Shown: positions 1-64,000 of the stretch, in pieces
Position numbering within the stretch: the first letter of the stretch is position 1
How the letters are laid out: each line of letters begins with the position of its first letter
Origin: a virus
Taxonomy: Duplodnaviria > Caudoviricetes
Length of the DNA stretch: 64,000 nt
Direction: 5' to 3' (one strand)
IMG/VR virus record: IMGVR_UViG_3300009037_000004
Span: 32,001 to 96,000 of that record
Notes under the pieces: model-generated
Told to the model about the DNA's origin: nothing
Database searches by the model: none
What the model saw: the letters and a program-made list of their open reading frames with translations, nothing else
Translations under genes and position numbers: made by a program

Positions 1-1
1 C

Positions 2-1033
2 GTCAACAACACCACGCTCATCAACCAGTGGCGCGACCAGATCGCTCTCTTCCTAGATGTCCCTGGTGGAGTGGGCTTGGTTCAAGGACCGCCGGAGGAA
101 TGGGACTGGGAAGGTCGAGGCATCTGCCTCTGTATGATCCACTCTCTCGGTCTCCGACACGCTGAACTTCCACTCAGCTTCGACCGATACTTCGGCCTCA
201 TCATCTACGACGAAGTCCATCACTTGTCGGCCCCGCTCTTTCTCCCCACTGCTCCTTTGTTCTACGGGGAGAGACACGGACTCACAGCAACGACCAGCAG
301 AGAAGATGGACTCGAAGCGATGTACCAGTACCACATCGGCCGAGTCTACTACCGAGACCTCACGCAAGACTTGAAGCCACGGATCTACTTCTTGGAGTGC
401 CCTATCAGGGTCAACATGAACGATCCAGTGATTCGAGCTGAAGTGACGGATAAGAACGGGAAGCTCAGTATCCCCCGTCTGCGAAACTACCTCGGGACTC
501 ACTCCGAGTGCAACGAGTTCATCGCCAGCAAGCTACGACAGCCCCTAGAGACTGGTCGGAAAGTGCTGGCGCTCAGTCACAGTGTCGATCAACTTCGACA
601 TCTCAACCGCATGTTCGAGAACTCGGGTCTATGCACTGGAAGCGAGAAGCCCGGGGCTCGTCTGGAAACTCTCCGCACCCGTCCGATTAGCTTTGGAACA
701 CTCCAGCTAGTGAAAGAGGGTCTGGATGAGGATACCCTTGATACCTTGTTCTTCCTCACGCCCTTCGGGAGTTCCGCGATCGAAGAGGGCGGCTTCAACA
801 CTCTCCAACAGGGCATCGGACGGATCCAACGCCGGAGAGAAGGAAAGCGTACTCCCGTGGTCGTGATCATCGATCACATCTACGTCCCCAAATTCCATCG
901 AATGTGCACGACCCTGAAACGCCAGTTCCAGAACTGGCCGAAGGATCAGGGAGGGCCGATGGAATACACCGTCCTAAAGCCCTACTCAAAGGAGACTCGC
1001 AATGAGAGAAGAACGATGGATTGCCGTCTCTGA
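2..1033 (+). CDS. Superfamily 2 DNA helicase (UvsW/XPB-like), 5'-truncated by the window
   Basis: Motif II IYDEVHH, motif III GLTATTSREDG, motif V KEGLD, motif VI QQGIGRIQR. The frame is open back to position 2 (VNNTTLINQW, motif Ia-like). Confidence 0.9.
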   Translation, partial: VNNTTLINQWRDQIALFLDVPGGVGLVQGPPEEWDWEGRGICLCMIHSLGLRHAELPLSFDRYFGLIIYDEVHHLSAPLFLPTAPLFYGERHGLTATTSREDGLEAMYQYHIGRVYYRDLTQDLKPRIYFLECPIRVNMNDPVIRAEVTDKNGKLSIPRLRNYLGTHSECNEFIASKLRQPLETGRKVLALSHSVDQLRHLNRMFENSGLCTGSEKPGARLETLRTRPISFGTLQLVKEGLDEDTLDTLFFLTPFGSSAIEEGGFNTLQQGIGRIQRRREGKRTPVVVIIDHIYVPKFHRMCTTLKRQFQNWPKDQGGPMEYTVLKPYSKETRNERRTMDCRL

Positions 1034-1397
1034 CGGAACGCCACAGACCTGGTACATCGGGAAGACTGATCTGACGGAAGATCAGGTCGTCCAGGCCAAC
1101 AGCATCCTCCTGACAGAATGTCTGATGGCCAGGTCCATCATAGTCCCAGCCCAAGAAGGCTTCGGCCAGACCGACTTCTTCGCCCATCTCAACTTCTCCA
1201 AGAAGCCGATCACGCTTCGTGTTCGACCCATCGCCTGGTACTGGCTCGATCAGAATGAGGAAATGCTGAAGATCTTCCAGGTCGCGCTCGAGCAGAAGAT
1301 GCAGCAGGACATGATTGACAGGGCCAAAGCAGCAGGGCTGGCAATCGCGGGCGAGTCCCAAATCACGAAGGACGGGCTGAGGATGAAAATCCGATGA
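1002..1397 (+). CDS. Hypothetical protein (131 aa)
   Basis: AGGAG RBS upstream of the ATG; stop overlaps the next start (ATGA). Confidence 0.7.
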   Translation: MREERWIAVSDGTPQTWYIGKTDLTEDQVVQANSILLTECLMARSIIVPAQEGFGQTDFFAHLNFSKKPITLRVRPIAWYWLDQNEEMLKIFQVALEQKMQQDMIDRAKAAGLAIAGESQITKDGLRMKIR

Positions 1398-2146
1398 GCG
1401 TGCTAGCTCCCAAGCTCCTCCAGCTCCAGAGGGAGTGGGCAGACTGCACTCGATGCAAGCTCTCCAAGACCCGCAACAAGCTAGTGTTCGGAGAGGGAAA
1501 CCCAGGGGCGCACATCCTGGTCCTTGGGGAAGCCCCCGGGGAACACGAGGACGAGACCGGTCTGCCCTTTCAGGGGGAGGCGGGAAGCATCCTCAATGGC
1601 TACCTCGAGAGCATGCAGATTGACCGAGATCGAGACCTCTACGTCACCAATGTCGTTTGTTGCCGACCCACGGTCGAAGGCAAAGACGAGAGGACTGGAG
1701 AGCCTCGCATCGAGAACCGTCCACCCTCTAAGATTGAGCGGGAGGCATGTCGTCCCCGACTTCTGGAGACCATCTACCTTGTCGATCCACTTCTCATCGT
1801 CACCATCGGGAAGGTGCCTTTCCAAGCCTTGTTCGGGAAAGCACCTACCATCGCCTCAATCCGAGGCCGGATGCACACATTCCATCTTCCCGGCCGACAC
1901 ACGGATGTGAGATACGCCGTGCTGCCGATGTATCACACCGCGTTCCTCTATCGGACGCACGACAACCGACACGAAGGACCATGGGGGAGAACCTCGACCG
2001 ACTGGGCGAAGGTTTGTAGTGTTATCGATCATCTTCGGGAGGTCTACTACGGCATCCCACAACCACAAAGGGAGAACGAACCTGATGACGAAGGCGGCGA
2101 ATCGAAGTCTCGCCGAACGCGCCGTGGAGCAGTTTCACGACGCTGA
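1394..2146 (+). CDS. Uracil-DNA glycosylase, family 4 (Fe-S type)
   Basis: CTRCKL..R..LVFGEG, GEAPG.HED..GLPF.G.AG, TNVVCCRP, NRPP...E..AC, MYH.A motifs. Confidence 0.93.
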   Translation: MSVLAPKLLQLQREWADCTRCKLSKTRNKLVFGEGNPGAHILVLGEAPGEHEDETGLPFQGEAGSILNGYLESMQIDRDRDLYVTNVVCCRPTVEGKDERTGEPRIENRPPSKIEREACRPRLLETIYLVDPLLIVTIGKVPFQALFGKAPTIASIRGRMHTFHLPGRHTDVRYAVLPMYHTAFLYRTHDNRHEGPWGRTSTDWAKVCSVIDHLREVYYGIPQPQRENEPDDEGGESKSRRTRRGAVSRR

Positions 2147-2567
2147 GGCTCAGCTACGAGAGTTCCTCACCGACCCAGACATCCACGATCTCATGCAGGA
2201 GTTCGAGCGCCGAGTCGATCTACGAAACCAAGCCCTGGACGCAGCGATGCGGGCGATCAAAGGCGAGCTGCGAAGCTCCGACAAGGAGAAGCTCGTCATC
2301 CAGGGGCTGGGCGCACAGAAGCGGTACAAGCGGTGGTACGACACTGACTTCTTGGCCAATGCTCTCCCCGCCGAGCAGGCAGATCTCATCCTCACGGAGA
2401 AGATCACCTACGAGGTCAACCAGACCCGGCTCGAGCAGCTTGCCCGACAGGGAGAGATCAACAACGAGATCGTACGAGAATCTTACCGACAAGAGGAGAT
2501 GGCGCCGGCGAGTATGCCTGGGACACCGAAGGAGTACATCCTTCCGGCCATCCCGGTGAACGAATGA
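2085..2567 (+). CDS. Hypothetical helical protein
   Basis: ATG at 2085 follows a GGAG RBS; ORF-track frame 2019..2567; overlaps the next start. Confidence 0.7.
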   Translation: MTKAANRSLAERAVEQFHDAEAQLREFLTDPDIHDLMQEFERRVDLRNQALDAAMRAIKGELRSSDKEKLVIQGLGAQKRYKRWYDTDFLANALPAEQADLILTEKITYEVNQTRLEQLARQGEINNEIVRESYRQEEMAPASMPGTPKEYILPAIPVNE

Positions 2568-3001
2568 CACGCGCCACCTACTCAGGAACCGCCCGCGTCT
2601 GGAATCGTACAGACGATCGGGAGACAAGGAGATATGAGATGGCGGGATCGCGCATAGTCGATGTCCCAGAAGGAAACGCTCGGGTCACCGCGACCCGTGG
2701 CTTCAAGAACTGGTTCAGCACTCGGGAGGCCGGGCTGACGGTCGAGTCCACCGTGTCCGTGATGATCTCCTGCGAGCAGAGTGAGAGTGCTATCTCAATC
2801 GCGGCCGAAGCTGCGGGAGAGCTGGCAGAGGGACTGGCAATCGAGGGCGGCGAGAAGATGGGCATGCACATGGATCGATTTGCCCGTCAGGTGTCAGAGG
2901 GACTGGGCGATCGACCTCCCAGTCCTCCCCGCCATCGAGAGGTCGAGGAGCCGGTTCGCCGAAGTGAGAAGGTCCGCCGGGGCCTGCCGGGGCGAAGATG
3001 A
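2564..3001 (+). CDS. Hypothetical protein
   Basis: ATGA-coupled to both neighbours. Confidence 0.65.
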   Translation: MTRATYSGTARVWNRTDDRETRRYEMAGSRIVDVPEGNARVTATRGFKNWFSTREAGLTVESTVSVMISCEQSESAISIAAEAAGELAEGLAIEGGEKMGMHMDRFARQVSEGLGDRPPSPPRHREVEEPVRRSEKVRRGLPGRR

Positions 3002-3348
3002 TCATCACCAAAGCCGACTGCCGCATCAACGGACTTCACATCCTGGAGGTCACCATCACTACCCAGCCAGCGCCCGGATACCGGCCGGTCATGGTGGCCT
3101 CCTACGTGAAGGTCGAAGAGCAAGACCTGGGTGACGGACGGAAGGTTCTCAACACCCACGGAAAGTGCACCACGACACCCGTGACTCAGCGGGGCGTGGA
3201 CTGGTCCGAGAACACGAAGAGGCTCCTGGATGAACTACTGGAGTCCATGGAGCAAGATCTTCTACCCCGGCATTTCAAGACTGCCGGACAGGAGGGTTTG
3301 AATGAACGGGATTCGTCTGGAGACTCTGAAGACGCTAGCCAAATTTGA
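2998..3348 (+). CDS. Hypothetical protein
   Basis: ATGA-coupled; fits the operon tiling. Confidence 0.65.
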   Translation: MIITKADCRINGLHILEVTITTQPAPGYRPVMVASYVKVEEQDLGDGRKVLNTHGKCTTTPVTQRGVDWSENTKRLLDELLESMEQDLLPRHFKTAGQEGLNERDSSGDSEDASQI

Positions 3349-4459
3349 GGATGTCCGTGCTGTCGTGGCAGCGGAAGACGACCTCAAGAACCCGGATGTC
3401 GAGATCGAGATGGCCAAGCTGCGGATCGTCCCGCACGTCGAGCAGGTCATCAATGACCCCAAGCCCAGGCTCTTCTTCGACATCGAGATCCCCCAGCAGG
3501 GGACGTTCCGCATGACGGACTGGGCCAAGAAGCAGCTCGGCCAGGTCCTGGGCATCCAGTGGGGGAAGTGGTTCGACTCCAAGCTCGTGACGGCCGAGAT
3601 CGTGCAGGAGGAGATCCACAGGCGCTTCTCCCGGACCGGAGACTCCCGGAAGCTCCGCACCAAGAGGTTCAAGCCCGGCGCCCCCGGTGTCGATGGGTGC
3701 GATGGCTACATGAGGGCCATCCTCAGTCCCACCTACCACCCCATCGATGACGAGCGTGTCTTCGACCGGATGGACAAGCGGTTCGGGAGCCGGCTGGAGG
3801 AGATGAGGTTCATGCCGAATCACCTCTCCAAGAAGAGCTCCTGGGGCAACGATCACTGCAACCACTACACGATCGTGGGCCCGCCCATCAGCCTGGGGGC
3901 CATCGACATGAACCACCCCGACCCGGCTGTGGCGCACTGGTACAAGGTGGCGGCGATGGAGAAGAAGCTGCCGACCGATGACACGGTCTACCCGGGCTAC
4001 CACATGAGGAACTCCGAGGTTGGCTTCACCGCCATCACCATCGATGAGTTCTGCTTCCGGCTGGTCTGTCTCAACGGGCTGATGATCACGGTGGGCGACT
4101 CCCGCCTTCTCTACCGGCAGCACCGCGGCATCACGGATGACGAGATCGACAAGCAGCTCGACAAGGCCCTCACCAACGCCCCCCTCCGCTGGGAGGACAC
4201 CAGGCAGAAGATGCTCAAGGCGCAGGGCCACTCCATCGAGAATCCGGCCGAGTTTCTCGAGACCGAGCTGAAGAGGCTCGATGCCCCCAAGTACTTCCGC
4301 GAGGCGGCGATCAAGGCACTGGAAGAGGAGCCTCTCCGAAACCTCTACGGTGCGGTCCAGGCCGTCACCCGCGCGGCGCAGGAGTACCACGAGGACATGG
4401 ACCAGCGGTACGAGTTCGAGGCGCTGGGTGGGCGCATCCTCCAGAAAGTCCTGGCCTAG
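3302..4459 (+). CDS. DUF932-family protein
   Basis: RNSEVG...IDEFCFRLVCLNG signature, C-terminal YGAVQAVT.AAQ; GGAGG RBS; strong GC3 bias. Confidence 0.8.
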   Translation: MNGIRLETLKTLAKFEDVRAVVAAEDDLKNPDVEIEMAKLRIVPHVEQVINDPKPRLFFDIEIPQQGTFRMTDWAKKQLGQVLGIQWGKWFDSKLVTAEIVQEEIHRRFSRTGDSRKLRTKRFKPGAPGVDGCDGYMRAILSPTYHPIDDERVFDRMDKRFGSRLEEMRFMPNHLSKKSSWGNDHCNHYTIVGPPISLGAIDMNHPDPAVAHWYKVAAMEKKLPTDDTVYPGYHMRNSEVGFTAITIDEFCFRLVCLNGLMITVGDSRLLYRQHRGITDDEIDKQLDKALTNAPLRWEDTRQKMLKAQGHSIENPAEFLETELKRLDAPKYFREAAIKALEEEPLRNLYGAVQAVTRAAQEYHEDMDQRYEFEALGGRILQKVLA

Positions 4460-4468
4460 TTTCCAGCC

Positions 4469-4535
4469 GGTGGGAGGAGGGATTTACCCCTCTTGACGGA
4501 CGCTGTTTGGAGGGGTACGGATCTCTCCTCCCACC
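4469..4535 (+). promoter_or_regulatory. Long imperfect intergenic inverted repeat (about 30-bp hairpin) overlapping a weak TTGACG-N17-TACGGA promoter-like sequence
   Basis: GGTGGGAGGAGGGAT (4469-4483) pairs with ATCTCTCCTCCCACC (4521-4535); TACCCCTC (4485-4492) pairs with GAGGGGTA (4510-4517). Confidence 0.7.
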
Positions 4536-4551
4536 ATCTCAGGAGGAATCA

Positions 4552-4860
4552 ATGCCGTCAAAACCGACGCTGGAAACGCTGGCCAAGCAAGAGCAGAGCC
4601 TGCGGGACAAGATCACTCGTCTGGAGAAAGAACTCCGGGCGCTGAAGGACGTGCTCAACATCCACGACAACTGGAATGCCGAGATTCGAGAATGGATCGG
4701 GAAGCAAGTGAAGGTAAGGACCTCGGTGGATGGGTTCGTCGGAGGGAAGCTTCTCTGGTCTGATCGCTACAACATTTGCCTGGAGATCGCCACCAGTTCT
4801 GCAATGCTACACAAGCGCATTGTCAACAAGGGTCACATCGTCTGGATCGAGCTTACCTAG
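4552..4860 (+). CDS. Coiled-coil plus Sm/Hfq-like (LSm fold) protein
   Basis: AGGAGG RBS; IGKQVKV....G.VGGKLLWSDRYNICL is Sm1-like and IVNKGHIVWI is Sm2-like. Confidence 0.6.
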   Translation: MPSKPTLETLAKQEQSLRDKITRLEKELRALKDVLNIHDNWNAEIREWIGKQVKVRTSVDGFVGGKLLWSDRYNICLEIATSSAMLHKRIVNKGHIVWIELT

Positions 4861-4868
4861 GAGGGTCC

Positions 4869-6353
4869 ATGGCCAACGACGAACTTGTTCTACTCTCAAA
4901 GGTTCTGGAAGAGCAGGACATTCGACCTCTCACGGATGCCAACATCACGCTCAACCACTTCCAGACCGAAGACGGTCAACTGATCTACCGGCGTATCACG
5001 CGGTACTACAAGATGCCCAAGACCGCTGGTCTTGTCCCCTCCCGCGAATACATCGAGAAGAACTTCCCCACGGTCACGCTCCCCAAGCCGCCCAAGAAGA
5101 CGACGCTGAAGGCGCTGGTGGAGGAGTTCCTCCAAACCTATCTCCGTTCAGAGCTCCAGCTCATGGCGGACAGGATCGTGGAATCTCTGGCCAGCTCCGA
5201 TAACCCGGACACCACGCTGGACGAGGTGGGGGAGAAGTACCTGGAGCTATCGGCGAAACGGCGGATTAGCGAAGATCAGATCGTAGCTGACATTGCCAAG
5301 AACATCAAGGAACGCTACGACAGCGCAGCAGCAGGAGGACTCACCGGCATCCCCTACCCTTGGGACCATTTCAACCTGGAAAGCACGGGGTTCAACAACG
5401 GTGAATTTGTGCTCCTCTATGGCCGGCCCAAGTCCATGAAGACCTGGATCCTCCTGGTCTGTGCCTGCCACGCCTACGACTTTGCCAACCGGCGGGTTCT
5501 CATCTGCACAAGAGAGATGAAGCCGGAGGAGATCGCAGACCGCTGCATCTGTCTGCTCATTGAGGCTCCTTACCGAGCCTTCAAGCGCAAGACACTCGAT
5601 CAGATTCCTGTCCCGGAAGGCGGGACGATGTACGATCGATTCGCCCGCTATCTCGACACGATGAAGATAGACGAGAACACCTGCCGAATCGAGATGGGCA
5701 GAGACAAGTCTCTGATCATCACCAGTGACCGAGCTGACCCGAATGGTGGGGGTGTCTCCGGGCTGCGGCAGAAGATTCGGGACCACAGACCAGACGCGCT
5801 GTACGTGGACGGCTTGTACCTCATGCGGCATGAGGGCCGGCGATCTCCCAAGTGGAATGACCAGACAGCCATCGCGCAGGACATCCGAGATCTGGCCCTG
5901 GACGAAAACCTCCCCATCATGGGGACCAACCAGGCAAACCGTGACAGCGAAGATCGCGGTGGCAAGTCTGCCTCCAACATCTCCTATGCGGATGCCTACG
6001 GCCAGTCGTGCACCACCGCAATCGAGATCATGAAGAAGACGACGCCAGACCCCGAGGTGAACGAGCTGGCTCTGGCCATCACGGTCGCCCGGGAGATGAA
6101 CATCACCGGCTTCGCCATCAACGGGAATCCGGCCACTGACTTCGGATGTCTGATGACCAAGCAGCGCAACCTGGAGGGCAATGTGGTCGTAGACGAGGAC
6201 GGGAATCCAGTCTTGACGCCCCTCATCTTCCAGGAGTACTCCGACCTGAAGAACTTCTTCAAGGAGGAGGAAGAGCGTCCTCGTACCAAGTCCAAGATGG
6301 CTGATCATGCTCGGGAAGCCTGGAGGGAGTTGAAAGGGCGGAAAAGCTCGTGA
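4869..6353 (+). CDS. dnaB: Replicative DnaB-like helicase
   Basis: GIPYPW..FN..STG, Walker A GRPKSMKT, TREM, Walker B YVDGLYL, NQANR. Confidence 0.9.
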   Translation: MANDELVLLSKVLEEQDIRPLTDANITLNHFQTEDGQLIYRRITRYYKMPKTAGLVPSREYIEKNFPTVTLPKPPKKTTLKALVEEFLQTYLRSELQLMADRIVESLASSDNPDTTLDEVGEKYLELSAKRRISEDQIVADIAKNIKERYDSAAAGGLTGIPYPWDHFNLESTGFNNGEFVLLYGRPKSMKTWILLVCACHAYDFANRRVLICTREMKPEEIADRCICLLIEAPYRAFKRKTLDQIPVPEGGTMYDRFARYLDTMKIDENTCRIEMGRDKSLIITSDRADPNGGGVSGLRQKIRDHRPDALYVDGLYLMRHEGRRSPKWNDQTAIAQDIRDLALDENLPIMGTNQANRDSEDRGGKSASNISYADAYGQSCTTAIEIMKKTTPDPEVNELALAITVAREMNITGFAINGNPATDFGCLMTKQRNLEGNVVVDEDGNPVLTPLIFQEYSDLKNFFKEEEERPRTKSKMADHAREAWRELKGRKSS

Positions 6354-7342
6354 GGGACACCGTCCTTCGATCGGCCAAGAAATACCTGCGCTTCACCAGG
6401 ATGTCCGGGCCGAACAATGTCGGCGGCCCCTGCCCCTTCCACAAGCAAGGGGAAGAGAAGAAGCCGTCGTTCTACATGAATTTGTCAACAGGGGTCTACT
6501 ACTGCCACGCCTGCGGGGCCAAGGGGACGTTCATCCAATTCCTCCAGAAGATGGGGGCTCCCCGAGACCTGATCGACATGACGCTGGAGGAGGAGAAAAC
6601 CCGCCCTCGCCAGCCCCGCAGAGACGTTCACATCAACGCCGGAAGAGGCGATCACTTCCTGAACGAGTCCATTCTTGGCGTCTTCCAGTACCTTCCAACC
6701 AACTTGGTGAAGGAGGGATTCGACCCAAAACTGCTGAAGAAACTAGAGATTGGATTCGACAAGCACGCAATGCGTATCATCTTCCCAATTCGCGACCTGG
6801 AGGGGAGGCTGGTAGGACTGGCTGGACGCACTGTGTTGGGGGAGGGTGAAAAGTACCGTGTTTACAAGGCGCAGGACATCCTACCGTATGCCCCTGACGA
6901 CCCTGTAGTTCGAGCCAGATACGAGAAATACGACATCAAGAGCCACAACTTCCTGTGGAACGGCCACAACGTCTACCCGTTGGCTTTCTTCGACAAACTT
7001 GATACAGTCGTGGTGGTCGAAGGCTACAAAGCGTGTATCTGGTTGATCCAACACGACATCGACAACGTAGTCGCGCTTCAGGGAAGCCGAATGTCGGGAG
7101 CTCAGGAACGAATCTTCTCCCGGCTAGGCTGCACGATCATTCTGTTCCTCGACAACAACAAAGCAGGGAAGGAGGGAATGCTGGATACCGGCCGGAGGCT
7201 CAGACGAAGGGGTCTTCGGGTCTTGTGTGCGCGATACCCAGACTGGGCGGATGACCACACCCAGCCAGACAACCTTGATCAAGCCAGCCTTTTAGGGGTC
7301 CTTGACGCCGCCGTAGACTGGCACTTTTGGAGGTCAAGATGA
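6350..7342 (+). CDS. dnaG: DNA primase (CHC2 zinc finger plus Toprim)
   Basis: CPFH..EKKPSF...YYCHACG; RIIFPIRD..G.LVG.AGR; VVEGY; FLDNN.AG. Confidence 0.92.
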   Translation: MRDTVLRSAKKYLRFTRMSGPNNVGGPCPFHKQGEEKKPSFYMNLSTGVYYCHACGAKGTFIQFLQKMGAPRDLIDMTLEEEKTRPRQPRRDVHINAGRGDHFLNESILGVFQYLPTNLVKEGFDPKLLKKLEIGFDKHAMRIIFPIRDLEGRLVGLAGRTVLGEGEKYRVYKAQDILPYAPDDPVVRARYEKYDIKSHNFLWNGHNVYPLAFFDKLDTVVVVEGYKACIWLIQHDIDNVVALQGSRMSGAQERIFSRLGCTIILFLDNNKAGKEGMLDTGRRLRRRGLRVLCARYPDWADDHTQPDNLDQASLLGVLDAAVDWHFWRSR

Positions 7343-8472
7343 GCTATTCAGCGAAGAGAAGTTCCTTCGGACAGCGCGTCCAGGGATACAACACGAGGAG
7401 AAGCGAGAGCTCGGGTGGGGGCAGGGGCGGGGGTCTCAGCATCCGGTGGAGACACCGCTGGGCACCGCCTGTGGGGGTCACCACCCAGGCCATCCTCCTC
7501 CCCGGCAACTACCTCAACATGGAAGGAGAGGAGACCGAGTACTTCCCCTACGTCGATCACTTCGCGGCCCGCTCGAACAGGGGCTTCATCTGCTCGAAGA
7601 AGTACCAGATCGTGGACGGGGAACTGACGAGCGTGGGCGGCAAGTGCCTGGGGTGCAAGGAGAGGGAAGGGGGTGCCGATGACATCCGCTGGAGCATGAA
7701 GCACGCCTTCAACGTCCTCCACCTCGCCTGGTACCACAAGGTTCCGGCCGAAGACGAACACGGCCGGCCCATCAAATACACGAAGGGGAAGCGCACGGGC
7801 GAGCAGATCATGAACGATGAGATCTGCGAAGGTCGCCGCTGCCCCCACTGCGCCGCCAAGCTCGACAAGTTCTTCGGCCGCAAGGTCCACTGGAGCATCG
7901 GCTCCGGTCACATGAGCGAACTCGCGGGCATCGTGTCCGAGATCGAGAAGGACTGCAAGAGCTGCGGGGAAGGCCGCCTGGAGACTGTCTCCTACGAGTG
8001 CGACAAGTGTGGCTTCCCGCTCATCGACATGCAGACCACGGAGATGAAGCTGGAGGACATCCTCAGCTTCGTGGCCCGCAAGCGCGAGTGCCCCAAGTGC
8101 GGCAACGTCGCGATCCCCCTCAAGCAGGTGGAGTGTGACCACTGCCAGGACCCCAAGCCGCTGTCGATCTTCGACTGCGAGCTGGAGATCAAGCGCCAGG
8201 GTGAGGGCACCAACTCGACCGTCCAGGTTCCCAGATGGACCGCCATCGACATCATGTCCTACAAGGATAAGGTCGATGACTTCGAGGAGAAGATCAAGCC
8301 GTTCGTCTTCAAGAAGATCTTCTGCTCCGATCCGTTCGACATCCAGGCGAAGATCCTGAAGATCAAGAACCCCTGGGGCTCCGAGAATCCCGATGCGGAC
8401 AAGCACGCGAAGGGGTACGAAGAGGGCGAAGGAGGAGAGGGAGAAGAGGGCGACCCCGACTACAACGAGTAG
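7339..8472 (+). CDS. Putative single-stranded DNA-binding protein with several Zn ribbons and an acidic tail
   Basis: Lies between primase and polymerase; IKRQGEGTNST resembles gp32-like SSBs; six CxxC pairs; C-terminus EEGEGGEGEEGDPDYNE. Confidence 0.6.
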   Translation: MSYSAKRSSFGQRVQGYNTRRSESSGGGRGGGLSIRWRHRWAPPVGVTTQAILLPGNYLNMEGEETEYFPYVDHFAARSNRGFICSKKYQIVDGELTSVGGKCLGCKEREGGADDIRWSMKHAFNVLHLAWYHKVPAEDEHGRPIKYTKGKRTGEQIMNDEICEGRRCPHCAAKLDKFFGRKVHWSIGSGHMSELAGIVSEIEKDCKSCGEGRLETVSYECDKCGFPLIDMQTTEMKLEDILSFVARKRECPKCGNVAIPLKQVECDHCQDPKPLSIFDCELEIKRQGEGTNSTVQVPRWTAIDIMSYKDKVDDFEEKIKPFVFKKIFCSDPFDIQAKILKIKNPWGSENPDADKHAKGYEEGEGGEGEEGDPDYNE

Positions 8473-8478
8473 CCTGAC

Positions 8479-8516
8479 AGACACCCCCTCCTGTGGCGGG
8501 AGGGGGTGTCTCTTTT
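8479..8516 (+). terminator. Intrinsic terminator-like hairpin after the SSB-like gene
   Basis: 13-bp stem AGACACCCCCTCC / GGAGGGGGTGTCT, 7-nt loop, followed by CTTTT. Confidence 0.75.
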
Positions 8517-8527
8517 GTGGAGGACCA

Positions 8528-10510
8528 ATGGGAACCCAGTACGTTCCACCCGTCACCTGGGTGGATGACCCCGAATCGTTCATGCAGTTTGCCCGGCATG
8601 TCCAGGACACTCGGGAGTGCGCGGTGGACACGGAGACCACTGGACTCAATCGTGCCCGGGACCACGTCAAGTTCTGGTCAGCTTGCCCCGACATCAACTC
8701 CCGCTACTGCCTCTCCCGCGATATGCTCGAGCTGTTCGGGCAAGAGCTTGCCTCCGACCTGGACCTCACCTGGTATTTCACCAACCAGAACTTCGACTTC
8801 GCGATGATGGAGAACTCCGGCATCAAGGCGCCCAAGGGAGACTGCTACGATACCCTGGCCATGGACTGGCTGGTGGACGAGAACCGACAGGGCCGTCACG
8901 GTCTAAAAGAGACGGCTCTCGATCACCTCGGTCTGAACATGCGGGAGTTCAAGGAAGCCTTCAAAGGTCGAAAGAAGGGGGAGTCGATCCCAGAACGGCT
9001 TGACCGGGCCATGCGGGAAGACCCGGACTCGGCCAAATCCTACGCGGCCCTGGATGCCTGGGCTACCTTCCGCGTGTACCACTGTCTCAAGGAGAAGCTT
9101 GAGCAGCTCCACAGCATGGACGGCATGTGCCTCTGGGACTACTTCCAGGAGGTGGAGATGCCGTTCACCCGCGTGCTCTACAACTGCTGCCGCCGCGGCG
9201 TCATGGTGGACATCGGCTACCTGACCGAACTCAGCCCGAAGATCGAGGTCGAGATGGTAGCTATCCAGAAGACGATCAACAGGATCGCGGGCAGGGAAGT
9301 TAACATCAGGAGTACCCCACAGCTCCGCGATCTGTTCTTCGACACGCTCGGGTTGAAGCCCATCAAGATGACGACTGGCGGAGACAGTGGGAACAGGCAG
9401 CCCTCCACGGATGAAAGCTGCTTGCAGATCTGGGCAGATCAGGGTGTGGAAGTCGCAGTCTTGATGCTCCAGTACCGCGAGCTGGCCAAGATGAAAGGCA
9501 CCTACGTGGACGGGCTGAGAAAGTGGGTGGACGACGACTACCGGATTCACCCCACGCTCACCCAGCACGTCACGGTCACCGGACGTCTTTCGTCCGTGGA
9601 CCCCAACCTCCAGAACATCCCCCGGCCGGATGGCGACAAGTTCGGCATCCGCACGGCCTTCATACCCAAAGACAAGCACGCCCTCCTGGTGGTGGACTAC
9701 GAGCAGCTCGAGATGCGGCTCATGGCTCACTTCTCCCAGGACCCCAACATGATCGACGTCATCCGCAAAGGCTGGGACATCCACGCCGGGACTGGCTCGC
9801 TCATGTACAACTACGACTACGATGCGATCATCGCCGCCGGCAAGAAGAAGAAATCGAATGCCAAGGCGAAGGAACAGGGCCTGCCCTACACGGAACTGAC
9901 CGAGCTCGAGAAGGGCATGATCTTCGCCAGGCAAGCCGCCAAGACTATCGGCTTCGGATTGAACTACGGCGAGGGGCCCCAGAAGCTGGGCAAGTCGCTG
10001 GGAGTGGGAGTGGAGGAAGCCAAGGCGCTGATCCAGAAGTACTTCGCGCCCTACCCCCGAGTCCGGGAGTTCATCGAGGGCGTCCACAACTACATCCTCG
10101 ACCACGCGATGGTCGAAACCATCCTGGGCCGTCCGCGTCGCTTCCACGAACTCCCCGCCATCGGGGAGCTGCTGGACAAGATGAGTCGGTGGAAGCTCCC
10201 CGGCTCGGCCAGGAAGAACCTCGCCCAAGCAGAACGCCAGAGCGTCAACTCGGTCATCCAGGGTTCTGCGGCAGATGTGGCGAAGATGGCTATGATCAAG
10301 TGCGAGTTCGACCACCGACTTCGGAATCTCGGAGTCGAGATGCTCCTCCAGGTCCACGATGAACTACTCTTCGAAGTCCCGGAAGAGAACGTGGACGAGG
10401 CCAAGAAAATCGTTCTGGAGCTGATGGAACACCCGTTCGGTGACGACCTCCTGGTCCCACTGAATGCGGATGCTGGAGTCGGGTTTTCTTGGGCAACGGC
10501 GAAGGCGTAG
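8528..10510 (+). CDS. polA: DNA polymerase family A (3'-5' exonuclease plus polymerase; no 5'-3' exonuclease)
   Basis: ExoI DTETTG, TGRLSSVDPNLQNIP, motif A DYEQLEMR, motif B RQAAKTIGFGLNYG, motif C QVHDELL; GGAGG RBS before ATG 8528. Confidence 0.97.
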   Translation: MGTQYVPPVTWVDDPESFMQFARHVQDTRECAVDTETTGLNRARDHVKFWSACPDINSRYCLSRDMLELFGQELASDLDLTWYFTNQNFDFAMMENSGIKAPKGDCYDTLAMDWLVDENRQGRHGLKETALDHLGLNMREFKEAFKGRKKGESIPERLDRAMREDPDSAKSYAALDAWATFRVYHCLKEKLEQLHSMDGMCLWDYFQEVEMPFTRVLYNCCRRGVMVDIGYLTELSPKIEVEMVAIQKTINRIAGREVNIRSTPQLRDLFFDTLGLKPIKMTTGGDSGNRQPSTDESCLQIWADQGVEVAVLMLQYRELAKMKGTYVDGLRKWVDDDYRIHPTLTQHVTVTGRLSSVDPNLQNIPRPDGDKFGIRTAFIPKDKHALLVVDYEQLEMRLMAHFSQDPNMIDVIRKGWDIHAGTGSLMYNYDYDAIIAAGKKKKSNAKAKEQGLPYTELTELEKGMIFARQAAKTIGFGLNYGEGPQKLGKSLGVGVEEAKALIQKYFAPYPRVREFIEGVHNYILDHAMVETILGRPRRFHELPAIGELLDKMSRWKLPGSARKNLAQAERQSVNSVIQGSAADVAKMAMIKCEFDHRLRNLGVEMLLQVHDELLFEVPEENVDEAKKIVLELMEHPFGDDLLVPLNADAGVGFSWATAKA

Positions 10511-10513
10511 ACC

Positions 10514-10921
10514 ATGGAATACCAAGAACTAATCGAAGCCGTAGCCGGACAGACCAAGTACACCAAGCGGGAGATCCGCAAGATCATGCGCCTGGTAGCG
10601 AGGACAATCCGGGAAGCTATGGGACGGGGGCGAGACGTCCAGTACCACGGCCTCGGTCGGTTCGTGAACGTGCTGGAAAAGGCACGGAAGGGACGGAACC
10701 GCTACACTGGGGAGGCCATCATCATCCCTCCCCGCCGCCGTGTTCGCTTCCGGCCCAACGAAGTTCTTCGCATCATGGTGGCGCAGTCCCAGGAGGTCTT
10801 CAAGGAACCCGACCTCCGTGAACGATTTGGCCTAAAGAAAGGAGCCAACGATGGAAAAGTACGCAGTGGAGATCGACCCAAAGAAGGTGCCAACGGAAAA
10901 GAAGGCCGGGGCGGGGGATAA
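10514..10921 (+). CDS. HU/IHF-like DNA-binding protein
   Basis: ELIEAVA...GLGRF....KARKGRNRYTGEAIIIPPRRRVRFRP. Confidence 0.92.
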   Translation: MEYQELIEAVAGQTKYTKREIRKIMRLVARTIREAMGRGRDVQYHGLGRFVNVLEKARKGRNRYTGEAIIIPPRRRVRFRPNEVLRIMVAQSQEVFKEPDLRERFGLKKGANDGKVRSGDRPKEGANGKEGRGGG

Positions 10922-11015
10922 GGATCCTCACCCGAACACGAACATACCCCTCGATCCCGATCTCGGAAGTGAACCGTACGAAAGGAGGCCAGACAAGGAT
11001 GGCAAAGAAGGCTGA
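10851..11015 (+). CDS. Small 54-aa protein missed by the ORF track (MEKYAVEIDPKK...GSEPYERRPDKDGKEG)
   Basis: Strong AAAGGAG RBS; bridges HU and RecA with short overlaps. Confidence 0.55.
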   Translation: MEKYAVEIDPKKVPTEKKAGAGDKDPHPNTNIPLDPDLGSEPYERRPDKDGKEG

Positions 11016-12336
11016 GAAGACCGAGAACCGACCCACCCGGTTGCCGAAGATGGACATGGACGACCTCGTGGAGGGCATCACCGCGGAGCTGGGCGGTTAT
11101 GGAGTGGTACTCCAACGCGGTTCGGAGCTGGAAGGGCGCTTCGACCTCCGGCGGCCCTGCGGAATCCCCTCCCTGGACATCGCCACTGGCGGTGGGCTCG
11201 CAGCGGGGGGGCTATCTCAGATCGATGGGCCAGACGGAGCCGGGAAGAACCTGCTGATCTACAACTACTTCGCCCAGGTGCAAAGACTCTACGGGGACTC
11301 CACCAGGATCTTCATGCTCTGCATGGAGTTCCCGTTCGACAAGATGTACGCCCGGAAGATCGGCTTCCGGGTTCCCTTCTCCAACTACGAGCTCGAGGTG
11401 GAGGCACGACGCCGGAGGGAGGCCGGGGAAGAGCCCCTTACAGTACAGGAGTGCCACGAGCTTCAGGACAAGAAGGGGTGCGGTGAGTTTCTGGTTCTGC
11501 GGGGAGCGGCGGAGGGGAACCTAGATGCTCTCGTCCGCATGATCTGGTCCAACGCCTTCCAGATTGGAGCGGTGGACTCCTGGGACTCGATGCTCACCGC
11601 GGCTGAAGATGAGGCCGACTTGGCTGATGACCCCCGCATCGCCAGCTCCTCCTCCGTCCAGACGAAGTGGATGAAGAAGGTGCAGGGGGCAATGGCTCCC
11701 CGGAAGCGGTGCCCGGAGTGCTACGAGCTGGAGATCGAGTTCAAGAAGCACAGTGAGACCAGCTACGGCTACACCTGCAAGAGTTGTGGATGGAAGGGGA
11801 AGCGGCCGTTCCTGGAAGAGAACGAGACCACGATCATCGGTATCCGTCAGGTTCGGGCCAACCTGAACAAGGCCGGGATGCGCTCGAGGGAATGGAAAGT
11901 GGGTGGGGCCTGGGCGCTCAAGCACGGCAAGCTGGTAGACATCCAGCTCCGTCCAGGGGAGATCCTCTACACCAAGGACGGCAAGACCAAGATCGGTAAG
12001 GAAATCAACTGGGAGATCACCAAGGGGAAGGCAGGGACGCACGAGGGGATCACGGGGGCCTTCAAGTACTTCTTCGAGCCACCCGAGATCGACATCGACT
12101 CGGACTTCATCAACTACTGCACCTCGAAGAGCATCATTCGGCGAGGTGGGTCTGTCTACTACGTCGATCATGGTGGTGCCCTTCCCAACGAGGACGACCC
12201 GCTGAAGTTCAGTGGGAAGGACGCGCTGATGGATGCATTCGATGATCCCAAGCTGGGGCTGAAGAACCTTCTGTGGAAGATGATGCTGAAGGACGCCGGT
12301 CTCCAGCATGTCCGCCACAAGGACGTCGAGGGATGA
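10999..12336 (+). CDS. recA: RecA-like recombinase with a zinc-ribbon insertion
   Basis: GIPSLDIATGGGL..G, Walker A GPDGAGKN, Walker B AVDSWD, IRQVR, GGAWALKH, TKGKAG. Confidence 0.9.
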   Translation: MAKKAEKTENRPTRLPKMDMDDLVEGITAELGGYGVVLQRGSELEGRFDLRRPCGIPSLDIATGGGLAAGGLSQIDGPDGAGKNLLIYNYFAQVQRLYGDSTRIFMLCMEFPFDKMYARKIGFRVPFSNYELEVEARRRREAGEEPLTVQECHELQDKKGCGEFLVLRGAAEGNLDALVRMIWSNAFQIGAVDSWDSMLTAAEDEADLADDPRIASSSSVQTKWMKKVQGAMAPRKRCPECYELEIEFKKHSETSYGYTCKSCGWKGKRPFLEENETTIIGIRQVRANLNKAGMRSREWKVGGAWALKHGKLVDIQLRPGEILYTKDGKTKIGKEINWEITKGKAGTHEGITGAFKYFFEPPEIDIDSDFINYCTSKSIIRRGGSVYYVDHGGALPNEDDPLKFSGKDALMDAFDDPKLGLKNLLWKMMLKDAGLQHVRHKDVEG

Positions 12337-12860
12337 AGGTTGAGCTGGTAATCAGATACCTGGGATTCGGAAGGCAGTGCTCGGGATGCGGCAGAGTCAG
12401 AGAGACGACCAGATACCAGATCCGCGACCAGGCGGAGCACATCCTACAGGAGTTCCTGCTCTGCGATGGCTGTCAGGACAACGGGTACGTGGTCGAGTTC
12501 GAGCCCGCCCGCTCCTCCTCTCCTGTCACCAAGCAGGAGAGGAGGCGGCGGATCAAGATCTCCCAGAAGCTGGAGAAGGGGCTAGCCCTGGACATTGGCG
12601 GCCACACCCAGCCTGGCTCTGGAAACCAGGACGCGAAAGACGACGTACGAAAGATCGACGAGTGGCGAGTTGAGCACAAATACACGGAAAGTACGAAAGG
12701 CTTCCGGTTGCTCGTGGATCAGCTCGCGGCTGTCGTTCGGCATGCGAACATTGCGGGCGAGTGGCCGGCACTCGTCATCACCTTCAGGCGACTTGGCCGA
12801 AAGTTCGCCGTCATCCCTTATGAACTCTTCATCGAGATCGCGAGGAAAACACATGGCTGA
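12333..12860 (+). CDS. Zn-finger plus PD-(D/E)XK nuclease (phage Holliday-junction resolvase-like)
   Basis: CSGC..CDGC; SQKLEK.LA..IGG.TQPGSG...KDDV...VEHKYT. Confidence 0.7.
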   Translation: MKVELVIRYLGFGRQCSGCGRVRETTRYQIRDQAEHILQEFLLCDGCQDNGYVVEFEPARSSSPVTKQERRRRIKISQKLEKGLALDIGGHTQPGSGNQDAKDDVRKIDEWRVEHKYTESTKGFRLLVDQLAAVVRHANIAGEWPALVITFRRLGRKFAVIPYELFIEIARKTHG

Positions 12861-13734
12861 GACTCTTCTGACCATCGAGGACGCCAAGCGGCACCTCGGC
12901 CCGGGCGGTAAGATCAAGGATCTCGTCCGGCACATCTCCGTGGTTTCACGGATCGATGCATTTCTGGAAGACCTGAATGTGGAACCACCAGCTCCACTGA
13001 AGGTCTCCTTCGATCTCAACTCCATCCGGCATGGAAGCATCTTCCATCCGTCAAGCATCGGAAGCACCTCGGGAAAGTCCCTCGATGGGAAGTACTCCAT
13101 CGGGTGTGCCCGGCTCCTCTACTACGACTACATCGGAGCGGAACAAACTGGGGCCATCGAACCCAGACTCCGAAGGATCTTCGACACCGGCTCTGCAATC
13201 CATGCCCAACTCCAGGCGTACCTGGGGGAGATTGTCAGAAGAAGTGAGGGCGTCGAGGAGTTCACGCCCGAAGCGTTCTTCCACCCGGGCAACAACAAGG
13301 CCGCCGACTCCTACGACATCGCGGGGAGTACGGACGGCATCTACGTCATGCATGAGCCTGCCAACATCCGCTTCGGTGTGGAGATCAAGTCGATCAACGA
13401 TGCGGGATATCAGAAGACCACGAACCCACACGCTGAGCACCTCATGCAGGGCACCGTCTACCAGCACTGCCTCGACCTCCCGGCGATGCTGTTCGTCTAC
13501 TACAACAAGAACGACTCCAGCATGGCCGAGTTCGTCCAGGTCTACGATGAACGGCGCTGGGATGCCATCGCCAAGAAGCTCGACCGCGTGCGAGAGATGG
13601 CCCTCAAGGAGGAGGAGCCGGAGCGCGAGGACGGCTGGCACTGCATGACCTGCAAGTACAAGGCGATCTGCAATCCGCCCAAGAAGAGCAAGAACGAGGG
13701 CGCCAAGATGTTCAACACGAGCAGGAGGCGCTGA
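12853..13734 (+). CDS. Cas4-like / RecB-family PD-(D/E)XK exonuclease
   Basis: FHPSSI..C.R..YY, FDTGSAIH, GSTDG, EIKS, Q..VY, and terminal C..C.YK..C giving a 4-Cys Fe-S pattern. Confidence 0.85.
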   Translation: MAETLLTIEDAKRHLGPGGKIKDLVRHISVVSRIDAFLEDLNVEPPAPLKVSFDLNSIRHGSIFHPSSIGSTSGKSLDGKYSIGCARLLYYDYIGAEQTGAIEPRLRRIFDTGSAIHAQLQAYLGEIVRRSEGVEEFTPEAFFHPGNNKAADSYDIAGSTDGIYVMHEPANIRFGVEIKSINDAGYQKTTNPHAEHLMQGTVYQHCLDLPAMLFVYYNKNDSSMAEFVQVYDERRWDAIAKKLDRVREMALKEEEPEREDGWHCMTCKYKAICNPPKKSKNEGAKMFNTSRRR

Positions 13735-14372
13735 TGCCGAATCCCTTTGAAGTCACGCTGGACCGGGCCATCGAGATCTACGATGAAGCCGGGGACCAAG
13801 CTGAAGCGGATGTGATCAAGATGGGACTACCACTTGCAGTCCGACCGATAAGACGGGATGGAACGCTGGCGGACTCCCCCCAGCCTCCCATCGACCTCAG
13901 CGAGGCGAGATACGCCGAACTCACTACCCTGATCGGGCAGTTCACCGCCTGGTACTCCTACGCCATCAGCCAACTGAAGATTGCGGAGGGGGAGAGGAAC
14001 AGGGCTCAGAAGAAGCGGGACGTTGCCTGGTCACACATCCGGCAGAAGAAGGACGGAACAGTGTCGGACAAGGACGATGCAGCTAGGCTAGACAAGCGGT
14101 TCTTGGACGTGGACGCCCACTACGAGTACTGCGACAGCAAGGTCCGACACCTCACTGCCATCACGGAAGGCTACAAGCGTGAGATCGAAACCGTCTCCAG
14201 GGCCTTCTCCGCCCTTGACGGGAAGGCCAACGTGGAGGGACGTGGAGCCACCTTCGCCAGGAAGCGGTCGGCAGAGGTAGCTGGGGACGCATTCAAAACG
14301 TCCCGGAGATCTGAGCAACCTCACGAATCGAAACGGTCCGCACTGGACGTGTTCAAGAAGGGACGACGATGA
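13734..14372 (+). CDS. Helical protein, possibly a UvsY-like recombination mediator
   Basis: Coiled-coil pattern (GTVSDKD.AA..D..F) and position within the recombination cluster. Confidence 0.45.
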   Translation: MPNPFEVTLDRAIEIYDEAGDQAEADVIKMGLPLAVRPIRRDGTLADSPQPPIDLSEARYAELTTLIGQFTAWYSYAISQLKIAEGERNRAQKKRDVAWSHIRQKKDGTVSDKDDAARLDKRFLDVDAHYEYCDSKVRHLTAITEGYKREIETVSRAFSALDGKANVEGRGATFARKRSAEVAGDAFKTSRRSEQPHESKRSALDVFKKGRR

Positions 14373-14911
14373 TCTTCAGGGTTTGGATTCCACGGCTGCC
14401 CCCTTCTTCGAACAACATCTACATCCGCCACCCGGCGGGCAAGGGAAGAGTCCTGAGCCCACAGGCCAGGACGTTCAAGCTCAAGGCGATGCAGGCGATC
14501 CAAGACGGAGCGAAGGTGGCCCTCCTGAAGCTGGAGAAGAACGTCCCGTACGAGCTCCACCTGGCGGTGTTCTTCGAACAGGTGGAAAACAAAGCATCGA
14601 CCAAGGGCAATCGCTACAAGCAGATGGACCTGAGCAACCGGATCAAGCTGATCGAAGATACGGTTGCATCAGCCATCGGGCTTGATGACTGCCACAACTT
14701 TCGCACGTCGCAGGAGAAACACTGCGACCCAGAACACCCAGGTCTCTACGTCACGCTCAGTCGGGTCCCGGAGGCCGAGGTGGGAATGACAAAGGAGGCT
14801 TATGATCGAGTACGATTACAACAACCTGAACGAGACCGAGCTAGTCGAGCTGGCGCGACATCACGGCTGTTGGGTAGGTCACCGTGGGTTAGGAAGGGAG
14901 CTTCTCATTAA
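14369..14911 (+). CDS. rusA: RusA-like Holliday junction resolvase
   Basis: PPSSNNIY; DLSNRIKLIED...IGLDD matches the RusA DxxNxxKxxxD...DD pattern. Confidence 0.8.
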   Translation: MIFRVWIPRLPPSSNNIYIRHPAGKGRVLSPQARTFKLKAMQAIQDGAKVALLKLEKNVPYELHLAVFFEQVENKASTKGNRYKQMDLSNRIKLIEDTVASAIGLDDCHNFRTSQEKHCDPEHPGLYVTLSRVPEAEVGMTKEAYDRVRLQQPERDRASRAGATSRLLGRSPWVRKGASH

Positions 14912-15137
14912 GATCATCGAGGGAAAAGTCGATCCCGGTGACTGTCCAGCAGACCCCGTGGATGACGAGAGGAACGCGATGATGTTGATGAAGGAGACCT
15001 GGAAGGATGTCTACCATCAGCTCAAGTGTGCAGACCAGTTCTATGCTTGCTGGGATTGTCCACCCGCTAGAGCCAGGGCTTGCGCGGTGGACGAGTGCGA
15101 GAAAGACCTCCTGGAGAAGGTGAAGGACGGGGGATGA
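14802..15137 (+). CDS. Hypothetical Cys-rich protein
   Basis: AAGGAGG RBS; C..C..C..C cluster near the C-terminus. Confidence 0.7.
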   Translation: MIEYDYNNLNETELVELARHHGCWVGHRGLGRELLIKIIEGKVDPGDCPADPVDDERNAMMLMKETWKDVYHQLKCADQFYACWDCPPARARACAVDECEKDLLEKVKDGG

Positions 15138-15364
15138 GGAAAAGCTGCGTGACCTGCAAGCATCTTTCGAGCTGTGAGGAGGTGTCGGCACCCAGGCTAA
15201 ACGAGGGGTATTCCTGCTCTGTTTGGACTCTGGCTGAAGAAGAGGAACGAAAGGCACGAGACTCGATCATTAGGGAGTTTGGACCATCGGCGCTGCGGTT
15301 CGCACTTCCACAATCCCAAGTCAGCGCCAACGCAAGAGCACGGAGACGAAGGAAACATGTCTGA
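15134..15364 (+). CDS. Small Cys-rich hypothetical protein
   Basis: ATGA-coupled; CVTCKH...C...C. Confidence 0.6.
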   Translation: MRKSCVTCKHLSSCEEVSAPRLNEGYSCSVWTLAEEEERKARDSIIREFGPSALRFALPQSQVSANARARRRRKHV

Positions 15365-15923
15365 GAAACTCACGAAGGAAGACCTGGATGGTATGAGCCG
15401 AGTCCAACTCCGCCGCGCGGCCATGGAAGTGTTGGGCATGGGCAACAAGGAAGCGACCGAGATGAACAGCGCGGACCTCAAGGCCAAGATCCTGGAGGCC
15501 CAGGAAGGCGGGGGAAAGAAGAAGGGTAAGGCCGCGCCGCCCCCGGAGGAGCCGAAGAAGGGCAGGGGCAAGCCCGCCCCGGAACCCGAGCCGGAAGAAG
15601 AACCCGAGCCGGAGCCCGAAGAGGAGGCTCCGCCCCCGAAGGGCAAGGTCGCTGCGTCGTCCGAAACCAGGACGCTGACTGAGATCTTGAAGGTCGTCCA
15701 TGCGGTCGGGAAGGCCGTGGACGAGCTCGCCCAGACCGTGGCGGAACGCCTGGACACGCAGGACGAGCACCTGGTCGAGATCGAGCGGAAACTCTTCCAC
15801 CAGCTCGGACTCACCGAGAACATCTTCAAGGGTGTGAGCGAGCCGGACGAGTTCGAGCCCAGGATCGAGGCGCTGGAGGACGAGTGGAAGAAGCAGGCGG
15901 AGGGCGAGGAGGGAAACGACTAG
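15357..15923 (+). CDS. Protein with a Rho-N/SAP-like helical N-domain, Pro/Glu linker and coiled coil
   Basis: LDGMSRVQLRRAA..LG...ADLKAKIL; PEPEPEEE linker; ends at the slippery site G GGA AAC GAC TAG. Confidence 0.75.
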   Translation: MSEKLTKEDLDGMSRVQLRRAAMEVLGMGNKEATEMNSADLKAKILEAQEGGGKKKGKAAPPPEEPKKGRGKPAPEPEPEEEPEPEPEEEAPPPKGKVAASSETRTLTEILKVVHAVGKAVDELAQTVAERLDTQDEHLVEIERKLFHQLGLTENIFKGVSEPDEFEPRIEALEDEWKKQAEGEEGND

Positions 15924-16114
15924 CAGGGGGCTCTACCCTGGGTCCCCGCCCAGCTCGTCCGGATGAGACCGTGAACGTGACCGAAGCCTACCTGGCCGAC
16001 CTGACCTTGGACAGCCTCCGGCTGCTAGCTGTCCAGCTCGTTGTGGACATCGACCCGGCCGCCATCGAGGATCGCGAGGAGCTACTCCAGCTCCTCCGAT
16101 CCAACTCCCTCTAG
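15911..16114 (+). other. Putative -1 programmed ribosomal frameshift extension of 15357..15923
   Basis: Heptamer GGGAAAC (15911-15917) in X XXY YYZ phase; 8-bp hairpin at 15926-15947; -1 frame open to TAG 16114, which abuts a terminator. Confidence 0.7.
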
Positions 16115-16131
16115 CCCCTTCGGGGGCTTTT
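16113..16131 (+). terminator. Intrinsic terminator ending the replication operon
   Basis: AGCCCC-TTCG-GGGGCT-TTT with a cUUCGg tetraloop. Confidence 0.85.
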
Positions 16132-16159
16132 CTTAACCTGCAAACGGATCATCCATGCC

Positions 16160-16167
16160 GGTATAAG
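16160..16167 (+). promoter_or_regulatory. Putative phage promoter motif GGTATAAG
   Basis: Intergenic, just after a terminator; a near-identical GGGATAAG at 45795 precedes another isolated + strand ORF. Confidence 0.4.
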
Positions 16168-16174
16168 AAACGTA

Positions 16175-16269
16175 GAGGAAAGAACGCAAGTTCCCCCTCC
16201 TTGAGCTACCCCGATAAGTAGGGGATTGCTGGTGCCAAGCCAGTGATGGCTCGCAGGGCCCCTGCCTGC
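16175..16269 (+). ncRNA. Structured 5' leader or ncRNA candidate (GNRA hairpin, three-way junction, RBS-adjacent hairpin)
   Basis: GAAC-GCAA-GTTC; P1 16203-07/16248-52, P2 16209-12/16221-24, P3 16225-32/16240-47; GCAGG/CCTGC directly before GGAGG. Confidence 0.45.
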
Positions 16270-16280
16270 GGAGGTCACCG

Positions 16281-16586
16281 ATGCTCAAGATCGATCTCTC
16301 GGTGACCCCGAGCAACCCGCTGTACGCGGGCCTTGGGGTCACGGAGGTCGGTGGGCGGGCGAACCTCCCCAACGCGACCAGTGCCGAGGTGATCAACACC
16401 ATTGGCAAGGTCGTGAAGGGGATGGTTGACGCACTGCCCGTGGGCGAGCGTGACGAGGTGGTTCTGACCGGGCCCGCGCCGGTCCAGATCTACCTCGTTG
16501 CGTTTCACGGGGTGGTCCACTGCTTCCGGTCCGTCCGCTACCAGGATGGCCGGGGTGGTGACTGCCTCGTGTCGCAACACGGGTAG
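16281..16586 (+). CDS. Csx3/Crn3-like small protein (ring-nuclease-like candidate)
   Basis: VVLTGPAPVQIY...FH..VH....V.YQD.R.G..LVSQH resembles the Csx3 pattern; GGAGG RBS. Confidence 0.55.
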   Translation: MLKIDLSVTPSNPLYAGLGVTEVGGRANLPNATSAEVINTIGKVVKGMVDALPVGERDEVVLTGPAPVQIYLVAFHGVVHCFRSVRYQDGRGGDCLVSQHG

Positions 16587-16604
16587 CGCCTCCCACCGAC
16601 CTCG

Positions 16605-16636
16605 ACCCAGGCGGCTTGCGACGCCTGGGTTTCTTT
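16605..16636 (+). terminator. Intrinsic terminator at the convergence of the two gene blocks
   Basis: ACCCAGGCG / CGCCTGGGT 9-bp stem followed by TTCTTT. Confidence 0.8.
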
Positions 16637-16645
16637 AGCTAGTAA

Positions 16646-17161
16646 TCACTTGGCGACGTAGGCTACGGCCACGACTGCGACCGTGGTAACAACCACCCCC
16701 ACGACCGCCCCGAAGGTCCAGGAGCGGTACCACGCCCGCTCCTTTGACAGCTCAGTCTGAAGCTGGGTGACCTGCTTCTTGTACGACTCCCGCTGGCTGG
16801 TCCGGAGATCGAGGTCGGCCCGCAAGGACTGGGTGGTGAACTTCACCTCACTCGCCAGCTTCTCCCCGGCCGAGGTCGTCTCCATCCACCGGATGCGCCG
16901 AAGGGCGGTGATGCGAAGGCCGAGCTCCAAGACCCGGTCCTTGTCCAGCAGGATGCCCTCCCAGGGGGCTGGGACACCCAGCTTGAGGGCTACTGAGTCC
17001 TTGGGGTTCAGCCTGGGTACCAGGGCATCCTCCCCAGGCCCCGGACAGGCGTAGGAGGGCTCCTTCTTGGGGTCGGAGTAGTCTTGGGCCAGGCACTGGG
17101 GATTCTGCGCTCTGAGAGGCGCTGGGAGCGCCAGGAGGGCAACTACGAGCAACCACCTCAT
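16646..17161 (-). CDS. Exported coiled-coil protein with a C-terminal TM segment (spanin-like lysis candidate)
   Basis: Signal peptide MRWLLVVALLALPAPLRA; coiled coil; hydrophobic C-terminus FGAVVGVVVTTVAVVAVAYV. Confidence 0.55.
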   Translation of the reverse strand: MRWLLVVALLALPAPLRAQNPQCLAQDYSDPKKEPSYACPGPGEDALVPRLNPKDSVALKLGVPAPWEGILLDKDRVLELGLRITALRRIRWMETTSAGEKLASEVKFTTQSLRADLDLRTSQRESYKKQVTQLQTELSKERAWYRSWTFGAVVGVVVTTVAVVAVAYVAK

Positions 17162-17904
17162 CGGTTCCTCCCCGCCGGGTAGCGACCGGGTAACGACCGG
17201 ATAGCCTCCGACGTCTTATCAAGGAGTTGCAGCTCGTCCAGAAAGGACCGGTAGGAGACCTGGGAGAGCTTCTTGATGGGGCCCCGCTCCTGAGCCAGGG
17301 TCTTCAGCCTCTGGTCGGGCGGCTGGGGGAAGGGAGCAGGAGGGTCAGTTCCCCGCTGGGCGTCGTCCAGGTTCTCCTCCTGGTCCAGCCCGGCCGACCT
17401 CTTGAGCTTGCCCGGCATCTGCCAGGAGACATGAACTCCCCCCGTCCCGGCATTCGGACCGAGATCTGCGTACTCGAATTCCCCCTGAGCTGTCTTCTCA
17501 CGAGGCACGACGTGACCTGTCTTGTGGATCGCACGTAGATTCGGCATGATCCGTGTTCCATCTCCGCCAAAAGCGGAATCATCGAAGTCGCTGACCTTGT
17601 CCTTGCTGACCTTCGGCTCACCCTGCTTCCAAGGGCTGTCGCCTACCGCGTCCCAGTCTTCTGGTCCAGCCGAGTTAGGGAAGTCGGCTCCCTTGATCTT
17701 CCCCGGTCCCTTCTGAAGGATGCGATCCCAATCCTGCATGGAGACGCCTGGGGGTGGACCTGGCTCCGCTTTCTTGATCTTCCCCTTCTTCGGGGCGTGC
17801 TCTGGGAGCGCCTCTTCCGAAGGAGTCTCTCTCTCCCACCTCTTCGCGAGCTCAGGTTTCTGGGAGCGCATCCAGGCTCTCTGGGCCTTTGACTTGAACG
17901 GCAT
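17158..17904 (-). CDS. Phage hypothetical protein (MPFKSKAQR N-terminal motif; degenerate FLDEL tag)
   Basis: MPFKSKAQRAWM...ELAKRWERETP...LPE; SFLDELQLLDKTS near the C-terminus. Confidence 0.7.
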   Translation of the reverse strand: MPFKSKAQRAWMRSQKPELAKRWERETPSEEALPEHAPKKGKIKKAEPGPPPGVSMQDWDRILQKGPGKIKGADFPNSAGPEDWDAVGDSPWKQGEPKVSKDKVSDFDDSAFGGDGTRIMPNLRAIHKTGHVVPREKTAQGEFEYADLGPNAGTGGVHVSWQMPGKLKRSAGLDQEENLDDAQRGTDPPAPFPQPPDQRLKTLAQERGPIKKLSQVSYRSFLDELQLLDKTSEAIRSLPGRYPAGRNR

Positions 17905-17905
17905 G

Positions 17906-18115
17906 CTACTCGTCCTTCCAGATGATCTTCGTCTGCCCGTTGTGGCAGTGCACCTTCTCCAGATGATCCATGCTGCTGTAGAAGACCACGCTAGGAGTGG
18001 AGGAGGTCCAACGAAGAGCTACCGTCCCGTCAGTGAAGACACAGCCCTCGGCTACGATCCCCACACCTGAGACTCCTGAAACATCCGAGAGGCGGTGCAG
18101 GTGGAAGCGTCGCAT
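17906..18115 (-). CDS. Conserved small phage protein
   Basis: F.L.R..DVSGVSG.G.VAEG..F.DG.VALRW...H.H.G.T.I.W pattern. Confidence 0.75.
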   Translation of the reverse strand: MRRFHLHRLSDVSGVSGVGIVAEGCVFTDGTVALRWTSSTPSVVFYSSMDHLEKVHCHNGQTKIIWKDE

Positions 18116-18146
18116 CAGGCACGGTCAGAGATCGCCATCGGATCGG

Positions 18147-18473
18147 TCAGAGTGAATCGATCCATTTCGCCACCTCATCAAGAGGCTTGTCCTTGAGTCC
18201 GTTGAACTGATCCACCTGGTCCTTGGAGGCTTTCTGGAGTCTCTCCCCAGCCTTCTTCACCAGATCGTCCAGCCGGGCCTTGAACTGAGCCATGGCCTCG
18301 TCCTTCGCCTTCATGGCACCGTCCGCGGCCGCATCGGTCGTCCCGCTGGGTAGGAAGGGCTTCTTGCCACCGAAGAAGAGCCACACCAGGATGAGAGAGA
18401 CGATCCAGAGTGGGGCGATCAACCACTTCCAGTTCTTCTTCAGCCACTCCCAAATCTTCTTCAGCGTGCTCAT
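18147..18473 (-). CDS. Membrane-anchored coiled-coil protein (i-spanin-like candidate)
   Basis: MSTLKKIWEWLKKNWKW, one TM segment, helical C-terminus. Confidence 0.55.
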   Translation of the reverse strand: MSTLKKIWEWLKKNWKWLIAPLWIVSLILVWLFFGGKKPFLPSGTTDAAADGAMKAKDEAMAQFKARLDDLVKKAGERLQKASKDQVDQFNGLKDKPLDEVAKWIDSL

Positions 18474-18811
18474 CCGTGACCGCCTAGATGGTTTCGGCCA
18501 ACCCACTTTCCCACGATGGGAGCCGCCAGGAGCCCTAGACCGCCTGCCTCGATGGGATCGTGCCACTTCTCTTTGATGAGACGCTTGCTCTCAATCCCTT
18601 CCTCAGTCGGCTTCCCATGGGGGTCTACTAGACCAGCTCGGCGAGCCCTCCATTTCGCGACCATATTGTCCACGCTCGGGGCAGCGAGGATACCCAGACC
18701 GCCCACCTCGATGGGGTCCTCCATCTTGTGAAGGAAGGCTCCAGCCGCGCCGAGTACACCCGAGATCTTCTCGAGCTCGTCAAACAAGCCGGAGAGAACA
18801 TGCTCATCCAT
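18470..18811 (-). CDS. DELEKI-tag small protein with a duplicated DPIE.GGLG.LAAP segment
   Basis: AAGGAG RBS; MDEHVLSGLFDELEKIS; internal repeat present twice. Confidence 0.7.
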   Translation of the reverse strand: MDEHVLSGLFDELEKISGVLGAAGAFLHKMEDPIEVGGLGILAAPSVDNMVAKWRARRAGLVDPHGKPTEEGIESKRLIKEKWHDPIEAGGLGLLAAPIVGKWVGRNHLGGHG

Positions 18812-18828
18812 GGGGAGCTCCTTCCGAA

Positions 18829-19236
18829 CTAGGCTGACGGAGGGGTTGTGTCTGTAGGAGGTGACGTCGGAGAAGCTACGAACGCATCCCCACTGAAGGT
18901 TACCCCAAATCCCTTCTCCAGAACTTTCTTCGCGAGCTGGTAGCTGAAGCCAGAGATCCATCCTGTCCATAGCCCGAACATGATCTTGACCGCGATTGTC
19001 TTGGGTAGTACCTCCGGCATGGGTAGCCCAGGAGTAAAGACCGCAAGCATCGCCAGGGCGTAGGGGTAGATAGGGAGAAGCATCTGGAACCAGCGATTCA
19101 GGGCGAACCCACCGATCACCTTCCCAGCCTTGTCCTTCTTCGTGCCCAACGCACGGATGACTCCCAAGAGAGCGAAGGAGGCGAAGGCCACCAGGAGGGC
19201 CTGCCAATTCACGAGTGCCGCCATGATCTTGTCCAT
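18829..19236 (-). CDS. Holin-like membrane protein (about 3 TM segments)
   Basis: Three hydrophobic segments; follows the tailspike and precedes the spanin-like genes. Confidence 0.55.
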   Translation of the reverse strand: MDKIMAALVNWQALLVAFASFALLGVIRALGTKKDKAGKVIGGFALNRWFQMLLPIYPYALAMLAVFTPGLPMPEVLPKTIAVKIMFGLWTGWISGFSYQLAKKVLEKGFGVTFSGDAFVASPTSPPTDTTPPSA

Positions 19237-19245
19237 CAGCTTCTC

Positions 19246-22200
19246 CTATACACTCCGGTTGAGATCGTCGATCGGTGCGAGTGCGGTGGTGTTGTAATTC
19301 GTAGACACCGGCATGACACCAACGCCGTGGATGAAGGCGCCCGTAGATAGAACGACGTTTCCCACCGCCATGGAATAGTTGGCGCCGGCGTTGCTGAGCG
19401 TGATCTGAAGACCTGTCGGATCTCCCGCCAGGAATCCGGCGAGATTCCCCACCGCCACGCAGTTGTTCCCATCCATTCGGATAGCGCCGTAAGTTGCAGC
19501 ACCGCCCAGGTAGAAACCCGTCACGAGGTTGCCGGAGGCCATAACTTTCGAAATAGAACCCGCATAGATGCCCCAAGCAACATCCTGCGAGCCACTACCC
19601 GTCCAGTAGATCTGGTTTCCTAGAATCTGGGTGTACTCACCGCTGGCTCCCACGAAGATTCCATAGGCGCATGATCCCATCGTGGAGGAGACATCATTGT
19701 AGATCTTGTTCCCCTGGATCAAGCAGGCGGCATGGGCAGCGATGAAGTAGTTGTTGATGCCGCTGGATGCGAATTCGTAGTTGTAGCACTCCTTGAGCAC
19801 GTTATTAACGATCGACGCGCGTGCGTTTGCTCGGATGTGGTAGTAATGCTGGACCTCGAGATCCCCACACGCATCCAGGATGTTCCCATCGACCACCGAA
19901 TCATCTGCACCCGTGTTCACAAGGATAGAGTAGTGTGCTGCCGCGCCCGCTATCCTGCCGTTCACGTGAAGAGCGTTGTGATGGGCAACAGAACCTGTAC
20001 CTGACATGCTGATCCCAGCATTTGTCCCAGAAAGCTTGTTCCGGCCAACAATCGTACGCTCGCCGCTGACGTAGATTTCCCAGCCATAAGCCGAGGCGTC
20101 GTCCGTGCAGGTGTTGCCGTCGATCAAGAGATCGGCGGCAGAGGCCGTCCCCATCACGCCGTAGGTCGTGTAGTTGGTGATCGTGTTGCCGGTGACTTTA
20201 CAGTCAGCAGCGTCAATCTCCACGCCTATCCCGAAGTTCGTCCCGCCAGTCGCCCCATCGATGTAGTTATCCTTCACGTGCGAGTAGGCGGAGAGAACCT
20301 CGACTACGATGCCGGTCGCATCCGAACCACCGTCCGAGTAAAGGTGGTTGCCCTGAATGAGAGCTGCCCCAGCCGCCGCAGTCACCAAGACCGCGCGGGA
20401 ACTCGTGCCGGTGTGACCAGTGACGTTGTTCTCTCGAATCTTGGTGATCGAATCATCCGCCACCCAGATCCCGTAGAGGCCGGAGTTATTCAGGATCGAG
20501 TTCTTCTCGATCAAAGCGTACCGAGCACGCTTGACGAAGATGCCTGTTCCCGTGGCAACCAGGACGCCATCGACCGTGTTGCCGGAGATCTTAAATGAAC
20601 TACCGTCCAGCGTATTGGTGGGATCGTTGTCCACCCACACTCCGATACGGACAGTCTCGGCGTAGTTGTCCTGGAAGGCGACCATAGCCGTCTTCGGTAT
20701 CGCCACGGTCGCCTGGATGCTACAGCCCACCCCATACTGCATGTCCTTGATCTTGTTGTCTTTGACCGTAGCCGAACAGACCACCTCGATCGTATTCGTC
20801 TGGACCAGAACGCCAGATCCATCTAGGAGGCTGTTTCCCGTTCCCGTGATGTCGTTCCCGATAGCCCTACCACGATGGCCGATCCTGATGCCGCTCTTGT
20901 AGAGATTGCCCGAAGACGAAACCGTGCACTTCTCCACCAGATTCCCGTCCCCAGCAACGTCGAACGCGAATGCCGTGGAAGCAGAAGGGTAGTTGTTCTT
21001 CGCCACGCACAGGCGGAAGACGGAATCCATGAGGAAATTGTACGCAGGGAGGGTCACAAGACCCGACGCACACACAAACCTCGTGGAGACCTCAGCGTAG
21101 CACTGATCCACAACCACGCGGTAGTTGTTGGTCGTGTCCCAGAAGAACATGTTGGCGAAACTGTTGGCGGAGACGTGTGACCAGACCTGGCACCCCCGAA
21201 TCACGCTGTACGTGCCGAGGTTGTAGAACAGTGCCTTGTCCACGTCTTGCGTGGCCGCGCCATTGTCCCACTTGAAATTGATGTTGTAGACCTCCACCTT
21301 CGGGGTGGTCGTAGTCCCGTCAAAGGTATTGATGCTCGACCCATGGGACACGAGAACCGTGGGTTGTCCTTCCCCGATCAACACCAAACCGTGCGGAAGA
21401 ACCAGACTACCCGTGACCGAAGTCTGTCCTCGCACGCGGATGACAGCGGGACGATGCGCCCCAACTGTCGTCAGACGAAGGGCTGATACGAGATCAAACG
21501 CCGTGGCCAGATCGGCGAAATCGCATCCTGGGAGGAGATCACCATTCGTGTCCGCCCCCACCGCGATCTCGAGCGCATCCGCACGCTTGTTCATCACCCA
21601 GCGAGCATCGTACTTGATCGTGAAGACGCCGCCAGCGTGGCTGTAGACGGCCAAGATCGCATCGGTGGGGACAACGTCAGCGATCTGACGTTGCTGTGTC
21701 GCTCCCGCTACATCCACGACCAGCACCCTCGTCCCAGCTCCGGTTGGGGCCGTGACATTTCCTGAAGGCAGATTCCGACGATCCCCGTTGTGCATCAAGA
21801 CAGACGTTGGCCAAGCCACCGCCGCAGTGCCATCTGTGAAGGTGATCGGGGTGCCCACATCGAGGAAGCGGTTGCCCCCGATACCCACCAGGGATGCCCG
21901 ATGGCTGTTGAGCGACCCAACCAGGCTGGGCCAGATACCCTCTACGCCAGTGATCCCAGTCTCACTCAGAGAAACCGGTGAGCTAAGGAACTGGTCTTTG
22001 AGGGTCAGTGTCGTATCACCTTGGAGCTGGAGCTCTTGCTGAGAACGAACCAGCAGATCGGCTGCGGCTTCTCCCCGAGCCTCGTTGAGGTTGAGCAGCT
22101 TGTGCCCATCCCAGTCCGCATCCCCCGTCATCTTCTTGGAGCCGTCCTGTAGGAAAGCCCCCGCCTCTACTTCTCCAGCGGCCTGAACTTTGAAGCGGGT

Positions 22201-22794
22201 GAAAGCGTCCGTCGTGAGCCCCTCCAAGCTGCCCCGCTCCCCGTAGAGGATTCTGACGTCCGTGCCGAGGGGGATCGTGTAGGGGTCTGCGACAATCGCG
22301 CCGGTACTTGGGTGGACGGTACAGAAATAGACCCAGGGGTCAGTCACGAAGCCGGTTTTGTAGACGTCCGTGACTTCGGTCGTCTCTCGAACGCGCCGGA
22401 TACGGACCTCATTGTCCGAGCCATCCGTGAGCTCGTTGTACTGATCATCCAAGACCGAGAAGAGCATGAAGAGACCTTCCATATCGGAAGTCCCCGCCAC
22501 GCCCGGGTAGGTCGCATCCCCAGTAAAGACGTCGGCCGTGAAGTGGTACTTCTGCTGGCCAGTGCTGGTGAACGCGACTCCAGCAGGAAGCGACCGATCT
22601 GCGGCCATCTTCTGGTAGAGGTAGTCGATGTTCGCGGAGAGCGCCCAATGCGCCCGATTCGCAATCATCGAGGTCCCCTCTTCCCCGAACCCGATGAACT
22701 TCCCCCCAGTTGAGCCCGGAGTGAAGCCGGTGTCGTAAGAAGCGTTGTTCGCGATCTCACCAGCAGCATTGCCATGAGGGTACGGAAGCGTCAT
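19246..22794 (-). CDS. Tailspike / receptor-binding protein with a right-handed parallel beta-helix
   Basis: 1182 aa; many GI.V......I.GN.I rungs in the C-terminal half; LVLIGEG entry motif. Confidence 0.85.
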   Translation of the reverse strand: MTLPYPHGNAAGEIANNASYDTGFTPGSTGGKFIGFGEEGTSMIANRAHWALSANIDYLYQKMAADRSLPAGVAFTSTGQQKYHFTADVFTGDATYPGVAGTSDMEGLFMLFSVLDDQYNELTDGSDNEVRIRRVRETTEVTDVYKTGFVTDPWVYFCTVHPSTGAIVADPYTIPLGTDVRILYGERGSLEGLTTDAFTRFKVQAAGEVEAGAFLQDGSKKMTGDADWDGHKLLNLNEARGEAAADLLVRSQQELQLQGDTTLTLKDQFLSSPVSLSETGITGVEGIWPSLVGSLNSHRASLVGIGGNRFLDVGTPITFTDGTAAVAWPTSVLMHNGDRRNLPSGNVTAPTGAGTRVLVVDVAGATQQRQIADVVPTDAILAVYSHAGGVFTIKYDARWVMNKRADALEIAVGADTNGDLLPGCDFADLATAFDLVSALRLTTVGAHRPAVIRVRGQTSVTGSLVLPHGLVLIGEGQPTVLVSHGSSINTFDGTTTTPKVEVYNINFKWDNGAATQDVDKALFYNLGTYSVIRGCQVWSHVSANSFANMFFWDTTNNYRVVVDQCYAEVSTRFVCASGLVTLPAYNFLMDSVFRLCVAKNNYPSASTAFAFDVAGDGNLVEKCTVSSSGNLYKSGIRIGHRGRAIGNDITGTGNSLLDGSGVLVQTNTIEVVCSATVKDNKIKDMQYGVGCSIQATVAIPKTAMVAFQDNYAETVRIGVWVDNDPTNTLDGSSFKISGNTVDGVLVATGTGIFVKRARYALIEKNSILNNSGLYGIWVADDSITKIRENNVTGHTGTSSRAVLVTAAAGAALIQGNHLYSDGGSDATGIVVEVLSAYSHVKDNYIDGATGGTNFGIGVEIDAADCKVTGNTITNYTTYGVMGTASAADLLIDGNTCTDDASAYGWEIYVSGERTIVGRNKLSGTNAGISMSGTGSVAHHNALHVNGRIAGAAAHYSILVNTGADDSVVDGNILDACGDLEVQHYYHIRANARASIVNNVLKECYNYEFASSGINNYFIAAHAACLIQGNKIYNDVSSTMGSCAYGIFVGASGEYTQILGNQIYWTGSGSQDVAWGIYAGSISKVMASGNLVTGFYLGGAATYGAIRMDGNNCVAVGNLAGFLAGDPTGLQITLSNAGANYSMAVGNVVLSTGAFIHGVGVMPVSTNYNTTALAPIDDLNRSV

Positions 22795-22804
22795 TTCATC
22801 TCCC

Positions 22805-23506
22805 TCAGAACTGGATTTCCCAGTAGACCTCGAAGGCCACGGAGACCGTCTTCGAGATGGTGTCGAAGGTATTGTAAGCGATGAGCCGTTGACGGGTCGA
22901 GTAGTTGATGTGCGCTGGGTGAGCCCCCACGCTGTAGTCGTAAACCTCCTCCGAGGTCCGGCTCGCTTGCTGATTGCTGAGCATCAGCCCGATCTCGGAC
23001 AGTGGTACGGAAGGATACGATCCCGAGAGATTGATGTCGGTGTAGTTGAACAGACAGGTGTAGGTCACCTTCGTGATCGGCACGCCGCCGAAGGTCGGGG
23101 GCGCCGTGACGCTGTTCATCCAAACACCCGCTGAAGAACCCACTCCGGCTGTCCCCGTCACCTTCACCGGCCGCTCGAGGTATGGCGTCGTCAAAACGGT
23201 GTCATCGAACGTGTTCTGGCCAGGGTAGTGGGCATCGAGGGTTGGATAGGTCCCGGCGATGTCACTGACCAACTGGGAATCCCCTCCGATCCCCAGCGCC
23301 ATGTACCGCACGACTCGAATGGGCGAATCGTTGTAGTGCGCGGCAAAGCTGGAGTCCAGGGGGGAGATCACTTCGGGCAGATACTGCCGGCCGAGGTTGA
23401 CCCAGATGTTATGCCCTTCGCGGCAAAGCCCAGGAACCTTCTTCCCGCGATCGTCTCGAGCGACGATCTTCACGTTGGTTTTGACGTCAATGATGTCCCT
23501 GAACAT
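22805..23506 (-). CDS. Baseplate / tail-fibre attachment protein
   Basis: HNIWVNLG, YMALGIGG, LSEIGL, AYNTF.TISKT...EVYW.I.F pattern; position beside the tailspike. Confidence 0.6.
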   Translation of the reverse strand: MFRDIIDVKTNVKIVARDDRGKKVPGLCREGHNIWVNLGRQYLPEVISPLDSSFAAHYNDSPIRVVRYMALGIGGDSQLVSDIAGTYPTLDAHYPGQNTFDDTVLTTPYLERPVKVTGTAGVGSSAGVWMNSVTAPPTFGGVPITKVTYTCLFNYTDINLSGSYPSVPLSEIGLMLSNQQASRTSEEVYDYSVGAHPAHINYSTRQRLIAYNTFDTISKTVSVAFEVYWEIQF

Positions 23507-23512
23507 GGTTCC

Positions 23513-26500
23513 TCACTTCATCCAGCGTTCACGATGATAAGTCCCGGCGGTCACAGCCGCATCGTGAGTGATGACACCAACCAGCGGCCCGTAGGGCGCC
23601 GGAGATAGGCTGTCGGGTCCACTGAGAGGAACCTTGTCCTCTGAGACCAGATCTCCGTCCGTGTCCCCATCATCATAGGACCAGATCGTATCAAAGAACC
23701 ACCCCGCTCCGCCAGGGTGGATGTAGGAAATGGCCACCCACAGAAGGTCGTCCGGGCAGAGTCGGTGAGTGTCGTGAATCCAAGCCGGGGGAGGGGTAAC
23801 TGGATCGTACTGATGCGTCCAGTTACCGCTTTCATCTGTGTCGTCCCAGCGGTAGGAGCCAGATTCAATCCGAGAGCAGAAGGTATCGGAGAGCGCCAGC
23901 TTCACCTTCATCGTAATCGTGTCTGCCACGTCCACCTCGGTGGTAGGCAGCTTCTTCAGCATCACGAAGAGAGGCCAGGTATAGGCCGGCTTGATCTTCT
24001 TCACGAAGTCCTGCGCGAAGATGAGGTTGGTCAGGTTGAACGTGTCCACATCCGCCCGGATGAGAAAGCGAAAGTACTTGTCGAGCTCCAACATCTGATG
24101 TTGAGCAACGTAGGACTGAAGCCAAGCGGGATCTGAGACCCAGTCTTCTACCTCGACACCCCCACTGAGCGGCGCGAACATAGCCACGGTGTCCCCCTCA
24201 ACATAGGGAAGTCCGGTGGCATCATTGGTCGCCAAGCCAGCGGCCAGTGGGTAATAGTAGGTGCGAACGATGTTGGTCTGGTAAGTGTCCTGGATGATGA
24301 TCCTACCCTCGGTCGCACTGAAGTTCGGCTCAACCGAGGTGATCATGCCATCAGCCTCTGAGAAAGGAAGACCGAGTAAGATCTGCGCTCCGACCTTGAC
24401 CTTGTACAAGGACGGGCCGCCAAAGTAGGCCCACCACAAACCCCGGACGGCGGAGAGGTAGTCCAGGTCGTCAGTCCGAGTCTCCAAACCCTCGATTGTG
24501 AAGTTCACCATCCGCCCGAAATTGGCCTCGATCGTTGGGCGGTTGTCCAGGTACGTGATCTCAGCCCACAGAATATCTGGTGGAGGATCGAGGTAGGTGA
24601 ACGTGCCGGATGAGAGGGAGATGGCGTTCTGATCTCCCACCTTCTCAATCACGTAGTCCACGTTCTGAGCCAACGTACTCGGAGGATCTTTGATGGTTTG
24701 CTGGAGTCTGGGAATCTCCAACACAAGATCATCCACCGGGATGTACTTGACGTGTTTGGTTCCCAGGAAACGCGTCTCGTAGAGGTTGGGTGAGCCGGCG
24801 TAGCTTTCCAGCAGCGGAGCCGGATCGAAACCCAAGCCATAGCCATTCACGGCCACGACCTCACAAGCTACTTCTCGCGTGGTCCTGGTTGTCCTGAGCT
24901 TCACCTCGAACCGAGCGATGTCCCCAGGCATCACCAGCCTAGACTCGAAGTCGATCTCCTCCGAGACCACGATCGAGGGAATGATCCATGGACCAGGTGG
25001 AGTGATGGGGTCTGTCGGATCTGGGAGATCGCTCTCGAGTGTCAGCCCCCGCATCTCCGTGTAGGGAGATGCCGACTCTGCCGCGGTCTTCACAATGACG
25101 TAACCCTGACCGTACGTCACCAGGAGGTCGCCAGCGACCACGCCTTGCTCATCGAAATCGAGGACCGGGGGATCTGTCGCCTCGAAGGAAGTCAGCCGGG
25201 TCGGAGAGAGCGCGGAACCAAGAGAGCCTCGCAGGTCGTTCTGGGTGTACTCGGTGGCCGAGAACCCCAGAGTCGAGTTCGCTGTCCCTCCCGGCCGGAT
25301 TCGAAGGAGCAGAGCGTAGTCCAGCGTGAGGTATTGGGATGCGCCCTTGGTTACCGCTGCTGCCAGCTTGGTAGCCGCCGTTCCAAACCCCATCTGCTCA
25401 TTGATTTGGTCCACGATGTCCGAAAGTGAGATGGGATTCGCGCCGCTGAAGGTGACAATCTGGACGGCTGAGGCATCGAGGACAAGTTGGAGGGTAAGCC
25501 CATCCACGTTTGCCCCAGCCGCCAGATCTGAACTGAAGATCGGCCCTCGGATGATGCGGACCGAGGCCGTGGTCGGGTCGTCAATGTCGCGGGTATCATA
25601 GCCCAGCCAGCGGCGTTGGAAGACTCGCTGGATATCGATGAGGCTCTTGTTGTAGTCAATCTGCCAGGCTGTTAAAAGTTGCGCGGCTGCGGCCTGGGCG
25701 AAGCCTGACCAGAAAGTCTCGATGATCTCCCGATCCTCCAGCAGGTTCCAGAAGTCCCCAAGCAGGTTCCAGATCCAACTCAGGTCCGGGATGCACCCCA
25801 GTGCCACGGAAGTCTGGCTGACATTCAGCAACACCGTGGTGGGGAGGCTGTCGAGCGATCCATCGTTCACCACGAGCTGGACGTAGTAGAGCCCACTGAT
25901 GTCCGGGATGGCCGAGGTCGTGGGCTGAGTACGATCGTTGAAGAAGGTGGCGCTATGGAAGACGTCCCAGGCCACCCCGCTCAGATCGTCCGGTAGAGTA
26001 TCAGTCGTGATGACGATCTCATCATCATCCCACGTGAGCGTGTCTCGCTCATACTTCCCAGTCGAGGTATTGAGCGTCCAGCGATCGGTGCTGACCTCAT
26101 AGACCGTACCCTCTACGAGAAGCGCATCACCCGGCTGGAGAAGCGGGGCATTGTCTTCACTGAACACGTCAGTCCCGCCGTTGAAGATATCGGTGAACCC
26201 ATCCACATCTCCATCATCCGAAGTCGAACCATCCGTCCCGGAGATTCGGTATCTGGAGACCTCGGGGGCATCCACAAGGGACCACTTGTAGGTCAGGGGT
26301 GCCCGTTCCGGGTCGTAGCTGGCCATGCCATCGTAGGTCACCGCCGAGCCCACGTTCGCAGTCTGGTCATTCCCAGCATCCGCGATCGGCCGGCGGTTGG
26401 GGACCAAGGCCTGATTGCAGCAAGCGCGGAATGAGCTGAACTTTCCAACGACGGCCCGGGTAGACTGCCCAATGATCTCGACCCGGATGGAATCGGGAAC

Positions 26501-27070
26501 GCCACTGGGAGTCGATGGGGCCGCGGTCGTGTACCGAAGTTGATGCCCCGTCAGCGGGAGATCTGAAGTCTTGGTGAGGTAGAGGTACATCGTGTCCGAC
26601 GTGCCCTCTACCACCAGCCTGAGCGTGTAGTAGGTTTCTCCCTCCGTCAGGAGATCCTGGCTGCCCGGCAGGACTAGCGCGCTGGTTCCGAAAGAGGCGA
26701 GGAGCGCGATGCCACTCTTCGAGAGGAGGATACCGCCAGCATTGTCCTGCTGGTCGTAGGTTCCGATGAAAAACCGGTAGAGATCGAGCTTAGAAAGGTC
26801 TTCGGGCAGGGCGCTGGGTTTGAACGTCGTCTCAAACGTGTGATCTGGCTGGAGGGACAGATCAAACTCAAGACTGCTGGAGGCCCCATCATCGCTGGTG
26901 ATGACTAGATCGTCGTAGCTATCGATTGAGAACCAGGGGGAACCACGGGATGCTGTGACCTCGGGGAAAGTGAGGATCAGCGGCATGCTGGCCTCACCCA
27001 CATCCATGCAAGTGAATTCGTCCCCAGTCGGGAGGATGAGAGTGGTGGAAAAGCTGTAGGTGACTGACAT
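23513..27070 (-). CDS. Large baseplate wedge-like protein with a PKD/Ig-like domain
   Basis: PIADAGNDQT...YDG.ASYDPE..PLTYKWS; YVQLVVNDG; KKIKPAYT (KPAH-like wedge motif). Confidence 0.7.
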   Translation of the reverse strand: MSVTYSFSTTLILPTGDEFTCMDVGEASMPLILTFPEVTASRGSPWFSIDSYDDLVITSDDGASSSLEFDLSLQPDHTFETTFKPSALPEDLSKLDLYRFFIGTYDQQDNAGGILLSKSGIALLASFGTSALVLPGSQDLLTEGETYYTLRLVVEGTSDTMYLYLTKTSDLPLTGHQLRYTTAAPSTPSGVPDSIRVEIIGQSTRAVVGKFSSFRACCNQALVPNRRPIADAGNDQTANVGSAVTYDGMASYDPERAPLTYKWSLVDAPEVSRYRISGTDGSTSDDGDVDGFTDIFNGGTDVFSEDNAPLLQPGDALLVEGTVYEVSTDRWTLNTSTGKYERDTLTWDDDEIVITTDTLPDDLSGVAWDVFHSATFFNDRTQPTTSAIPDISGLYYVQLVVNDGSLDSLPTTVLLNVSQTSVALGCIPDLSWIWNLLGDFWNLLEDREIIETFWSGFAQAAAAQLLTAWQIDYNKSLIDIQRVFQRRWLGYDTRDIDDPTTASVRIIRGPIFSSDLAAGANVDGLTLQLVLDASAVQIVTFSGANPISLSDIVDQINEQMGFGTAATKLAAAVTKGASQYLTLDYALLLRIRPGGTANSTLGFSATEYTQNDLRGSLGSALSPTRLTSFEATDPPVLDFDEQGVVAGDLLVTYGQGYVIVKTAAESASPYTEMRGLTLESDLPDPTDPITPPGPWIIPSIVVSEEIDFESRLVMPGDIARFEVKLRTTRTTREVACEVVAVNGYGLGFDPAPLLESYAGSPNLYETRFLGTKHVKYIPVDDLVLEIPRLQQTIKDPPSTLAQNVDYVIEKVGDQNAISLSSGTFTYLDPPPDILWAEITYLDNRPTIEANFGRMVNFTIEGLETRTDDLDYLSAVRGLWWAYFGGPSLYKVKVGAQILLGLPFSEADGMITSVEPNFSATEGRIIIQDTYQTNIVRTYYYPLAAGLATNDATGLPYVEGDTVAMFAPLSGGVEVEDWVSDPAWLQSYVAQHQMLELDKYFRFLIRADVDTFNLTNLIFAQDFVKKIKPAYTWPLFVMLKKLPTTEVDVADTITMKVKLALSDTFCSRIESGSYRWDDTDESGNWTHQYDPVTPPPAWIHDTHRLCPDDLLWVAISYIHPGGAGWFFDTIWSYDDGDTDGDLVSEDKVPLSGPDSLSPAPYGPLVGVITHDAAVTAGTYHRERWMK

Positions 27071-27462
27071 CAGGCCAATCTCTCAGGATTGCCGGCGAGG
27101 TCGAGGGCGGCAACCTTCACGTGAATCAACTCCCCCGTCTCAAAGTCCGTGTCAGGATCGATGACCACGCGGAATCCTCCCAGGATGTTGGTGACCGCCG
27201 ATGATGGCCCATCGTACCCCGATTTGAACTGTGGCGTCTCCCCCTGAGCAAAAACGAGCACGAACCCGGCACCGCGGTCAATCCAAATGTTGATGGAGTC
27301 ATCCTTCACCCCCTCATCATCCGTGATCTCTACCGTGATATCGGTATTCACAGGAACCTGTGTCTCATCCTTGTGAGGATTGATCGCCGTTACGAGGGGG
27401 CCGACTAAATCGATCTCCAAACCATACTGATTGATCCCGTATCTGGTACCGTAACCCGCCAT
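27070..27462 (-). CDS. Ig-like domain virion protein
   Basis: P.V..INP...ET.VPVNT.I...I.D...V.V.A.DLAGN pattern. Confidence 0.7.
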   Translation of the reverse strand: MAGYGTRYGINQYGLEIDLVGPLVTAINPHKDETQVPVNTDITVEITDDEGVKDDSINIWIDRGAGFVLVFAQGETPQFKSGYDGPSSAVTNILGGFRVVIDPDTDFETGELIHVKVAALDLAGNPERLA

Positions 27463-27469
27463 GAGATCC

Positions 27470-27919
27470 TCAGCTCAAATGCCTTGTCGCAGCCCACACG
27501 ATATCCGTGAGCTGGGAGAAGGGAACAGCACCATCATAGTAGTTGCCGTCCGGGTCTGGTCCATTCTCCGCCTCCCAGAAAACCCAAGCTGCTCCGCCCC
27601 CCGTGTTCTTCCCGCGCATGATCGCATAGAAGGGCGGGGTGCTCACCGCCGGAGAACCCTGGTCTACCAGGAGAGGGGCCAGGTCTGGAATCGGGTCCGT
27701 GTTCATGTTGGCCCAATCCCCAAACTGCACGACCCTCTCCACGAGGACAACAGAGAGGTCCGGGATCGGATCTGCGTTCAGTGCGTAGCCGTCGCCGTAC
27801 TCGTCCAGGGCAGGACTGGCAGAGACGCCGAGCGCAGGCAGAGACGCCCCATCGGCAAAGTACCCCCGCTCTTCCTTCCGAACGTCTGCGTACACATTGA
27901 GCGCGGGTAGCGTTGCCAT
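27470..27919 (-). CDS. Cassette gene C' (paralog of 30336..30572)
   Basis: MATLP start; shared MRG.NTG.G...W.A..PD..G.YY...VPF..LTDI; DPIPDL twice. Confidence 0.8.
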   Translation of the reverse strand: MATLPALNVYADVRKEERGYFADGASLPALGVSASPALDEYGDGYALNADPIPDLSVVLVERVVQFGDWANMNTDPIPDLAPLLVDQGSPAVSTPPFYAIMRGKNTGGGAAWVFWEAENGPDPDGNYYDGAVPFSQLTDIVWAATRHLS

Positions 27920-27926
27920 GTCTCAC

Positions 27927-29135
27927 CTAGAGCTGGGGAGTGATCCCTGGCCAATCGACAGCGAGGCCATTCGCAATGTGTAGCGTGTCCTTTGCCGTGA
28001 CTCTTGAGAGAGGCTTATGCGCACTGAACCCTCGGCGCATCCGGTAGGCGCCTCTGACGATCCCAAAGATTTCGTAGTCATCCCGTGCGTTGGTGTAGTC
28101 CTTCACCATCAGAGTCCCATCGATGTAGTCATTCTTCCCCGTCCTGGCGTTTGCCTCATTGTGACCAGAAGAATAACTGAATCCCTCACCCTCCCAGCTT
28201 CTCGTTGGATCGAGAGGGTAGCAGTAGTTCTTTGCGACGTTGAATCGCTCTTGCCATGTCACTAGGTTCCCCCACTGCAAGTAACGTGAGTCATAATGCG
28301 CCCACGGATTCACGAAATAGTTTCCCCCACTGCCCAGATTGACTCCCTGGAGCGCCCACCTCTCCGAAGCAACATCATGCTGGGAATCGAATGGCTCAAT
28401 CAAGCTCACAGAACACATGTGCTGTGGCTGATACCAGAGCGTAGGCCCGTATGTCCAGAGGTGCAGCATCGTTCCTTCTGTATTCGCCAGTCCAAAGCAC
28501 CACAGGTTTGCACCACCACCGTAGTTGCCCTTGATGCGTGGGTACGCAGGACTGAGATCGCCGGTGCCGGGAAGGATCTTGCCGGTCGCGGTCCAATCGC
28601 CGTTTAGAGACAACCGGAGAGCCAGCTCGTTGCCACTGTAGGTCGCCATGAGCTGGATCTGCCACCCATCCGCATGAGGCGTTTGCAAGCGGATGTAGTT
28701 CCCATCGGAGCTGGGGTTGGCGTAGTTGTCCGCCATGAGCCACCACGACAGGCTACTCGCGGCCACAGGATACTCGGACGGCAAAGAGCGGAAGTCGATG
28801 GCGATCGTGTTCGCATCAGTGTACCCAATGATCCTGTACCAGCCGCAGTTGACTGGATTGGTGGCGTCAAGGATCAAGATCCACTTGCCTAGATCGGTCG
28901 AGGCGAACGTGGAGTCACCGCCACTCCGAGTGAAGGTGAAGGTGCTCCCCGCAAAGGCTCCGCCGGTGCCCGTCTTCTCCGTCGATCGAAAGCTGCCTGT
29001 GTTCACGGACTCACTGACGAACGTGTACCCACAGCACTTCTCGAGGAACAGCGCGAAGAACTTGATATAGGCGAACGTCCCGTAGTTTGAGAGAGAGGAC
29101 TTCGGGCAAACTTCACGCATCCAGCGATTGGCCAT
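27927..29135 (-). CDS. Cassette gene A' (paralog of 30581..31741), putative tail-associated protein
   Basis: MANRWMREV...FL..CCGYTFVS...GKWILI.DATNPVN.GWY.I...DWPG.TPQ. Confidence 0.8.
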   Translation of the reverse strand: MANRWMREVCPKSSLSNYGTFAYIKFFALFLEKCCGYTFVSESVNTGSFRSTEKTGTGGAFAGSTFTFTRSGGDSTFASTDLGKWILILDATNPVNCGWYRIIGYTDANTIAIDFRSLPSEYPVAASSLSWWLMADNYANPSSDGNYIRLQTPHADGWQIQLMATYSGNELALRLSLNGDWTATGKILPGTGDLSPAYPRIKGNYGGGANLWCFGLANTEGTMLHLWTYGPTLWYQPQHMCSVSLIEPFDSQHDVASERWALQGVNLGSGGNYFVNPWAHYDSRYLQWGNLVTWQERFNVAKNYCYPLDPTRSWEGEGFSYSSGHNEANARTGKNDYIDGTLMVKDYTNARDDYEIFGIVRGAYRMRRGFSAHKPLSRVTAKDTLHIANGLAVDWPGITPQL

Positions 29136-29144
29136 GATCGTCTC

Positions 29145-30326
29145 CTAGTAGGCCGGCATGATATGCACCTTCGACCCATTCCAGGGAGTGCAAACACCCA
29201 TTCCAAAATGGATGTACTCCCTGGATGGCCCAAAGGGCGTAAGCCGCTCGTTCAATCCGGTGATGCTCCAGATGTCCTTCAGCAGTCCGCGCCGTTCGGT
29301 GTGCGGGACCGAGGGATACATCATCATTACCCGCTGGAGCTGTAACTTTCGGTTGAACGCGCTCCAGCGTTGCATGATGCTGTACTCGATCGGCCAGTTG
29401 ATCCCCGTGATGATGCTCGGCACCTCTCCGTAACAGGTGAGAGTTGTGCGATTGTCTGGAGCCAGCCATCTTCCGCCACTCTTGGTCCCTAGGAAATCGG
29501 TACCAGAGGATCCAAAGATCTGGTATATCCCCGCCTCCGCCAGACAGCCGATCACAACCATCGGTCCAGGATCGACAGAGGGGTGGAACGCGGTAAACTC
29601 CCCCACATAGAGGAAGAACCCCCTGGTCTTGTACCGTCCGGTGTTGGCAACCCAGACGATGATTTTGTTCTGATCTACACAGGCGAACAGAGTTCCGTAG
29701 GAGGCGAACCCGAAACTTTCATCATTACTGGGCTGGTAGTCCGAAGTGTTTCTCGCATCTGTTGCTGACCACGCATGTGTCCCTGCATCCCACGTCGCAT
29801 AAGGGCCGAGCGCGAAGTATGGACAGGAGTTACTGGCCCTGACCTTCAAGTGCCAGTTCCCACCGACCGAGTAGGCTCCTTGCAGGATGGCCCACGAGTC
29901 CGCCGGTGGGTAATACGACGCCGAGTTCTCCCAGAGTCTCCAGGTCAGCCCGGTCTCTCCCGGAGGGATGCCATCCTCATGAACGCAGACCTTGGCGTTG
30001 AACTTGACGATCTTGGAGGTGAGAACGTCTGTGATCCTGTAGATGCCATTCCGAGATGGGACGGTCATACCCGTGATCGTGAGATACCGGCCGATGTCCG
30101 CACTCGTGAAGCTGTAGCCGTCTCCAGTGGTGTCGAGTTGATCTGTTTGCCCCACGACAGACGCGCCATTAACCCCCGTCGAAATCGTGGCTGTCCACTG
30201 ACTGTCCCCGACCTTGGAGTCGAATAGGGTCATACCCGCGACCTGAGTACACAGCTCTACCAGCCAGCGGGAGAGGAAGAGACCTCCCAACGAGGAGGAG
30301 AGGCCATTCTGGAATGAGTAGGCCAT
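29145..30326 (-). CDS. Cassette gene B' (paralog of 31751..32947), putative tail-associated protein
   Basis: FQNGL...SRWLVE..TQV.GMTLFDSK...PFG.SREY.H...PWNGSKVH. Confidence 0.8.
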   Translation of the reverse strand: MAYSFQNGLSSSLGGLFLSRWLVELCTQVAGMTLFDSKVGDSQWTATISTGVNGASVVGQTDQLDTTGDGYSFTSADIGRYLTITGMTVPSRNGIYRITDVLTSKIVKFNAKVCVHEDGIPPGETGLTWRLWENSASYYPPADSWAILQGAYSVGGNWHLKVRASNSCPYFALGPYATWDAGTHAWSATDARNTSDYQPSNDESFGFASYGTLFACVDQNKIIVWVANTGRYKTRGFFLYVGEFTAFHPSVDPGPMVVIGCLAEAGIYQIFGSSGTDFLGTKSGGRWLAPDNRTTLTCYGEVPSIITGINWPIEYSIMQRWSAFNRKLQLQRVMMMYPSVPHTERRGLLKDIWSITGLNERLTPFGPSREYIHFGMGVCTPWNGSKVHIMPAY

Positions 30327-30335
30327 GGCGGGCTC

Positions 30336-30572
30336 CTAGGTTCTCAGCACAGCGGAAATCATAATGTCGGTCAAGTCCACGAACGGAACACCATCTGGGT
30401 CTGGCGAGGGGTAGTAGTACCCTGTGAAGTCCGGCTCTCGCGCCTGCCAGTAGATATAGGTCGGTCCAGCCCCCGTGTTCCGGCCGCGCATCATGACGTA
30501 CCGTAGAGGAACGTCCCCATCCGCCGGAGATTGGGTCGTAGGGTTGCCGTTGATCTCTGGAAGCGTGGCCAT
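30336..30572 (-). CDS. Cassette gene C
   Basis: MATLPEIN; shares its C-terminal domain with 27470..27919. Confidence 0.75.
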   Translation of the reverse strand: MATLPEINGNPTTQSPADGDVPLRYVMMRGRNTGAGPTYIYWQAREPDFTGYYYPSPDPDGVPFVDLTDIMISAVLRT

Positions 30573-30580
30573 CCGATCTC

Positions 30581-31741
30581 CTAGAACTGCGGCGTCAGAC
30601 CAGGCCAGTCGATGGCTGTGCCATCGTACAGGTGGATCATATCCTTGGCACTCACGTTGGTGATAGTCGTTCGCACCCCCACATTGTTCCGAATCGAATA
30701 GTGCCCCGTGAGAGATCCTGGGATCTCGTACTCGTCGGCTCCGTTATCCGTGTCTACCTGTAGGATTGTTCCCGGTCGGATGTCGTTCTTGCCCGTGCGG
30801 ACATTGATCTCATTTGCGGCACGCCCGGTGAACGTGTAGTTGTAATCCCATTCTGACGGATCGAGGTGATACGATCTGCGCTCCGCGTTCGAGTGCTCTC
30901 GCCAAACACGGTTGTACGCCCAGTTGTCGTAGTGCCGGGAGAAGTAGGTTGAGGACGTGCTTCCCGAGATGGAGTTTGGCCCCATGAGCGACCATCGCTC
31001 AACCGCCGGATGGCCCGTCTCGTACTCGGGATCGATCTTCGCCACTCCCGCTCCACAGTTCCCCCCGGCCGAGGTGTGGAACTGGTAGAACATGACGTAA
31101 GTGCCGCCAGTGTCCGCGAAGATGTAGTTGTACATATCGTTGGTCCCCCCGCCCTCCAGATTGAACCACGCAGGCCCCAAAATCTTCCCGGTAGCCGTCC
31201 AATCCGCGTTCATGGACAGCCGATAGTTGATCTTCGAGCTGCTCCCACCCGTGACGTACTTCAACTCCAGATCCCAGCCATCCGCGTGCGGCGTATTGCA
31301 ACGGACGTAGTCCCCCACAGTGGAGGTGATCTGGTAAGTCTCATCCATGATGAACCATGTGAGACCGCTGGCCGCCGTGGGATATTCCGTGCCACCAGAT
31401 CTGAAGTCGATCGTGATATTCGAGGCATCCGTGTAGCCGGTGATCTTGTACCAGCCGTTGTTCACGGGATTGGTAGCATCAACGATCAAGATCCATTTGC
31501 CAACATCGCCGACCACAAAAGAGGCAGCCGTGGCGTCCGTGAAGACGAAGTCGGTTCCCGCGAATGCGCCATTTGTCCCGGTCTTTTCGGTGGTAGTGAA
31601 GTCCCCCGTCGTGTTCTGCTGCGACACGAACGTGTAGCCACAGCACTCCTTCAGAAAGAGGTACTGCATCTTGATGAGCTGGGGCACTCCGCGATTGCTC
31701 GCTCCGAGAAGTTTGACTTCGCGCATCCATCGGTTGGCCAT
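30581..31741 (-). CDS. Cassette gene A, putative tail-associated protein
   Basis: Paralogous to 27927..29135; AGGAG RBS fused to the upstream TAG. Confidence 0.8.
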   Translation of the reverse strand: MANRWMREVKLLGASNRGVPQLIKMQYLFLKECCGYTFVSQQNTTGDFTTTEKTGTNGAFAGTDFVFTDATAASFVVGDVGKWILIVDATNPVNNGWYKITGYTDASNITIDFRSGGTEYPTAASGLTWFIMDETYQITSTVGDYVRCNTPHADGWDLELKYVTGGSSSKINYRLSMNADWTATGKILGPAWFNLEGGGTNDMYNYIFADTGGTYVMFYQFHTSAGGNCGAGVAKIDPEYETGHPAVERWSLMGPNSISGSTSSTYFSRHYDNWAYNRVWREHSNAERRSYHLDPSEWDYNYTFTGRAANEINVRTGKNDIRPGTILQVDTDNGADEYEIPGSLTGHYSIRNNVGVRTTITNVSAKDMIHLYDGTAIDWPGLTPQF

Positions 31742-31750
31742 TGGCGTCTC

Positions 31751-32947
31751 CTAGAACTGAACGTGGACCTTGGAGCCATTCCACGGAATGGATATGCCCG
31801 ATATCAAATGGAGGTACTCCCGACTCGCCCCAAAGGGCATCGCCTTAACGTAGTCCTGACCCCCGATCCAGACATCCTTGAGTACCCCACGTCGCTCGAA
31901 TCTACCTGCCGTTGACGCCATGATCGGAATCTCGAACCGGTAGAACTTCCGGCTGAACTGGCTCCACCGACGTAGCACACCTCGAATCCGTACGGCGCTG
32001 CTCCCGTCGTATGGAACTATCGAGGGGATCTCAGGGAAATAGGTCAGCACCGTCGTGTCGTCTGATGACAATGCGCGCATACCGTTTTTCGGAGCATTGG
32101 CATCGTTGTCGCAGTTGTACCCCAGGGCGTAATACGTTGTTCGATCAACCATGCCCGACCACACCATCGCAGGTTTGGGATCAGTACCGACCGGGTAGTT
32201 CGCAGTGAACTCTCCAAAGTACATGATGCCCCAGTAGTTGGTGGTGCGACAGAACCAGCTTATGATCGCACGATTTGTATCCGCCACGGCGAACACGCTA
32301 AATGCAGTCCCAGGATCTCGATAGATGGCCTTGGATGTCGTGTTCCTTGAATCGCTCCAAGCGTCCGTTCCAGCGTTCCATGTAGCCCACGGCCCGATCG
32401 AGATCCAGGGGATGTCCTGGGGCCAGTTGCTCGACTCGATCTTCGTGTGCCAATTTCCGGAAAGACCGGATCCCTTGTAGTCTCCCTGCACCACAGCCCA
32501 GGAGCTGACAGGAGGACGATAAGAAGAACTCCCCTCCCAGAGTCTCCAAGACACTCCCGATTCGGCCAGTGGGATGCCATCCTCGTGGACACCGAATCGG
32601 ATGTCCAGCTCGATGATCTTAGTGGAAATGATCTTCTTGATCCGGTAGATGCCATCCCTGGCGGGCACGGACATCCCGGTGATCGTGATGTACCGGCCGA
32701 TGTCCGAGGAGGTCCAGCTTCGTGCATCCCCGGTCATGTCAAACTGGGCTACCTCGCCCACCACAGATGCTCCGGCAGAGCCCGTGGCGATCGTGGCCGT
32801 CCAACCGCCATCCCCGGTTTTCGAGTCAAACAGGGTCATACCCACGACCTGAGTGAGGAATTCCACCAGCCAGCGGGAGAATGTCTGGCCGTTGTAGTTC
32901 CCATCGGTAGAGACCAAGTAGAGACCATTCTGGAATTTGTCAGCCAT
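31751..32947 (-). CDS. Cassette gene B, putative tail-associated protein
   Basis: Paralogous to 29145..30326. Confidence 0.8.
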   Translation of the reverse strand: MADKFQNGLYLVSTDGNYNGQTFSRWLVEFLTQVVGMTLFDSKTGDGGWTATIATGSAGASVVGEVAQFDMTGDARSWTSSDIGRYITITGMSVPARDGIYRIKKIISTKIIELDIRFGVHEDGIPLAESGVSWRLWEGSSSYRPPVSSWAVVQGDYKGSGLSGNWHTKIESSNWPQDIPWISIGPWATWNAGTDAWSDSRNTTSKAIYRDPGTAFSVFAVADTNRAIISWFCRTTNYWGIMYFGEFTANYPVGTDPKPAMVWSGMVDRTTYYALGYNCDNDANAPKNGMRALSSDDTTVLTYFPEIPSIVPYDGSSAVRIRGVLRRWSQFSRKFYRFEIPIMASTAGRFERRGVLKDVWIGGQDYVKAMPFGASREYLHLISGISIPWNGSKVHVQF

Positions 32948-32950
32948 CGA

Positions 32951-33214
32951 TCAACTCCCGAAACCGGCGAAGAACTGCGTCAAGGCACCGGTGACATCCA
33001 ACTTCCCCGTCCCGTAGCAGTCCTCATTGGCGAAGTCGATGTCCACCGAGGCTGCCCCATCCTTGCTGGCAGTGATCCGCACACCTCCTGAGTCTACATC
33101 ACCGAAGACTGCGTAGGTGAGCCTCTCATAGGTGCTACCCCCGCTTTCCCATCGGATCGGGAACCAGTAGTTGATGGCGTCTACCAGAAGTGCCTGTCGC
33201 TCTTCTTCGGTCAT
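32951..33214 (-). CDS. Hypothetical protein
   Basis: AGGAG RBS; tiles the operon. Confidence 0.65.
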   Translation of the reverse strand: MTEEERQALLVDAINYWFPIRWESGGSTYERLTYAVFGDVDSGGVRITASKDGAASVDIDFANEDCYGTGKLDVTGALTQFFAGFGS

Positions 33215-33223
33215 CGTGTTCTC

Positions 33224-34429
33224 CTAGACCTCTGCCTCGAGTCCAGCCCACATGCAGACCACTCTTTCTGCTGGACCGCCACTCCCTGTCACCTTGAAAC
33301 GGATCTCATACATCTTCTCCGCCGCGTTCAGTGTCAAGGCAGCGGAGGACTTCCGGGTAGAGACCAGTTCCGTGAAGGTGAGGATCGACTCGGAAGTAGC
33401 GTCCGTGAGGTTGTACAGCTCCACAGATCCTGTGAGGCCGCTGGTGGTGACGTAGGCGGTCACGACGAACTTCACGGTGAGCGTGGTGAAGAACGCGCCA
33501 GCCACACCCAAGGCACCGACGATCACATCGGAGGATGAGTCCGTGTTCTCATTGATCGCCATCGCGATCATGTTGTTCCCGCCGCCTCCACCTCCAACAT
33601 CCGGTTGCCATTCACTGGCGACGCTGTTCCACTTGTAGACATCGCCATCGTTGGGCGCGGTAGTCGCGATATCTCGTCCCTGGAGTTGATCGGCGTTCTG
33701 CGCGTCTGCAAGTACACCGGAGAGACCAGCAACACTGATCTCATCACCCCCACTATCTTCGTGGGAGGTGGCATGCGCTGTGGGTGTGCGAGCGTCAGAA
33801 AGCCTGGAGTCGTCCCCCGCACATGCAGAGGTGGCGGACGTACCCAACGTGCGAAGCGAACCTGTTACTGCCGCTGCGTCAACCGTCAGCGCATCTGCGC
33901 CACCCTCATGGGAGCTGGCATGAGCTTTAGGAGGCTGTGCATCAGTCAGCTCACCAGAGAGGCCGGCAACAGAGATCTCATCATCTCCCCCCGCCTCATG
34001 CCGGGCGGCATGGGTCGCCAAGATCGCCTCAGCATCACGGATGGTCTGGTTGAGATCGGTGTCGTAGCGGTAGAGGTAGGCTCCAGGAATGCGAAGAGCA
34101 AGCTCCTCAGTCAAAATGTAGACCGCAGTCTGGGCCTCTTCTCGATCGTAGGCAGGCTCGCTCCACCCTGAGCTATTCTTCGCTCGGAGCTGGAGGACAT
34201 AGCCTTCAGCTACATCCGCTGTGAACTGCGCGTTCTGGACCGTGGAGACGCCATCTGTGAAGTCCCCATTCACCCCGACGTCGGCCGAGCTCCCCGAAGG
34301 GACGGCCAACATCGTCCATTCCCAATCAGTGATGGGCCCGTTGAGAGCATTGCCGGACAGTGTCACCAGCTTCGGAAGGGTCGAGAATGCGTAGGCTTGT
34401 TCGGGACCAGCCTGGGCTACTGGAATCAT
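33224..34429 (-). CDS. Tail-fibre-like protein with HAxxHE-GG repeats and an N-terminal PKD-like domain
   Basis: HAARHEAGGDDEISVAGLSG, HASSHEGG, HATSHEDSGGDEISVAGLSG; GDDSRLSDARTP; GDVYKWN...WQP. Confidence 0.7.
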   Translation of the reverse strand: MIPVAQAGPEQAYAFSTLPKLVTLSGNALNGPITDWEWTMLAVPSGSSADVGVNGDFTDGVSTVQNAQFTADVAEGYVLQLRAKNSSGWSEPAYDREEAQTAVYILTEELALRIPGAYLYRYDTDLNQTIRDAEAILATHAARHEAGGDDEISVAGLSGELTDAQPPKAHASSHEGGADALTVDAAAVTGSLRTLGTSATSACAGDDSRLSDARTPTAHATSHEDSGGDEISVAGLSGVLADAQNADQLQGRDIATTAPNDGDVYKWNSVASEWQPDVGGGGGGNNMIAMAINENTDSSSDVIVGALGVAGAFFTTLTVKFVVTAYVTTSGLTGSVELYNLTDATSESILTFTELVSTRKSSAALTLNAAEKMYEIRFKVTGSGGPAERVVCMWAGLEAEV

Positions 34430-34526
34430 TCGTCGTCTCCTACTCCGGCCATGTGATTCTAGCCTTCACCGATCTCATGAGTCAAAGTCATTGTACTCTC
34501 CAGAGACCCTGGACTAGAGTAATCCC

Positions 34527-34844
34527 ATGGACCTCGAGTTCCTCGATCCAAGGATCACAGAGAAGTTGCTGGAGGGTCACAAGGACACGATCTCTCCATT
34601 GGCGGAAGAACGCGAGAAGTTCTACCTGAGTCAGAGCTGCCCACACTGCGGCGGGAATGCCTTGGACAAGAGGGGCAGCCTCAACACTCTTTTCCGTGCG
34701 AACGATCCTCTCCCCCGCTACCAACTCTTGTGCGAGAACTGTGGTTGCCTCTTCGATCCCCATTCCGGACTGATCCTGAAACTGGGCAACCTCGGCAAGG
34801 CGTGGATTCCCGCAATTCCCATCCTCCCGGATCGCGAGGACTAG
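34527..34844 (+). CDS. Zinc-ribbon protein (isolated + strand gene)
   Basis: CPHCGG...CENCG..FDPHSG; fills a gap between - strand genes. Confidence 0.75.
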   Translation: MDLEFLDPRITEKLLEGHKDTISPLAEEREKFYLSQSCPHCGGNALDKRGSLNTLFRANDPLPRYQLLCENCGCLFDPHSGLILKLGNLGKAWIPAIPILPDRED

Positions 34845-37800
34845 AGAGACGACGGGGTCTCGCGGGAGACCTTGATCGTTCCGGTGAAGAAGGTCGCCAA
34901 CCGACCGTGCGTCACGTAGTCCTTGGATCGCTCCACCGTGATCTCGCGCTTCTCGTTGTGGACCACCGCCACTAGCTCGATGGGGTTCTGGACGTAGGTG
35001 GCGCCCCGGCGCAGCGGAAAGTCCTGGATGTCCGAGACTTCCACTCTATCGTCCGGTCCCAGCCCATCCATGTAGTCAGACACGTCCTCCCCCACCACAT
35101 CCGCAGAAGAACCACCGCGGTAGTTGAGCTCGAAGTTGATGTAGTGGGGCTGGAGATGCCGCACCAGGAGGCTGGCTGTCAGTACCCGCTCGAGCTGGGA
35201 CTTCGCGAAGGACTGGATGGAGGAAACCAGGGGTGAGCGTTCGTAGCTCACCTGGAGATTCTGGCCCGACAAGATCGTGGCCTGGTCTGGCCGATCTGAG
35301 CTGCCGACAGTCAAGACACGCTGACTGAGGACCATCGTGACCTCTTCCTCAGTCGAGAACGAGAAGTTCTCATCCTGCACTTCCAGTCGGTATCCATCGG
35401 ACTTGTACCCAGTGACCTCGAAAATCTCATCGGGATCGAGATTCCATTCGTTCCCCACACCCTCAGAGATCAACTCCACGTCCATGTAGTAGAGGCCATT
35501 CTCCAAATTCTCGCTCATCCCGGTCGAGTGAAGGCGCTGCACTCCAGGGCGGTAGATGTGGAAATGCTGAGACTGACTGGCGGCCGCGTTCTGCGATAAT
35601 TCCAGGATAGAATGCTGAGTCGGATCCAGGGTTGAGCCGACGTACTCGATCGTGTAGTAGTCATCGATGTCGGCCACGGCCTTGTTCTTAATGTTGGCCA
35701 GCGGTGCCGAGAGCCAGAACACAGCACCAGAGGTGCTGTTGTAATGGTAGATGATCTGGAAGTCCGCCTCCAGTCGAAGGAACTTCGCTCCCGAGATCGT
35801 CTCGATGTAGGCGACGTCTTCCCCCATCGCCTCGTTGATCTCATCCACCACATCATCCGGGCCCGTGAGCTGGTCCGTGAATGTGACAACCTTGAGTGGG
35901 TTGTCACCGATGGTGAGGATGAGGGTCAGGCCCTCAAGGTCGTCTGGGTAGGTGATACCCAAACCACCGCTGAGGACGCGGATGTCATTGCTCGCCTGGA
36001 TGGGCTGGTAGGTGACACTCAGGAGATCTCCGGCCTTGATCTCCCTTGTCAGGAAATCAATGGCCGCATCTCGGGAATTCTTGCCGGTATCTCCAGGTGG
36101 AGACGCATCCGATTCCACAATGGCAGAACCGTTCGTGATGAGGTTGTTGGGGGGATCGTCACCAGAGCAGGGCAGAATTTCCTGCTTCATGTCCGGGTCT
36201 GGAAAGAAGCGGAGGTAAGAGTTGCCGACCTTGACGGTGAAGTAGGTGACGGGATCTTCATCCTCCCCAACCACCTCATCTCCGGCCGCCGCCAGAGCGG
36301 CGTTCGCGGGATGAGTTGACGTTCTCTTGAGAGCGGGGTGCCACGATCCACGAACCTCAAAAGAGGTGGGGTCCAAGAAGTAGACTCTGGCATTCCCGTA
36401 GGAACGAGAACCTACCGTGACCGTGACATTGACGTTGGGCTGGAGGAAGCGGAGAGTACCGCCTTCCTCATCGAATCCCACAGCCAGGAGTTTGAACGCC
36501 GACACCTGGATGAGGTAGAGGAAGCCGATGTTGTCTCCCGTGCTGACGAAAACAGCATCTTTCTTCACCCGCAGGTCGTAGTTGGCGGCAGTCCAATCCG
36601 TGATGTTGCTCGCACTCCTAATCTGACGGTTATCCTCGCCCGTCACATCGAACCCAATGTTCGCGTTCTGAGCATTGGCCGAAACCGAAAGCCATCGATC
36701 TCCTGATCGCAGAGTGAGGTAGTCCTTCCCATCCACAGTGATGTAGGAGGCGATGTTGAAGATGGCGCTATTGATCCGGGCGAGGACGATATGCCTGCTG
36801 GCTGCGCTCGTGAGATCAACGGCCACCGGAGTCCCGTTGACTGAGATGGTCAAGATCGTGGAAGCCAGTGGATAACTAAGGGAATCGAGATCGACCGCCG
36901 CGACGATCCCCGTGGTTGCGTCACTGGTGCTGACCTTCGTTCCGATCCCTGCGTTGGAGAAGGAGGAGCTGCGCGCATCCACCGGACAGGCGTAGGGAAC
37001 GACGTAGCCAGTTGGCTGGGACGAGCTGTCCAAGATCTCTAGGCCCGTGATGCGAACGAGGGGGAAGGAAATGCCTTCCTGCGCTTCATAGAGTTCGTAG
37101 CTGAGGTTGTCCGCAGTCGCGCTCATCTGGGCCGCGAGCTGAAGGTTCCTGTTCCCCGTGCCGGAGATCGCGTTGACGGTGTACTTCCCCTTGTCCGCCC
37201 CGCTCAAGATCTCCAGTGTGTCTCCTTCCGCAGCACCCAGGGCGGAGAAATCCACAGCGGAGGCGGTCGTAACGACGGTCCCAAGCTGGATGGTTTCCAG
37301 GTCATCCCCAACCCCACGAATCGTCCGGGGGTTTCGTAGGTCTATGTCGATCTCGTCCACGACCTTGTAGCGCATGGACGAGTCGTTGGAGGTGATGGGG
37401 TCGTCGATCTGAAGGTAGTTCTCCGCAGAGCCGGGAGCTCCCGATGGCTGCACACCTACGCGGAGAACCGTCTTCGTCCCCGCGTTCACCCCGGTCTCGA
37501 TGACCAGGGAGTGGCCCGGCCGCACCCCTTCAGTCACGAAATCGGCCGTAGGCGAGTAAACAAACTCATCGTAGGTAGTATCGCCGATGAGATCGAGGCC
37601 GCTCACCAGAGGTTCAGAATCGGAGATGGAGGAGAGCACCAACGTCTTCTCGGAGACCGAAGTCCCACGGACGTAGAAGTCCGACGCACCTCCGATATGG
37701 ACCTCGTCCGGTTCGATCTCTAGGGTGTCGGCCTCCGCGGAGAACATGACACCGCCGGGGATGTCAGAGATCGTCAGGAGACGGCGATGGATGGACCACA

Positions 37801-39127
37801 CCAGAGCCTCCTGGTCCACCTCCAGGGCCTCGTCCAGCCGAAGCTCCTGTGAACTGAGGACAGACACGACCCCCACCTGCTTCGGCGGCCGCAAAAGCAT
37901 CCAAACCATCCCGGATTCTGCCGCCCCTGTACGGTCGATCTGGATCTCGTTAGCACCCACCTTCGCCAAGATCTTGGCAGTGCCCAGATTGGCAGGGTCT
38001 GAGGCTTGAAGGATCACGACCATGCCACCCACGTCATCAGTTGTAAAAGTCACGGGAAGAATGAGGTGGTCGAGGTTTGTGATTGGGACCTGGGCATCGG
38101 TGCCGTACAGAACGGAGTTGACACGAAGGTAGTACTCCGCCTCCACATCCCCCAGACTTCCGAAGACGGAGAGGAAATCGCCGTAACGGGTCTTGAAACT
38201 GTAAGTCAGAGCGTCCCCATCTTCATCATCCTCCGTGTACCCGTCCACGCCCTGGAGGAGGTCGGGGCCAAGATCTCCTCCGGTGATGATGTCCCGCATC
38301 ATCTCCTCTTCCAGCATCCCCACAACCTGGAGGCTCACGAGGTCTTCGAACTGATCGTACAGCCGTGCAGAGACGCCACGGGCAACCACCAAAGACCGTT
38401 CCGTGATGGAGGTCTCGGCCTTGTCAACCAGCTCCTGGGTGGTTTCCGCGTCCAGCCCGTTTTCGAAGTCCTCTGTGTTCTCCACCAGGACGGCTGCGTT
38501 GAGGTTGGTGATCCCTACGATGTCCCCCTTATCGACGTTGTAGTCCGTCCCGGCCTTCTCTGCGGTCACTTGGATGTCGAAGTAGTAGAGGCCGCCGCTC
38601 TGGTTGAAGATCATCGCCTCGGCGGTGATGCTCTGAAGCGTGGTGGGTAGGAACCGAAGGCCATCCGCTGTGTAGCAGACGTTGCCCACGCTGATGTTCA
38701 ACGCCATCGGGGCGTTGAAGTAGAGCCTCACAGTCCCGGTAGACAACCCACCGGTAGCCCGAGTGACGAAAAGGTTGGCCGCCAAAGCGTCAGCTTCCGA
38801 CTCCGCCAGGAGTTCTGGGTAAGCAAAGGACTGGCCCTGCTTGATGAGCTGAACCTCGCGGCTGATCGGGTCGAGAAGGACACTGGCCCCCTTGGAGAGG
38901 AAGTCGTAGACCGCCGAGCCCTCCCGGAAGTTCACGTCCGTGAACTCCTGGGCCAGTCGCGCCGCGATGAACTTCTCGACCGTCATCTCAAACGGGTCGG
39001 GGGTGAAGCGGCGGACGATGGGGTCCACGACCTGATACTGAGCGGGGGAACCTTCTGAGATGTCGATCGTGGGATCGAAAGCCAGCAGGCGCTCCTCCAC
39101 GAAGTCCTTCAGTGTCTGAGTGGCCAT
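34841..39127 (-). CDS. Baseplate J-like protein with large insertions
   Basis: D.LAAN.FVTR..G..S.G.V, V.AEKAG.DYN, GLDAETT.EL; GGAG RBS before MATQ. Confidence 0.8.
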   Translation of the reverse strand: MATQTLKDFVEERLLAFDPTIDISEGSPAQYQVVDPIVRRFTPDPFEMTVEKFIAARLAQEFTDVNFREGSAVYDFLSKGASVLLDPISREVQLIKQGQSFAYPELLAESEADALAANLFVTRATGGLSTGTVRLYFNAPMALNISVGNVCYTADGLRFLPTTLQSITAEAMIFNQSGGLYYFDIQVTAEKAGTDYNVDKGDIVGITNLNAAVLVENTEDFENGLDAETTQELVDKAETSITERSLVVARGVSARLYDQFEDLVSLQVVGMLEEEMMRDIITGGDLGPDLLQGVDGYTEDDEDGDALTYSFKTRYGDFLSVFGSLGDVEAEYYLRVNSVLYGTDAQVPITNLDHLILPVTFTTDDVGGMVVILQASDPANLGTAKILAKVGANEIQIDRTGAAESGMVWMLLRPPKQVGVVSVLSSQELRLDEALEVDQEALVWSIHRRLLTISDIPGGVMFSAEADTLEIEPDEVHIGGASDFYVRGTSVSEKTLVLSSISDSEPLVSGLDLIGDTTYDEFVYSPTADFVTEGVRPGHSLVIETGVNAGTKTVLRVGVQPSGAPGSAENYLQIDDPITSNDSSMRYKVVDEIDIDLRNPRTIRGVGDDLETIQLGTVVTTASAVDFSALGAAEGDTLEILSGADKGKYTVNAISGTGNRNLQLAAQMSATADNLSYELYEAQEGISFPLVRITGLEILDSSSQPTGYVVPYACPVDARSSSFSNAGIGTKVSTSDATTGIVAAVDLDSLSYPLASTILTISVNGTPVAVDLTSAASRHIVLARINSAIFNIASYITVDGKDYLTLRSGDRWLSVSANAQNANIGFDVTGEDNRQIRSASNITDWTAANYDLRVKKDAVFVSTGDNIGFLYLIQVSAFKLLAVGFDEEGGTLRFLQPNVNVTVTVGSRSYGNARVYFLDPTSFEVRGSWHPALKRTSTHPANAALAAAGDEVVGEDEDPVTYFTVKVGNSYLRFFPDPDMKQEILPCSGDDPPNNLITNGSAIVESDASPPGDTGKNSRDAAIDFLTREIKAGDLLSVTYQPIQASNDIRVLSGGLGITYPDDLEGLTLILTIGDNPLKVVTFTDQLTGPDDVVDEINEAMGEDVAYIETISGAKFLRLEADFQIIYHYNSTSGAVFWLSAPLANIKNKAVADIDDYYTIEYVGSTLDPTQHSILELSQNAAASQSQHFHIYRPGVQRLHSTGMSENLENGLYYMDVELISEGVGNEWNLDPDEIFEVTGYKSDGYRLEVQDENFSFSTEEEVTMVLSQRVLTVGSSDRPDQATILSGQNLQVSYERSPLVSSIQSFAKSQLERVLTASLLVRHLQPHYINFELNYRGGSSADVVGEDVSDYMDGLGPDDRVEVSDIQDFPLRRGATYVQNPIELVAVVHNEKREITVERSKDYVTHGRLATFFTGTIKVSRETPSSL

Positions 39128-39128
39128 A

Positions 39129-39779
39129 TCACAGCTCCAGATTTGCGATGGCCCGCACCCCGGACTGAGAGATGAGTTCAACCCGTGCGAGGAGGGCCGT
39201 GAGGTTCACGTCGAACTTGGAGTTGAGAAGGGTGGCCGACAACAGGCGCTCGTCATCGGGGATACGCGTCTGCTGACTCTGCAACGCCTTCATCTGGGTC
39301 TCCGCCCGGCGCACCGAGATGGCGAAGTCCGACACGATCGTCTGGGTCTCGCCCAGCCCGAAGTTCTTGCCCAGGTTCTTCAGCCCACTCCCACCTAGCC
39401 TCTGCGCCCAGGCATCGGTTCCAGCAGTGGTGAAGAGGAGCTTCAGGAACGTCTGCATCATCGCCTTCAGACCACCCACCTTCTTCGGGTCCTTGCCGAT
39501 CCTGAAGCGGACTCGACTCCGAATGGTGGCAGTGAAGTCGGCACTGAGGACTGAGAGGCTACGGATCGTGTTCTTCTTCTCAGAAATCGGCACCTCGGCC
39601 AGGATGGTATTCCTGTTCGCGATGGCGAAGCTGGGGGAATTGACTTCGTTGATCAAGACTTCGATAGCATGGCGGAAGTCGGGCCCTGTGATTTGCAGAG
39701 ACCGCGGGGTCATCCCAGGAATCTCTTGGGCACCACGGATCGACAAAGCGTCGCTGAACTGGATGAATTGGAGATCCAC
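39129..39779 (-). CDS. Baseplate protein (gp25-like C-terminal half)
   Basis: Q.FLKLL.T..GTD...GG..., PDDERL; adjacent to baseplate J. Confidence 0.6.
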   Translation of the reverse strand: MDLQFIQFSDALSIRGAQEIPGMTPRSLQITGPDFRHAIEVLINEVNSPSFAIANRNTILAEVPISEKKNTIRSLSVLSADFTATIRSRVRFRIGKDPKKVGGLKAMMQTFLKLLFTTAGTDAWAQRLGGSGLKNLGKNFGLGETQTIVSDFAISVRRAETQMKALQSQQTRIPDDERLLSATLLNSKFDVNLTALLARVELISQSGVRAIANLEL

Positions 39780-39780
39780 T

Positions 39781-40134
39781 CTACTCCTCCGTGTTCATCG
39801 AGTCCTCCGCCGTTGCGGTAGAACTCGAGGAAGACGAAGCGTTCGACTCCGTGGAGAGTGTCCAGTAGCTGGCCGGTTGCTTTTTGACTGTGTCGATGGC
39901 ATTGCTGACCTCAGACTTGATCTTCTCGACACGGTCCAAGAGAGTCGAGCGCACGTAGCTCTGGCCAGTCGTCCCCTCGATTCGGTCGATGGCCTTGTCT
40001 AGGAGCTCCTCGTAGGTGATGTTGGCAATCGTCTCGGTGTACTGGCGCCCCCGCACAAAGGCGTAGGCGTTGCTCAAGATCTCCCGCATCTGAAGCTTGA
40101 GCCGGGTTTCCTTCTTGGAAGCGGAATCAGCCAT
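39781..40134 (-). CDS. Hypothetical protein
   Basis: Start coupled (TGATG) to the upstream gene. Confidence 0.65.
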   Translation of the reverse strand: MADSASKKETRLKLQMREILSNAYAFVRGRQYTETIANITYEELLDKAIDRIEGTTGQSYVRSTLLDRVEKIKSEVSNAIDTVKKQPASYWTLSTESNASSSSSSTATAEDSMNTEE

Positions 40135-42662
40135 CAGTATCTCGTCCTGGAGGTGGAAGCCTCATCCCCGGACTTGTCGAAGTCGGGCACGTCTCCCAGA
40201 ATCCTCACATTCTCATCCGTGTCCTGGTCGCTGTAGTCGAAACCCGCATCGGTCCCCGTAGTAGAAGTCGCAGTTGATGTCGAGTCGTATGCATCGTCAT
40301 CCAACTTCGAGACCGGCAGATCTTTCTGAACCACAGATCTTACTGATTTCAGCATGAAAGAGCTGGTGGCTGCATCATCTTTGTCCATCGAGAAGAAATC
40401 GACGAGCTTGCCCCGCATCAGTAGATCATAGGCGCGGTCCATGCCGCGTTCCTTCAACATTTTCAGGATGGCATCGAAGCGACTCACTGACTTCACCACG
40501 AAAGCTACCAGTATCTCGGTCAAGCCGGGGGTGATGGAGGTCAGCAGATCGTACAGGTCTTCCGCCACCGACTTCGCGTCCGCGATCTGAGACGCTGAAG
40601 GTTGCTTGTTCACCAGCAACGCATTCATCACCCGGTCGAGCTCGAGCGTGTCGGACTTGAACTTCGTGGAGTCTTTCCACGTCACCCAGTCTTCCAACTC
40701 CTGGGCAAAGTCCTCGTAGTCCACAGCAGCCTTGCTCAAGATGCGAAAAGCCGAGAAGGTGAGATCAGTATCGAACGGGGGATCAATCTCAAGCTGCTTG
40801 TTGCTGTCCGCCAGTTCCAGGATCGTGTACTTGTTCTCTCCGCTAAGATCGGTGGCGTAGAGGACATCACCTACGACCACGTTAGACTTGCTGAAATCCA
40901 GGTCTGTACCAGAAGAAGCTGCGCGGAAACCAGTCGTGGTGGCTTGGGTAGTACCAGCCGTAAGACCCAGAGTGGTGAGCGAGGAACAGGAGCCGATGAC
41001 AAGCTGGGAATCTAAGCCTGTGCTCTCCGACTCGATCTTCAAGAGGTCTCGGACAATGATCCAGCCCACATTGCTGACGAGTTCCACGAAGGGTGTTGCC
41101 GAGCTAACGGTCACACGATCAATCGTGGTTCGGACCACGGATACGATCCGGTGGTATCCGACATTCTTCCCCGACCGAATCAGAAGCTGGTCGTCCGTGT
41201 GGGAGAGGGACGCGAGAGTGTTCACGGGCAGGTCGAAAACGACCGAACTGACGGCGATCCCAGTCGTTCCTTCCTCGAACGCCGTGGACACCACCGAGGC
41301 CTCGACCTTCCCGACCGCGTTGATCTCTGCCGCTAGCTCACTGGCACTAACGCCGGCGTTGTCGTCCTGCTCCCCCTCGTAGAAGCCCAAAGTCGTGTAC
41401 GCCTTGATGACGCGGCTGCGGTAGGTGGAATTCTCGGCGGTCAGAATCAACCGCTGAACGCCAGCCTGCGTCTTCGTGATCTTGATGTAGTTGTACCCGC
41501 CCGATGAAACTACGGAGGCAGCGTACACACCTGGGTAGTTGGCCGTAGCCCAAGTGTTGATGTCCGAGACGATGTTGGCCGCAGTTCGGCCCGTCCCCGC
41601 CGTCAGGGTCACGAGAACCGACTCCTCATCAATCTCCAGCAGATCATTGTAGCTAGCGGTAATGTCGTAGGTCTCGGGGACCACGGATTGGAGGCTGGGT
41701 TGCGAGGGCGCGGTGATGGTGTAAGTCGTGGAGGCATTTCCATCTTCCGCGATCTTCAGCTCATCATTCGATCCCGTCACGATGGCCCAAGGGGCGGACT
41801 TCGTTCCTGTCACGGCCGCTGATACCAGCCCACCCTTATCCCCCACCGGGACAGCGACCCGACCCACGACTGTGCTCGAGCTCGAAAGCCGGGGATCGCT
41901 GGGATCATTGACGGTGACGTAGTTGTCAAGGATCGATTTGCCGGCCGCGAGTCGAAGATACGCCTCTCGGCATTTGGCAATACGATCGTCCTTGGTGTAG
42001 GAGGAGGACTCGAAGTACTCCTGGAGATCTTGGAGATCGCTTCGTACCTTTGTCACCGAGCTTTGAAGGGCCACCACCGGCAGGTTGAGGGAGTTGAATT
42101 CGTCCAGGGTGGACTGGAGCTGGGTGAGGTTGTCGAGGATGTCCGTGTAGGCGGTCGCCAGACTGCTCAGATCTACCTTGGCTTCTGTCCGGGCCAGTTG
42201 GGGAGAGCGAACGATCTGACTGCCCTTCTTGACGTTGACCTTCAGGGACTCCTGGATGAACTTCGTCACCGACGTCTGGTAGCGGGTGTAGGCCGGGTTG
42301 CTGACAGCACCTTGATTCGTCAGAATCTGATCGACTGTCAGTAGGGATGTGGCTGCATCCCCGAGCGGCGTGGTCTTGGTGACGTCCTTCGTTGTCTTGG
42401 CCATCTCATCGATGGCGTCCAGAATGTCCTCCAGGTATTCGATCGCCGCCAGCACATCGACGTTCAGCTTGTTGGAGACCAGATAGATGAGGTAGAAGAT
42501 CGCGTTTGGATCGTAGGCCAAGGTGGTGGAGAACAGCGAGATGACCTCGCTGAACTTGCTCTCCGCATCAGTGGGTCCGAGTGCGCTCTGGGTGATCGTG
42601 AGCGAGCTCTTCACGAATCCGGAAACGACGCTTTCGATTTCTGAGTCTTTGTACCCGGCCAT
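40134..42662 (-). CDS. Large virion structural protein (842 aa)
   Basis: Helical ends flank beta-rich TA..I...IN modules that also occur in the neighbouring baseplate proteins. Confidence 0.65.
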   Translation of the reverse strand: MAGYKDSEIESVVSGFVKSSLTITQSALGPTDAESKFSEVISLFSTTLAYDPNAIFYLIYLVSNKLNVDVLAAIEYLEDILDAIDEMAKTTKDVTKTTPLGDAATSLLTVDQILTNQGAVSNPAYTRYQTSVTKFIQESLKVNVKKGSQIVRSPQLARTEAKVDLSSLATAYTDILDNLTQLQSTLDEFNSLNLPVVALQSSVTKVRSDLQDLQEYFESSSYTKDDRIAKCREAYLRLAAGKSILDNYVTVNDPSDPRLSSSSTVVGRVAVPVGDKGGLVSAAVTGTKSAPWAIVTGSNDELKIAEDGNASTTYTITAPSQPSLQSVVPETYDITASYNDLLEIDEESVLVTLTAGTGRTAANIVSDINTWATANYPGVYAASVVSSGGYNYIKITKTQAGVQRLILTAENSTYRSRVIKAYTTLGFYEGEQDDNAGVSASELAAEINAVGKVEASVVSTAFEEGTTGIAVSSVVFDLPVNTLASLSHTDDQLLIRSGKNVGYHRIVSVVRTTIDRVTVSSATPFVELVSNVGWIIVRDLLKIESESTGLDSQLVIGSCSSLTTLGLTAGTTQATTTGFRAASSGTDLDFSKSNVVVGDVLYATDLSGENKYTILELADSNKQLEIDPPFDTDLTFSAFRILSKAAVDYEDFAQELEDWVTWKDSTKFKSDTLELDRVMNALLVNKQPSASQIADAKSVAEDLYDLLTSITPGLTEILVAFVVKSVSRFDAILKMLKERGMDRAYDLLMRGKLVDFFSMDKDDAATSSFMLKSVRSVVQKDLPVSKLDDDAYDSTSTATSTTGTDAGFDYSDQDTDENVRILGDVPDFDKSGDEASTSRTRY

Positions 42663-42955
42663 CAGCTCACCATGTCGAACTTCTTCACATCTTCGCGTCT
42701 TAGCCTGTGCGTCATCTCTCGGATGACTCGAGGATCCCAGTCCAAGATAGTACAGATGCTGACGAACGACGTGAAGTGGGTCTCTTCATCGTTCATCAAC
42801 CAGTCGTAGGCGCTCTTCCACAACCGCCGTTCCTTCAGCCGCGAGGAGCCTTTGTAGAGGGCAATGTCGTAGGCAGATCGACGGAGAATGGCGCCTAAGA
42901 GGAGCCTCTCGCCGTGACCTTCGGGCCAGATGGGACGAATAAACAGGACCGCCAT
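42662..42955 (-). CDS. Conserved hypothetical protein
   Basis: L..AIL..A..D...A..W.....SF..IC..L..DP..IR pattern. Confidence 0.7.
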   Translation of the reverse strand: MAVLFIRPIWPEGHGERLLLGAILRRSAYDIALYKGSSRLKERRLWKSAYDWLMNDEETHFTSFVSICTILDWDPRVIREMTHRLRREDVKKFDMVS

Positions 42956-42956
42956 C

Positions 42957-43919
42957 TCATGTCACGGTTATCAGTATCGGCGATCCATCGATTTCAGTCG
43001 ATGGGATAACGACGATCGACTGATCTTTCCGTGTGGCTACAAGATTGGTCGTTCCAGCCGTCACCCCCAGCACCACCAACTTGTCTGGCAATGCCGTGAC
43101 TGTGGCTATGGTCTCGTCCTCGGTGGAGTAAATGATGTCCTCGTTGGCTGTTCCGACCAGCTCTCGGAAGTCCGTGGCTGTGACCGTGGTGAAGATATCC
43201 AGAGTCTCGCCCTCTGCAACGGAGATGGGATCGGGATCCCAGACGATGGCATCCACTACCGGGAAGAGGAGATCATTGATGTTGACCGAGGATCGATCTG
43301 GGACCATGAGGACACGCTCGAAGATGATGGACTGCGTGTCGCATGACGTGGGGGCCTCCACACTCTCCACCAGCGCGCGGTACTCGCCGTTGCGGTAGAG
43401 ATCGAGCTCCACGTACCCATCCTCATCCGACCGGACATCGACCTTGGAACTCATGATTCCATAGCCGTCTACGATCGTCGGATCAAACTGGTTGATGAAC
43501 GTGATGTCGAGGCCCGGCAGTGGTCGTCCGGCTGGGTCTTTGAAAAACCCGCTGACACGGCAGAGACGCGGATCTGTGGCGACTGGGAGAGTGAAGGTCT
43601 GGCCCACGACCTCGAAGTAGTTGTTCCCGTTCGGGGCTGCGGCGGGAGGACTGTAGACGGTGATGAGCTGTGGACTCTTGCTGTCGTCTCCCAGCGCCCC
43701 ATCGAAAGCCACTCCGGTCTTGGAGAGCCGGATGGTGTAGCTGATGGGGGGATCGTCTCCGTCCAGAGTGAAATCCGCTACCGCCCGACCGCTGACCAGC
43801 GTGGTGTAATTCTGGCTGATGAAGGCCGCACCGTCCTCATCGAAGACGCGAACTAGGACGCTTACAATCGGCTCATCATCTTGATCTTTGACGTAGACCT
43901 TGACGGTTTCGACTGCCAT
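42957..43919 (-). CDS. Virion protein with tandem beta-sandwich/Ig-like domains
   Basis: V.V.D...EPI..V.V; G.F.D..G.PL.G; YST.D.TIATV......G.T.L (Big_2-like). Confidence 0.7.
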   Translation of the reverse strand: MAVETVKVYVKDQDDEPIVSVLVRVFDEDGAAFISQNYTTLVSGRAVADFTLDGDDPPISYTIRLSKTGVAFDGALGDDSKSPQLITVYSPPAAAPNGNNYFEVVGQTFTLPVATDPRLCRVSGFFKDPAGRPLPGLDITFINQFDPTIVDGYGIMSSKVDVRSDEDGYVELDLYRNGEYRALVESVEAPTSCDTQSIIFERVLMVPDRSSVNINDLLFPVVDAIVWDPDPISVAEGETLDIFTTVTATDFRELVGTANEDIIYSTEDETIATVTALPDKLVVLGVTAGTTNLVATRKDQSIVVIPSTEIDGSPILITVT

Positions 43920-45755
43920 CTACTTACCTCCCAGTACGTGCCGTGCAAGCATTCTGAACGCGGCGGTCTTCACCACATAGTCAGGACGAGGCCGCATGAT
44001 CTGCCGAACAGCCTCCGAGGCGGGGTCACCCATGCGTCTCTTGGCTTTAATCGCTAGCCGACGGTAACGATCATGGTCCTCGACTACCTTATTCACTGCC
44101 TCCGGCACATTCTCCAGCCCGATGGCCACTGGGTGGCCGACATGTTGACCGGCATAAATGGCAGTACGCTTGGTCAAGTCTCCCTGGCCGTCCTCCAACA
44201 ACCCAAACTTGATGTCTGGGCCGTAGTAGACCGCGGGTTTTCCTGCCGCCACGCTCTCGGCGAAGGTGGTGCCGTGCGTTCGAATAACATTCAAATCCGC
44301 CTCGTGCATCATGTGGGCGAGGGGAGCAAAACCGTGAGGCTGGAGGCGGGGATCGATTTTCGCCAAGGATTGTAGCTCGCGTAATGCCACTGGATCTCTG
44401 CCGGCTACCGCATGAACTACGACATTTTCGGGCAGCTTGGAGAGTAGAACCTGCTTTACCAAAGGAACGACCTCGGCACCCAACGATCCCCCACTGACAG
44501 TGACGTTGAACTTCTTCGGCGTAATTAAACCCGATTTCCCTTTGGGCCGGAGAACGCCCTGGCTTACTGGGACGTTGGAGATCGCCACTCGATTCTTCGC
44601 CTTGATCTCATCCAACACAGAACGGAGGCCCACATCGATACGGTTGGGCTCGTTACCCCCACCTTGAGCGAAGGGCCATTTAACGGGGTCGGAATGAAGC
44701 GTATGAATCGGGTGATCGATCCCTTTGAACTCTTTTCGGAGATGCTCCATCGCCACAACAATGGCCTGGTCCTTATTCTCCTTCACCCAACTCCTTAGCT
44801 TCTCGTGATCAGTTCCCCCAAACGTGAACTTGAGCATGGGGATTGCCAGATCTAACTGGTTGGCCCTCCCATGCAACATTTCCCCGTATGTCCTCTCGTA
44901 TTGCTTCAGATGCGGCCCTTTGGCAAAATGATCCCCCCAGTCCACCGTCTCTGCCGGGATGCCCATCTTCCGGGCTGCCTCAGCCATGGCGTTCGCTTGA
45001 GCCTTGTGACCTCCACCTGTATTGATGTAGACGAACTTGATCCCTTTGGGCTGCACGGCCTCTGCGAACTTCACCAACCAGTCCACCGCCTCCGCGATCT
45101 TGTGCATCGCGCCCTCATCCATAGGCTTGATACGCCTACCCACACCTACACGGGCGGCGGTGCTCCCACCATCCTCTGAGGCTCCTACGTGCCCCAGGAT
45201 GCCCGCAGAACCTCGACCCTCCTGAGGGCCTGTGGAGGCAGGGGACGTGCCTTCCTGGCCAGCGTAGGTCGTAGAACGGGGGAGTACGAGTGCAGCCAGC
45301 TTCCTGATGGTCACCCCGGCCCTCTGGTCCAACTTCTCCTTCAGCGCCTCCACTGGAAGGGTGGAGATGGGGCCGAGGAACTTGGGGTCGTCGTAGTGCT
45401 GAAGGTAGGTCTTCTTGGCCTCTTCCTTTGATCGAAAGCCGAGCATGACCTTGTCTTCGTCATGCCCAGTTCCGTCTGGCTTGTGCTGGTGGACCACGTA
45501 CGCCTTCGGGGCATCTTTGACTGGCCCCACGAAGGCATCGATCTCCTCCCCGTCCTTCCCCTTGGTGCCCTTGATGTAGCCGTAGGGGCGAGACATGCGA
45601 GTCCGCCACCTGTGACCATCCCGATCTACGCCAGTGCGAACATCTCCCACCCTGTTCTCAATGGCTATTGGAATCCCCTGGACCTCTGTCTGTCCCTGGA
45701 GGCGGTGCTCCTGCGCCATTTTGAGGACCTCAGAAGCCAGTTTCCTAAGAAGCAC
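43920..45755 (-). CDS. Fusion of a phage-type inorganic pyrophosphatase-like domain and a GT-B glycosyltransferase (MurG/UgtP-like)
   Basis: N-terminal YGYI.GT.G.DG.E.D.FVGP...DEDKVMLGF; C-terminal TGGGH..A.A, VSGGSLG, HGF....M.EADL....G.T.AE...AGKP. Confidence 0.8.
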   Translation of the reverse strand: MLLRKLASEVLKMAQEHRLQGQTEVQGIPIAIENRVGDVRTGVDRDGHRWRTRMSRPYGYIKGTKGKDGEEIDAFVGPVKDAPKAYVVHQHKPDGTGHDEDKVMLGFRSKEEAKKTYLQHYDDPKFLGPISTLPVEALKEKLDQRAGVTIRKLAALVLPRSTTYAGQEGTSPASTGPQEGRGSAGILGHVGASEDGGSTAARVGVGRRIKPMDEGAMHKIAEAVDWLVKFAEAVQPKGIKFVYINTGGGHKAQANAMAEAARKMGIPAETVDWGDHFAKGPHLKQYERTYGEMLHGRANQLDLAIPMLKFTFGGTDHEKLRSWVKENKDQAIVVAMEHLRKEFKGIDHPIHTLHSDPVKWPFAQGGGNEPNRIDVGLRSVLDEIKAKNRVAISNVPVSQGVLRPKGKSGLITPKKFNVTVSGGSLGAEVVPLVKQVLLSKLPENVVVHAVAGRDPVALRELQSLAKIDPRLQPHGFAPLAHMMHEADLNVIRTHGTTFAESVAAGKPAVYYGPDIKFGLLEDGQGDLTKRTAIYAGQHVGHPVAIGLENVPEAVNKVVEDHDRYRRLAIKAKRRMGDPASEAVRQIMRPRPDYVVKTAAFRMLARHVLGGK

Positions 45756-45772
45756 GATCGATCCCTCTTCAG

Positions 45773-45808
45773 ATACAAAAACAGGCTATATTCTGGGATA
45801 AGCCTGTT
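45773..45808 (-). terminator. Intrinsic terminator-like hairpin on the - strand, overlapping the GGGATAAG motif on the + strand
   Basis: AACAGGCT / AGCCTGTT 8-bp inverted repeat; on the - strand it runs into a TTTTT tract. Confidence 0.55.
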
Positions 45809-45820
45809 GAGGAGAAAAAC

Positions 45821-45907
45821 ATGATCGAGAAACTCTACTACTGCTGTTGCACGATCATCGGTTTGGCATTGGATGCCGCCTTTCGCCTGCTCAAGATCGG
45901 CGACTGA
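45821..45907 (+). CDS. Putative 28-aa hydrophobic peptide (MIEKLYYCCCTIIGLALDAAFRLLKIGD)
   Basis: GAGGAG RBS 6 nt upstream; preceded by the GGGATAAG motif; occupies an intergenic gap. Confidence 0.4.
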   Translation: MIEKLYYCCCTIIGLALDAAFRLLKIGD

Positions 45908-46811
45908 GCAGGCGTAGCGCCCGCGCTTTGAGCGCGGGCGCTACTTTACCTAGCGTACCGACCGCCTTCTTACCCACAGTTGCCGCAGCCCGTACCGGCG
46001 CAGTCGTTCGTTCAGTAATATGCCCGACATCCCGACTCGCTTTCCCAAGAAGCTGAGAGACTCTCCCTGGAGCCTTGCTAGACATGTGATGCAGGTACGC
46101 AGCCTCAGCGGCTTCGGGGGACATGCCATGTGTCGTCTGCAGCACCTTCAAGACCTTCCGTTTGGCCGCACGTCCAAAGCCGGCAGCTCGACTAGCGGAA
46201 CGAACATCACTGGCGGTCCCTCCCGATACGAACGTGTCTAGGTGAGAGCCCGGAGCAAGTCCTCTACCCCCCTTGAGTCCAGCCGTCTGATGCTCCATTC
46301 CTGATACGACAGGACCCAGTGCCTCCGCCCCGGGGACCTTTTGTAAAACTTTCCGTAACCGTCCTGCCGCCCTACCTTGCAAAGTACCAGCAGCCTCCCC
46401 TGTCATGCCGGCTTCCAATGGTCGCTCAAAATGAGCTCCAAGGTCCATCAACCCATGCTGAGTCTGGCCCAGGCCCATCATTCCCCGAGTCATGCGAGCC
46501 CCGGACAAAGCCCCAGGATTGGCAATGGCGTGTGCCACATCCTCTACTCCACGCTGCTGTTCCTGAAGGATTCGCTTCCCAATCTCCCGCTTGCCTTGAG
46601 CAGGCATAGCATGCAACGGAGCATTAACTGGAATCCACGGATGCCGGATTCCAGTATCCGTAGAAAGGTTTCCACGCAATGCTAGCCGACTTAGCTCAGG
46701 GTTTGCGCCCATCGATTGCATCGTGGGCTCCATCAATGCCGTATGCCCCGGCGTATCGAAACCGATCTTTTCCAACTCATCGAAAAACCCATCAATCCAA
46801 GTCGATTCCAT
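45891..46811 (-). CDS. DELEKI-tag protein with possible Zn-phospholipase C / HET-C-like ligands
   Basis: GFFDELEKIG, then H...N..TD...HAM...G.TQHGLMD..AH. Confidence 0.55.
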   Translation of the reverse strand: MESTWIDGFFDELEKIGFDTPGHTALMEPTMQSMGANPELSRLALRGNLSTDTGIRHPWIPVNAPLHAMPAQGKREIGKRILQEQQRGVEDVAHAIANPGALSGARMTRGMMGLGQTQHGLMDLGAHFERPLEAGMTGEAAGTLQGRAAGRLRKVLQKVPGAEALGPVVSGMEHQTAGLKGGRGLAPGSHLDTFVSGGTASDVRSASRAAGFGRAAKRKVLKVLQTTHGMSPEAAEAAYLHHMSSKAPGRVSQLLGKASRDVGHITERTTAPVRAAATVGKKAVGTLGKVAPALKARALRLLSRRS

Positions 46812-46815
46812 TAGG

Positions 46816-47061
46816 CTACCCCGCGTGCATTCCAAGAGGAACCCATCCAGCCGGCGTACCCTCTTCCACCGCTTCCATCATCCGCCGGTGCCGCTCCAGT
46901 CCCTTGTCATGGCGATTCATCGCCGCGACGTACTTGACGGGATTCTGGGAGACATTCTTGAGCATGGCATTCGTCAACATCCGACCTACGATCCCACCCT
47001 GCCCCTCTTTCACGACACCGATCTTCTCCAGCTCATCGAAGAATCCAACCAGGGAGATCAC
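46816..47061 (-). CDS. DELEKI-tag small protein
   Basis: GGAGG RBS; MISLVGFFDELEKIG. Confidence 0.7.
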   Translation of the reverse strand: MISLVGFFDELEKIGVVKEGQGGIVGRMLTNAMLKNVSQNPVKYVAAMNRHDKGLERHRRMMEAVEEGTPAGWVPLGMHAG

Positions 47062-47942
47062 AGGCCACCTCCTCCAAACTCGGTTGCCGAAGGCGGCGCC
47101 ACTTCAGCCGACTCGGCTGATGTGAGCTTGCCCGTTCCCGGCACCTTCTGCCGCTGGGGACTCAGTAGAGAGCCAGGAGATGGCGGAGGTGGAGCAGAGG
47201 GAGCACTGGCCCCCGGCATCTCGTTCGCATCCAGACCACTGGGCATAGCCCCCGGAGCTCCCCCCGGCATCTTCGATCCCCCAGCGTCAGCGGGATTGGC
47301 AGCGGGCATGTCTCCAGCGCCCAGAGTTCCCGGCATGTCTCCACCACTCAACCCCCCAACCATCCCGGAGGAAGCAGGAGTTGGAGAGGGAGGTGAGGGG
47401 GGAGGAGTTGCGGGGACTGCCGCAGCTCCGGTAGCTGCGCCTCCACTACCCACGCCGCCCCCACTCGAGAGTTGATCTACGGACGCCTTCGCCTTCGTGC
47501 TGGTCGCGCTCAAGGCCCCCCGTTGCCCGAGAAGAGAGCCCGGCTGAGCCTCGCCGATCTTCTCCAGCTCATCGAAGAAAGCGGCCCACATGGCAGTCTT
47601 GATTGAGGGGCATCCCTCCCTCAATTTGTCACGAAGCGCATTCCGCTCTGCTCTTTTTGCTGGACCCCGACCCTCGACTATTTCTCTAGCACGAGGCTGT
47701 TTTGGACGAAGGATACCCGCCGACTTCTGGTACTCACTCTTGGGCTCATCATACTTCTGCTTCGCCTCGCGGACGCCCTGAGCCGTGCGGAAGTCCTTGG
47801 GAGTCTTGCCGACCTTGTGCCCCTGCTGAACCGCGATTGGATACGCGACATCTTTGGGCATCCCCGGATTGTCCTTCATGATTCCATGAGCGCGATCGTG
47901 TACCCACTTCCCGGCGGGTCCAACGGACTGACTACCCGGCAT
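47058..47942 (-). CDS. DELEKI-tag protein with a G/P/A-rich disordered tail
   Basis: AGGAGG RBS; internal KTAMWAAFFDELEKIG; repeated MPG/MPA/MPS. Confidence 0.75.
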   Translation of the reverse strand: MPGSQSVGPAGKWVHDRAHGIMKDNPGMPKDVAYPIAVQQGHKVGKTPKDFRTAQGVREAKQKYDEPKSEYQKSAGILRPKQPRAREIVEGRGPAKRAERNALRDKLREGCPSIKTAMWAAFFDELEKIGEAQPGSLLGQRGALSATSTKAKASVDQLSSGGGVGSGGAATGAAAVPATPPPSPPSPTPASSGMVGGLSGGDMPGTLGAGDMPAANPADAGGSKMPGGAPGAMPSGLDANEMPGASAPSAPPPPSPGSLLSPQRQKVPGTGKLTSAESAEVAPPSATEFGGGGL

Positions 47943-47951
47943 GAGAACCTC

Positions 47952-48899
47952 CTACGAACTTCTGGGAGCTGATGGTAGGTCAGGAACTTGGATTTGGAAA
48001 GGATCGTCTTGGACGAGGTCTTCATCCATGAGGTCGAACTCAGTCCCCGTGCTGGGGACGAGGATACGCCTGATGACCGAGGTGCCCGCCAGAACCACGT
48101 CCACCGTAGAGCCCTTCACCAACGTCACCTCTGCCTGACCTACTCCATCCGTCTCGATCTCCTTCGCCCGGCCGGCGAAGAAGTAGCCATCCTTCGAGTA
48201 GGGGCTGAAGATATTGACGATCGCGATCTTCGACCCAACCAATGCCGTACCATCGATGTCCGCCAACTTGATCTTCCCCACGATCAGATCAGAGGACGGG
48301 ATGGCTGCGCCAGTCGTGCCTTGGGTCCAGTCGGAGTAGGAGCTGAAAGTCCCAGAGATGGAGTTGTAATACCGCTCACGATACCAGTACGAAGCTTCAC
48401 CGCTCTTATCGTCGTACTCGTACTCATCCACCCCAGCCAGAAGAGTGATGTTGGCGTCCTCCCCATTGTCCTTGTCCCCCACTGTGAAGCCAAGGATGGT
48501 AATCCCCGTACCCCCAGTGATCTCCAGCGTGCCACCTGTTCCGAGCGTCGTGCCAGTGATCTTAGGCTTGCCGGTGCCGTCGTTCGACATCGTGGCGCCA
48601 GTGATGGCCGCGTCGAACTCCCCGATTACGTTGGTCAGGCTGATAGGGTTGGCCGAGAGGAAGGTGACAGTCTGCTCTGAGCCGCCGTTCACCTTGAGCT
48701 TCAGACTCTTCCCCTGGAGAGCCGCGAATGGTCCCTCCGCTGTGGCGACCAGGTAGGGAGCTGCAGCCGCGTCATCTGTAATGAACTTGGCATCGGTGTA
48801 AGGCGTCCCTGACTCCGATCGCTGAACCTGGATCTTGTCGAACAGCGACATGACATTGGAGATCTCGGGGACGAAGATCTTGATCTTGATGATGGCCAT
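47952..48899 (-). CDS. Virion structural protein
   Basis: TVTF.SANPISL module shared with 23513..27070; Fn3-like YWYR.RYYN. Confidence 0.65.
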   Translation of the reverse strand: MAIIKIKIFVPEISNVMSLFDKIQVQRSESGTPYTDAKFITDDAAAAPYLVATAEGPFAALQGKSLKLKVNGGSEQTVTFLSANPISLTNVIGEFDAAITGATMSNDGTGKPKITGTTLGTGGTLEITGGTGITILGFTVGDKDNGEDANITLLAGVDEYEYDDKSGEASYWYRERYYNSISGTFSSYSDWTQGTTGAAIPSSDLIVGKIKLADIDGTALVGSKIAIVNIFSPYSKDGYFFAGRAKEIETDGVGQAEVTLVKGSTVDVVLAGTSVIRRILVPSTGTEFDLMDEDLVQDDPFQIQVPDLPSAPRSS

Positions 48900-49192
48900 T
48901 AGCTCTTCTCCACCTTCTTGGTGATCGGACGGAGCTCCTGAGCCGTGATGGACTCAGGCCGAGGATCTGGGGAAGGAGGAGCAGGAGCGACCGCGTCTTC
49001 TGTCCTGGGCTTCAGCTCCAGAATCGCCCGGGTCAGCGGCGGGGTCAGGGTCGGTGCGGCAGGAGTGGTGGCACTTCGAATCCGAGGTCGAACTTCCAGG
49101 GCCGCCTGCGTCTGGGGATGGTCATAGCTGATGACCTGGTCCCGCTGGCAGCAGGATTTGATCATACCCCTGGTGGCCAATGCAACGCTCAT
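48899..49192 (-). CDS. Small protein with a three-fold A.ELRP repeat
   Basis: ALEVRP, ILELKP, AQELRP. Confidence 0.6.
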   Translation of the reverse strand: MSVALATRGMIKSCCQRDQVISYDHPQTQAALEVRPRIRSATTPAAPTLTPPLTRAILELKPRTEDAVAPAPPSPDPRPESITAQELRPITKKVEKS

Positions 49193-49731
49193 ACAACTCT
49201 CTTCACCCGGTACGTCCCCATTCTACATTCGTTCTCGTACGTTGTCTCGATCTGGTACGTCGCGATCAACCCTGTAGTCTCGCTTCCGCCATCCGTGGCT
49301 GCCTCTACGTTGGCCTTGGAGTCGAAAATGCGGACTCGCGCGGTGAGGAGCTGACCGAATGGGTCGTGGGTAGTGTCGTCAATGAAGGCGTTCTCGTGCA
49401 CCAGGCCGAGGATGCGGATGAGCTTGGCTGCCAGATCGTCCAGCCCGGCTTGGGATACGAAGATCTGCTCAATCTCGCGGGTGTAGGTGATGTTCTCGAT
49501 CGAGTGTCCGGAATCCGAGTAGACGATGAAGACAGCCGAGAACACCCCCACCGCCGCCGGCGTGTAGGAGGCTTCGTAACGTCCCCGTGCTGTGTGAGCC
49601 AGGCTAAGAGTCTCAAGCGGGGTAATCCCAGCAGCAGCATAAATCTCGGCCTGGGGATACTGAGCAGTATTCCCATCCTCCAAGATCATTACGATCGGGA
49701 CTGCTGTCCCAACTGTGGCTGGGACCGACAT
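49189..49731 (-). CDS. Hypothetical virion protein
   Basis: GRYEASYTP...G; RILGLVHEN. Confidence 0.65.
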   Translation of the reverse strand: MSVPATVGTAVPIVMILEDGNTAQYPQAEIYAAAGITPLETLSLAHTARGRYEASYTPAAVGVFSAVFIVYSDSGHSIENITYTREIEQIFVSQAGLDDLAAKLIRILGLVHENAFIDDTTHDPFGQLLTARVRIFDSKANVEAATDGGSETTGLIATYQIETTYENECRMGTYRVKRVV

Positions 49732-49745
49732 GCAGCAATCCTACC

Positions 49746-50396
49746 CTACTTGCTCTTCTTCGCCGGCATCTTTTTCGGTGCCGGCTCAGGCTTCGGGGGA
49801 AGAGGAGGCGGTGTGGGCTCATCCACATCAGGCGGAGTTGGGTCTTTCACGTACACGACCTTCCGTAACTTGCTGTTCTTGATCTCTGACCGAACTTCCT
49901 GATTGCTCGTGGTGACCATAGCCTCCAGTTTGTTGGCGAACACCGCGAACTTGTAGACCCCGATTGCCCCGCCCACGAACAGTCCAGAGACTGTAGAGAT
50001 GATAGCCAACCAAGCGATCAAAACTTTGCGTCTCTTCTCTTTCCTTGCCTCCGCCTTCTCCTCCAGGGCAGTCTCCATCTCCTGTACAGTAGGGGCCGAA
50101 GCAGAACGCATCATCTCTGTCGTGATTGCCTGGTGACCGAGACTACTGCCGCTTCTCTTGATCTCCTGGATGATCTCTCCCTTGACAATCTCCATGCTAC
50201 GAGAGACCTGACGATGACGTTCGTCACAGGTAGGCGTCTTCACCGTATGGGAAAGCTGCGCCTTGATATCCTTGATGTCATCTGTGATGACAGACTGTTG
50301 ATCTTTGAGCGTCTCGGTGGCCTCGCGCGTCCTGCCGATATCCCCAGCTATCTGGATCAAGATCTGGGTGGTGTTTCTGTCTTCGGGGGCCATCAC
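49746..50396 (-). CDS. Coiled-coil single-TM membrane protein
   Basis: TM segment LIAWLAIISTVSGLFVGGAIGVY after a basic cluster; Pro-rich tail. Confidence 0.7.
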   Translation of the reverse strand: MMAPEDRNTTQILIQIAGDIGRTREATETLKDQQSVITDDIKDIKAQLSHTVKTPTCDERHRQVSRSMEIVKGEIIQEIKRSGSSLGHQAITTEMMRSASAPTVQEMETALEEKAEARKEKRRKVLIAWLAIISTVSGLFVGGAIGVYKFAVFANKLEAMVTTSNQEVRSEIKNSKLRKVVYVKDPTPPDVDEPTPPPLPPKPEPAPKKMPAKKSK

Positions 50397-50675
50397 TCAC
50401 TCCTCTGATTTCAAGCCTGCATGATTGGAGCCATCCCCATCCACGCTCTCCTCATCCCCATTATCCTCTAGGGGGCACCCCAGGCCCAGCTTCTCCAGGC
50501 ATCGGGTATTGACCTCTTCGATGAGCCGCCCCTGCCGCTGCCAAGCTGCCAAGGTCAGCGTTTGCTGTGTCTCAATAGACTCCAGCCGTTCGTCAATCCG
50601 CTCGAGCTTGGACATCACGTTCTGGAAGAGGTCTGAGGTCTGTAGTTTCTTGCGCTTCACGGGCTTGTCAGTCAT
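50397..50675 (-). CDS. Hypothetical coiled-coil protein
   Basis: LERIDERLESIE heptads; tiles the operon. Confidence 0.6.
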   Translation of the reverse strand: MTDKPVKRKKLQTSDLFQNVMSKLERIDERLESIETQQTLTLAAWQRQGRLIEEVNTRCLEKLGLGCPLEDNGDEESVDGDGSNHAGLKSEE

Positions 50676-51252
50676 CGGAACGTCCTACTTCCTTCTGCAC
50701 GTCCGGATTGATCTGTTCAACCAAGAACTCGGAGGACTGCGAGAGCCTTCGTAGCAGGGTGAGGGGGCTGCTCAACTCAGACTGCAGCCCCTCAACGGCC
50801 TTGTAGCCCGCATGACGTAGGAGGTCCACCCACAGTTCTGTGCAGTGGACGGCCTTCTTGTTCCACTTCGTGGTGAGCCACTTCCCGATGAGCTTCCAGA
50901 GCCACTTCATCCTGGTCATGATCCCCACAGAACCGGCGGCCATCCAGTCATAAGCCTCGTTCCCGTATTTCTCGATCAGCCAGGAGAGATGCTTGCTCAG
51001 ACCTTCTTCTGTGATCAGGGGACCCGTCACAGGCCGAACGATGGCCTGCACCGTGTTGTTCTTGATGAAGTACTTGGCAGGAGCAAAATCCACACCCCCC
51101 TCACTAGACTCCATGATCACGTCGGCTTTGTAGATCTTGAAGTTTCCTACAGTGTGGGAGAGGTACTTCGACTTTGTCCACCAGGCCACGAACCAAGATC
51201 CAAACCCACGCCCCTTGGAGAAGAGCAGCTTGAATTCCGGTTGGCGCATCAC
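50668..51252 (-). CDS. Permuted papain-like NlpC/P60 (YaeF/YiiX-like) enzyme
   Basis: Catalytic His in LSHT, then ES...GV, G..YD, and Cys in HCTEL (His precedes Cys). Confidence 0.75.
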   Translation of the reverse strand: MMRQPEFKLLFSKGRGFGSWFVAWWTKSKYLSHTVGNFKIYKADVIMESSEGGVDFAPAKYFIKNNTVQAIVRPVTGPLITEEGLSKHLSWLIEKYGNEAYDWMAAGSVGIMTRMKWLWKLIGKWLTTKWNKKAVHCTELWVDLLRHAGYKAVEGLQSELSSPLTLLRRLSQSSEFLVEQINPDVQKEVGRSDD

Positions 51253-52019
51253 ATCGCTCCTGGTCTGAAGATCATAAGGTAACCGCCGATCTTACCCGCC
51301 CCGGCCGTGACTCGTGTGACCTTGAAGCAGAGCTTCCACTTTTTGCTGATCCACTCGGCCTTGTAGGCGTCGAGATCCCAGACGCCGAGGGGCGAGCCAC
51401 AGTCCATGTTCTTGCAAAAGAACATCTCGATGGCGAGATCGTACAAATTCCAAGCACCCTTGTCCGCACCGTTCGGTGTGATGGCCTCAGTCCAATGCTC
51501 GTCCACATCCCAGTACCCAGCGCCCTCACCCGACTTGGTGCTGTACCCATCTGGGATAGGGACGGCCTGTGCTAGATCGACGTCGTAGGCCCCATCTCCC
51601 GCTGCCGGGACGATGATATTGAAGCCCAAGCCGGTGGGCACGAGGTTGCAGTTGCCCGTGTTGGTCAGGTTCTCGGTCGCAACCGTGGCAGGCATTCGAA
51701 CGGAGATGCTCCACGAGTCCTCAAATCCCCAGTCTCCAGCAGGTCTCCAGGAGATGTGGCCGTCATGCAACTCGATCGGTTCGCAGAATTGGGCTTCGCA
51801 CTCCTTGGTGTCGGGCTCCGTGAAGGAGAGGAAGAACTGCGTGCCCTCTCCACGACCAGAACTGGGAGGCGTGGGGTTCAGGTTATCTCCCCGAGCGGAC
51901 AGCCAGGTGAACGTGCCCTCGGTAGCCGGGCTGTTCACCATTACCGGCTTCTTATCGTACTCTCGGGGCGAGTCGAGGGCGGTGAGAGGCACACCCTCAT
52001 CTGTCTTTGGGACACTCAC
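51249..52019 (-). CDS. Hypothetical virion protein
   Basis: 256-aa ORF tiling the operon; GGAG RBS. Confidence 0.65.
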   Translation of the reverse strand: MSVPKTDEGVPLTALDSPREYDKKPVMVNSPATEGTFTWLSARGDNLNPTPPSSGRGEGTQFFLSFTEPDTKECEAQFCEPIELHDGHISWRPAGDWGFEDSWSISVRMPATVATENLTNTGNCNLVPTGLGFNIIVPAAGDGAYDVDLAQAVPIPDGYSTKSGEGAGYWDVDEHWTEAITPNGADKGAWNLYDLAIEMFFCKNMDCGSPLGVWDLDAYKAEWISKKWKLCFKVTRVTAGAGKIGGYLMIFRPGAM

Positions 52020-52022
52020 GCT

Positions 52023-52349
52023 TTATCTCCAAGCAGCCGTGACATTCACTTCTCCGGCTGCCATCAGAGTCGTCACAGCTCTGATCGCCCGAAGGGAATA
52101 GCCCGACAGACGAACCAGATCAGCTTTGTTGACCGTGGCCACTGTTGACCACCGAAGAGGCTTCTCGGGATCGTCCTGCGTTCCCTCGATGAGCACTGTT
52201 CCAGAAAATGGCTTGGCGTTGTCGCTCGACGCAACTTGAACCGTCAGATCCTGTGCATCCTCGACATTGATCGGTTTGCCCTCTGAGTCCTTGTCGGACT
52301 TGAGAAGTTCCTCGACGTGCATGCGCTTCCTCCAAGAGAACCATTTCAT
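52023..52349 (-). CDS. Small beta-sandwich protein
   Basis: GTV.IEGT.D...W.......IRA pattern. Confidence 0.6.
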   Translation of the reverse strand: MKWFSWRKRMHVEELLKSDKDSEGKPINVEDAQDLTVQVASSDNAKPFSGTVLIEGTQDDPEKPLRWSTVATVNKADLVRLSGYSLRAIRAVTTLMAAGEVNVTAAWR

Positions 52350-53260
52350 GGTGTTTCCTGTGTGAAGACAAAGGTCACATCAAATGACCCAGCGGTCGTA
52401 TTGGTGGCACACTTGAAGCTGAGTCCTTCGTTTGCACGTAGCACAATAGGTTTCAGCGGAGGTGCCACACGCCACACTGGACCCATCGTGAACAATCCCT
52501 GCGCCATACCTTCAACGTCCAACGTACCCGGCCCCCAATCGTCTGAAGAAACTCGCCGCGCAAACAACCCCGATGCCGCTTCACCGGCAACTGTCGCTCC
52601 AGTCAGAGCACTCAGACTTCCGCTCAAGGAGTCAGCAGTGTCATGTGGAAGTGGGGTCACCCCTGAACCGCCGGAGTGACCTGTGATCCGCCGACCTTCA
52701 AACAAGGCCACGACCCCGGTGATCGCCGTCGTGCTGGCGTTAGACAGCCAGATTTCCCTCACTCTGGCCACCACAGTGCTGCCAGATGCGTTGACGAGTG
52801 ACAGCAATGACTTGCCGTTGCCGAGCACAACGCCTTGCGCGGTTGCTATGAAAGTGGCTAGTTCAAACTCTTGGGCCTCTACACGCAATCGACGTATGGC
52901 AGCGTAGCTCAGAACATCCGCGACAGAAGTTCCATCCCAGACTTTCACTCGGCCGATACCGTTGTCTCCCTCCGGGAGGGAGTCCGTGATCTTCTTGATA
53001 CCAGCCGTGTCCCTGATAGCGGTCAGGATGGTCTCCAGCGAAGTGAGCTTCCCACTCTCCTTTGCTGGATCACTGGGGATGTTGTCTGTCTTGGCCTTGA
53101 TGGAAGCCAAGTTCCCATCCTCAGTCGCCGGATTGATCTGTGTTCCGCTCGCACTCAGCAACTTGCCGAGCATGGAGAGGCGATAGACACCACTGTCGGA
53201 GACGACAGAAACTGGGTTCCCACTGGCATCGTACAGGATGACAACTGGGCTCTTAGCCAT
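52346..53260 (-). CDS. Hypothetical virion (fibre-like) protein
   Basis: NPATE..L..IKAKTD; LP.G.N.IG.V; PIVLR..EG. Confidence 0.65.
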   Translation of the reverse strand: MAKSPVVILYDASGNPVSVVSDSGVYRLSMLGKLLSASGTQINPATEDGNLASIKAKTDNIPSDPAKESGKLTSLETILTAIRDTAGIKKITDSLPEGDNGIGRVKVWDGTSVADVLSYAAIRRLRVEAQEFELATFIATAQGVVLGNGKSLLSLVNASGSTVVARVREIWLSNASTTAITGVVALFEGRRITGHSGGSGVTPLPHDTADSLSGSLSALTGATVAGEAASGLFARRVSSDDWGPGTLDVEGMAQGLFTMGPVWRVAPPLKPIVLRANEGLSFKCATNTTAGSFDVTFVFTQETP

Positions 53261-53760
53261 CAGTACACCACGATCGCTCTGCTTCGACTGGTTTCGATGA
53301 CCCCAGTGTAACTGATAGTGTCCGTAGCGTCAGCAGCCGGACTCACTCCATCGACCTGATACACGATCCACTTCTCGGTGGCGAAGGTCTTGTTGGCGTT
53401 GTACGTCCCCTCCCACCGGCAGATCTTTTTGAGCTTGGCAGAGGTCTCGTACCAGGTTTCATCCGTAGGAAAGACGGTCCCCGTGTAGTTGGTCTCGCAG
53501 TAGAGAGGTCCCGCACCAAAGCCATCTCCAGGGGAATTGGTCTCGAGGAAATGGATCAACTGACGCAGAACAAGATGCTGTTCCGCAGTGATGCCTGAGC
53601 CACCAGTACGGGGATTGAACAGACCGAGGGCGTCCCGAAAGTGGAACTCGCCGTTGACGGACCTGACGGTACCTACTTCGTTGGCAGGCTCGTCCGCGCT
53701 GTCGATGAAAAAGATCTCATCGACACGCTCACCACGAACGCCGGTCCCATCGATCGGCAT
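53260..53760 (-). CDS. Hypothetical virion protein
   Basis: GIT..QH..LRQLIHF; coupled start and stop. Confidence 0.65.
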   Translation of the reverse strand: MPIDGTGVRGERVDEIFFIDSADEPANEVGTVRSVNGEFHFRDALGLFNPRTGGSGITAEQHLVLRQLIHFLETNSPGDGFGAGPLYCETNYTGTVFPTDETWYETSAKLKKICRWEGTYNANKTFATEKWIVYQVDGVSPAADATDTISYTGVIETSRSRAIVVY

Positions 53761-54332
53761 CAGGCACGGCTCTTCCGCCCTCGCTTCTTGGGCTTCTCAG
53801 GAGGAGCTTCCGGAAGTTCGGGTGGGACCTCGGCAGCCTTGCGATCTACAGCCTTGCCATGCTCGAGCCGTGCAGCCTCACCTGCCGTACGGGGAGCCGT
53901 CAGCACTGCCTCCTCCCCCTTGGCCGCCAGCTCCATGAAGGTCTGGAGCTTCTGCGTCTCGTCATCCCGCATCTTCTGCACGATCTTCATGGCGTCCTGA
54001 AGACCTGCCGCGCGACCACCCTGTGCGACCGCCTTCTGCTGCTCCACGTCCGCCATGTGCCCCAGGTAGTCGCCCGCCCGAGTCAGCCACTGCTTGACGA
54101 TCTGCACCACGAGATGTGCCTCGAGACCGTCCTTGATTGCCTTCTCCCCCTCCTGGTCTGCCTCCAACTTGGCGATCAAGTCTGCTGGAACCTTCTTCGC
54201 CGCCTGCCGCAGGGCTTGTGCTGCACCTGCCAGCTCGCTCGCCGCTTTCTGTTCACCACCGAGACGGTCTTCCATGTCCGCCCCGAGGTTGTTCGCGACT
54301 GCGATCTTGAGCTGTGCCTTATCGAGGTTCAT
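53760..54332 (-). CDS. Hypothetical helical protein
   Basis: GAGG RBS; Ala-rich helices, basic tail. Confidence 0.7.
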   Translation of the reverse strand: MNLDKAQLKIAVANNLGADMEDRLGGEQKAASELAGAAQALRQAAKKVPADLIAKLEADQEGEKAIKDGLEAHLVVQIVKQWLTRAGDYLGHMADVEQQKAVAQGGRAAGLQDAMKIVQKMRDDETQKLQTFMELAAKGEEAVLTAPRTAGEAARLEHGKAVDRKAAEVPPELPEAPPEKPKKRGRKSRA

Positions 54333-54353
54333 CGGCCCTACCTCAGAGGATTA

Positions 54354-54387
54354 CCCGCAGGACCCAGCGTCAACCAGGTCCTGCGGG
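54354..54387. other. 11-bp intergenic inverted repeat (mRNA-stabilising or terminator-like hairpin)
   Basis: CCCGCAGGACC / GGTCCTGCGGG downstream of the 540-aa gene; no U-tract. Confidence 0.55.
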
Positions 54388-54399
54388 GCGCGGGTTGTA

Positions 54400-56022
54400 C
54401 TAGCTACCCCAGACGATCATGCAGAGCTGGTCGGGCTTGGAACCGGTGCCCTTGAGCCCGAACTCGAACATGAGATCGCCGTTGGCGGGCGTGGTGCCCG
54501 GGTACACGTCGTGGTTGGCGGCAGCATTCGCCCCGTTGCGGAGCAGCTCGCCGTTGAGGTACACGTCCACGTCGTCCACGAACGTGCCGACCCCCGAGTA
54601 GTCCGGGAGCTGGGCGTCGAGGTTGGGGCTTCCACCAGCGCCAGTGACGTTGGTGTCGGCCGCGACGTCGGCCGTGAGGGCGGCGTACGCCTTGACCCGC
54701 GCGGCCTTGTGGCTGGCCTGCACGAGGGCGTTCATGAGCGAGACCTCGCCGAACTCCGTCTCGTAGTTGTCCCACTCGGCGGTGGTATCGGAGAGCTTGA
54801 CCGACGTGGCCGTCCAGGTGGAGCCCGTTCGGTTCACGTCGTCGAAGAGGATCTCCCCGCCCACGGAGTCGAGCTTCAGGTCTCCGGTGGCGCCAGTGGC
54901 CACGGTGAGAGCGCCGCCACTGTCGATTTGGTTGGCGGTGACACCGATCTGGATGGTGGTGCCCGCCGCGCCAGTGTCGATCTTGACGCCGTTGAGGAAG
55001 TCGGACTCGACCGCATCGACATCGAACTGATCGACGTCGTCCTCGACCGCGACCTTGCTGGTGCCGCCAGCCGAACCCTCGATGATCTGGAAGAGCACGG
55101 CCTCCAGGTCGTCTCGGATCTGCCACACCAGCCCCGCGCCCTCCAGGTCGAGGTACGAGCTGGTCGTGACATCGACCGGCGTCGTGCCCTGGTTGTCGTA
55201 GGCCACCTGTCGGGTCGGGGTGACCGCGCCACCACCGATGTCCGTGACCGCGCCCTTGAGGAAGTCGGCCTCGGTCAGGGCATCGAGAGACACACGCTCG
55301 CGTGTGGCGTAGTTGATGGTCTTGCCCGCGATGTCGGCGACCGGGCAAGCCTCGAGATCGTCGAACGTGGCGTTGGGCCGGACGAACGAGATCTGCGCCC
55401 TGACCGGGGTGGTCCCCGTCATCGTGTGTCCATCGGTTGCGGTTTCCGACTGGATGAGACCCCAGACTTGACGACCGTCCGAGAGGACAGGATCGCCAGT
55501 GGCGGCGTCCACGATGGTGAGCAGGTTCTTCGGGTTCAGGGCGTGTGGGCCAGCGACTTCGTCCAGGGAGTGCGTGCCGAACGTGCCCGCGTGGTGAGCG
55601 ACGACCGTACCCTTGGTCGTGACTGCACCAACGGCTGCCGTGGTGTTAGAAGGCAGCTCACCGAGAGCCAGAATCTCCCAGTTCTGCGCGGCGGTCACAC
55701 TGACGTCGATGCCGACACGGAAGACGTCACGCAGAACACGCTTCTTCTCGATCGCGTGCAGCGCGGCGTTGGTCGCGTCGATGCCTCGGATGGTGCCGTT
55801 CTCGAGTGCGGTCGGCTGGGTCAGATCGCTGTACCAGTTGCCCGAGGGGAAGCTGGCCCCGTTGCGGTTCAGGAAGTTCTGGATCTGAGACCGCAAATGG
55901 TTGAGGTTGTCCTCGACGTTTGCCGGATTGGTCTCGTACGCGGCGAGGGTCGGGGCGATCGTATCGTCGTATGTATTGGACGGTGCGATCTGTGCATCCT
56001 GACGAATGAAAGTACGTCCCAT
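54400..56022 (-). CDS. Probably abundant virion protein (540 aa)
   Basis: Extreme GC3 codon bias; AGGAG RBS; C-terminal VYLNG.LL.NG...DVY domain. Confidence 0.75.
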   Translation of the reverse strand: MGRTFIRQDAQIAPSNTYDDTIAPTLAAYETNPANVEDNLNHLRSQIQNFLNRNGASFPSGNWYSDLTQPTALENGTIRGIDATNAALHAIEKKRVLRDVFRVGIDVSVTAAQNWEILALGELPSNTTAAVGAVTTKGTVVAHHAGTFGTHSLDEVAGPHALNPKNLLTIVDAATGDPVLSDGRQVWGLIQSETATDGHTMTGTTPVRAQISFVRPNATFDDLEACPVADIAGKTINYATRERVSLDALTEADFLKGAVTDIGGGAVTPTRQVAYDNQGTTPVDVTTSSYLDLEGAGLVWQIRDDLEAVLFQIIEGSAGGTSKVAVEDDVDQFDVDAVESDFLNGVKIDTGAAGTTIQIGVTANQIDSGGALTVATGATGDLKLDSVGGEILFDDVNRTGSTWTATSVKLSDTTAEWDNYETEFGEVSLMNALVQASHKAARVKAYAALTADVAADTNVTGAGGSPNLDAQLPDYSGVGTFVDDVDVYLNGELLRNGANAAANHDVYPGTTPANGDLMFEFGLKGTGSKPDQLCMIVWGS

Positions 56023-56031
56023 TTCTTTCTC

Positions 56032-56325
56032 CTACGGGGTGTGGTAATCCGCGATCAGCTTCTCATGATCTCTGGGCGGTATGGCCACCACTATGGTATC
56101 GTACCCTGTTCCCGGTCCGCCACTCTCCGATACCACGTAGTCATTCGAAACACCAAAGTGCAACCGCTGACCGTTCCGGTAGACCTTGATGTTCATGTTC
56201 GTGCCCTGCACAAATGGCTCTGGCGTTGTGAAATCCTGGTTCGACCCGTCATAAATCCCTAGAAGGGCAACTCCCTCGCGCACCTTCTCCGCAAAAGGAT
56301 CTCGTTTTCTGACAGTGACGGCCAT
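56032..56325 (-). CDS. Small virion beta-domain protein
   Basis: VYRNGQRL..G...DY pattern, similar to the C-domain of the neighbouring gene. Confidence 0.65.
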   Translation of the reverse strand: MAVTVRKRDPFAEKVREGVALLGIYDGSNQDFTTPEPFVQGTNMNIKVYRNGQRLHFGVSNDYVVSESGGPGTGYDTIVVAIPPRDHEKLIADYHTP

Positions 56326-56370
56326 TCCATTTCCACAAGTGTAAGAGACGATACGCAGTCCTGGGAAGAC

Positions 56371-56682
56371 CTATCCCGACTTCGTGGCGTCCTCTATCAC
56401 ACACAGCCCTTTCGCGGGGTCTACGAGGCGTAGGTTACGATCGCCTACCACCCCCAGCTTCTTGAACACCTCCTCCAAAATCTTTCCCTCCTCCGCCTCT
56501 AACTGCCTCTCCTCCCTCCGCAGATCTAGGAGAGACAACTCCAGATTCTGCCGCCTAGCCATGTTGAGCTTCTTCTTCACCGACATGAGCTCGAACCTCA
56601 TCAGCGTCACCTGATCGAGCTGGACGATGTGCGGCTTGGGGGCCTCCTCGATCGGTTCGACCTTCGGAATCTCATCGGTCAT
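56371..56682 (-). CDS. Hypothetical coiled-coil protein
   Basis: GGAGG RBS before the ATG at 56682. Confidence 0.6.
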   Translation of the reverse strand: MTDEIPKVEPIEEAPKPHIVQLDQVTLMRFELMSVKKKLNMARRQNLELSLLDLRREERQLEAEEGKILEEVFKKLGVVGDRNLRLVDPAKGLCVIEDATKSG

Positions 56683-56693
56683 CTGGTCCTCCA

Positions 56694-64000: not shown

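Follow-up and report, generated by a model that had tools for sequence, protein, structure and literature searches.

Results

Organization of the locus

The window analysed here is a 64,000-nucleotide stretch, bases 32001–96000, of a 137,433-base IMG/VR virus record that is estimated to be 75% complete. Bases 1–16131 of the window carry DNA-metabolism genes on the + strand, among them those for a family A DNA polymerase (PolA; 8393–10510, +), a UvsX/RecA-like recombinase (10969–12336, +), a Cas4-like PD-(D/E)XK nuclease (12595–13734, +) and RusA (14369–14911, +). The last gene of this replication/recombination block, located after RusA, encodes a 188-aa protein, P0001 (15357–15923, +; ATG at 15357, TAG at 15921–15923). 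It is followed by an intrinsic terminator (16113–16138, +), which consists of a stem at 16113–16128 and a T-run. The structural (late) genes occupy the − strand from 16646 onward and are convergent to the replication block. Synteny is conserved in relatives, in which the gene also sits after RecA-like, nuclease and RusA genes. An initial annotation, made from the sequence alone, had described P0001 as the product of a non-tail gene in a replication operon, and both its neighbours in the window and the conserved synteny agree with that description. When the gene was examined as a possible tail chaperone, it was found not to lie beside a tape-measure gene and had no chaperone match in Pfam or PHROGs.

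An AlphaFold2 model of P0001, built from 56 sequences, has a mean pLDDT of 84. Residues 7–49 (15375–15503, +) are modelled as an N-terminal helix-extended-helix (HeH; Rho-N/SAP-like) domain of four helices with pLDDT values of about 95. Residues 50–102 (15504–15662, +) form a low-complexity linker, rich first in Gly/Lys and then in Pro/Glu, which is predicted to be disordered (pLDDT 57–73, no secondary structure); the sole Pfam match of P0001 is a compositional one to this linker. The remainder of the model is a long, coiled-coil-like helical hairpin spanning residues 103–181 (15663–15899, +; helices 103–160 and 163–181, pLDDT 89–98). A structure search with the helical part returned generic coiled coils only, and the ESM Atlas offered no usable lead for it (scores ≤0.80). 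Judging from the model, the helical hairpin is probably the oligomerisation or partner-binding part of the protein.

A candidate −1 frameshift cassette

The gene ends with GAG GGA AAC GAC TAG. This sequence contains the slippery heptamer G GGA AAC in X XXY YYZ phase (15911–15917, +), one codon (3 nt) before the 0-frame stop (TAG, 15921–15923, +), and the stop itself lies inside the spacer between the heptamer and a putative stimulatory hairpin at 15926–15947 (+). The hairpin starts after an 8-nt spacer and has an 8-bp stem, with arms at 15926–15933 and 15940–15947 and two of the eight pairs G-U, closed by a 6-nt loop. Beyond the heptamer, the −1 frame continues for 65 codons and a TAG (15917–16114, +). 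This extension begins with a Gly/Pro-rich flexible linker (15917–15982, +; pLDDT <50), the RNA of which also encodes the hairpin, and goes on to a predicted second Rho-N/SAP-like (HeH) domain (extension residues 25–67; 15983–16111, +). Its stop codon, at 16112–16114, overlaps the stem of the terminator, and a terminator likewise overlaps the extension stop in a related locus, L001. The predicted transframe product would have 187 + 65 = 252 aa, with the junction ...EEGN|RLAGG. The initial annotation had reported an in-phase G GGA AAC near the gene end, an 8-bp stem beginning 8 nt downstream, and a −1 frame that stays open for about 65 codons and ends at the terminator; each of these features was found as described, and all of its coordinates proved correct against the sequence.

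Both strands of the window were scanned for in-phase canonical heptamers located no more than 12 codons before a stop and followed by at least 40 open −1 codons. The scan returned the site at 15911–15917 and two others, both of which are in spurious overlapping frames. Since a single site of this kind is only moderately beyond chance, and since the window contains possible −1 starts, the case for frameshifting rests on conservation in relatives.

Further heptamers were noted in the window. One, G GGA AAG, the heptamer of lambda G/GT, lies in phase within the P0001 gene itself, at 15512–15518, in the Gly/Lys run that follows the N-terminal domain. Ribosomes shifting by −1 at this position would terminate after 5 codons and release the N-terminal domain alone, but the heptamer is present in no relative and is therefore probably due to chance. 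On the − strand, G GGA AAT at 22815–22821 is in phase with a 110-aa frame (22791–23123) and leads into a 1182-aa gene (19246–22794); it is probably spurious, because the 110-aa frame overlaps a likelier 233-aa gene (22805–23506) in another frame. A tail-chaperone frameshift with the same heptamer, sought in the window as an internal control, was not found among the canonical heptamers.

Conservation of the predicted slip site in relatives

Relatives were chosen by the main protein only, at 26–80% identity, and their DNA was fetched wherever obtainable. A word-indexed metagenome search with the 188-aa protein gave ten homologues at 26–55% identity, and a HMMER profile search gave 123 cluster representatives; at 50% identity, the family comprises no fewer than about 120 clusters. 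When the region and three family members were searched against 50,697 deposited phage genomes, at both the DNA and the protein level, there were no hits.

An identical, in-phase GGGAAAC is present in 13/13 loci in which the extension and the gene end are both on the contig (the window, L001, L004, L005, L006, L008–L013, L015 and L021), and in these loci it lies 0–15 nt ahead of the 0-frame stop. The −1 frame beyond it is open in all 14 loci compared, so that the retention of heptamer and open frame in homologues, which the initial annotation had put forward as a check on its proposal, is borne out. The codon ahead of the heptamer varies between GAG, CAG and TCG (Glu, Gln or Ser), with a third base that is always G. 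The Gly codon of the heptamer is GGA in 12/12 loci, as against 9% of the other Gly codons in these genes; at two other invariant Gly columns, GGA is used in 0/12 and 1/12 loci. The fixed GGA and the preceding G point to selection on nucleotides and not on amino acids alone.

At the protein level, a C-terminal Gly-Asn occurs within the last eight residues of 43 of the best 57 family representatives and Gly-Lys in 5 more, so that 48 of these 57 (about 85%) have a GN or GK end, compared with a background of 1.4%. For one Gly-Lys member, L019, the DNA was checked, and it reads G GGA AAA, a variant that is also in phase. The site of L020 departs further from the consensus: it reads CAG GGG GAA TAG (3620–3660), that is, G GGG GAA, which is not a canonical heptamer. 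Even with this altered site, the extension is retained in L020, still in the −1 relation, and a 9-bp hairpin follows after 5 nt. Its G GGG GAA could represent a variant at which shifting takes place on a run of G; Glu-tRNA might be able to re-pair with GGA there, or the P-site tRNA might slip by itself along the G run.

A distant, AT-rich member of the family, L022 (27% identity; 3001–3530), has neither heptamer nor extension, and a strong terminator directly follows its stop codon. The terminal Gly-Asn codons are thus tied to the presence of the extension, and L022 shows the extension to be an accessory module.

The frame break recurs at the same heptamer in more than 13 independent assemblies from various samples and sources (ENA, JGI, Logan, IMG/VR). 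This bears on whether the break could be an assembly or sequencing error, or the mark of a decaying gene, the true gene being a single open frame. Single-base errors do happen near runs of G and A, and nothing more specific speaks for such an origin. Recurrence of the same break in many independent assemblies excludes an assembly error, both parts of the gene are under purifying selection (see below), and we find this explanation hardly credible.

RNA structure downstream of the heptamer

In the window, the 40 nt located 3′ of the heptamer rank above 97% of equally long segments taken from the 3 kb on either side when compared for stability. Of 12 loci ranked in this way, 11 have the corresponding 40 nt among the most stable 0–6% of local windows and the remaining one at 14%, and stability combined across loci gives a Fisher p of 3e-10 when the loci are treated as independent. 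A MAFFT/RNAalifold consensus of the downstream RNA yielded no structure, as the stems share neither sequence nor position, and folding was therefore carried out locus by locus. Per-locus folding predicts a GC-rich hairpin in 15/15 loci, its core starting 4–9 nt past the slip site, with stems of 6–15 bp and free energies of −11 to −29 kcal/mol. Although stem sequences differ between loci, compensatory changes are seen inside subgroups: at the fourth pair, L005 has G-C and L008 has A-U; at the fifth, L006, L010 and L011 have C-G and L009 has G-C. The hairpin arms also encode a Gly...Gly-Pro linker, and GC pairing could consequently stem in part from coding. An Rfam search returned nothing credible, and no pseudoknot was seen when one was looked for by eye. 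An upstream SD stimulator of the dnaX type was considered as well and rejected; purine-rich Glu codons give SD-like strings throughout, and their spacing is not conserved.

Coding status and initiation of the extension

Over the extension in the window, there are no stops in the −1 frame, 5 in the 0 frame and 1 in the +1 frame. In 14/14 loci the −1 frame is without a stop over 64–74 codons, while the 0 frame contains 2–7 stops and the +1 frame 0–3. Substitutions are concentrated at third codon positions, and Nei-Gojobori dN/dS values are 0.06–0.4 for the domain and 0.3–0.8 for the Gly/Pro linker that precedes it. These patterns indicate that the extension frame is coding and under purifying selection. 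The linker (20–28 codons) is variable and differs in length among loci, yet it is always open and in frame with the heptamer, and whatever the linker length, the domain keeps its −1 relation to the gene.

The extension could in principle be a separate gene of 47–76 aa, initiated at one of the possible starts in the −1 frame of the window, GTG 15884, 15971 or 15977, in which case the heptamer would merely represent conserved Gly-Asn codons. GTG 15884 has a GGAGG 4 nt upstream, some start codon lies near the beginning of the domain in most loci, and public gene callers report products of 45–79 aa from this frame. The callers are, however, inconsistent: they begin at the upstream GTG, which gives 68–79-aa "proteins", or at internal starts, or they leave the frame uncalled, and in L001 the stretch was left empty. 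The upstream GTG found in most loci arises where conserved Glu and Trp codons meet (GAG TGG), and L001 and L012 have a stop in the −1 frame, just ahead of the heptamer, that cuts it off from the extension. These two loci have no ATG, GTG or TTG before the domain, L009 likewise has no start before the first helix of the domain, and the starts that do exist elsewhere are at no conserved position. Because L001 and L012 lack any possible start, independent initiation cannot be the mechanism shared by the family. The initial annotation had stated that the downstream frame has no convincing start of its own; this does not hold for the window taken alone, given its three GTG codons, but it is upheld by the relatives that lack such starts. 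A separate gene would also leave unexplained the exclusive use of GGA with its preceding G, the constant −1 relation, the always-open linker and a hairpin at the spacing expected for frameshifting. Independent starts would account for the window on its own, where a share of initiation at the GTG codons is conceivable; taking both sides together, we regard a separate gene as improbable.

Termination followed by reinitiation at a non-canonical codon has also been weighed, as has transcriptional slippage, with the hairpin serving mRNA stability or coupling. In every locus the 0-frame stop falls 0–15 nt past the heptamer, just before or inside the hairpin, an arrangement resembling that of coupled gene pairs. 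Reinitiation, though, provides no reason for a fixed −1 frame or an identical heptamer, and transcriptional slippage is known on long homopolymer runs (PMC5009743), whereas the site here is only G3A3. Under either mechanism, a linker that is open and in frame between the stop and the domain in 14/14 loci would be hard to account for, and we judge both to be very unlikely.

Programmed −1 ribosomal frameshifting at GGGAAAC, adding a second Rho-N/SAP-type domain to P0001, is in our assessment the very likely explanation. The sequence elements associated with a canonical −1 frameshift cassette, namely the heptamer, a predicted 3′ structure and a −1 ORF that appears to depend on the upstream ORF for its initiation, are all present at the locus, with the GTG codons of the window as possible starts.

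A second domain of the N-terminal kind

The initial annotation had proposed that the extension echoes the N-terminal domain of P0001. The extension was modelled with AlphaFold from 27 sequences (pLDDT 67) as a disordered linker followed by helices at residues 25–30, 33–43 and 55–66. When the models were compared with 48,161 PDB chains, both gave Rho (1a62_A) as the top match, the N-terminal domain aligning with its residues 1–47 (Z 7.3, rmsd 2.5 over 47) and the extension with its residues 1–43 (Z 5.6, rmsd 1.4 over 43). SAP and LEM domains come next in both lists of matches. Foldseek aligned the N-terminal domain with 9ff7_A at an rmsd of 1.4 over 44, and matches in BFVD include viral proteins named Rho_N or SAP. 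In a profile-profile comparison, the best match of the extension was the N-terminal domain (residues 4–46), in register but weak (P 0.002, probability 13%), and an HMM of the extension matched the N-terminal domain of many family members, also in register. The echo is thus recovered by structure and by profile, and the shared Rho match together with the profile and HMM matches suggests that the frameshift would add a second domain of the N-terminal kind.

Neither P0001 nor 12 extension sequences matched Rho_N (PF07498) or SAP in Pfam at E ≤ 0.1 to 1. Since these thresholds were not reached, we assign the domains to a fold and not to the Rho_N/SAP family. As predicted models of a small domain, both are consistent with the helix-extended-helix fold shared by the Rho N-terminal bundle, SAP and LEM, and their Z scores are moderate, as expected for a domain of 45 residues. 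We infer from the fold that they bind DNA or RNA.

In-frame fusions of the two parts were also sought. Scans of IMG/VR with a single protein and with wide alignments, and one scan of species genomes, found no fused forms, and the extension, used as the query in a weak search for longer proteins fused in frame, retrieved none. When the extension HMM was run against 133 family proteins, it found no in-frame C-terminal copy, only unrelated tandem-repeat HeH proteins. Two proteins, P0077 (355 aa) and P0125 (282 aa), are built of Rho-N/HeH-like repeats, three or four in tandem, with acidic linkers between them; the HeH domain alone accounts for their match to the family profile. Multivalent HeH proteins can thus also be encoded in one frame.

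Discussion

Proposed mechanism

Our data lead us to propose the following sequence of events. Most ribosomes would read to the TAG at 15921 and produce the 188-aa protein, in which a disordered linker joins the Rho-N/SAP-like domain at the N-terminus to the long helical hairpin. The RNA hairpin 8 nt downstream would pause a fraction of ribosomes while GGA is occupied by Gly-tRNA and AAC by Asn-tRNA, and tandem slippage by one base would shift pairing from GGA AAC back to GGG AAA. The shifted ribosomes would then read CGA and 64 further codons to generate the 252-aa protein, in which a second domain of the same fold is carried on a flexible Gly/Pro linker. That slippage occurs at all is inferred from these signals. 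AAC in the A site is reported to be less slippery than AAG with E. coli ribosomes, which may not be the host's ribosomes here; many eukaryotic viruses nonetheless rely on it, as does the G/GT pair of a haloarchaeal virus (PMC5009743).

If the helical part oligomerises, the rate of frameshifting would set the ratio of subunits with a single nucleic-acid-binding head to those with two. Because of the fold, the architecture and the conserved position after RecA-like, nuclease and RusA genes, we tentatively suggest, as a possibility about which we remain doubtful, that such a ratio is set in a coiled-coil oligomer acting with the UvsX-like recombinase, the Cas4-like nuclease and RusA; the oligomer might, for instance, bridge or organise DNA during recombination-dependent replication. 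Were this the case, P0001 would be a phage counterpart of the tau/gamma logic of dnaX, in which recoding controls stoichiometry in a DNA-metabolism machine, and it would be conserved across a large uncultured phage lineage.

Comparison with known recoding systems

Among the closest parallels in organization are the lambda G/GT tail chaperone, with the heptamer G GGA AAG, and the equivalent genes of tailed phages and haloarchaeal viruses. In these systems, too, an X XXY YYZ site lies near the end of a short ORF with the 0-frame stop a few nt later, a single message gives rise to a short and a C-terminally extended product, and the arrangement is conserved over diverged phages while sequences drift. 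The G/GT counterpart of HCTV-1 uses G GGA AAC, the heptamer found here (PMC5009743). In contrast to lambda G/GT, the P0001 gene is not beside the tape-measure gene and lies on the opposite strand from the structural genes, and its extension repeats a domain already present at the N-terminus.

Frameshift extensions are also known in capsid genes, including gene 10 of T3 and T7 and genes of Lactobacillus phage A2 and Listeria phages A118, A500 and PSA (PMC5009743). As at the P0001 locus, the shift takes place near the 3′ end and places a small accessory domain on a fraction of copies, with stem-loops or pseudoknots as stimulators. The capsid products, however, are virion proteins and the added parts are mostly Ig-like, whereas P0001 belongs to a non-structural module and its extension is an HeH-type domain. 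Bacterial dnaX (tau/gamma) resembles P0001 in its replication context, a shared N-terminal part with different C-terminal domains, and a ratio set by recoding, and in some bacteria the dnaX layout is reversed so that the long form needs the frameshift (PMC5009743). It differs in having no homology to P0001, in using A AAA AAG with an upstream SD-like stimulator, and in that its function is known.

Nearly all annotated examples of programmed frameshifts in tailed phages come from tail-chaperone genes and from a small number of capsid genes. In the PRFect set, derived from 3,679 SEA-PHAGES genomes, 2,397 of 2,476 joined genes are tail chaperones (PMC10885494), and a review of recoding and the PRFect paper list tail-chaperone, capsid and a few other phage cases (PMC5009743, PMC10885494). 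The P0001 family is non-structural, and our literature search found no published description of the family or of its frameshift. What is new is the gene family and the context in which it is found; the proposed mechanism itself is a canonical one. Public calls split the gene or miss its second part, and the present analysis corrects the annotation of the family. With natural controls in the form of relatives without a possible start, one without the extension and one with an altered slip site, the family makes a good test set for frameshift predictors. The family also draws attention to a protein in which the dosage of nucleic-acid-binding-type domains evidently makes a difference to these phages.

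Neighbouring genes

Several small genes were observed around the P0001 gene. In related phages, genes with a precomputed Pfam match to Acb5 (PF26761) are located a few kb downstream of the frameshift gene (L001, 7796–7972; L003, 3805–3963; L008, 4454–4666), and an InPase (PF18823) gene is a neighbour in L008 and L020. In the window, the gap that separates the terminator of the P0001 gene from the late genes facing it contains a stand-alone 101-aa ORF (16281–16586), for which Pfam and PHROG searches gave no match at E ≤ 0.1. A gene directly convergent to that of P0001 (16646–17161, −) encodes a 171-aa protein with an N-terminal signal-like segment and a C-terminal membrane helix, possibly a spanin-like lysis protein, and L001, L003, L011 and L020 have an ORF of about 172 aa at the equivalent place.

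Follow-up and report, generated by a model that had tools for sequence, protein, structure and literature searches.

A divergent Csx3/Crn3-like gene in a phage genome: a candidate anti-type III CRISPR ring nuclease

An autonomous gene cassette at a strand junction

The window analysed here is a stretch of 64,000 nucleotides (positions 32,001 to 96,000) from the IMG/VR virus record IMGVR_UViG_3300009037_000004, which is 137,433 bp long and estimated to be 75% complete. It contains a small Csx3/Crn3-like gene whose surrounding features are collected in Table 1. The gene is located at the junction of two blocks of opposite polarity. The plus-strand block encodes a DNA polymerase A-sized ORF, a RecA/UvsX-like protein, a Cas4-like PD-(D/E)XK exonuclease and RusA; the minus-strand block encodes membrane proteins, tail-fibre-sized proteins and virion proteins. 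Ten large ORFs of the late strand were compared with PHROG, and the only matches were to a tail protein and to a lysozyme-like virion protein. The assignment of the record to a phage rests mainly on these two matches, on the replication and recombination genes and on the IMG/VR record itself. The best phage matches of the DNA polymerase are about 32% identical and come from phages of unrelated hosts. No match to Cas10, RAMP or SMODS/CD-NTase proteins was obtained in the phage record.

Table 1. Coordinates of the features at the locus (positions in the window)
Feature	Position	Strand	Basis
Intrinsic terminator of the upstream early/middle operon	16113..16135	+	Terminator scan (6 pairs + T-run); fold
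Bipartite promoter-like motif (GCAAAC, 14 nt, GGTATAAG)	16140..16167	+	Genome-wide motif count
Structured 5' leader, predicted three-way junction	16202..16281	+	MFE fold, shuffles, comparison with L056
Csx3/Crn3-like gene (101 aa), candidate ring nuclease	16281..16586	+	ORF, homologues, fold model, profile alignment
Intrinsic terminator of the cassette, between convergent plus- and minus-strand genes	16604..16638	+	Fold
Acb5-family gene (69 aa)	17906..18115	-	PF26761 in the precomputed annotation of three contig copies; phrog_7499, E 4e-24

The ATG of the Csx3-like ORF is the first start after the in-frame stop and has GGAGG 6 nt upstream. An ORF of the same length on the opposite strand (16275-16580) was rejected as a shadow frame of the gene. 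A preliminary description, made from the sequence alone, had placed the ORF between two terminators and given it a promoter-like motif of its own. Both hairpins were located together with their U-runs, and the core sequence quoted at the time matches the translation exactly. The upstream terminator consists of a 6-bp GC hairpin (16113-16128) followed by UUUUCUU (-11.7 kcal/mol, z -2.2) and would shield the cassette from read-through. The downstream terminator has a 10-bp GC-rich stem (16604-16631) with an 8-nt loop, followed by UUUCUUU (-20.5 kcal/mol, z -2.2). It was overlooked by a simple terminator scan and recovered by folding.

GGYATAAG, the motif to which GGTATAAG at 16160-16167 belongs, has 10 copies in the 137-kb genome, where 2.1 +/- 1.4 are expected. 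Nine of these copies are on the plus strand, and most are intergenic (outside long ORFs), 45-185 nt before a gene start. The bipartite form occurs in 8 copies against 0.12 expected, the pattern having been picked post hoc. On two further contigs, L056 and L089, GGTATAAG likewise stands upstream of the homologous gene. A scan for sigma-70 promoters found none at the cassette. The promoter-like motif described earlier is thus real as an enriched, recurrent and phage-specific element and does not represent the sigma-70 consensus. Given the two flanking terminators and the recurrent motif, which also stands ahead of homologues, we conclude that the gene is an autonomous cassette with a promoter-like motif, a structured leader and a terminator on either side. 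Metatranscriptome contigs span 16093-16300 and the Acb5 region and leave out the body of the ORF. These are assembled contigs and DNA can occur in such libraries, so their coverage indicates neither expression nor silence.

The leader folds with a predicted minimum free energy of -50.5 kcal/mol (z -3.4), and none of 200 shuffled sequences was equally stable. The closing stem and the foot of the third hairpin together contain the Shine-Dalgarno sequence (16270-16274), and the loops are A-rich. On phage contig L056 the gene of a 57%-identical homologue is preceded by the same three-way-junction architecture: out of 25 predicted pairs, 7 are retained via changes on both sides and none is broken. 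A covariance model of the leader (R1) found a single copy in the phage genome and, beyond the window and L056, weak matches only (L090, 17 bits; L014, 15 bits). No Rfam family matches the leader. A search for the hairpin pattern gave no match in IMG/VR and one in metagenomes, L092, which is devoid of a Csx3-like gene. The closest protein relative (86% identity, on L089) has no such leader, and its copy of GGTATAAG is positioned 5 nt before the start codon. With two clear examples, the burial of the ribosome-binding site in the leader is suggestive of translational control, and the leader probably sets the timing or the amount of Csx3-like protein made.

Relationship to Csx3/Crn3

The Csx3-like ORF is a real, conserved gene. 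We found 22 homologous proteins that are 50-86% identical to its product; a search of 1.8 billion proteins gave 47 cluster representatives with E<=1e-3. The homologues match the protein end to end, with 23 invariant columns, and a search for longer or fused forms found none. All copies in the databases carry the name 'hypothetical protein'. In the ESM Atlas, automatic naming labels the nearest clusters as Csx3 family protein, and one of these clusters is 71% viral.

Csx3/Crn3 is the CRISPR-associated ring nuclease 3 by which cells degrade the cyclic tetra-adenylate signal of type III CRISPR. It is represented by A. fulgidus AF1864 (PDB 3WZG, 3WZI, 6VJG and 6YUD), M. mazei Csx3 and the models PF09620 and TIGR02579. 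Direct searches returned little. The protein had no Pfam match even at E 10, PF09620 and DUF1874 included; a single-sequence PHROGs search gave two chance-level hits; phmmer against the PDB gave none that was useful, and PDB searches with two family profiles gave no match. Likewise, nothing was found when the phage was searched in six frames with PF09620. The sole NCBIfam match was to TIGR02579 (Crn3/Csx3), over residues 54-100, with E 0.038 and 14.3 bits where 55.4 are required. This protein falls short of the curated thresholds of both Csx3 models. In the wider family, 15 of 39 representatives matched Pfam Cas_csx3, the best at 4.7e-5.

Profile comparison was more informative. For HHalign, the reference profile was built from 20 canonical cyanobacterial Csx3 domains, each scoring above the threshold of TIGR02579. 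Aligned to it, the window clade (22 sequences) gave a probability of 84% (E 8e-6) and the wider family (87 sequences) one of 88% (E 3e-6). The alignment spans 45 columns at 40% identity and covers the C-terminal half only. Within it, H76, H80, D89, R91 and H100 align to the equivalents of AfCsx3 H57, H60, D69, R71 and H80. The AfCsx3 residues are the absolutely conserved 'H60 face' histidines, the Asp of catalysis, the Arg that holds the scissile phosphate in place and the His pinning cA4 (PMC7371418). The catalytic spacings are those of Csx3, save that the first two histidines stand one residue further apart (H-x3-H versus H-x2-H). G64, H76, H80, D89 and H100 are invariant in the window clade (21 sequences) and position 91 is R or K; across the family, the five catalytic positions are retained in 68-82 of 87 members. 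T63-G64 and V68 are conservative equivalents of the cA4-contacting residues S44-G45 and I49 of AfCsx3. The core common to this protein and Csx3 can be written hh-T/S-G-x-x-P-h-x-h-Y ... H ... H ... Y-D-x-R ... H.

Two positions differ. AfCsx3 R46, which contacts cA4, is replaced by P65, and the Trp of the P-I-W motif is Gln69 in the window clade. These substitutions may mean that substrate or kinetics differ from those of Csx3. The N-terminal half, which has no sequence alignment to Csx3, carries an invariant G-G-R motif, and its R26 might stand in for AfCsx3 Arg46. The change from Gly-Arg to Gly-Pro had been taken in the preliminary description as a hint of binding without catalysis. The sequences do not support that suggestion: most of the family has Pro at this position (58 of 87, some CRISPR-linked members among them), and the catalytic set is invariant in the phage clade. 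Judged from these alignments, Gly-Pro is the norm of the subfamily and no sign of lost catalysis. In two relatives built of tandem domains, P0058 and P0064, all three histidines are gone and the G and the D-G-R face are kept. Csx3 forms a homodimer that tetramerises around cA4; for the present family, the tandem build of these two proteins is the sole and indirect hint of such an assembly.

The AlphaFold2 model of the protein, for which the homologous sequences were used, has a pLDDT of 96 and a pTM of 0.85. The comparison with A. fulgidus Csx3 by Foldseek, proposed at the outset as a check, returned AfCsx3 as the top match (6yud and 3wzg; probability 0.96, E 0.09, TM 0.39-0.50). In VIA, AfCsx3 structures gave Z 5.9-6.2 with an rmsd of 2.0-2.3 A over 71 of about 100 residues. 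Chain 6yud_C (Z 6.2, 2.0 A, 71 residues, 20% identity) had the lowest rmsd and the highest identity. Nearly all other top matches were SAVED or CARF cyclic-oligonucleotide sensors and ring nucleases, with Z 5-7.4 at about 10% identity; the best Z belonged to the SAVED domains of CBASS Cap5 and Cap4. Z-scores of 6-7 are 'middling' by the tool's own grading and SAVED domains score as high as Csx3, so that on the model the Z-scores alone indicate the fold class only. No DUF1874 structure was among the fold matches listed. The weak direct and transitive matches, the profile alignment, the fold and the ESM Atlas neighbours are four independent lines that lead to Csx3/Crn3.

Viral and cellular relatives

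The clade closest to the window protein is viral, and the window's own phage is present on contigs of several samples. Contig L056 carries its homologue together with HNH, SLT, RNase HII and tRNA genes; another, L057, has a homologue among many small ORFs, with SSB and NADAR genes. Further homologues are present on two IMG/VR contigs, L058 and L059. By tblastn, no homologue was found in 50,697 GenBank phage records, and none in PLSDB plasmids.

The Acb5-family gene of the window lies three genes from the Csx3-like gene, on the opposite strand. Its product aligns without gaps, at 58% identity (E 2e-32), to one of the homologues that the Acb5 paper gives in its Table S5, and its N-terminal Arg, Trp36 and His56/58 stand at about the positions of the pocket residues R10, W38 and H61. 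By this match, the neighbourhood is one that handles nucleotide immune signals. On L056, a gene for an Acb2/Tad1-hairpin protein is found two genes from the homologue. Hence two phages pair the Csx3-like gene with a different known anti-signalling gene, Acb5 in one case and an Acb2/Tad1-like gene in the other.

The genomic context of cellular relatives was analysed at 44 loci in GTDB genomes. A tblastn search with Cas proteins of the three loci described next placed cas genes inside the 8-kb flanks of at least 18 of them. In a Chitinophagales MAG (L048) the order is Cas10, RAMPs, Csx19, RAMP, an MJ1674-type CARF protein, the homologue, Cas6, RT-Cas1 and Cas2. In 'Ca. Acididesulfobacter' (L054) the homologue is followed directly by Cas6, Cas10, RAMPs, Csx19, RAMP and Card1. 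In a Marinamargulisbacteria MAG (L055) it lies between a Cas_APE2256 CARF protein and Cas6-Cas1-Cas2. Canonical Csx3 was not found in five genomes carrying relatives. The description of the gene as a Csx3-fold protein on a phage and outside a CRISPR locus is upheld by the HHalign and TIGR02579 matches, by the Cas_csx3 matches in the wider family, by AfCsx3 as the top Foldseek and lowest-rmsd VIA match, by the CRISPR loci of cellular relatives and by the lack of Cas10, RAMP or SMODS matches in the phage.

A second group of relatives comes mostly from Patescibacteria MAGs of 0.7-1.3 Mb, in which Cas10 was not found. There the homologue is accompanied by a TrmB-type regulator, a radical SAM protein and a small SAVED-like protein. 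Because many close relatives belong to these Patescibacteria genomes without detected Cas10, the family appears to work outside CRISPR as well. In a family tree rooted on the Csx3-like group L043-L046, the CRISPR-linked lineages are basal and the phage clade is apical, with weak support. The alignment has too few columns for the tree to settle the direction of transfer, and we name no donor.

Proposed function and comparison with known systems

The homology, the fold, the retained catalytic residues, the CRISPR-linked relatives, the phage record devoid of cas genes and the anti-signalling neighbours together make the gene a candidate for a role against type III CRISPR. We consider it reasonably probable that it encodes a divergent member of a sister subfamily of Csx3/Crn3 that acts as an anti-type III CRISPR ring nuclease. 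The phage would then probably use the protein to silence the cyclic tetra-adenylate (cA4) alarm of type III CRISPR. Dimers of the Csx3-like protein would enclose cA4 between them in a head-to-tail arrangement and cleave it, with Mn2+, into linear products, in both respects as Csx3 does. If cA4 were removed during infection, the signal made by Cas10 would be gone before CARF effectors (Csx1, Can2, Card1) switch on. By removing the signal, the Csx3-like protein would act as an anti-type III CRISPR protein.

The same fold could also serve a ring nuclease or phosphodiesterase for another signal, such as cA3, cA6 or the cyclic tri- or dinucleotides of CBASS, in which case the target systems would be different or broader. 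The replacement of Arg46 by Pro65 and of the P-I-W Trp by Gln69 in the window clade agrees with this, as do the best structural Z-scores, which go to CBASS SAVED domains, and the phage neighbours, which are genes of the anti-CBASS type. The close relatives beside a small SAVED-like protein in genomes without detected Cas10 point the same way, and broad-spectrum ring nucleases are known, for example Crn4 and Csx15. However, Acb5 already provides the phage with a means against cyclic dinucleotides, effectors of the cA4 type such as Card1 are found with the CRISPR-linked relatives, and D89 and R91, the residues predicted to position the scissile phosphate, are retained. Moreover, the characterised Csx3 is specific for cA4 and does not cleave cA6 (PMC7371418). 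We regard a different signal as rather unlikely.

Very unlikely, in our estimate, is a sponge that binds a cyclic oligonucleotide without cutting it and sequesters it in head-to-tail stacks. The idea goes back to the Gly-Pro change. It gains something from P0058 and P0064, whose loss of histidines next to a preserved G and D-G-R face suggests that binding-only forms of the fold exist, and from Csx15 and Csx3, both of which stack on cA4. Yet every residue of Csx3 catalysis is invariant in the window clade, which is unexpected for a pure sponge, and Pro65, as the family norm, is no special loss. Least probable of the three alternatives is a function apart from immune signalling, for instance in RNA binding or trimming or in regulating the expression of phage genes. 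In its favour, RNA is bound and cut by AfCsx3 in vitro (PMC7371418), Csx3 was originally described as a deadenylase, the leader is unusually structured with A-rich loops and many homologues lie outside CRISPR loci. Against it, the RNA activity of Csx3 is now seen as a side reaction of a cA4 nuclease (PMC7371418), and the contexts found for the gene, in cas loci and among anti-signalling genes of phages, all indicate nucleotide signalling.

Under the favoured reading, an anti-type III CRISPR ring nuclease, the protein is best compared with Csx3/Crn3 itself. Both are single domains of about 100 aa that keep the catalytic His/His/Asp/Arg/His set; AfCsx3 is the best-matching solved fold by rmsd and identity, and the family occurs in type III loci beside CARF effectors. 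Unlike Csx3, the protein falls below both curated cut-offs, has an unaligned N-terminal half with a G-G-R motif of its own, carries H-x3-H in place of H-x2-H, Pro in place of Arg46 and Gln in place of Trp, and is encoded by a phage, in a record without cas genes, from its own promoter-leader-terminator cassette.

With AcrIII-1/Crn2 (DUF1874) it would share only the proposed role, that of a small stand-alone viral enzyme destroying cA4. Fold and sequence are unrelated, and the Csx3-like protein has no DUF1874 match. The chemistry would differ as well, AcrIII-1 being metal-independent with cyclic-phosphate products, whereas Csx3-type enzymes are Mn-dependent with an active site shared between two dimers. 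AcrIII-2 (PDB 9R8S), which degrades cA4 and stacks head to tail, is also viral and of the CARF/SAVED-like fold class (model match Z 5.4-5.5), but it is a two-lobed SAVED protein of about 235 aa, in contrast to a single 101-aa domain with Csx3-specific residues. Similarly, SAVED and CARF sensors differ in that the present protein is neither a two-lobed SAVED nor a CARF dimer fused to an effector. Acb5, Acb1, Acb2 and Tad1 resemble it as small phage genes for the removal of nucleotide immune signals, and Acb5 or Acb2/Tad1-like genes are its near neighbours; they have no kinship with it in sequence or fold, however, and act on cyclic di- or trinucleotides or on ADPR derivatives.

The leader could be a switch that senses a small molecule, for example a cyclic oligoadenylate, or the Csx3-like protein itself via its RNA-binding face. 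We think this highly improbable. Were it so, the phage would match the timing or the amount of its ring nuclease to the demands of the host alarm, and the leader would be the first RNA sensor linked to type III CRISPR signalling.

The literature searched describes eight extrinsic ring-nuclease families, among which the virus-encoded ones are AcrIII-1 (DUF1874), the SAVED-type AcrIII-2 and a few Csx16 and Csx20. A 2025 survey of 28,114 phage genomes lists no Crn3 (PMC12409355), and our literature search found no paper describing a phage Csx3/Crn3. What appears to be new is the use of a known enzyme family, Csx3/Crn3, in a divergent form, for a known viral strategy that is not reported for this family in the literature searched. 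If active, the protein would bring the structural classes of viral anti-type III CRISPR enzymes to three, and it would work cooperatively and with Mn, through an active site that dimers share.

Beyond this phage, the analysis points to a sizeable Csx3-like subfamily that is missed by current models and carries the name 'hypothetical protein' even in type III loci and in Patescibacteria. Surveys of how frequently type III systems have an off-switch, and of how frequently phages disarm them, would to that extent be undercounts. Finally, the pairing with Acb5 or Acb2/Tad1-like genes suggests that phages keep small anti-signalling neighbourhoods, which may be mined for counter-defence genes.

Features in the surroundings of Csx3-like genes
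Feature	Location	Strand	Remarks
GGYATAAG motif	phage genome 8353, 11596, 23269, 31082, 48160 (= window 16160), 99459, 102113, 122310, 122732	+	
GGYATAAG motif	phage genome 133203	-	
Structured leader, three-way junction	window 16198-16283	+	counterpart at L056 (other phage) 9933-10024
Convergent neighbour gene, 171 aa	window 16646-17161	-	signal-like segment N-terminal, hydrophobic helix C-terminal
Acb5-family gene, 69 aa	window 17906-18115	-	58% identity to homologue in Table S5 of the Acb5 paper
Acb2/Tad1-hairpin protein, 176 aa	L056 8113-8643	-	Pfam match
Csx3-like proteins, 79-92 aa	L043, L045, L046, genes near 7872-8150		close to Cas6, RAMP and Cas10 genes
Patescibacteria neighbourhoods of Csx3-like gene	L087 6659-8297; L052 8899-11280		

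Upstream elements and neighbours of the phage gene
GGYATAAG occurs about 5-fold above expectation in the phage genome. Its copies are mostly intergenic and upstream of plus-strand genes, usually with G(C/A)AA about 20 nt 5' of them, and the motif also precedes the homologous gene in the other phage (L056) and in L089, the contig encoding the closest protein relative. It is a promoter candidate that either an RNA polymerase of the phage itself or a modified RNA polymerase would use. The leader, which is present as a single copy in the phage, buries the Shine-Dalgarno sequence within its three-way junction. It is shared between two phages, which have 57% identity in their Csx3-like proteins, and 7 of its 25 pairs are compensatory; it matches no Rfam family and is absent from L089.

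Two wetland metatranscriptome libraries contained contigs 100% identical to the phage at window positions 15761-16300 and 17327-18298. They cover the 3' end of the upstream gene, the 5' end of the cassette (16093-16300), a 248-aa late gene and the Acb5 gene. The phage was present in both RNA libraries, although the contig matches fall short of proving transcription. The 171-aa convergent neighbour had no family match and may be a lysis protein resembling spanins.

Anti-signalling genes lie close to the Csx3-like gene in both phages. Acb5 is an anti-CBASS enzyme of phages that cleaves cGAMP, and the Acb5-family gene is found where the late operon ends, the Csx3-like gene being three genes away. 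In L056, the Acb2/Tad1-hairpin gene is two genes from the Csx3-like gene and adjoins HNH endonuclease and tRNA genes.

Duplicated and fused Csx3-like domains
In P0058 (214 aa) and P0064 (205 aa), relatives of the phage protein, the domain is naturally duplicated in tandem. In both, the glycine and the D-G-R face are retained but the three conserved histidines are all lost; these may be single-chain versions that only bind, as sensor or sponge. P0038 (225 aa) joins a Csx3-like domain to pentapeptide repeats, a DNA-mimic-type fold, in one protein, and in the viral contig L059 (5344-6288) the Csx3-like gene is directly 3' of a separate pentapeptide-repeat gene. The pairing is recurrent. The giant protein P0068 (5165 aa) gave 37 separate matches to residues 11-54 of the query, with a borderline E-value of 9.7e-4, probably reflecting a repeat of unrelated origin.

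Variant groups inside and outside CRISPR loci
The D-G-R motif of Csx3 comprises the catalytic aspartate and a phosphate-binding arginine. In a CRISPR-linked subclade (L027, L032, L036, L041, L042 and relatives), N-E-M replaces the D-G-R of Csx3 and of the phage clade, and all three histidines are retained; its chemistry may differ. The proteins of L043, L045 and L046 scored 22-27 bits against TIGR02579, under the cut-off, and carry S-P-x instead of D-P-R. They are a further Csx3-like group without annotation in type III loci.

Cas10 was not found in the Patescibacteria genomes with the neighbourhoods tabulated. Here, the Csx3-like gene lies in a conserved cellular gene context: its neighbours encode a TrmB regulator, a radical SAM protein and a protein of 159 aa that gives a weak SAVED match. 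This arrangement may represent a small CRISPR-independent nucleotide-signalling module.
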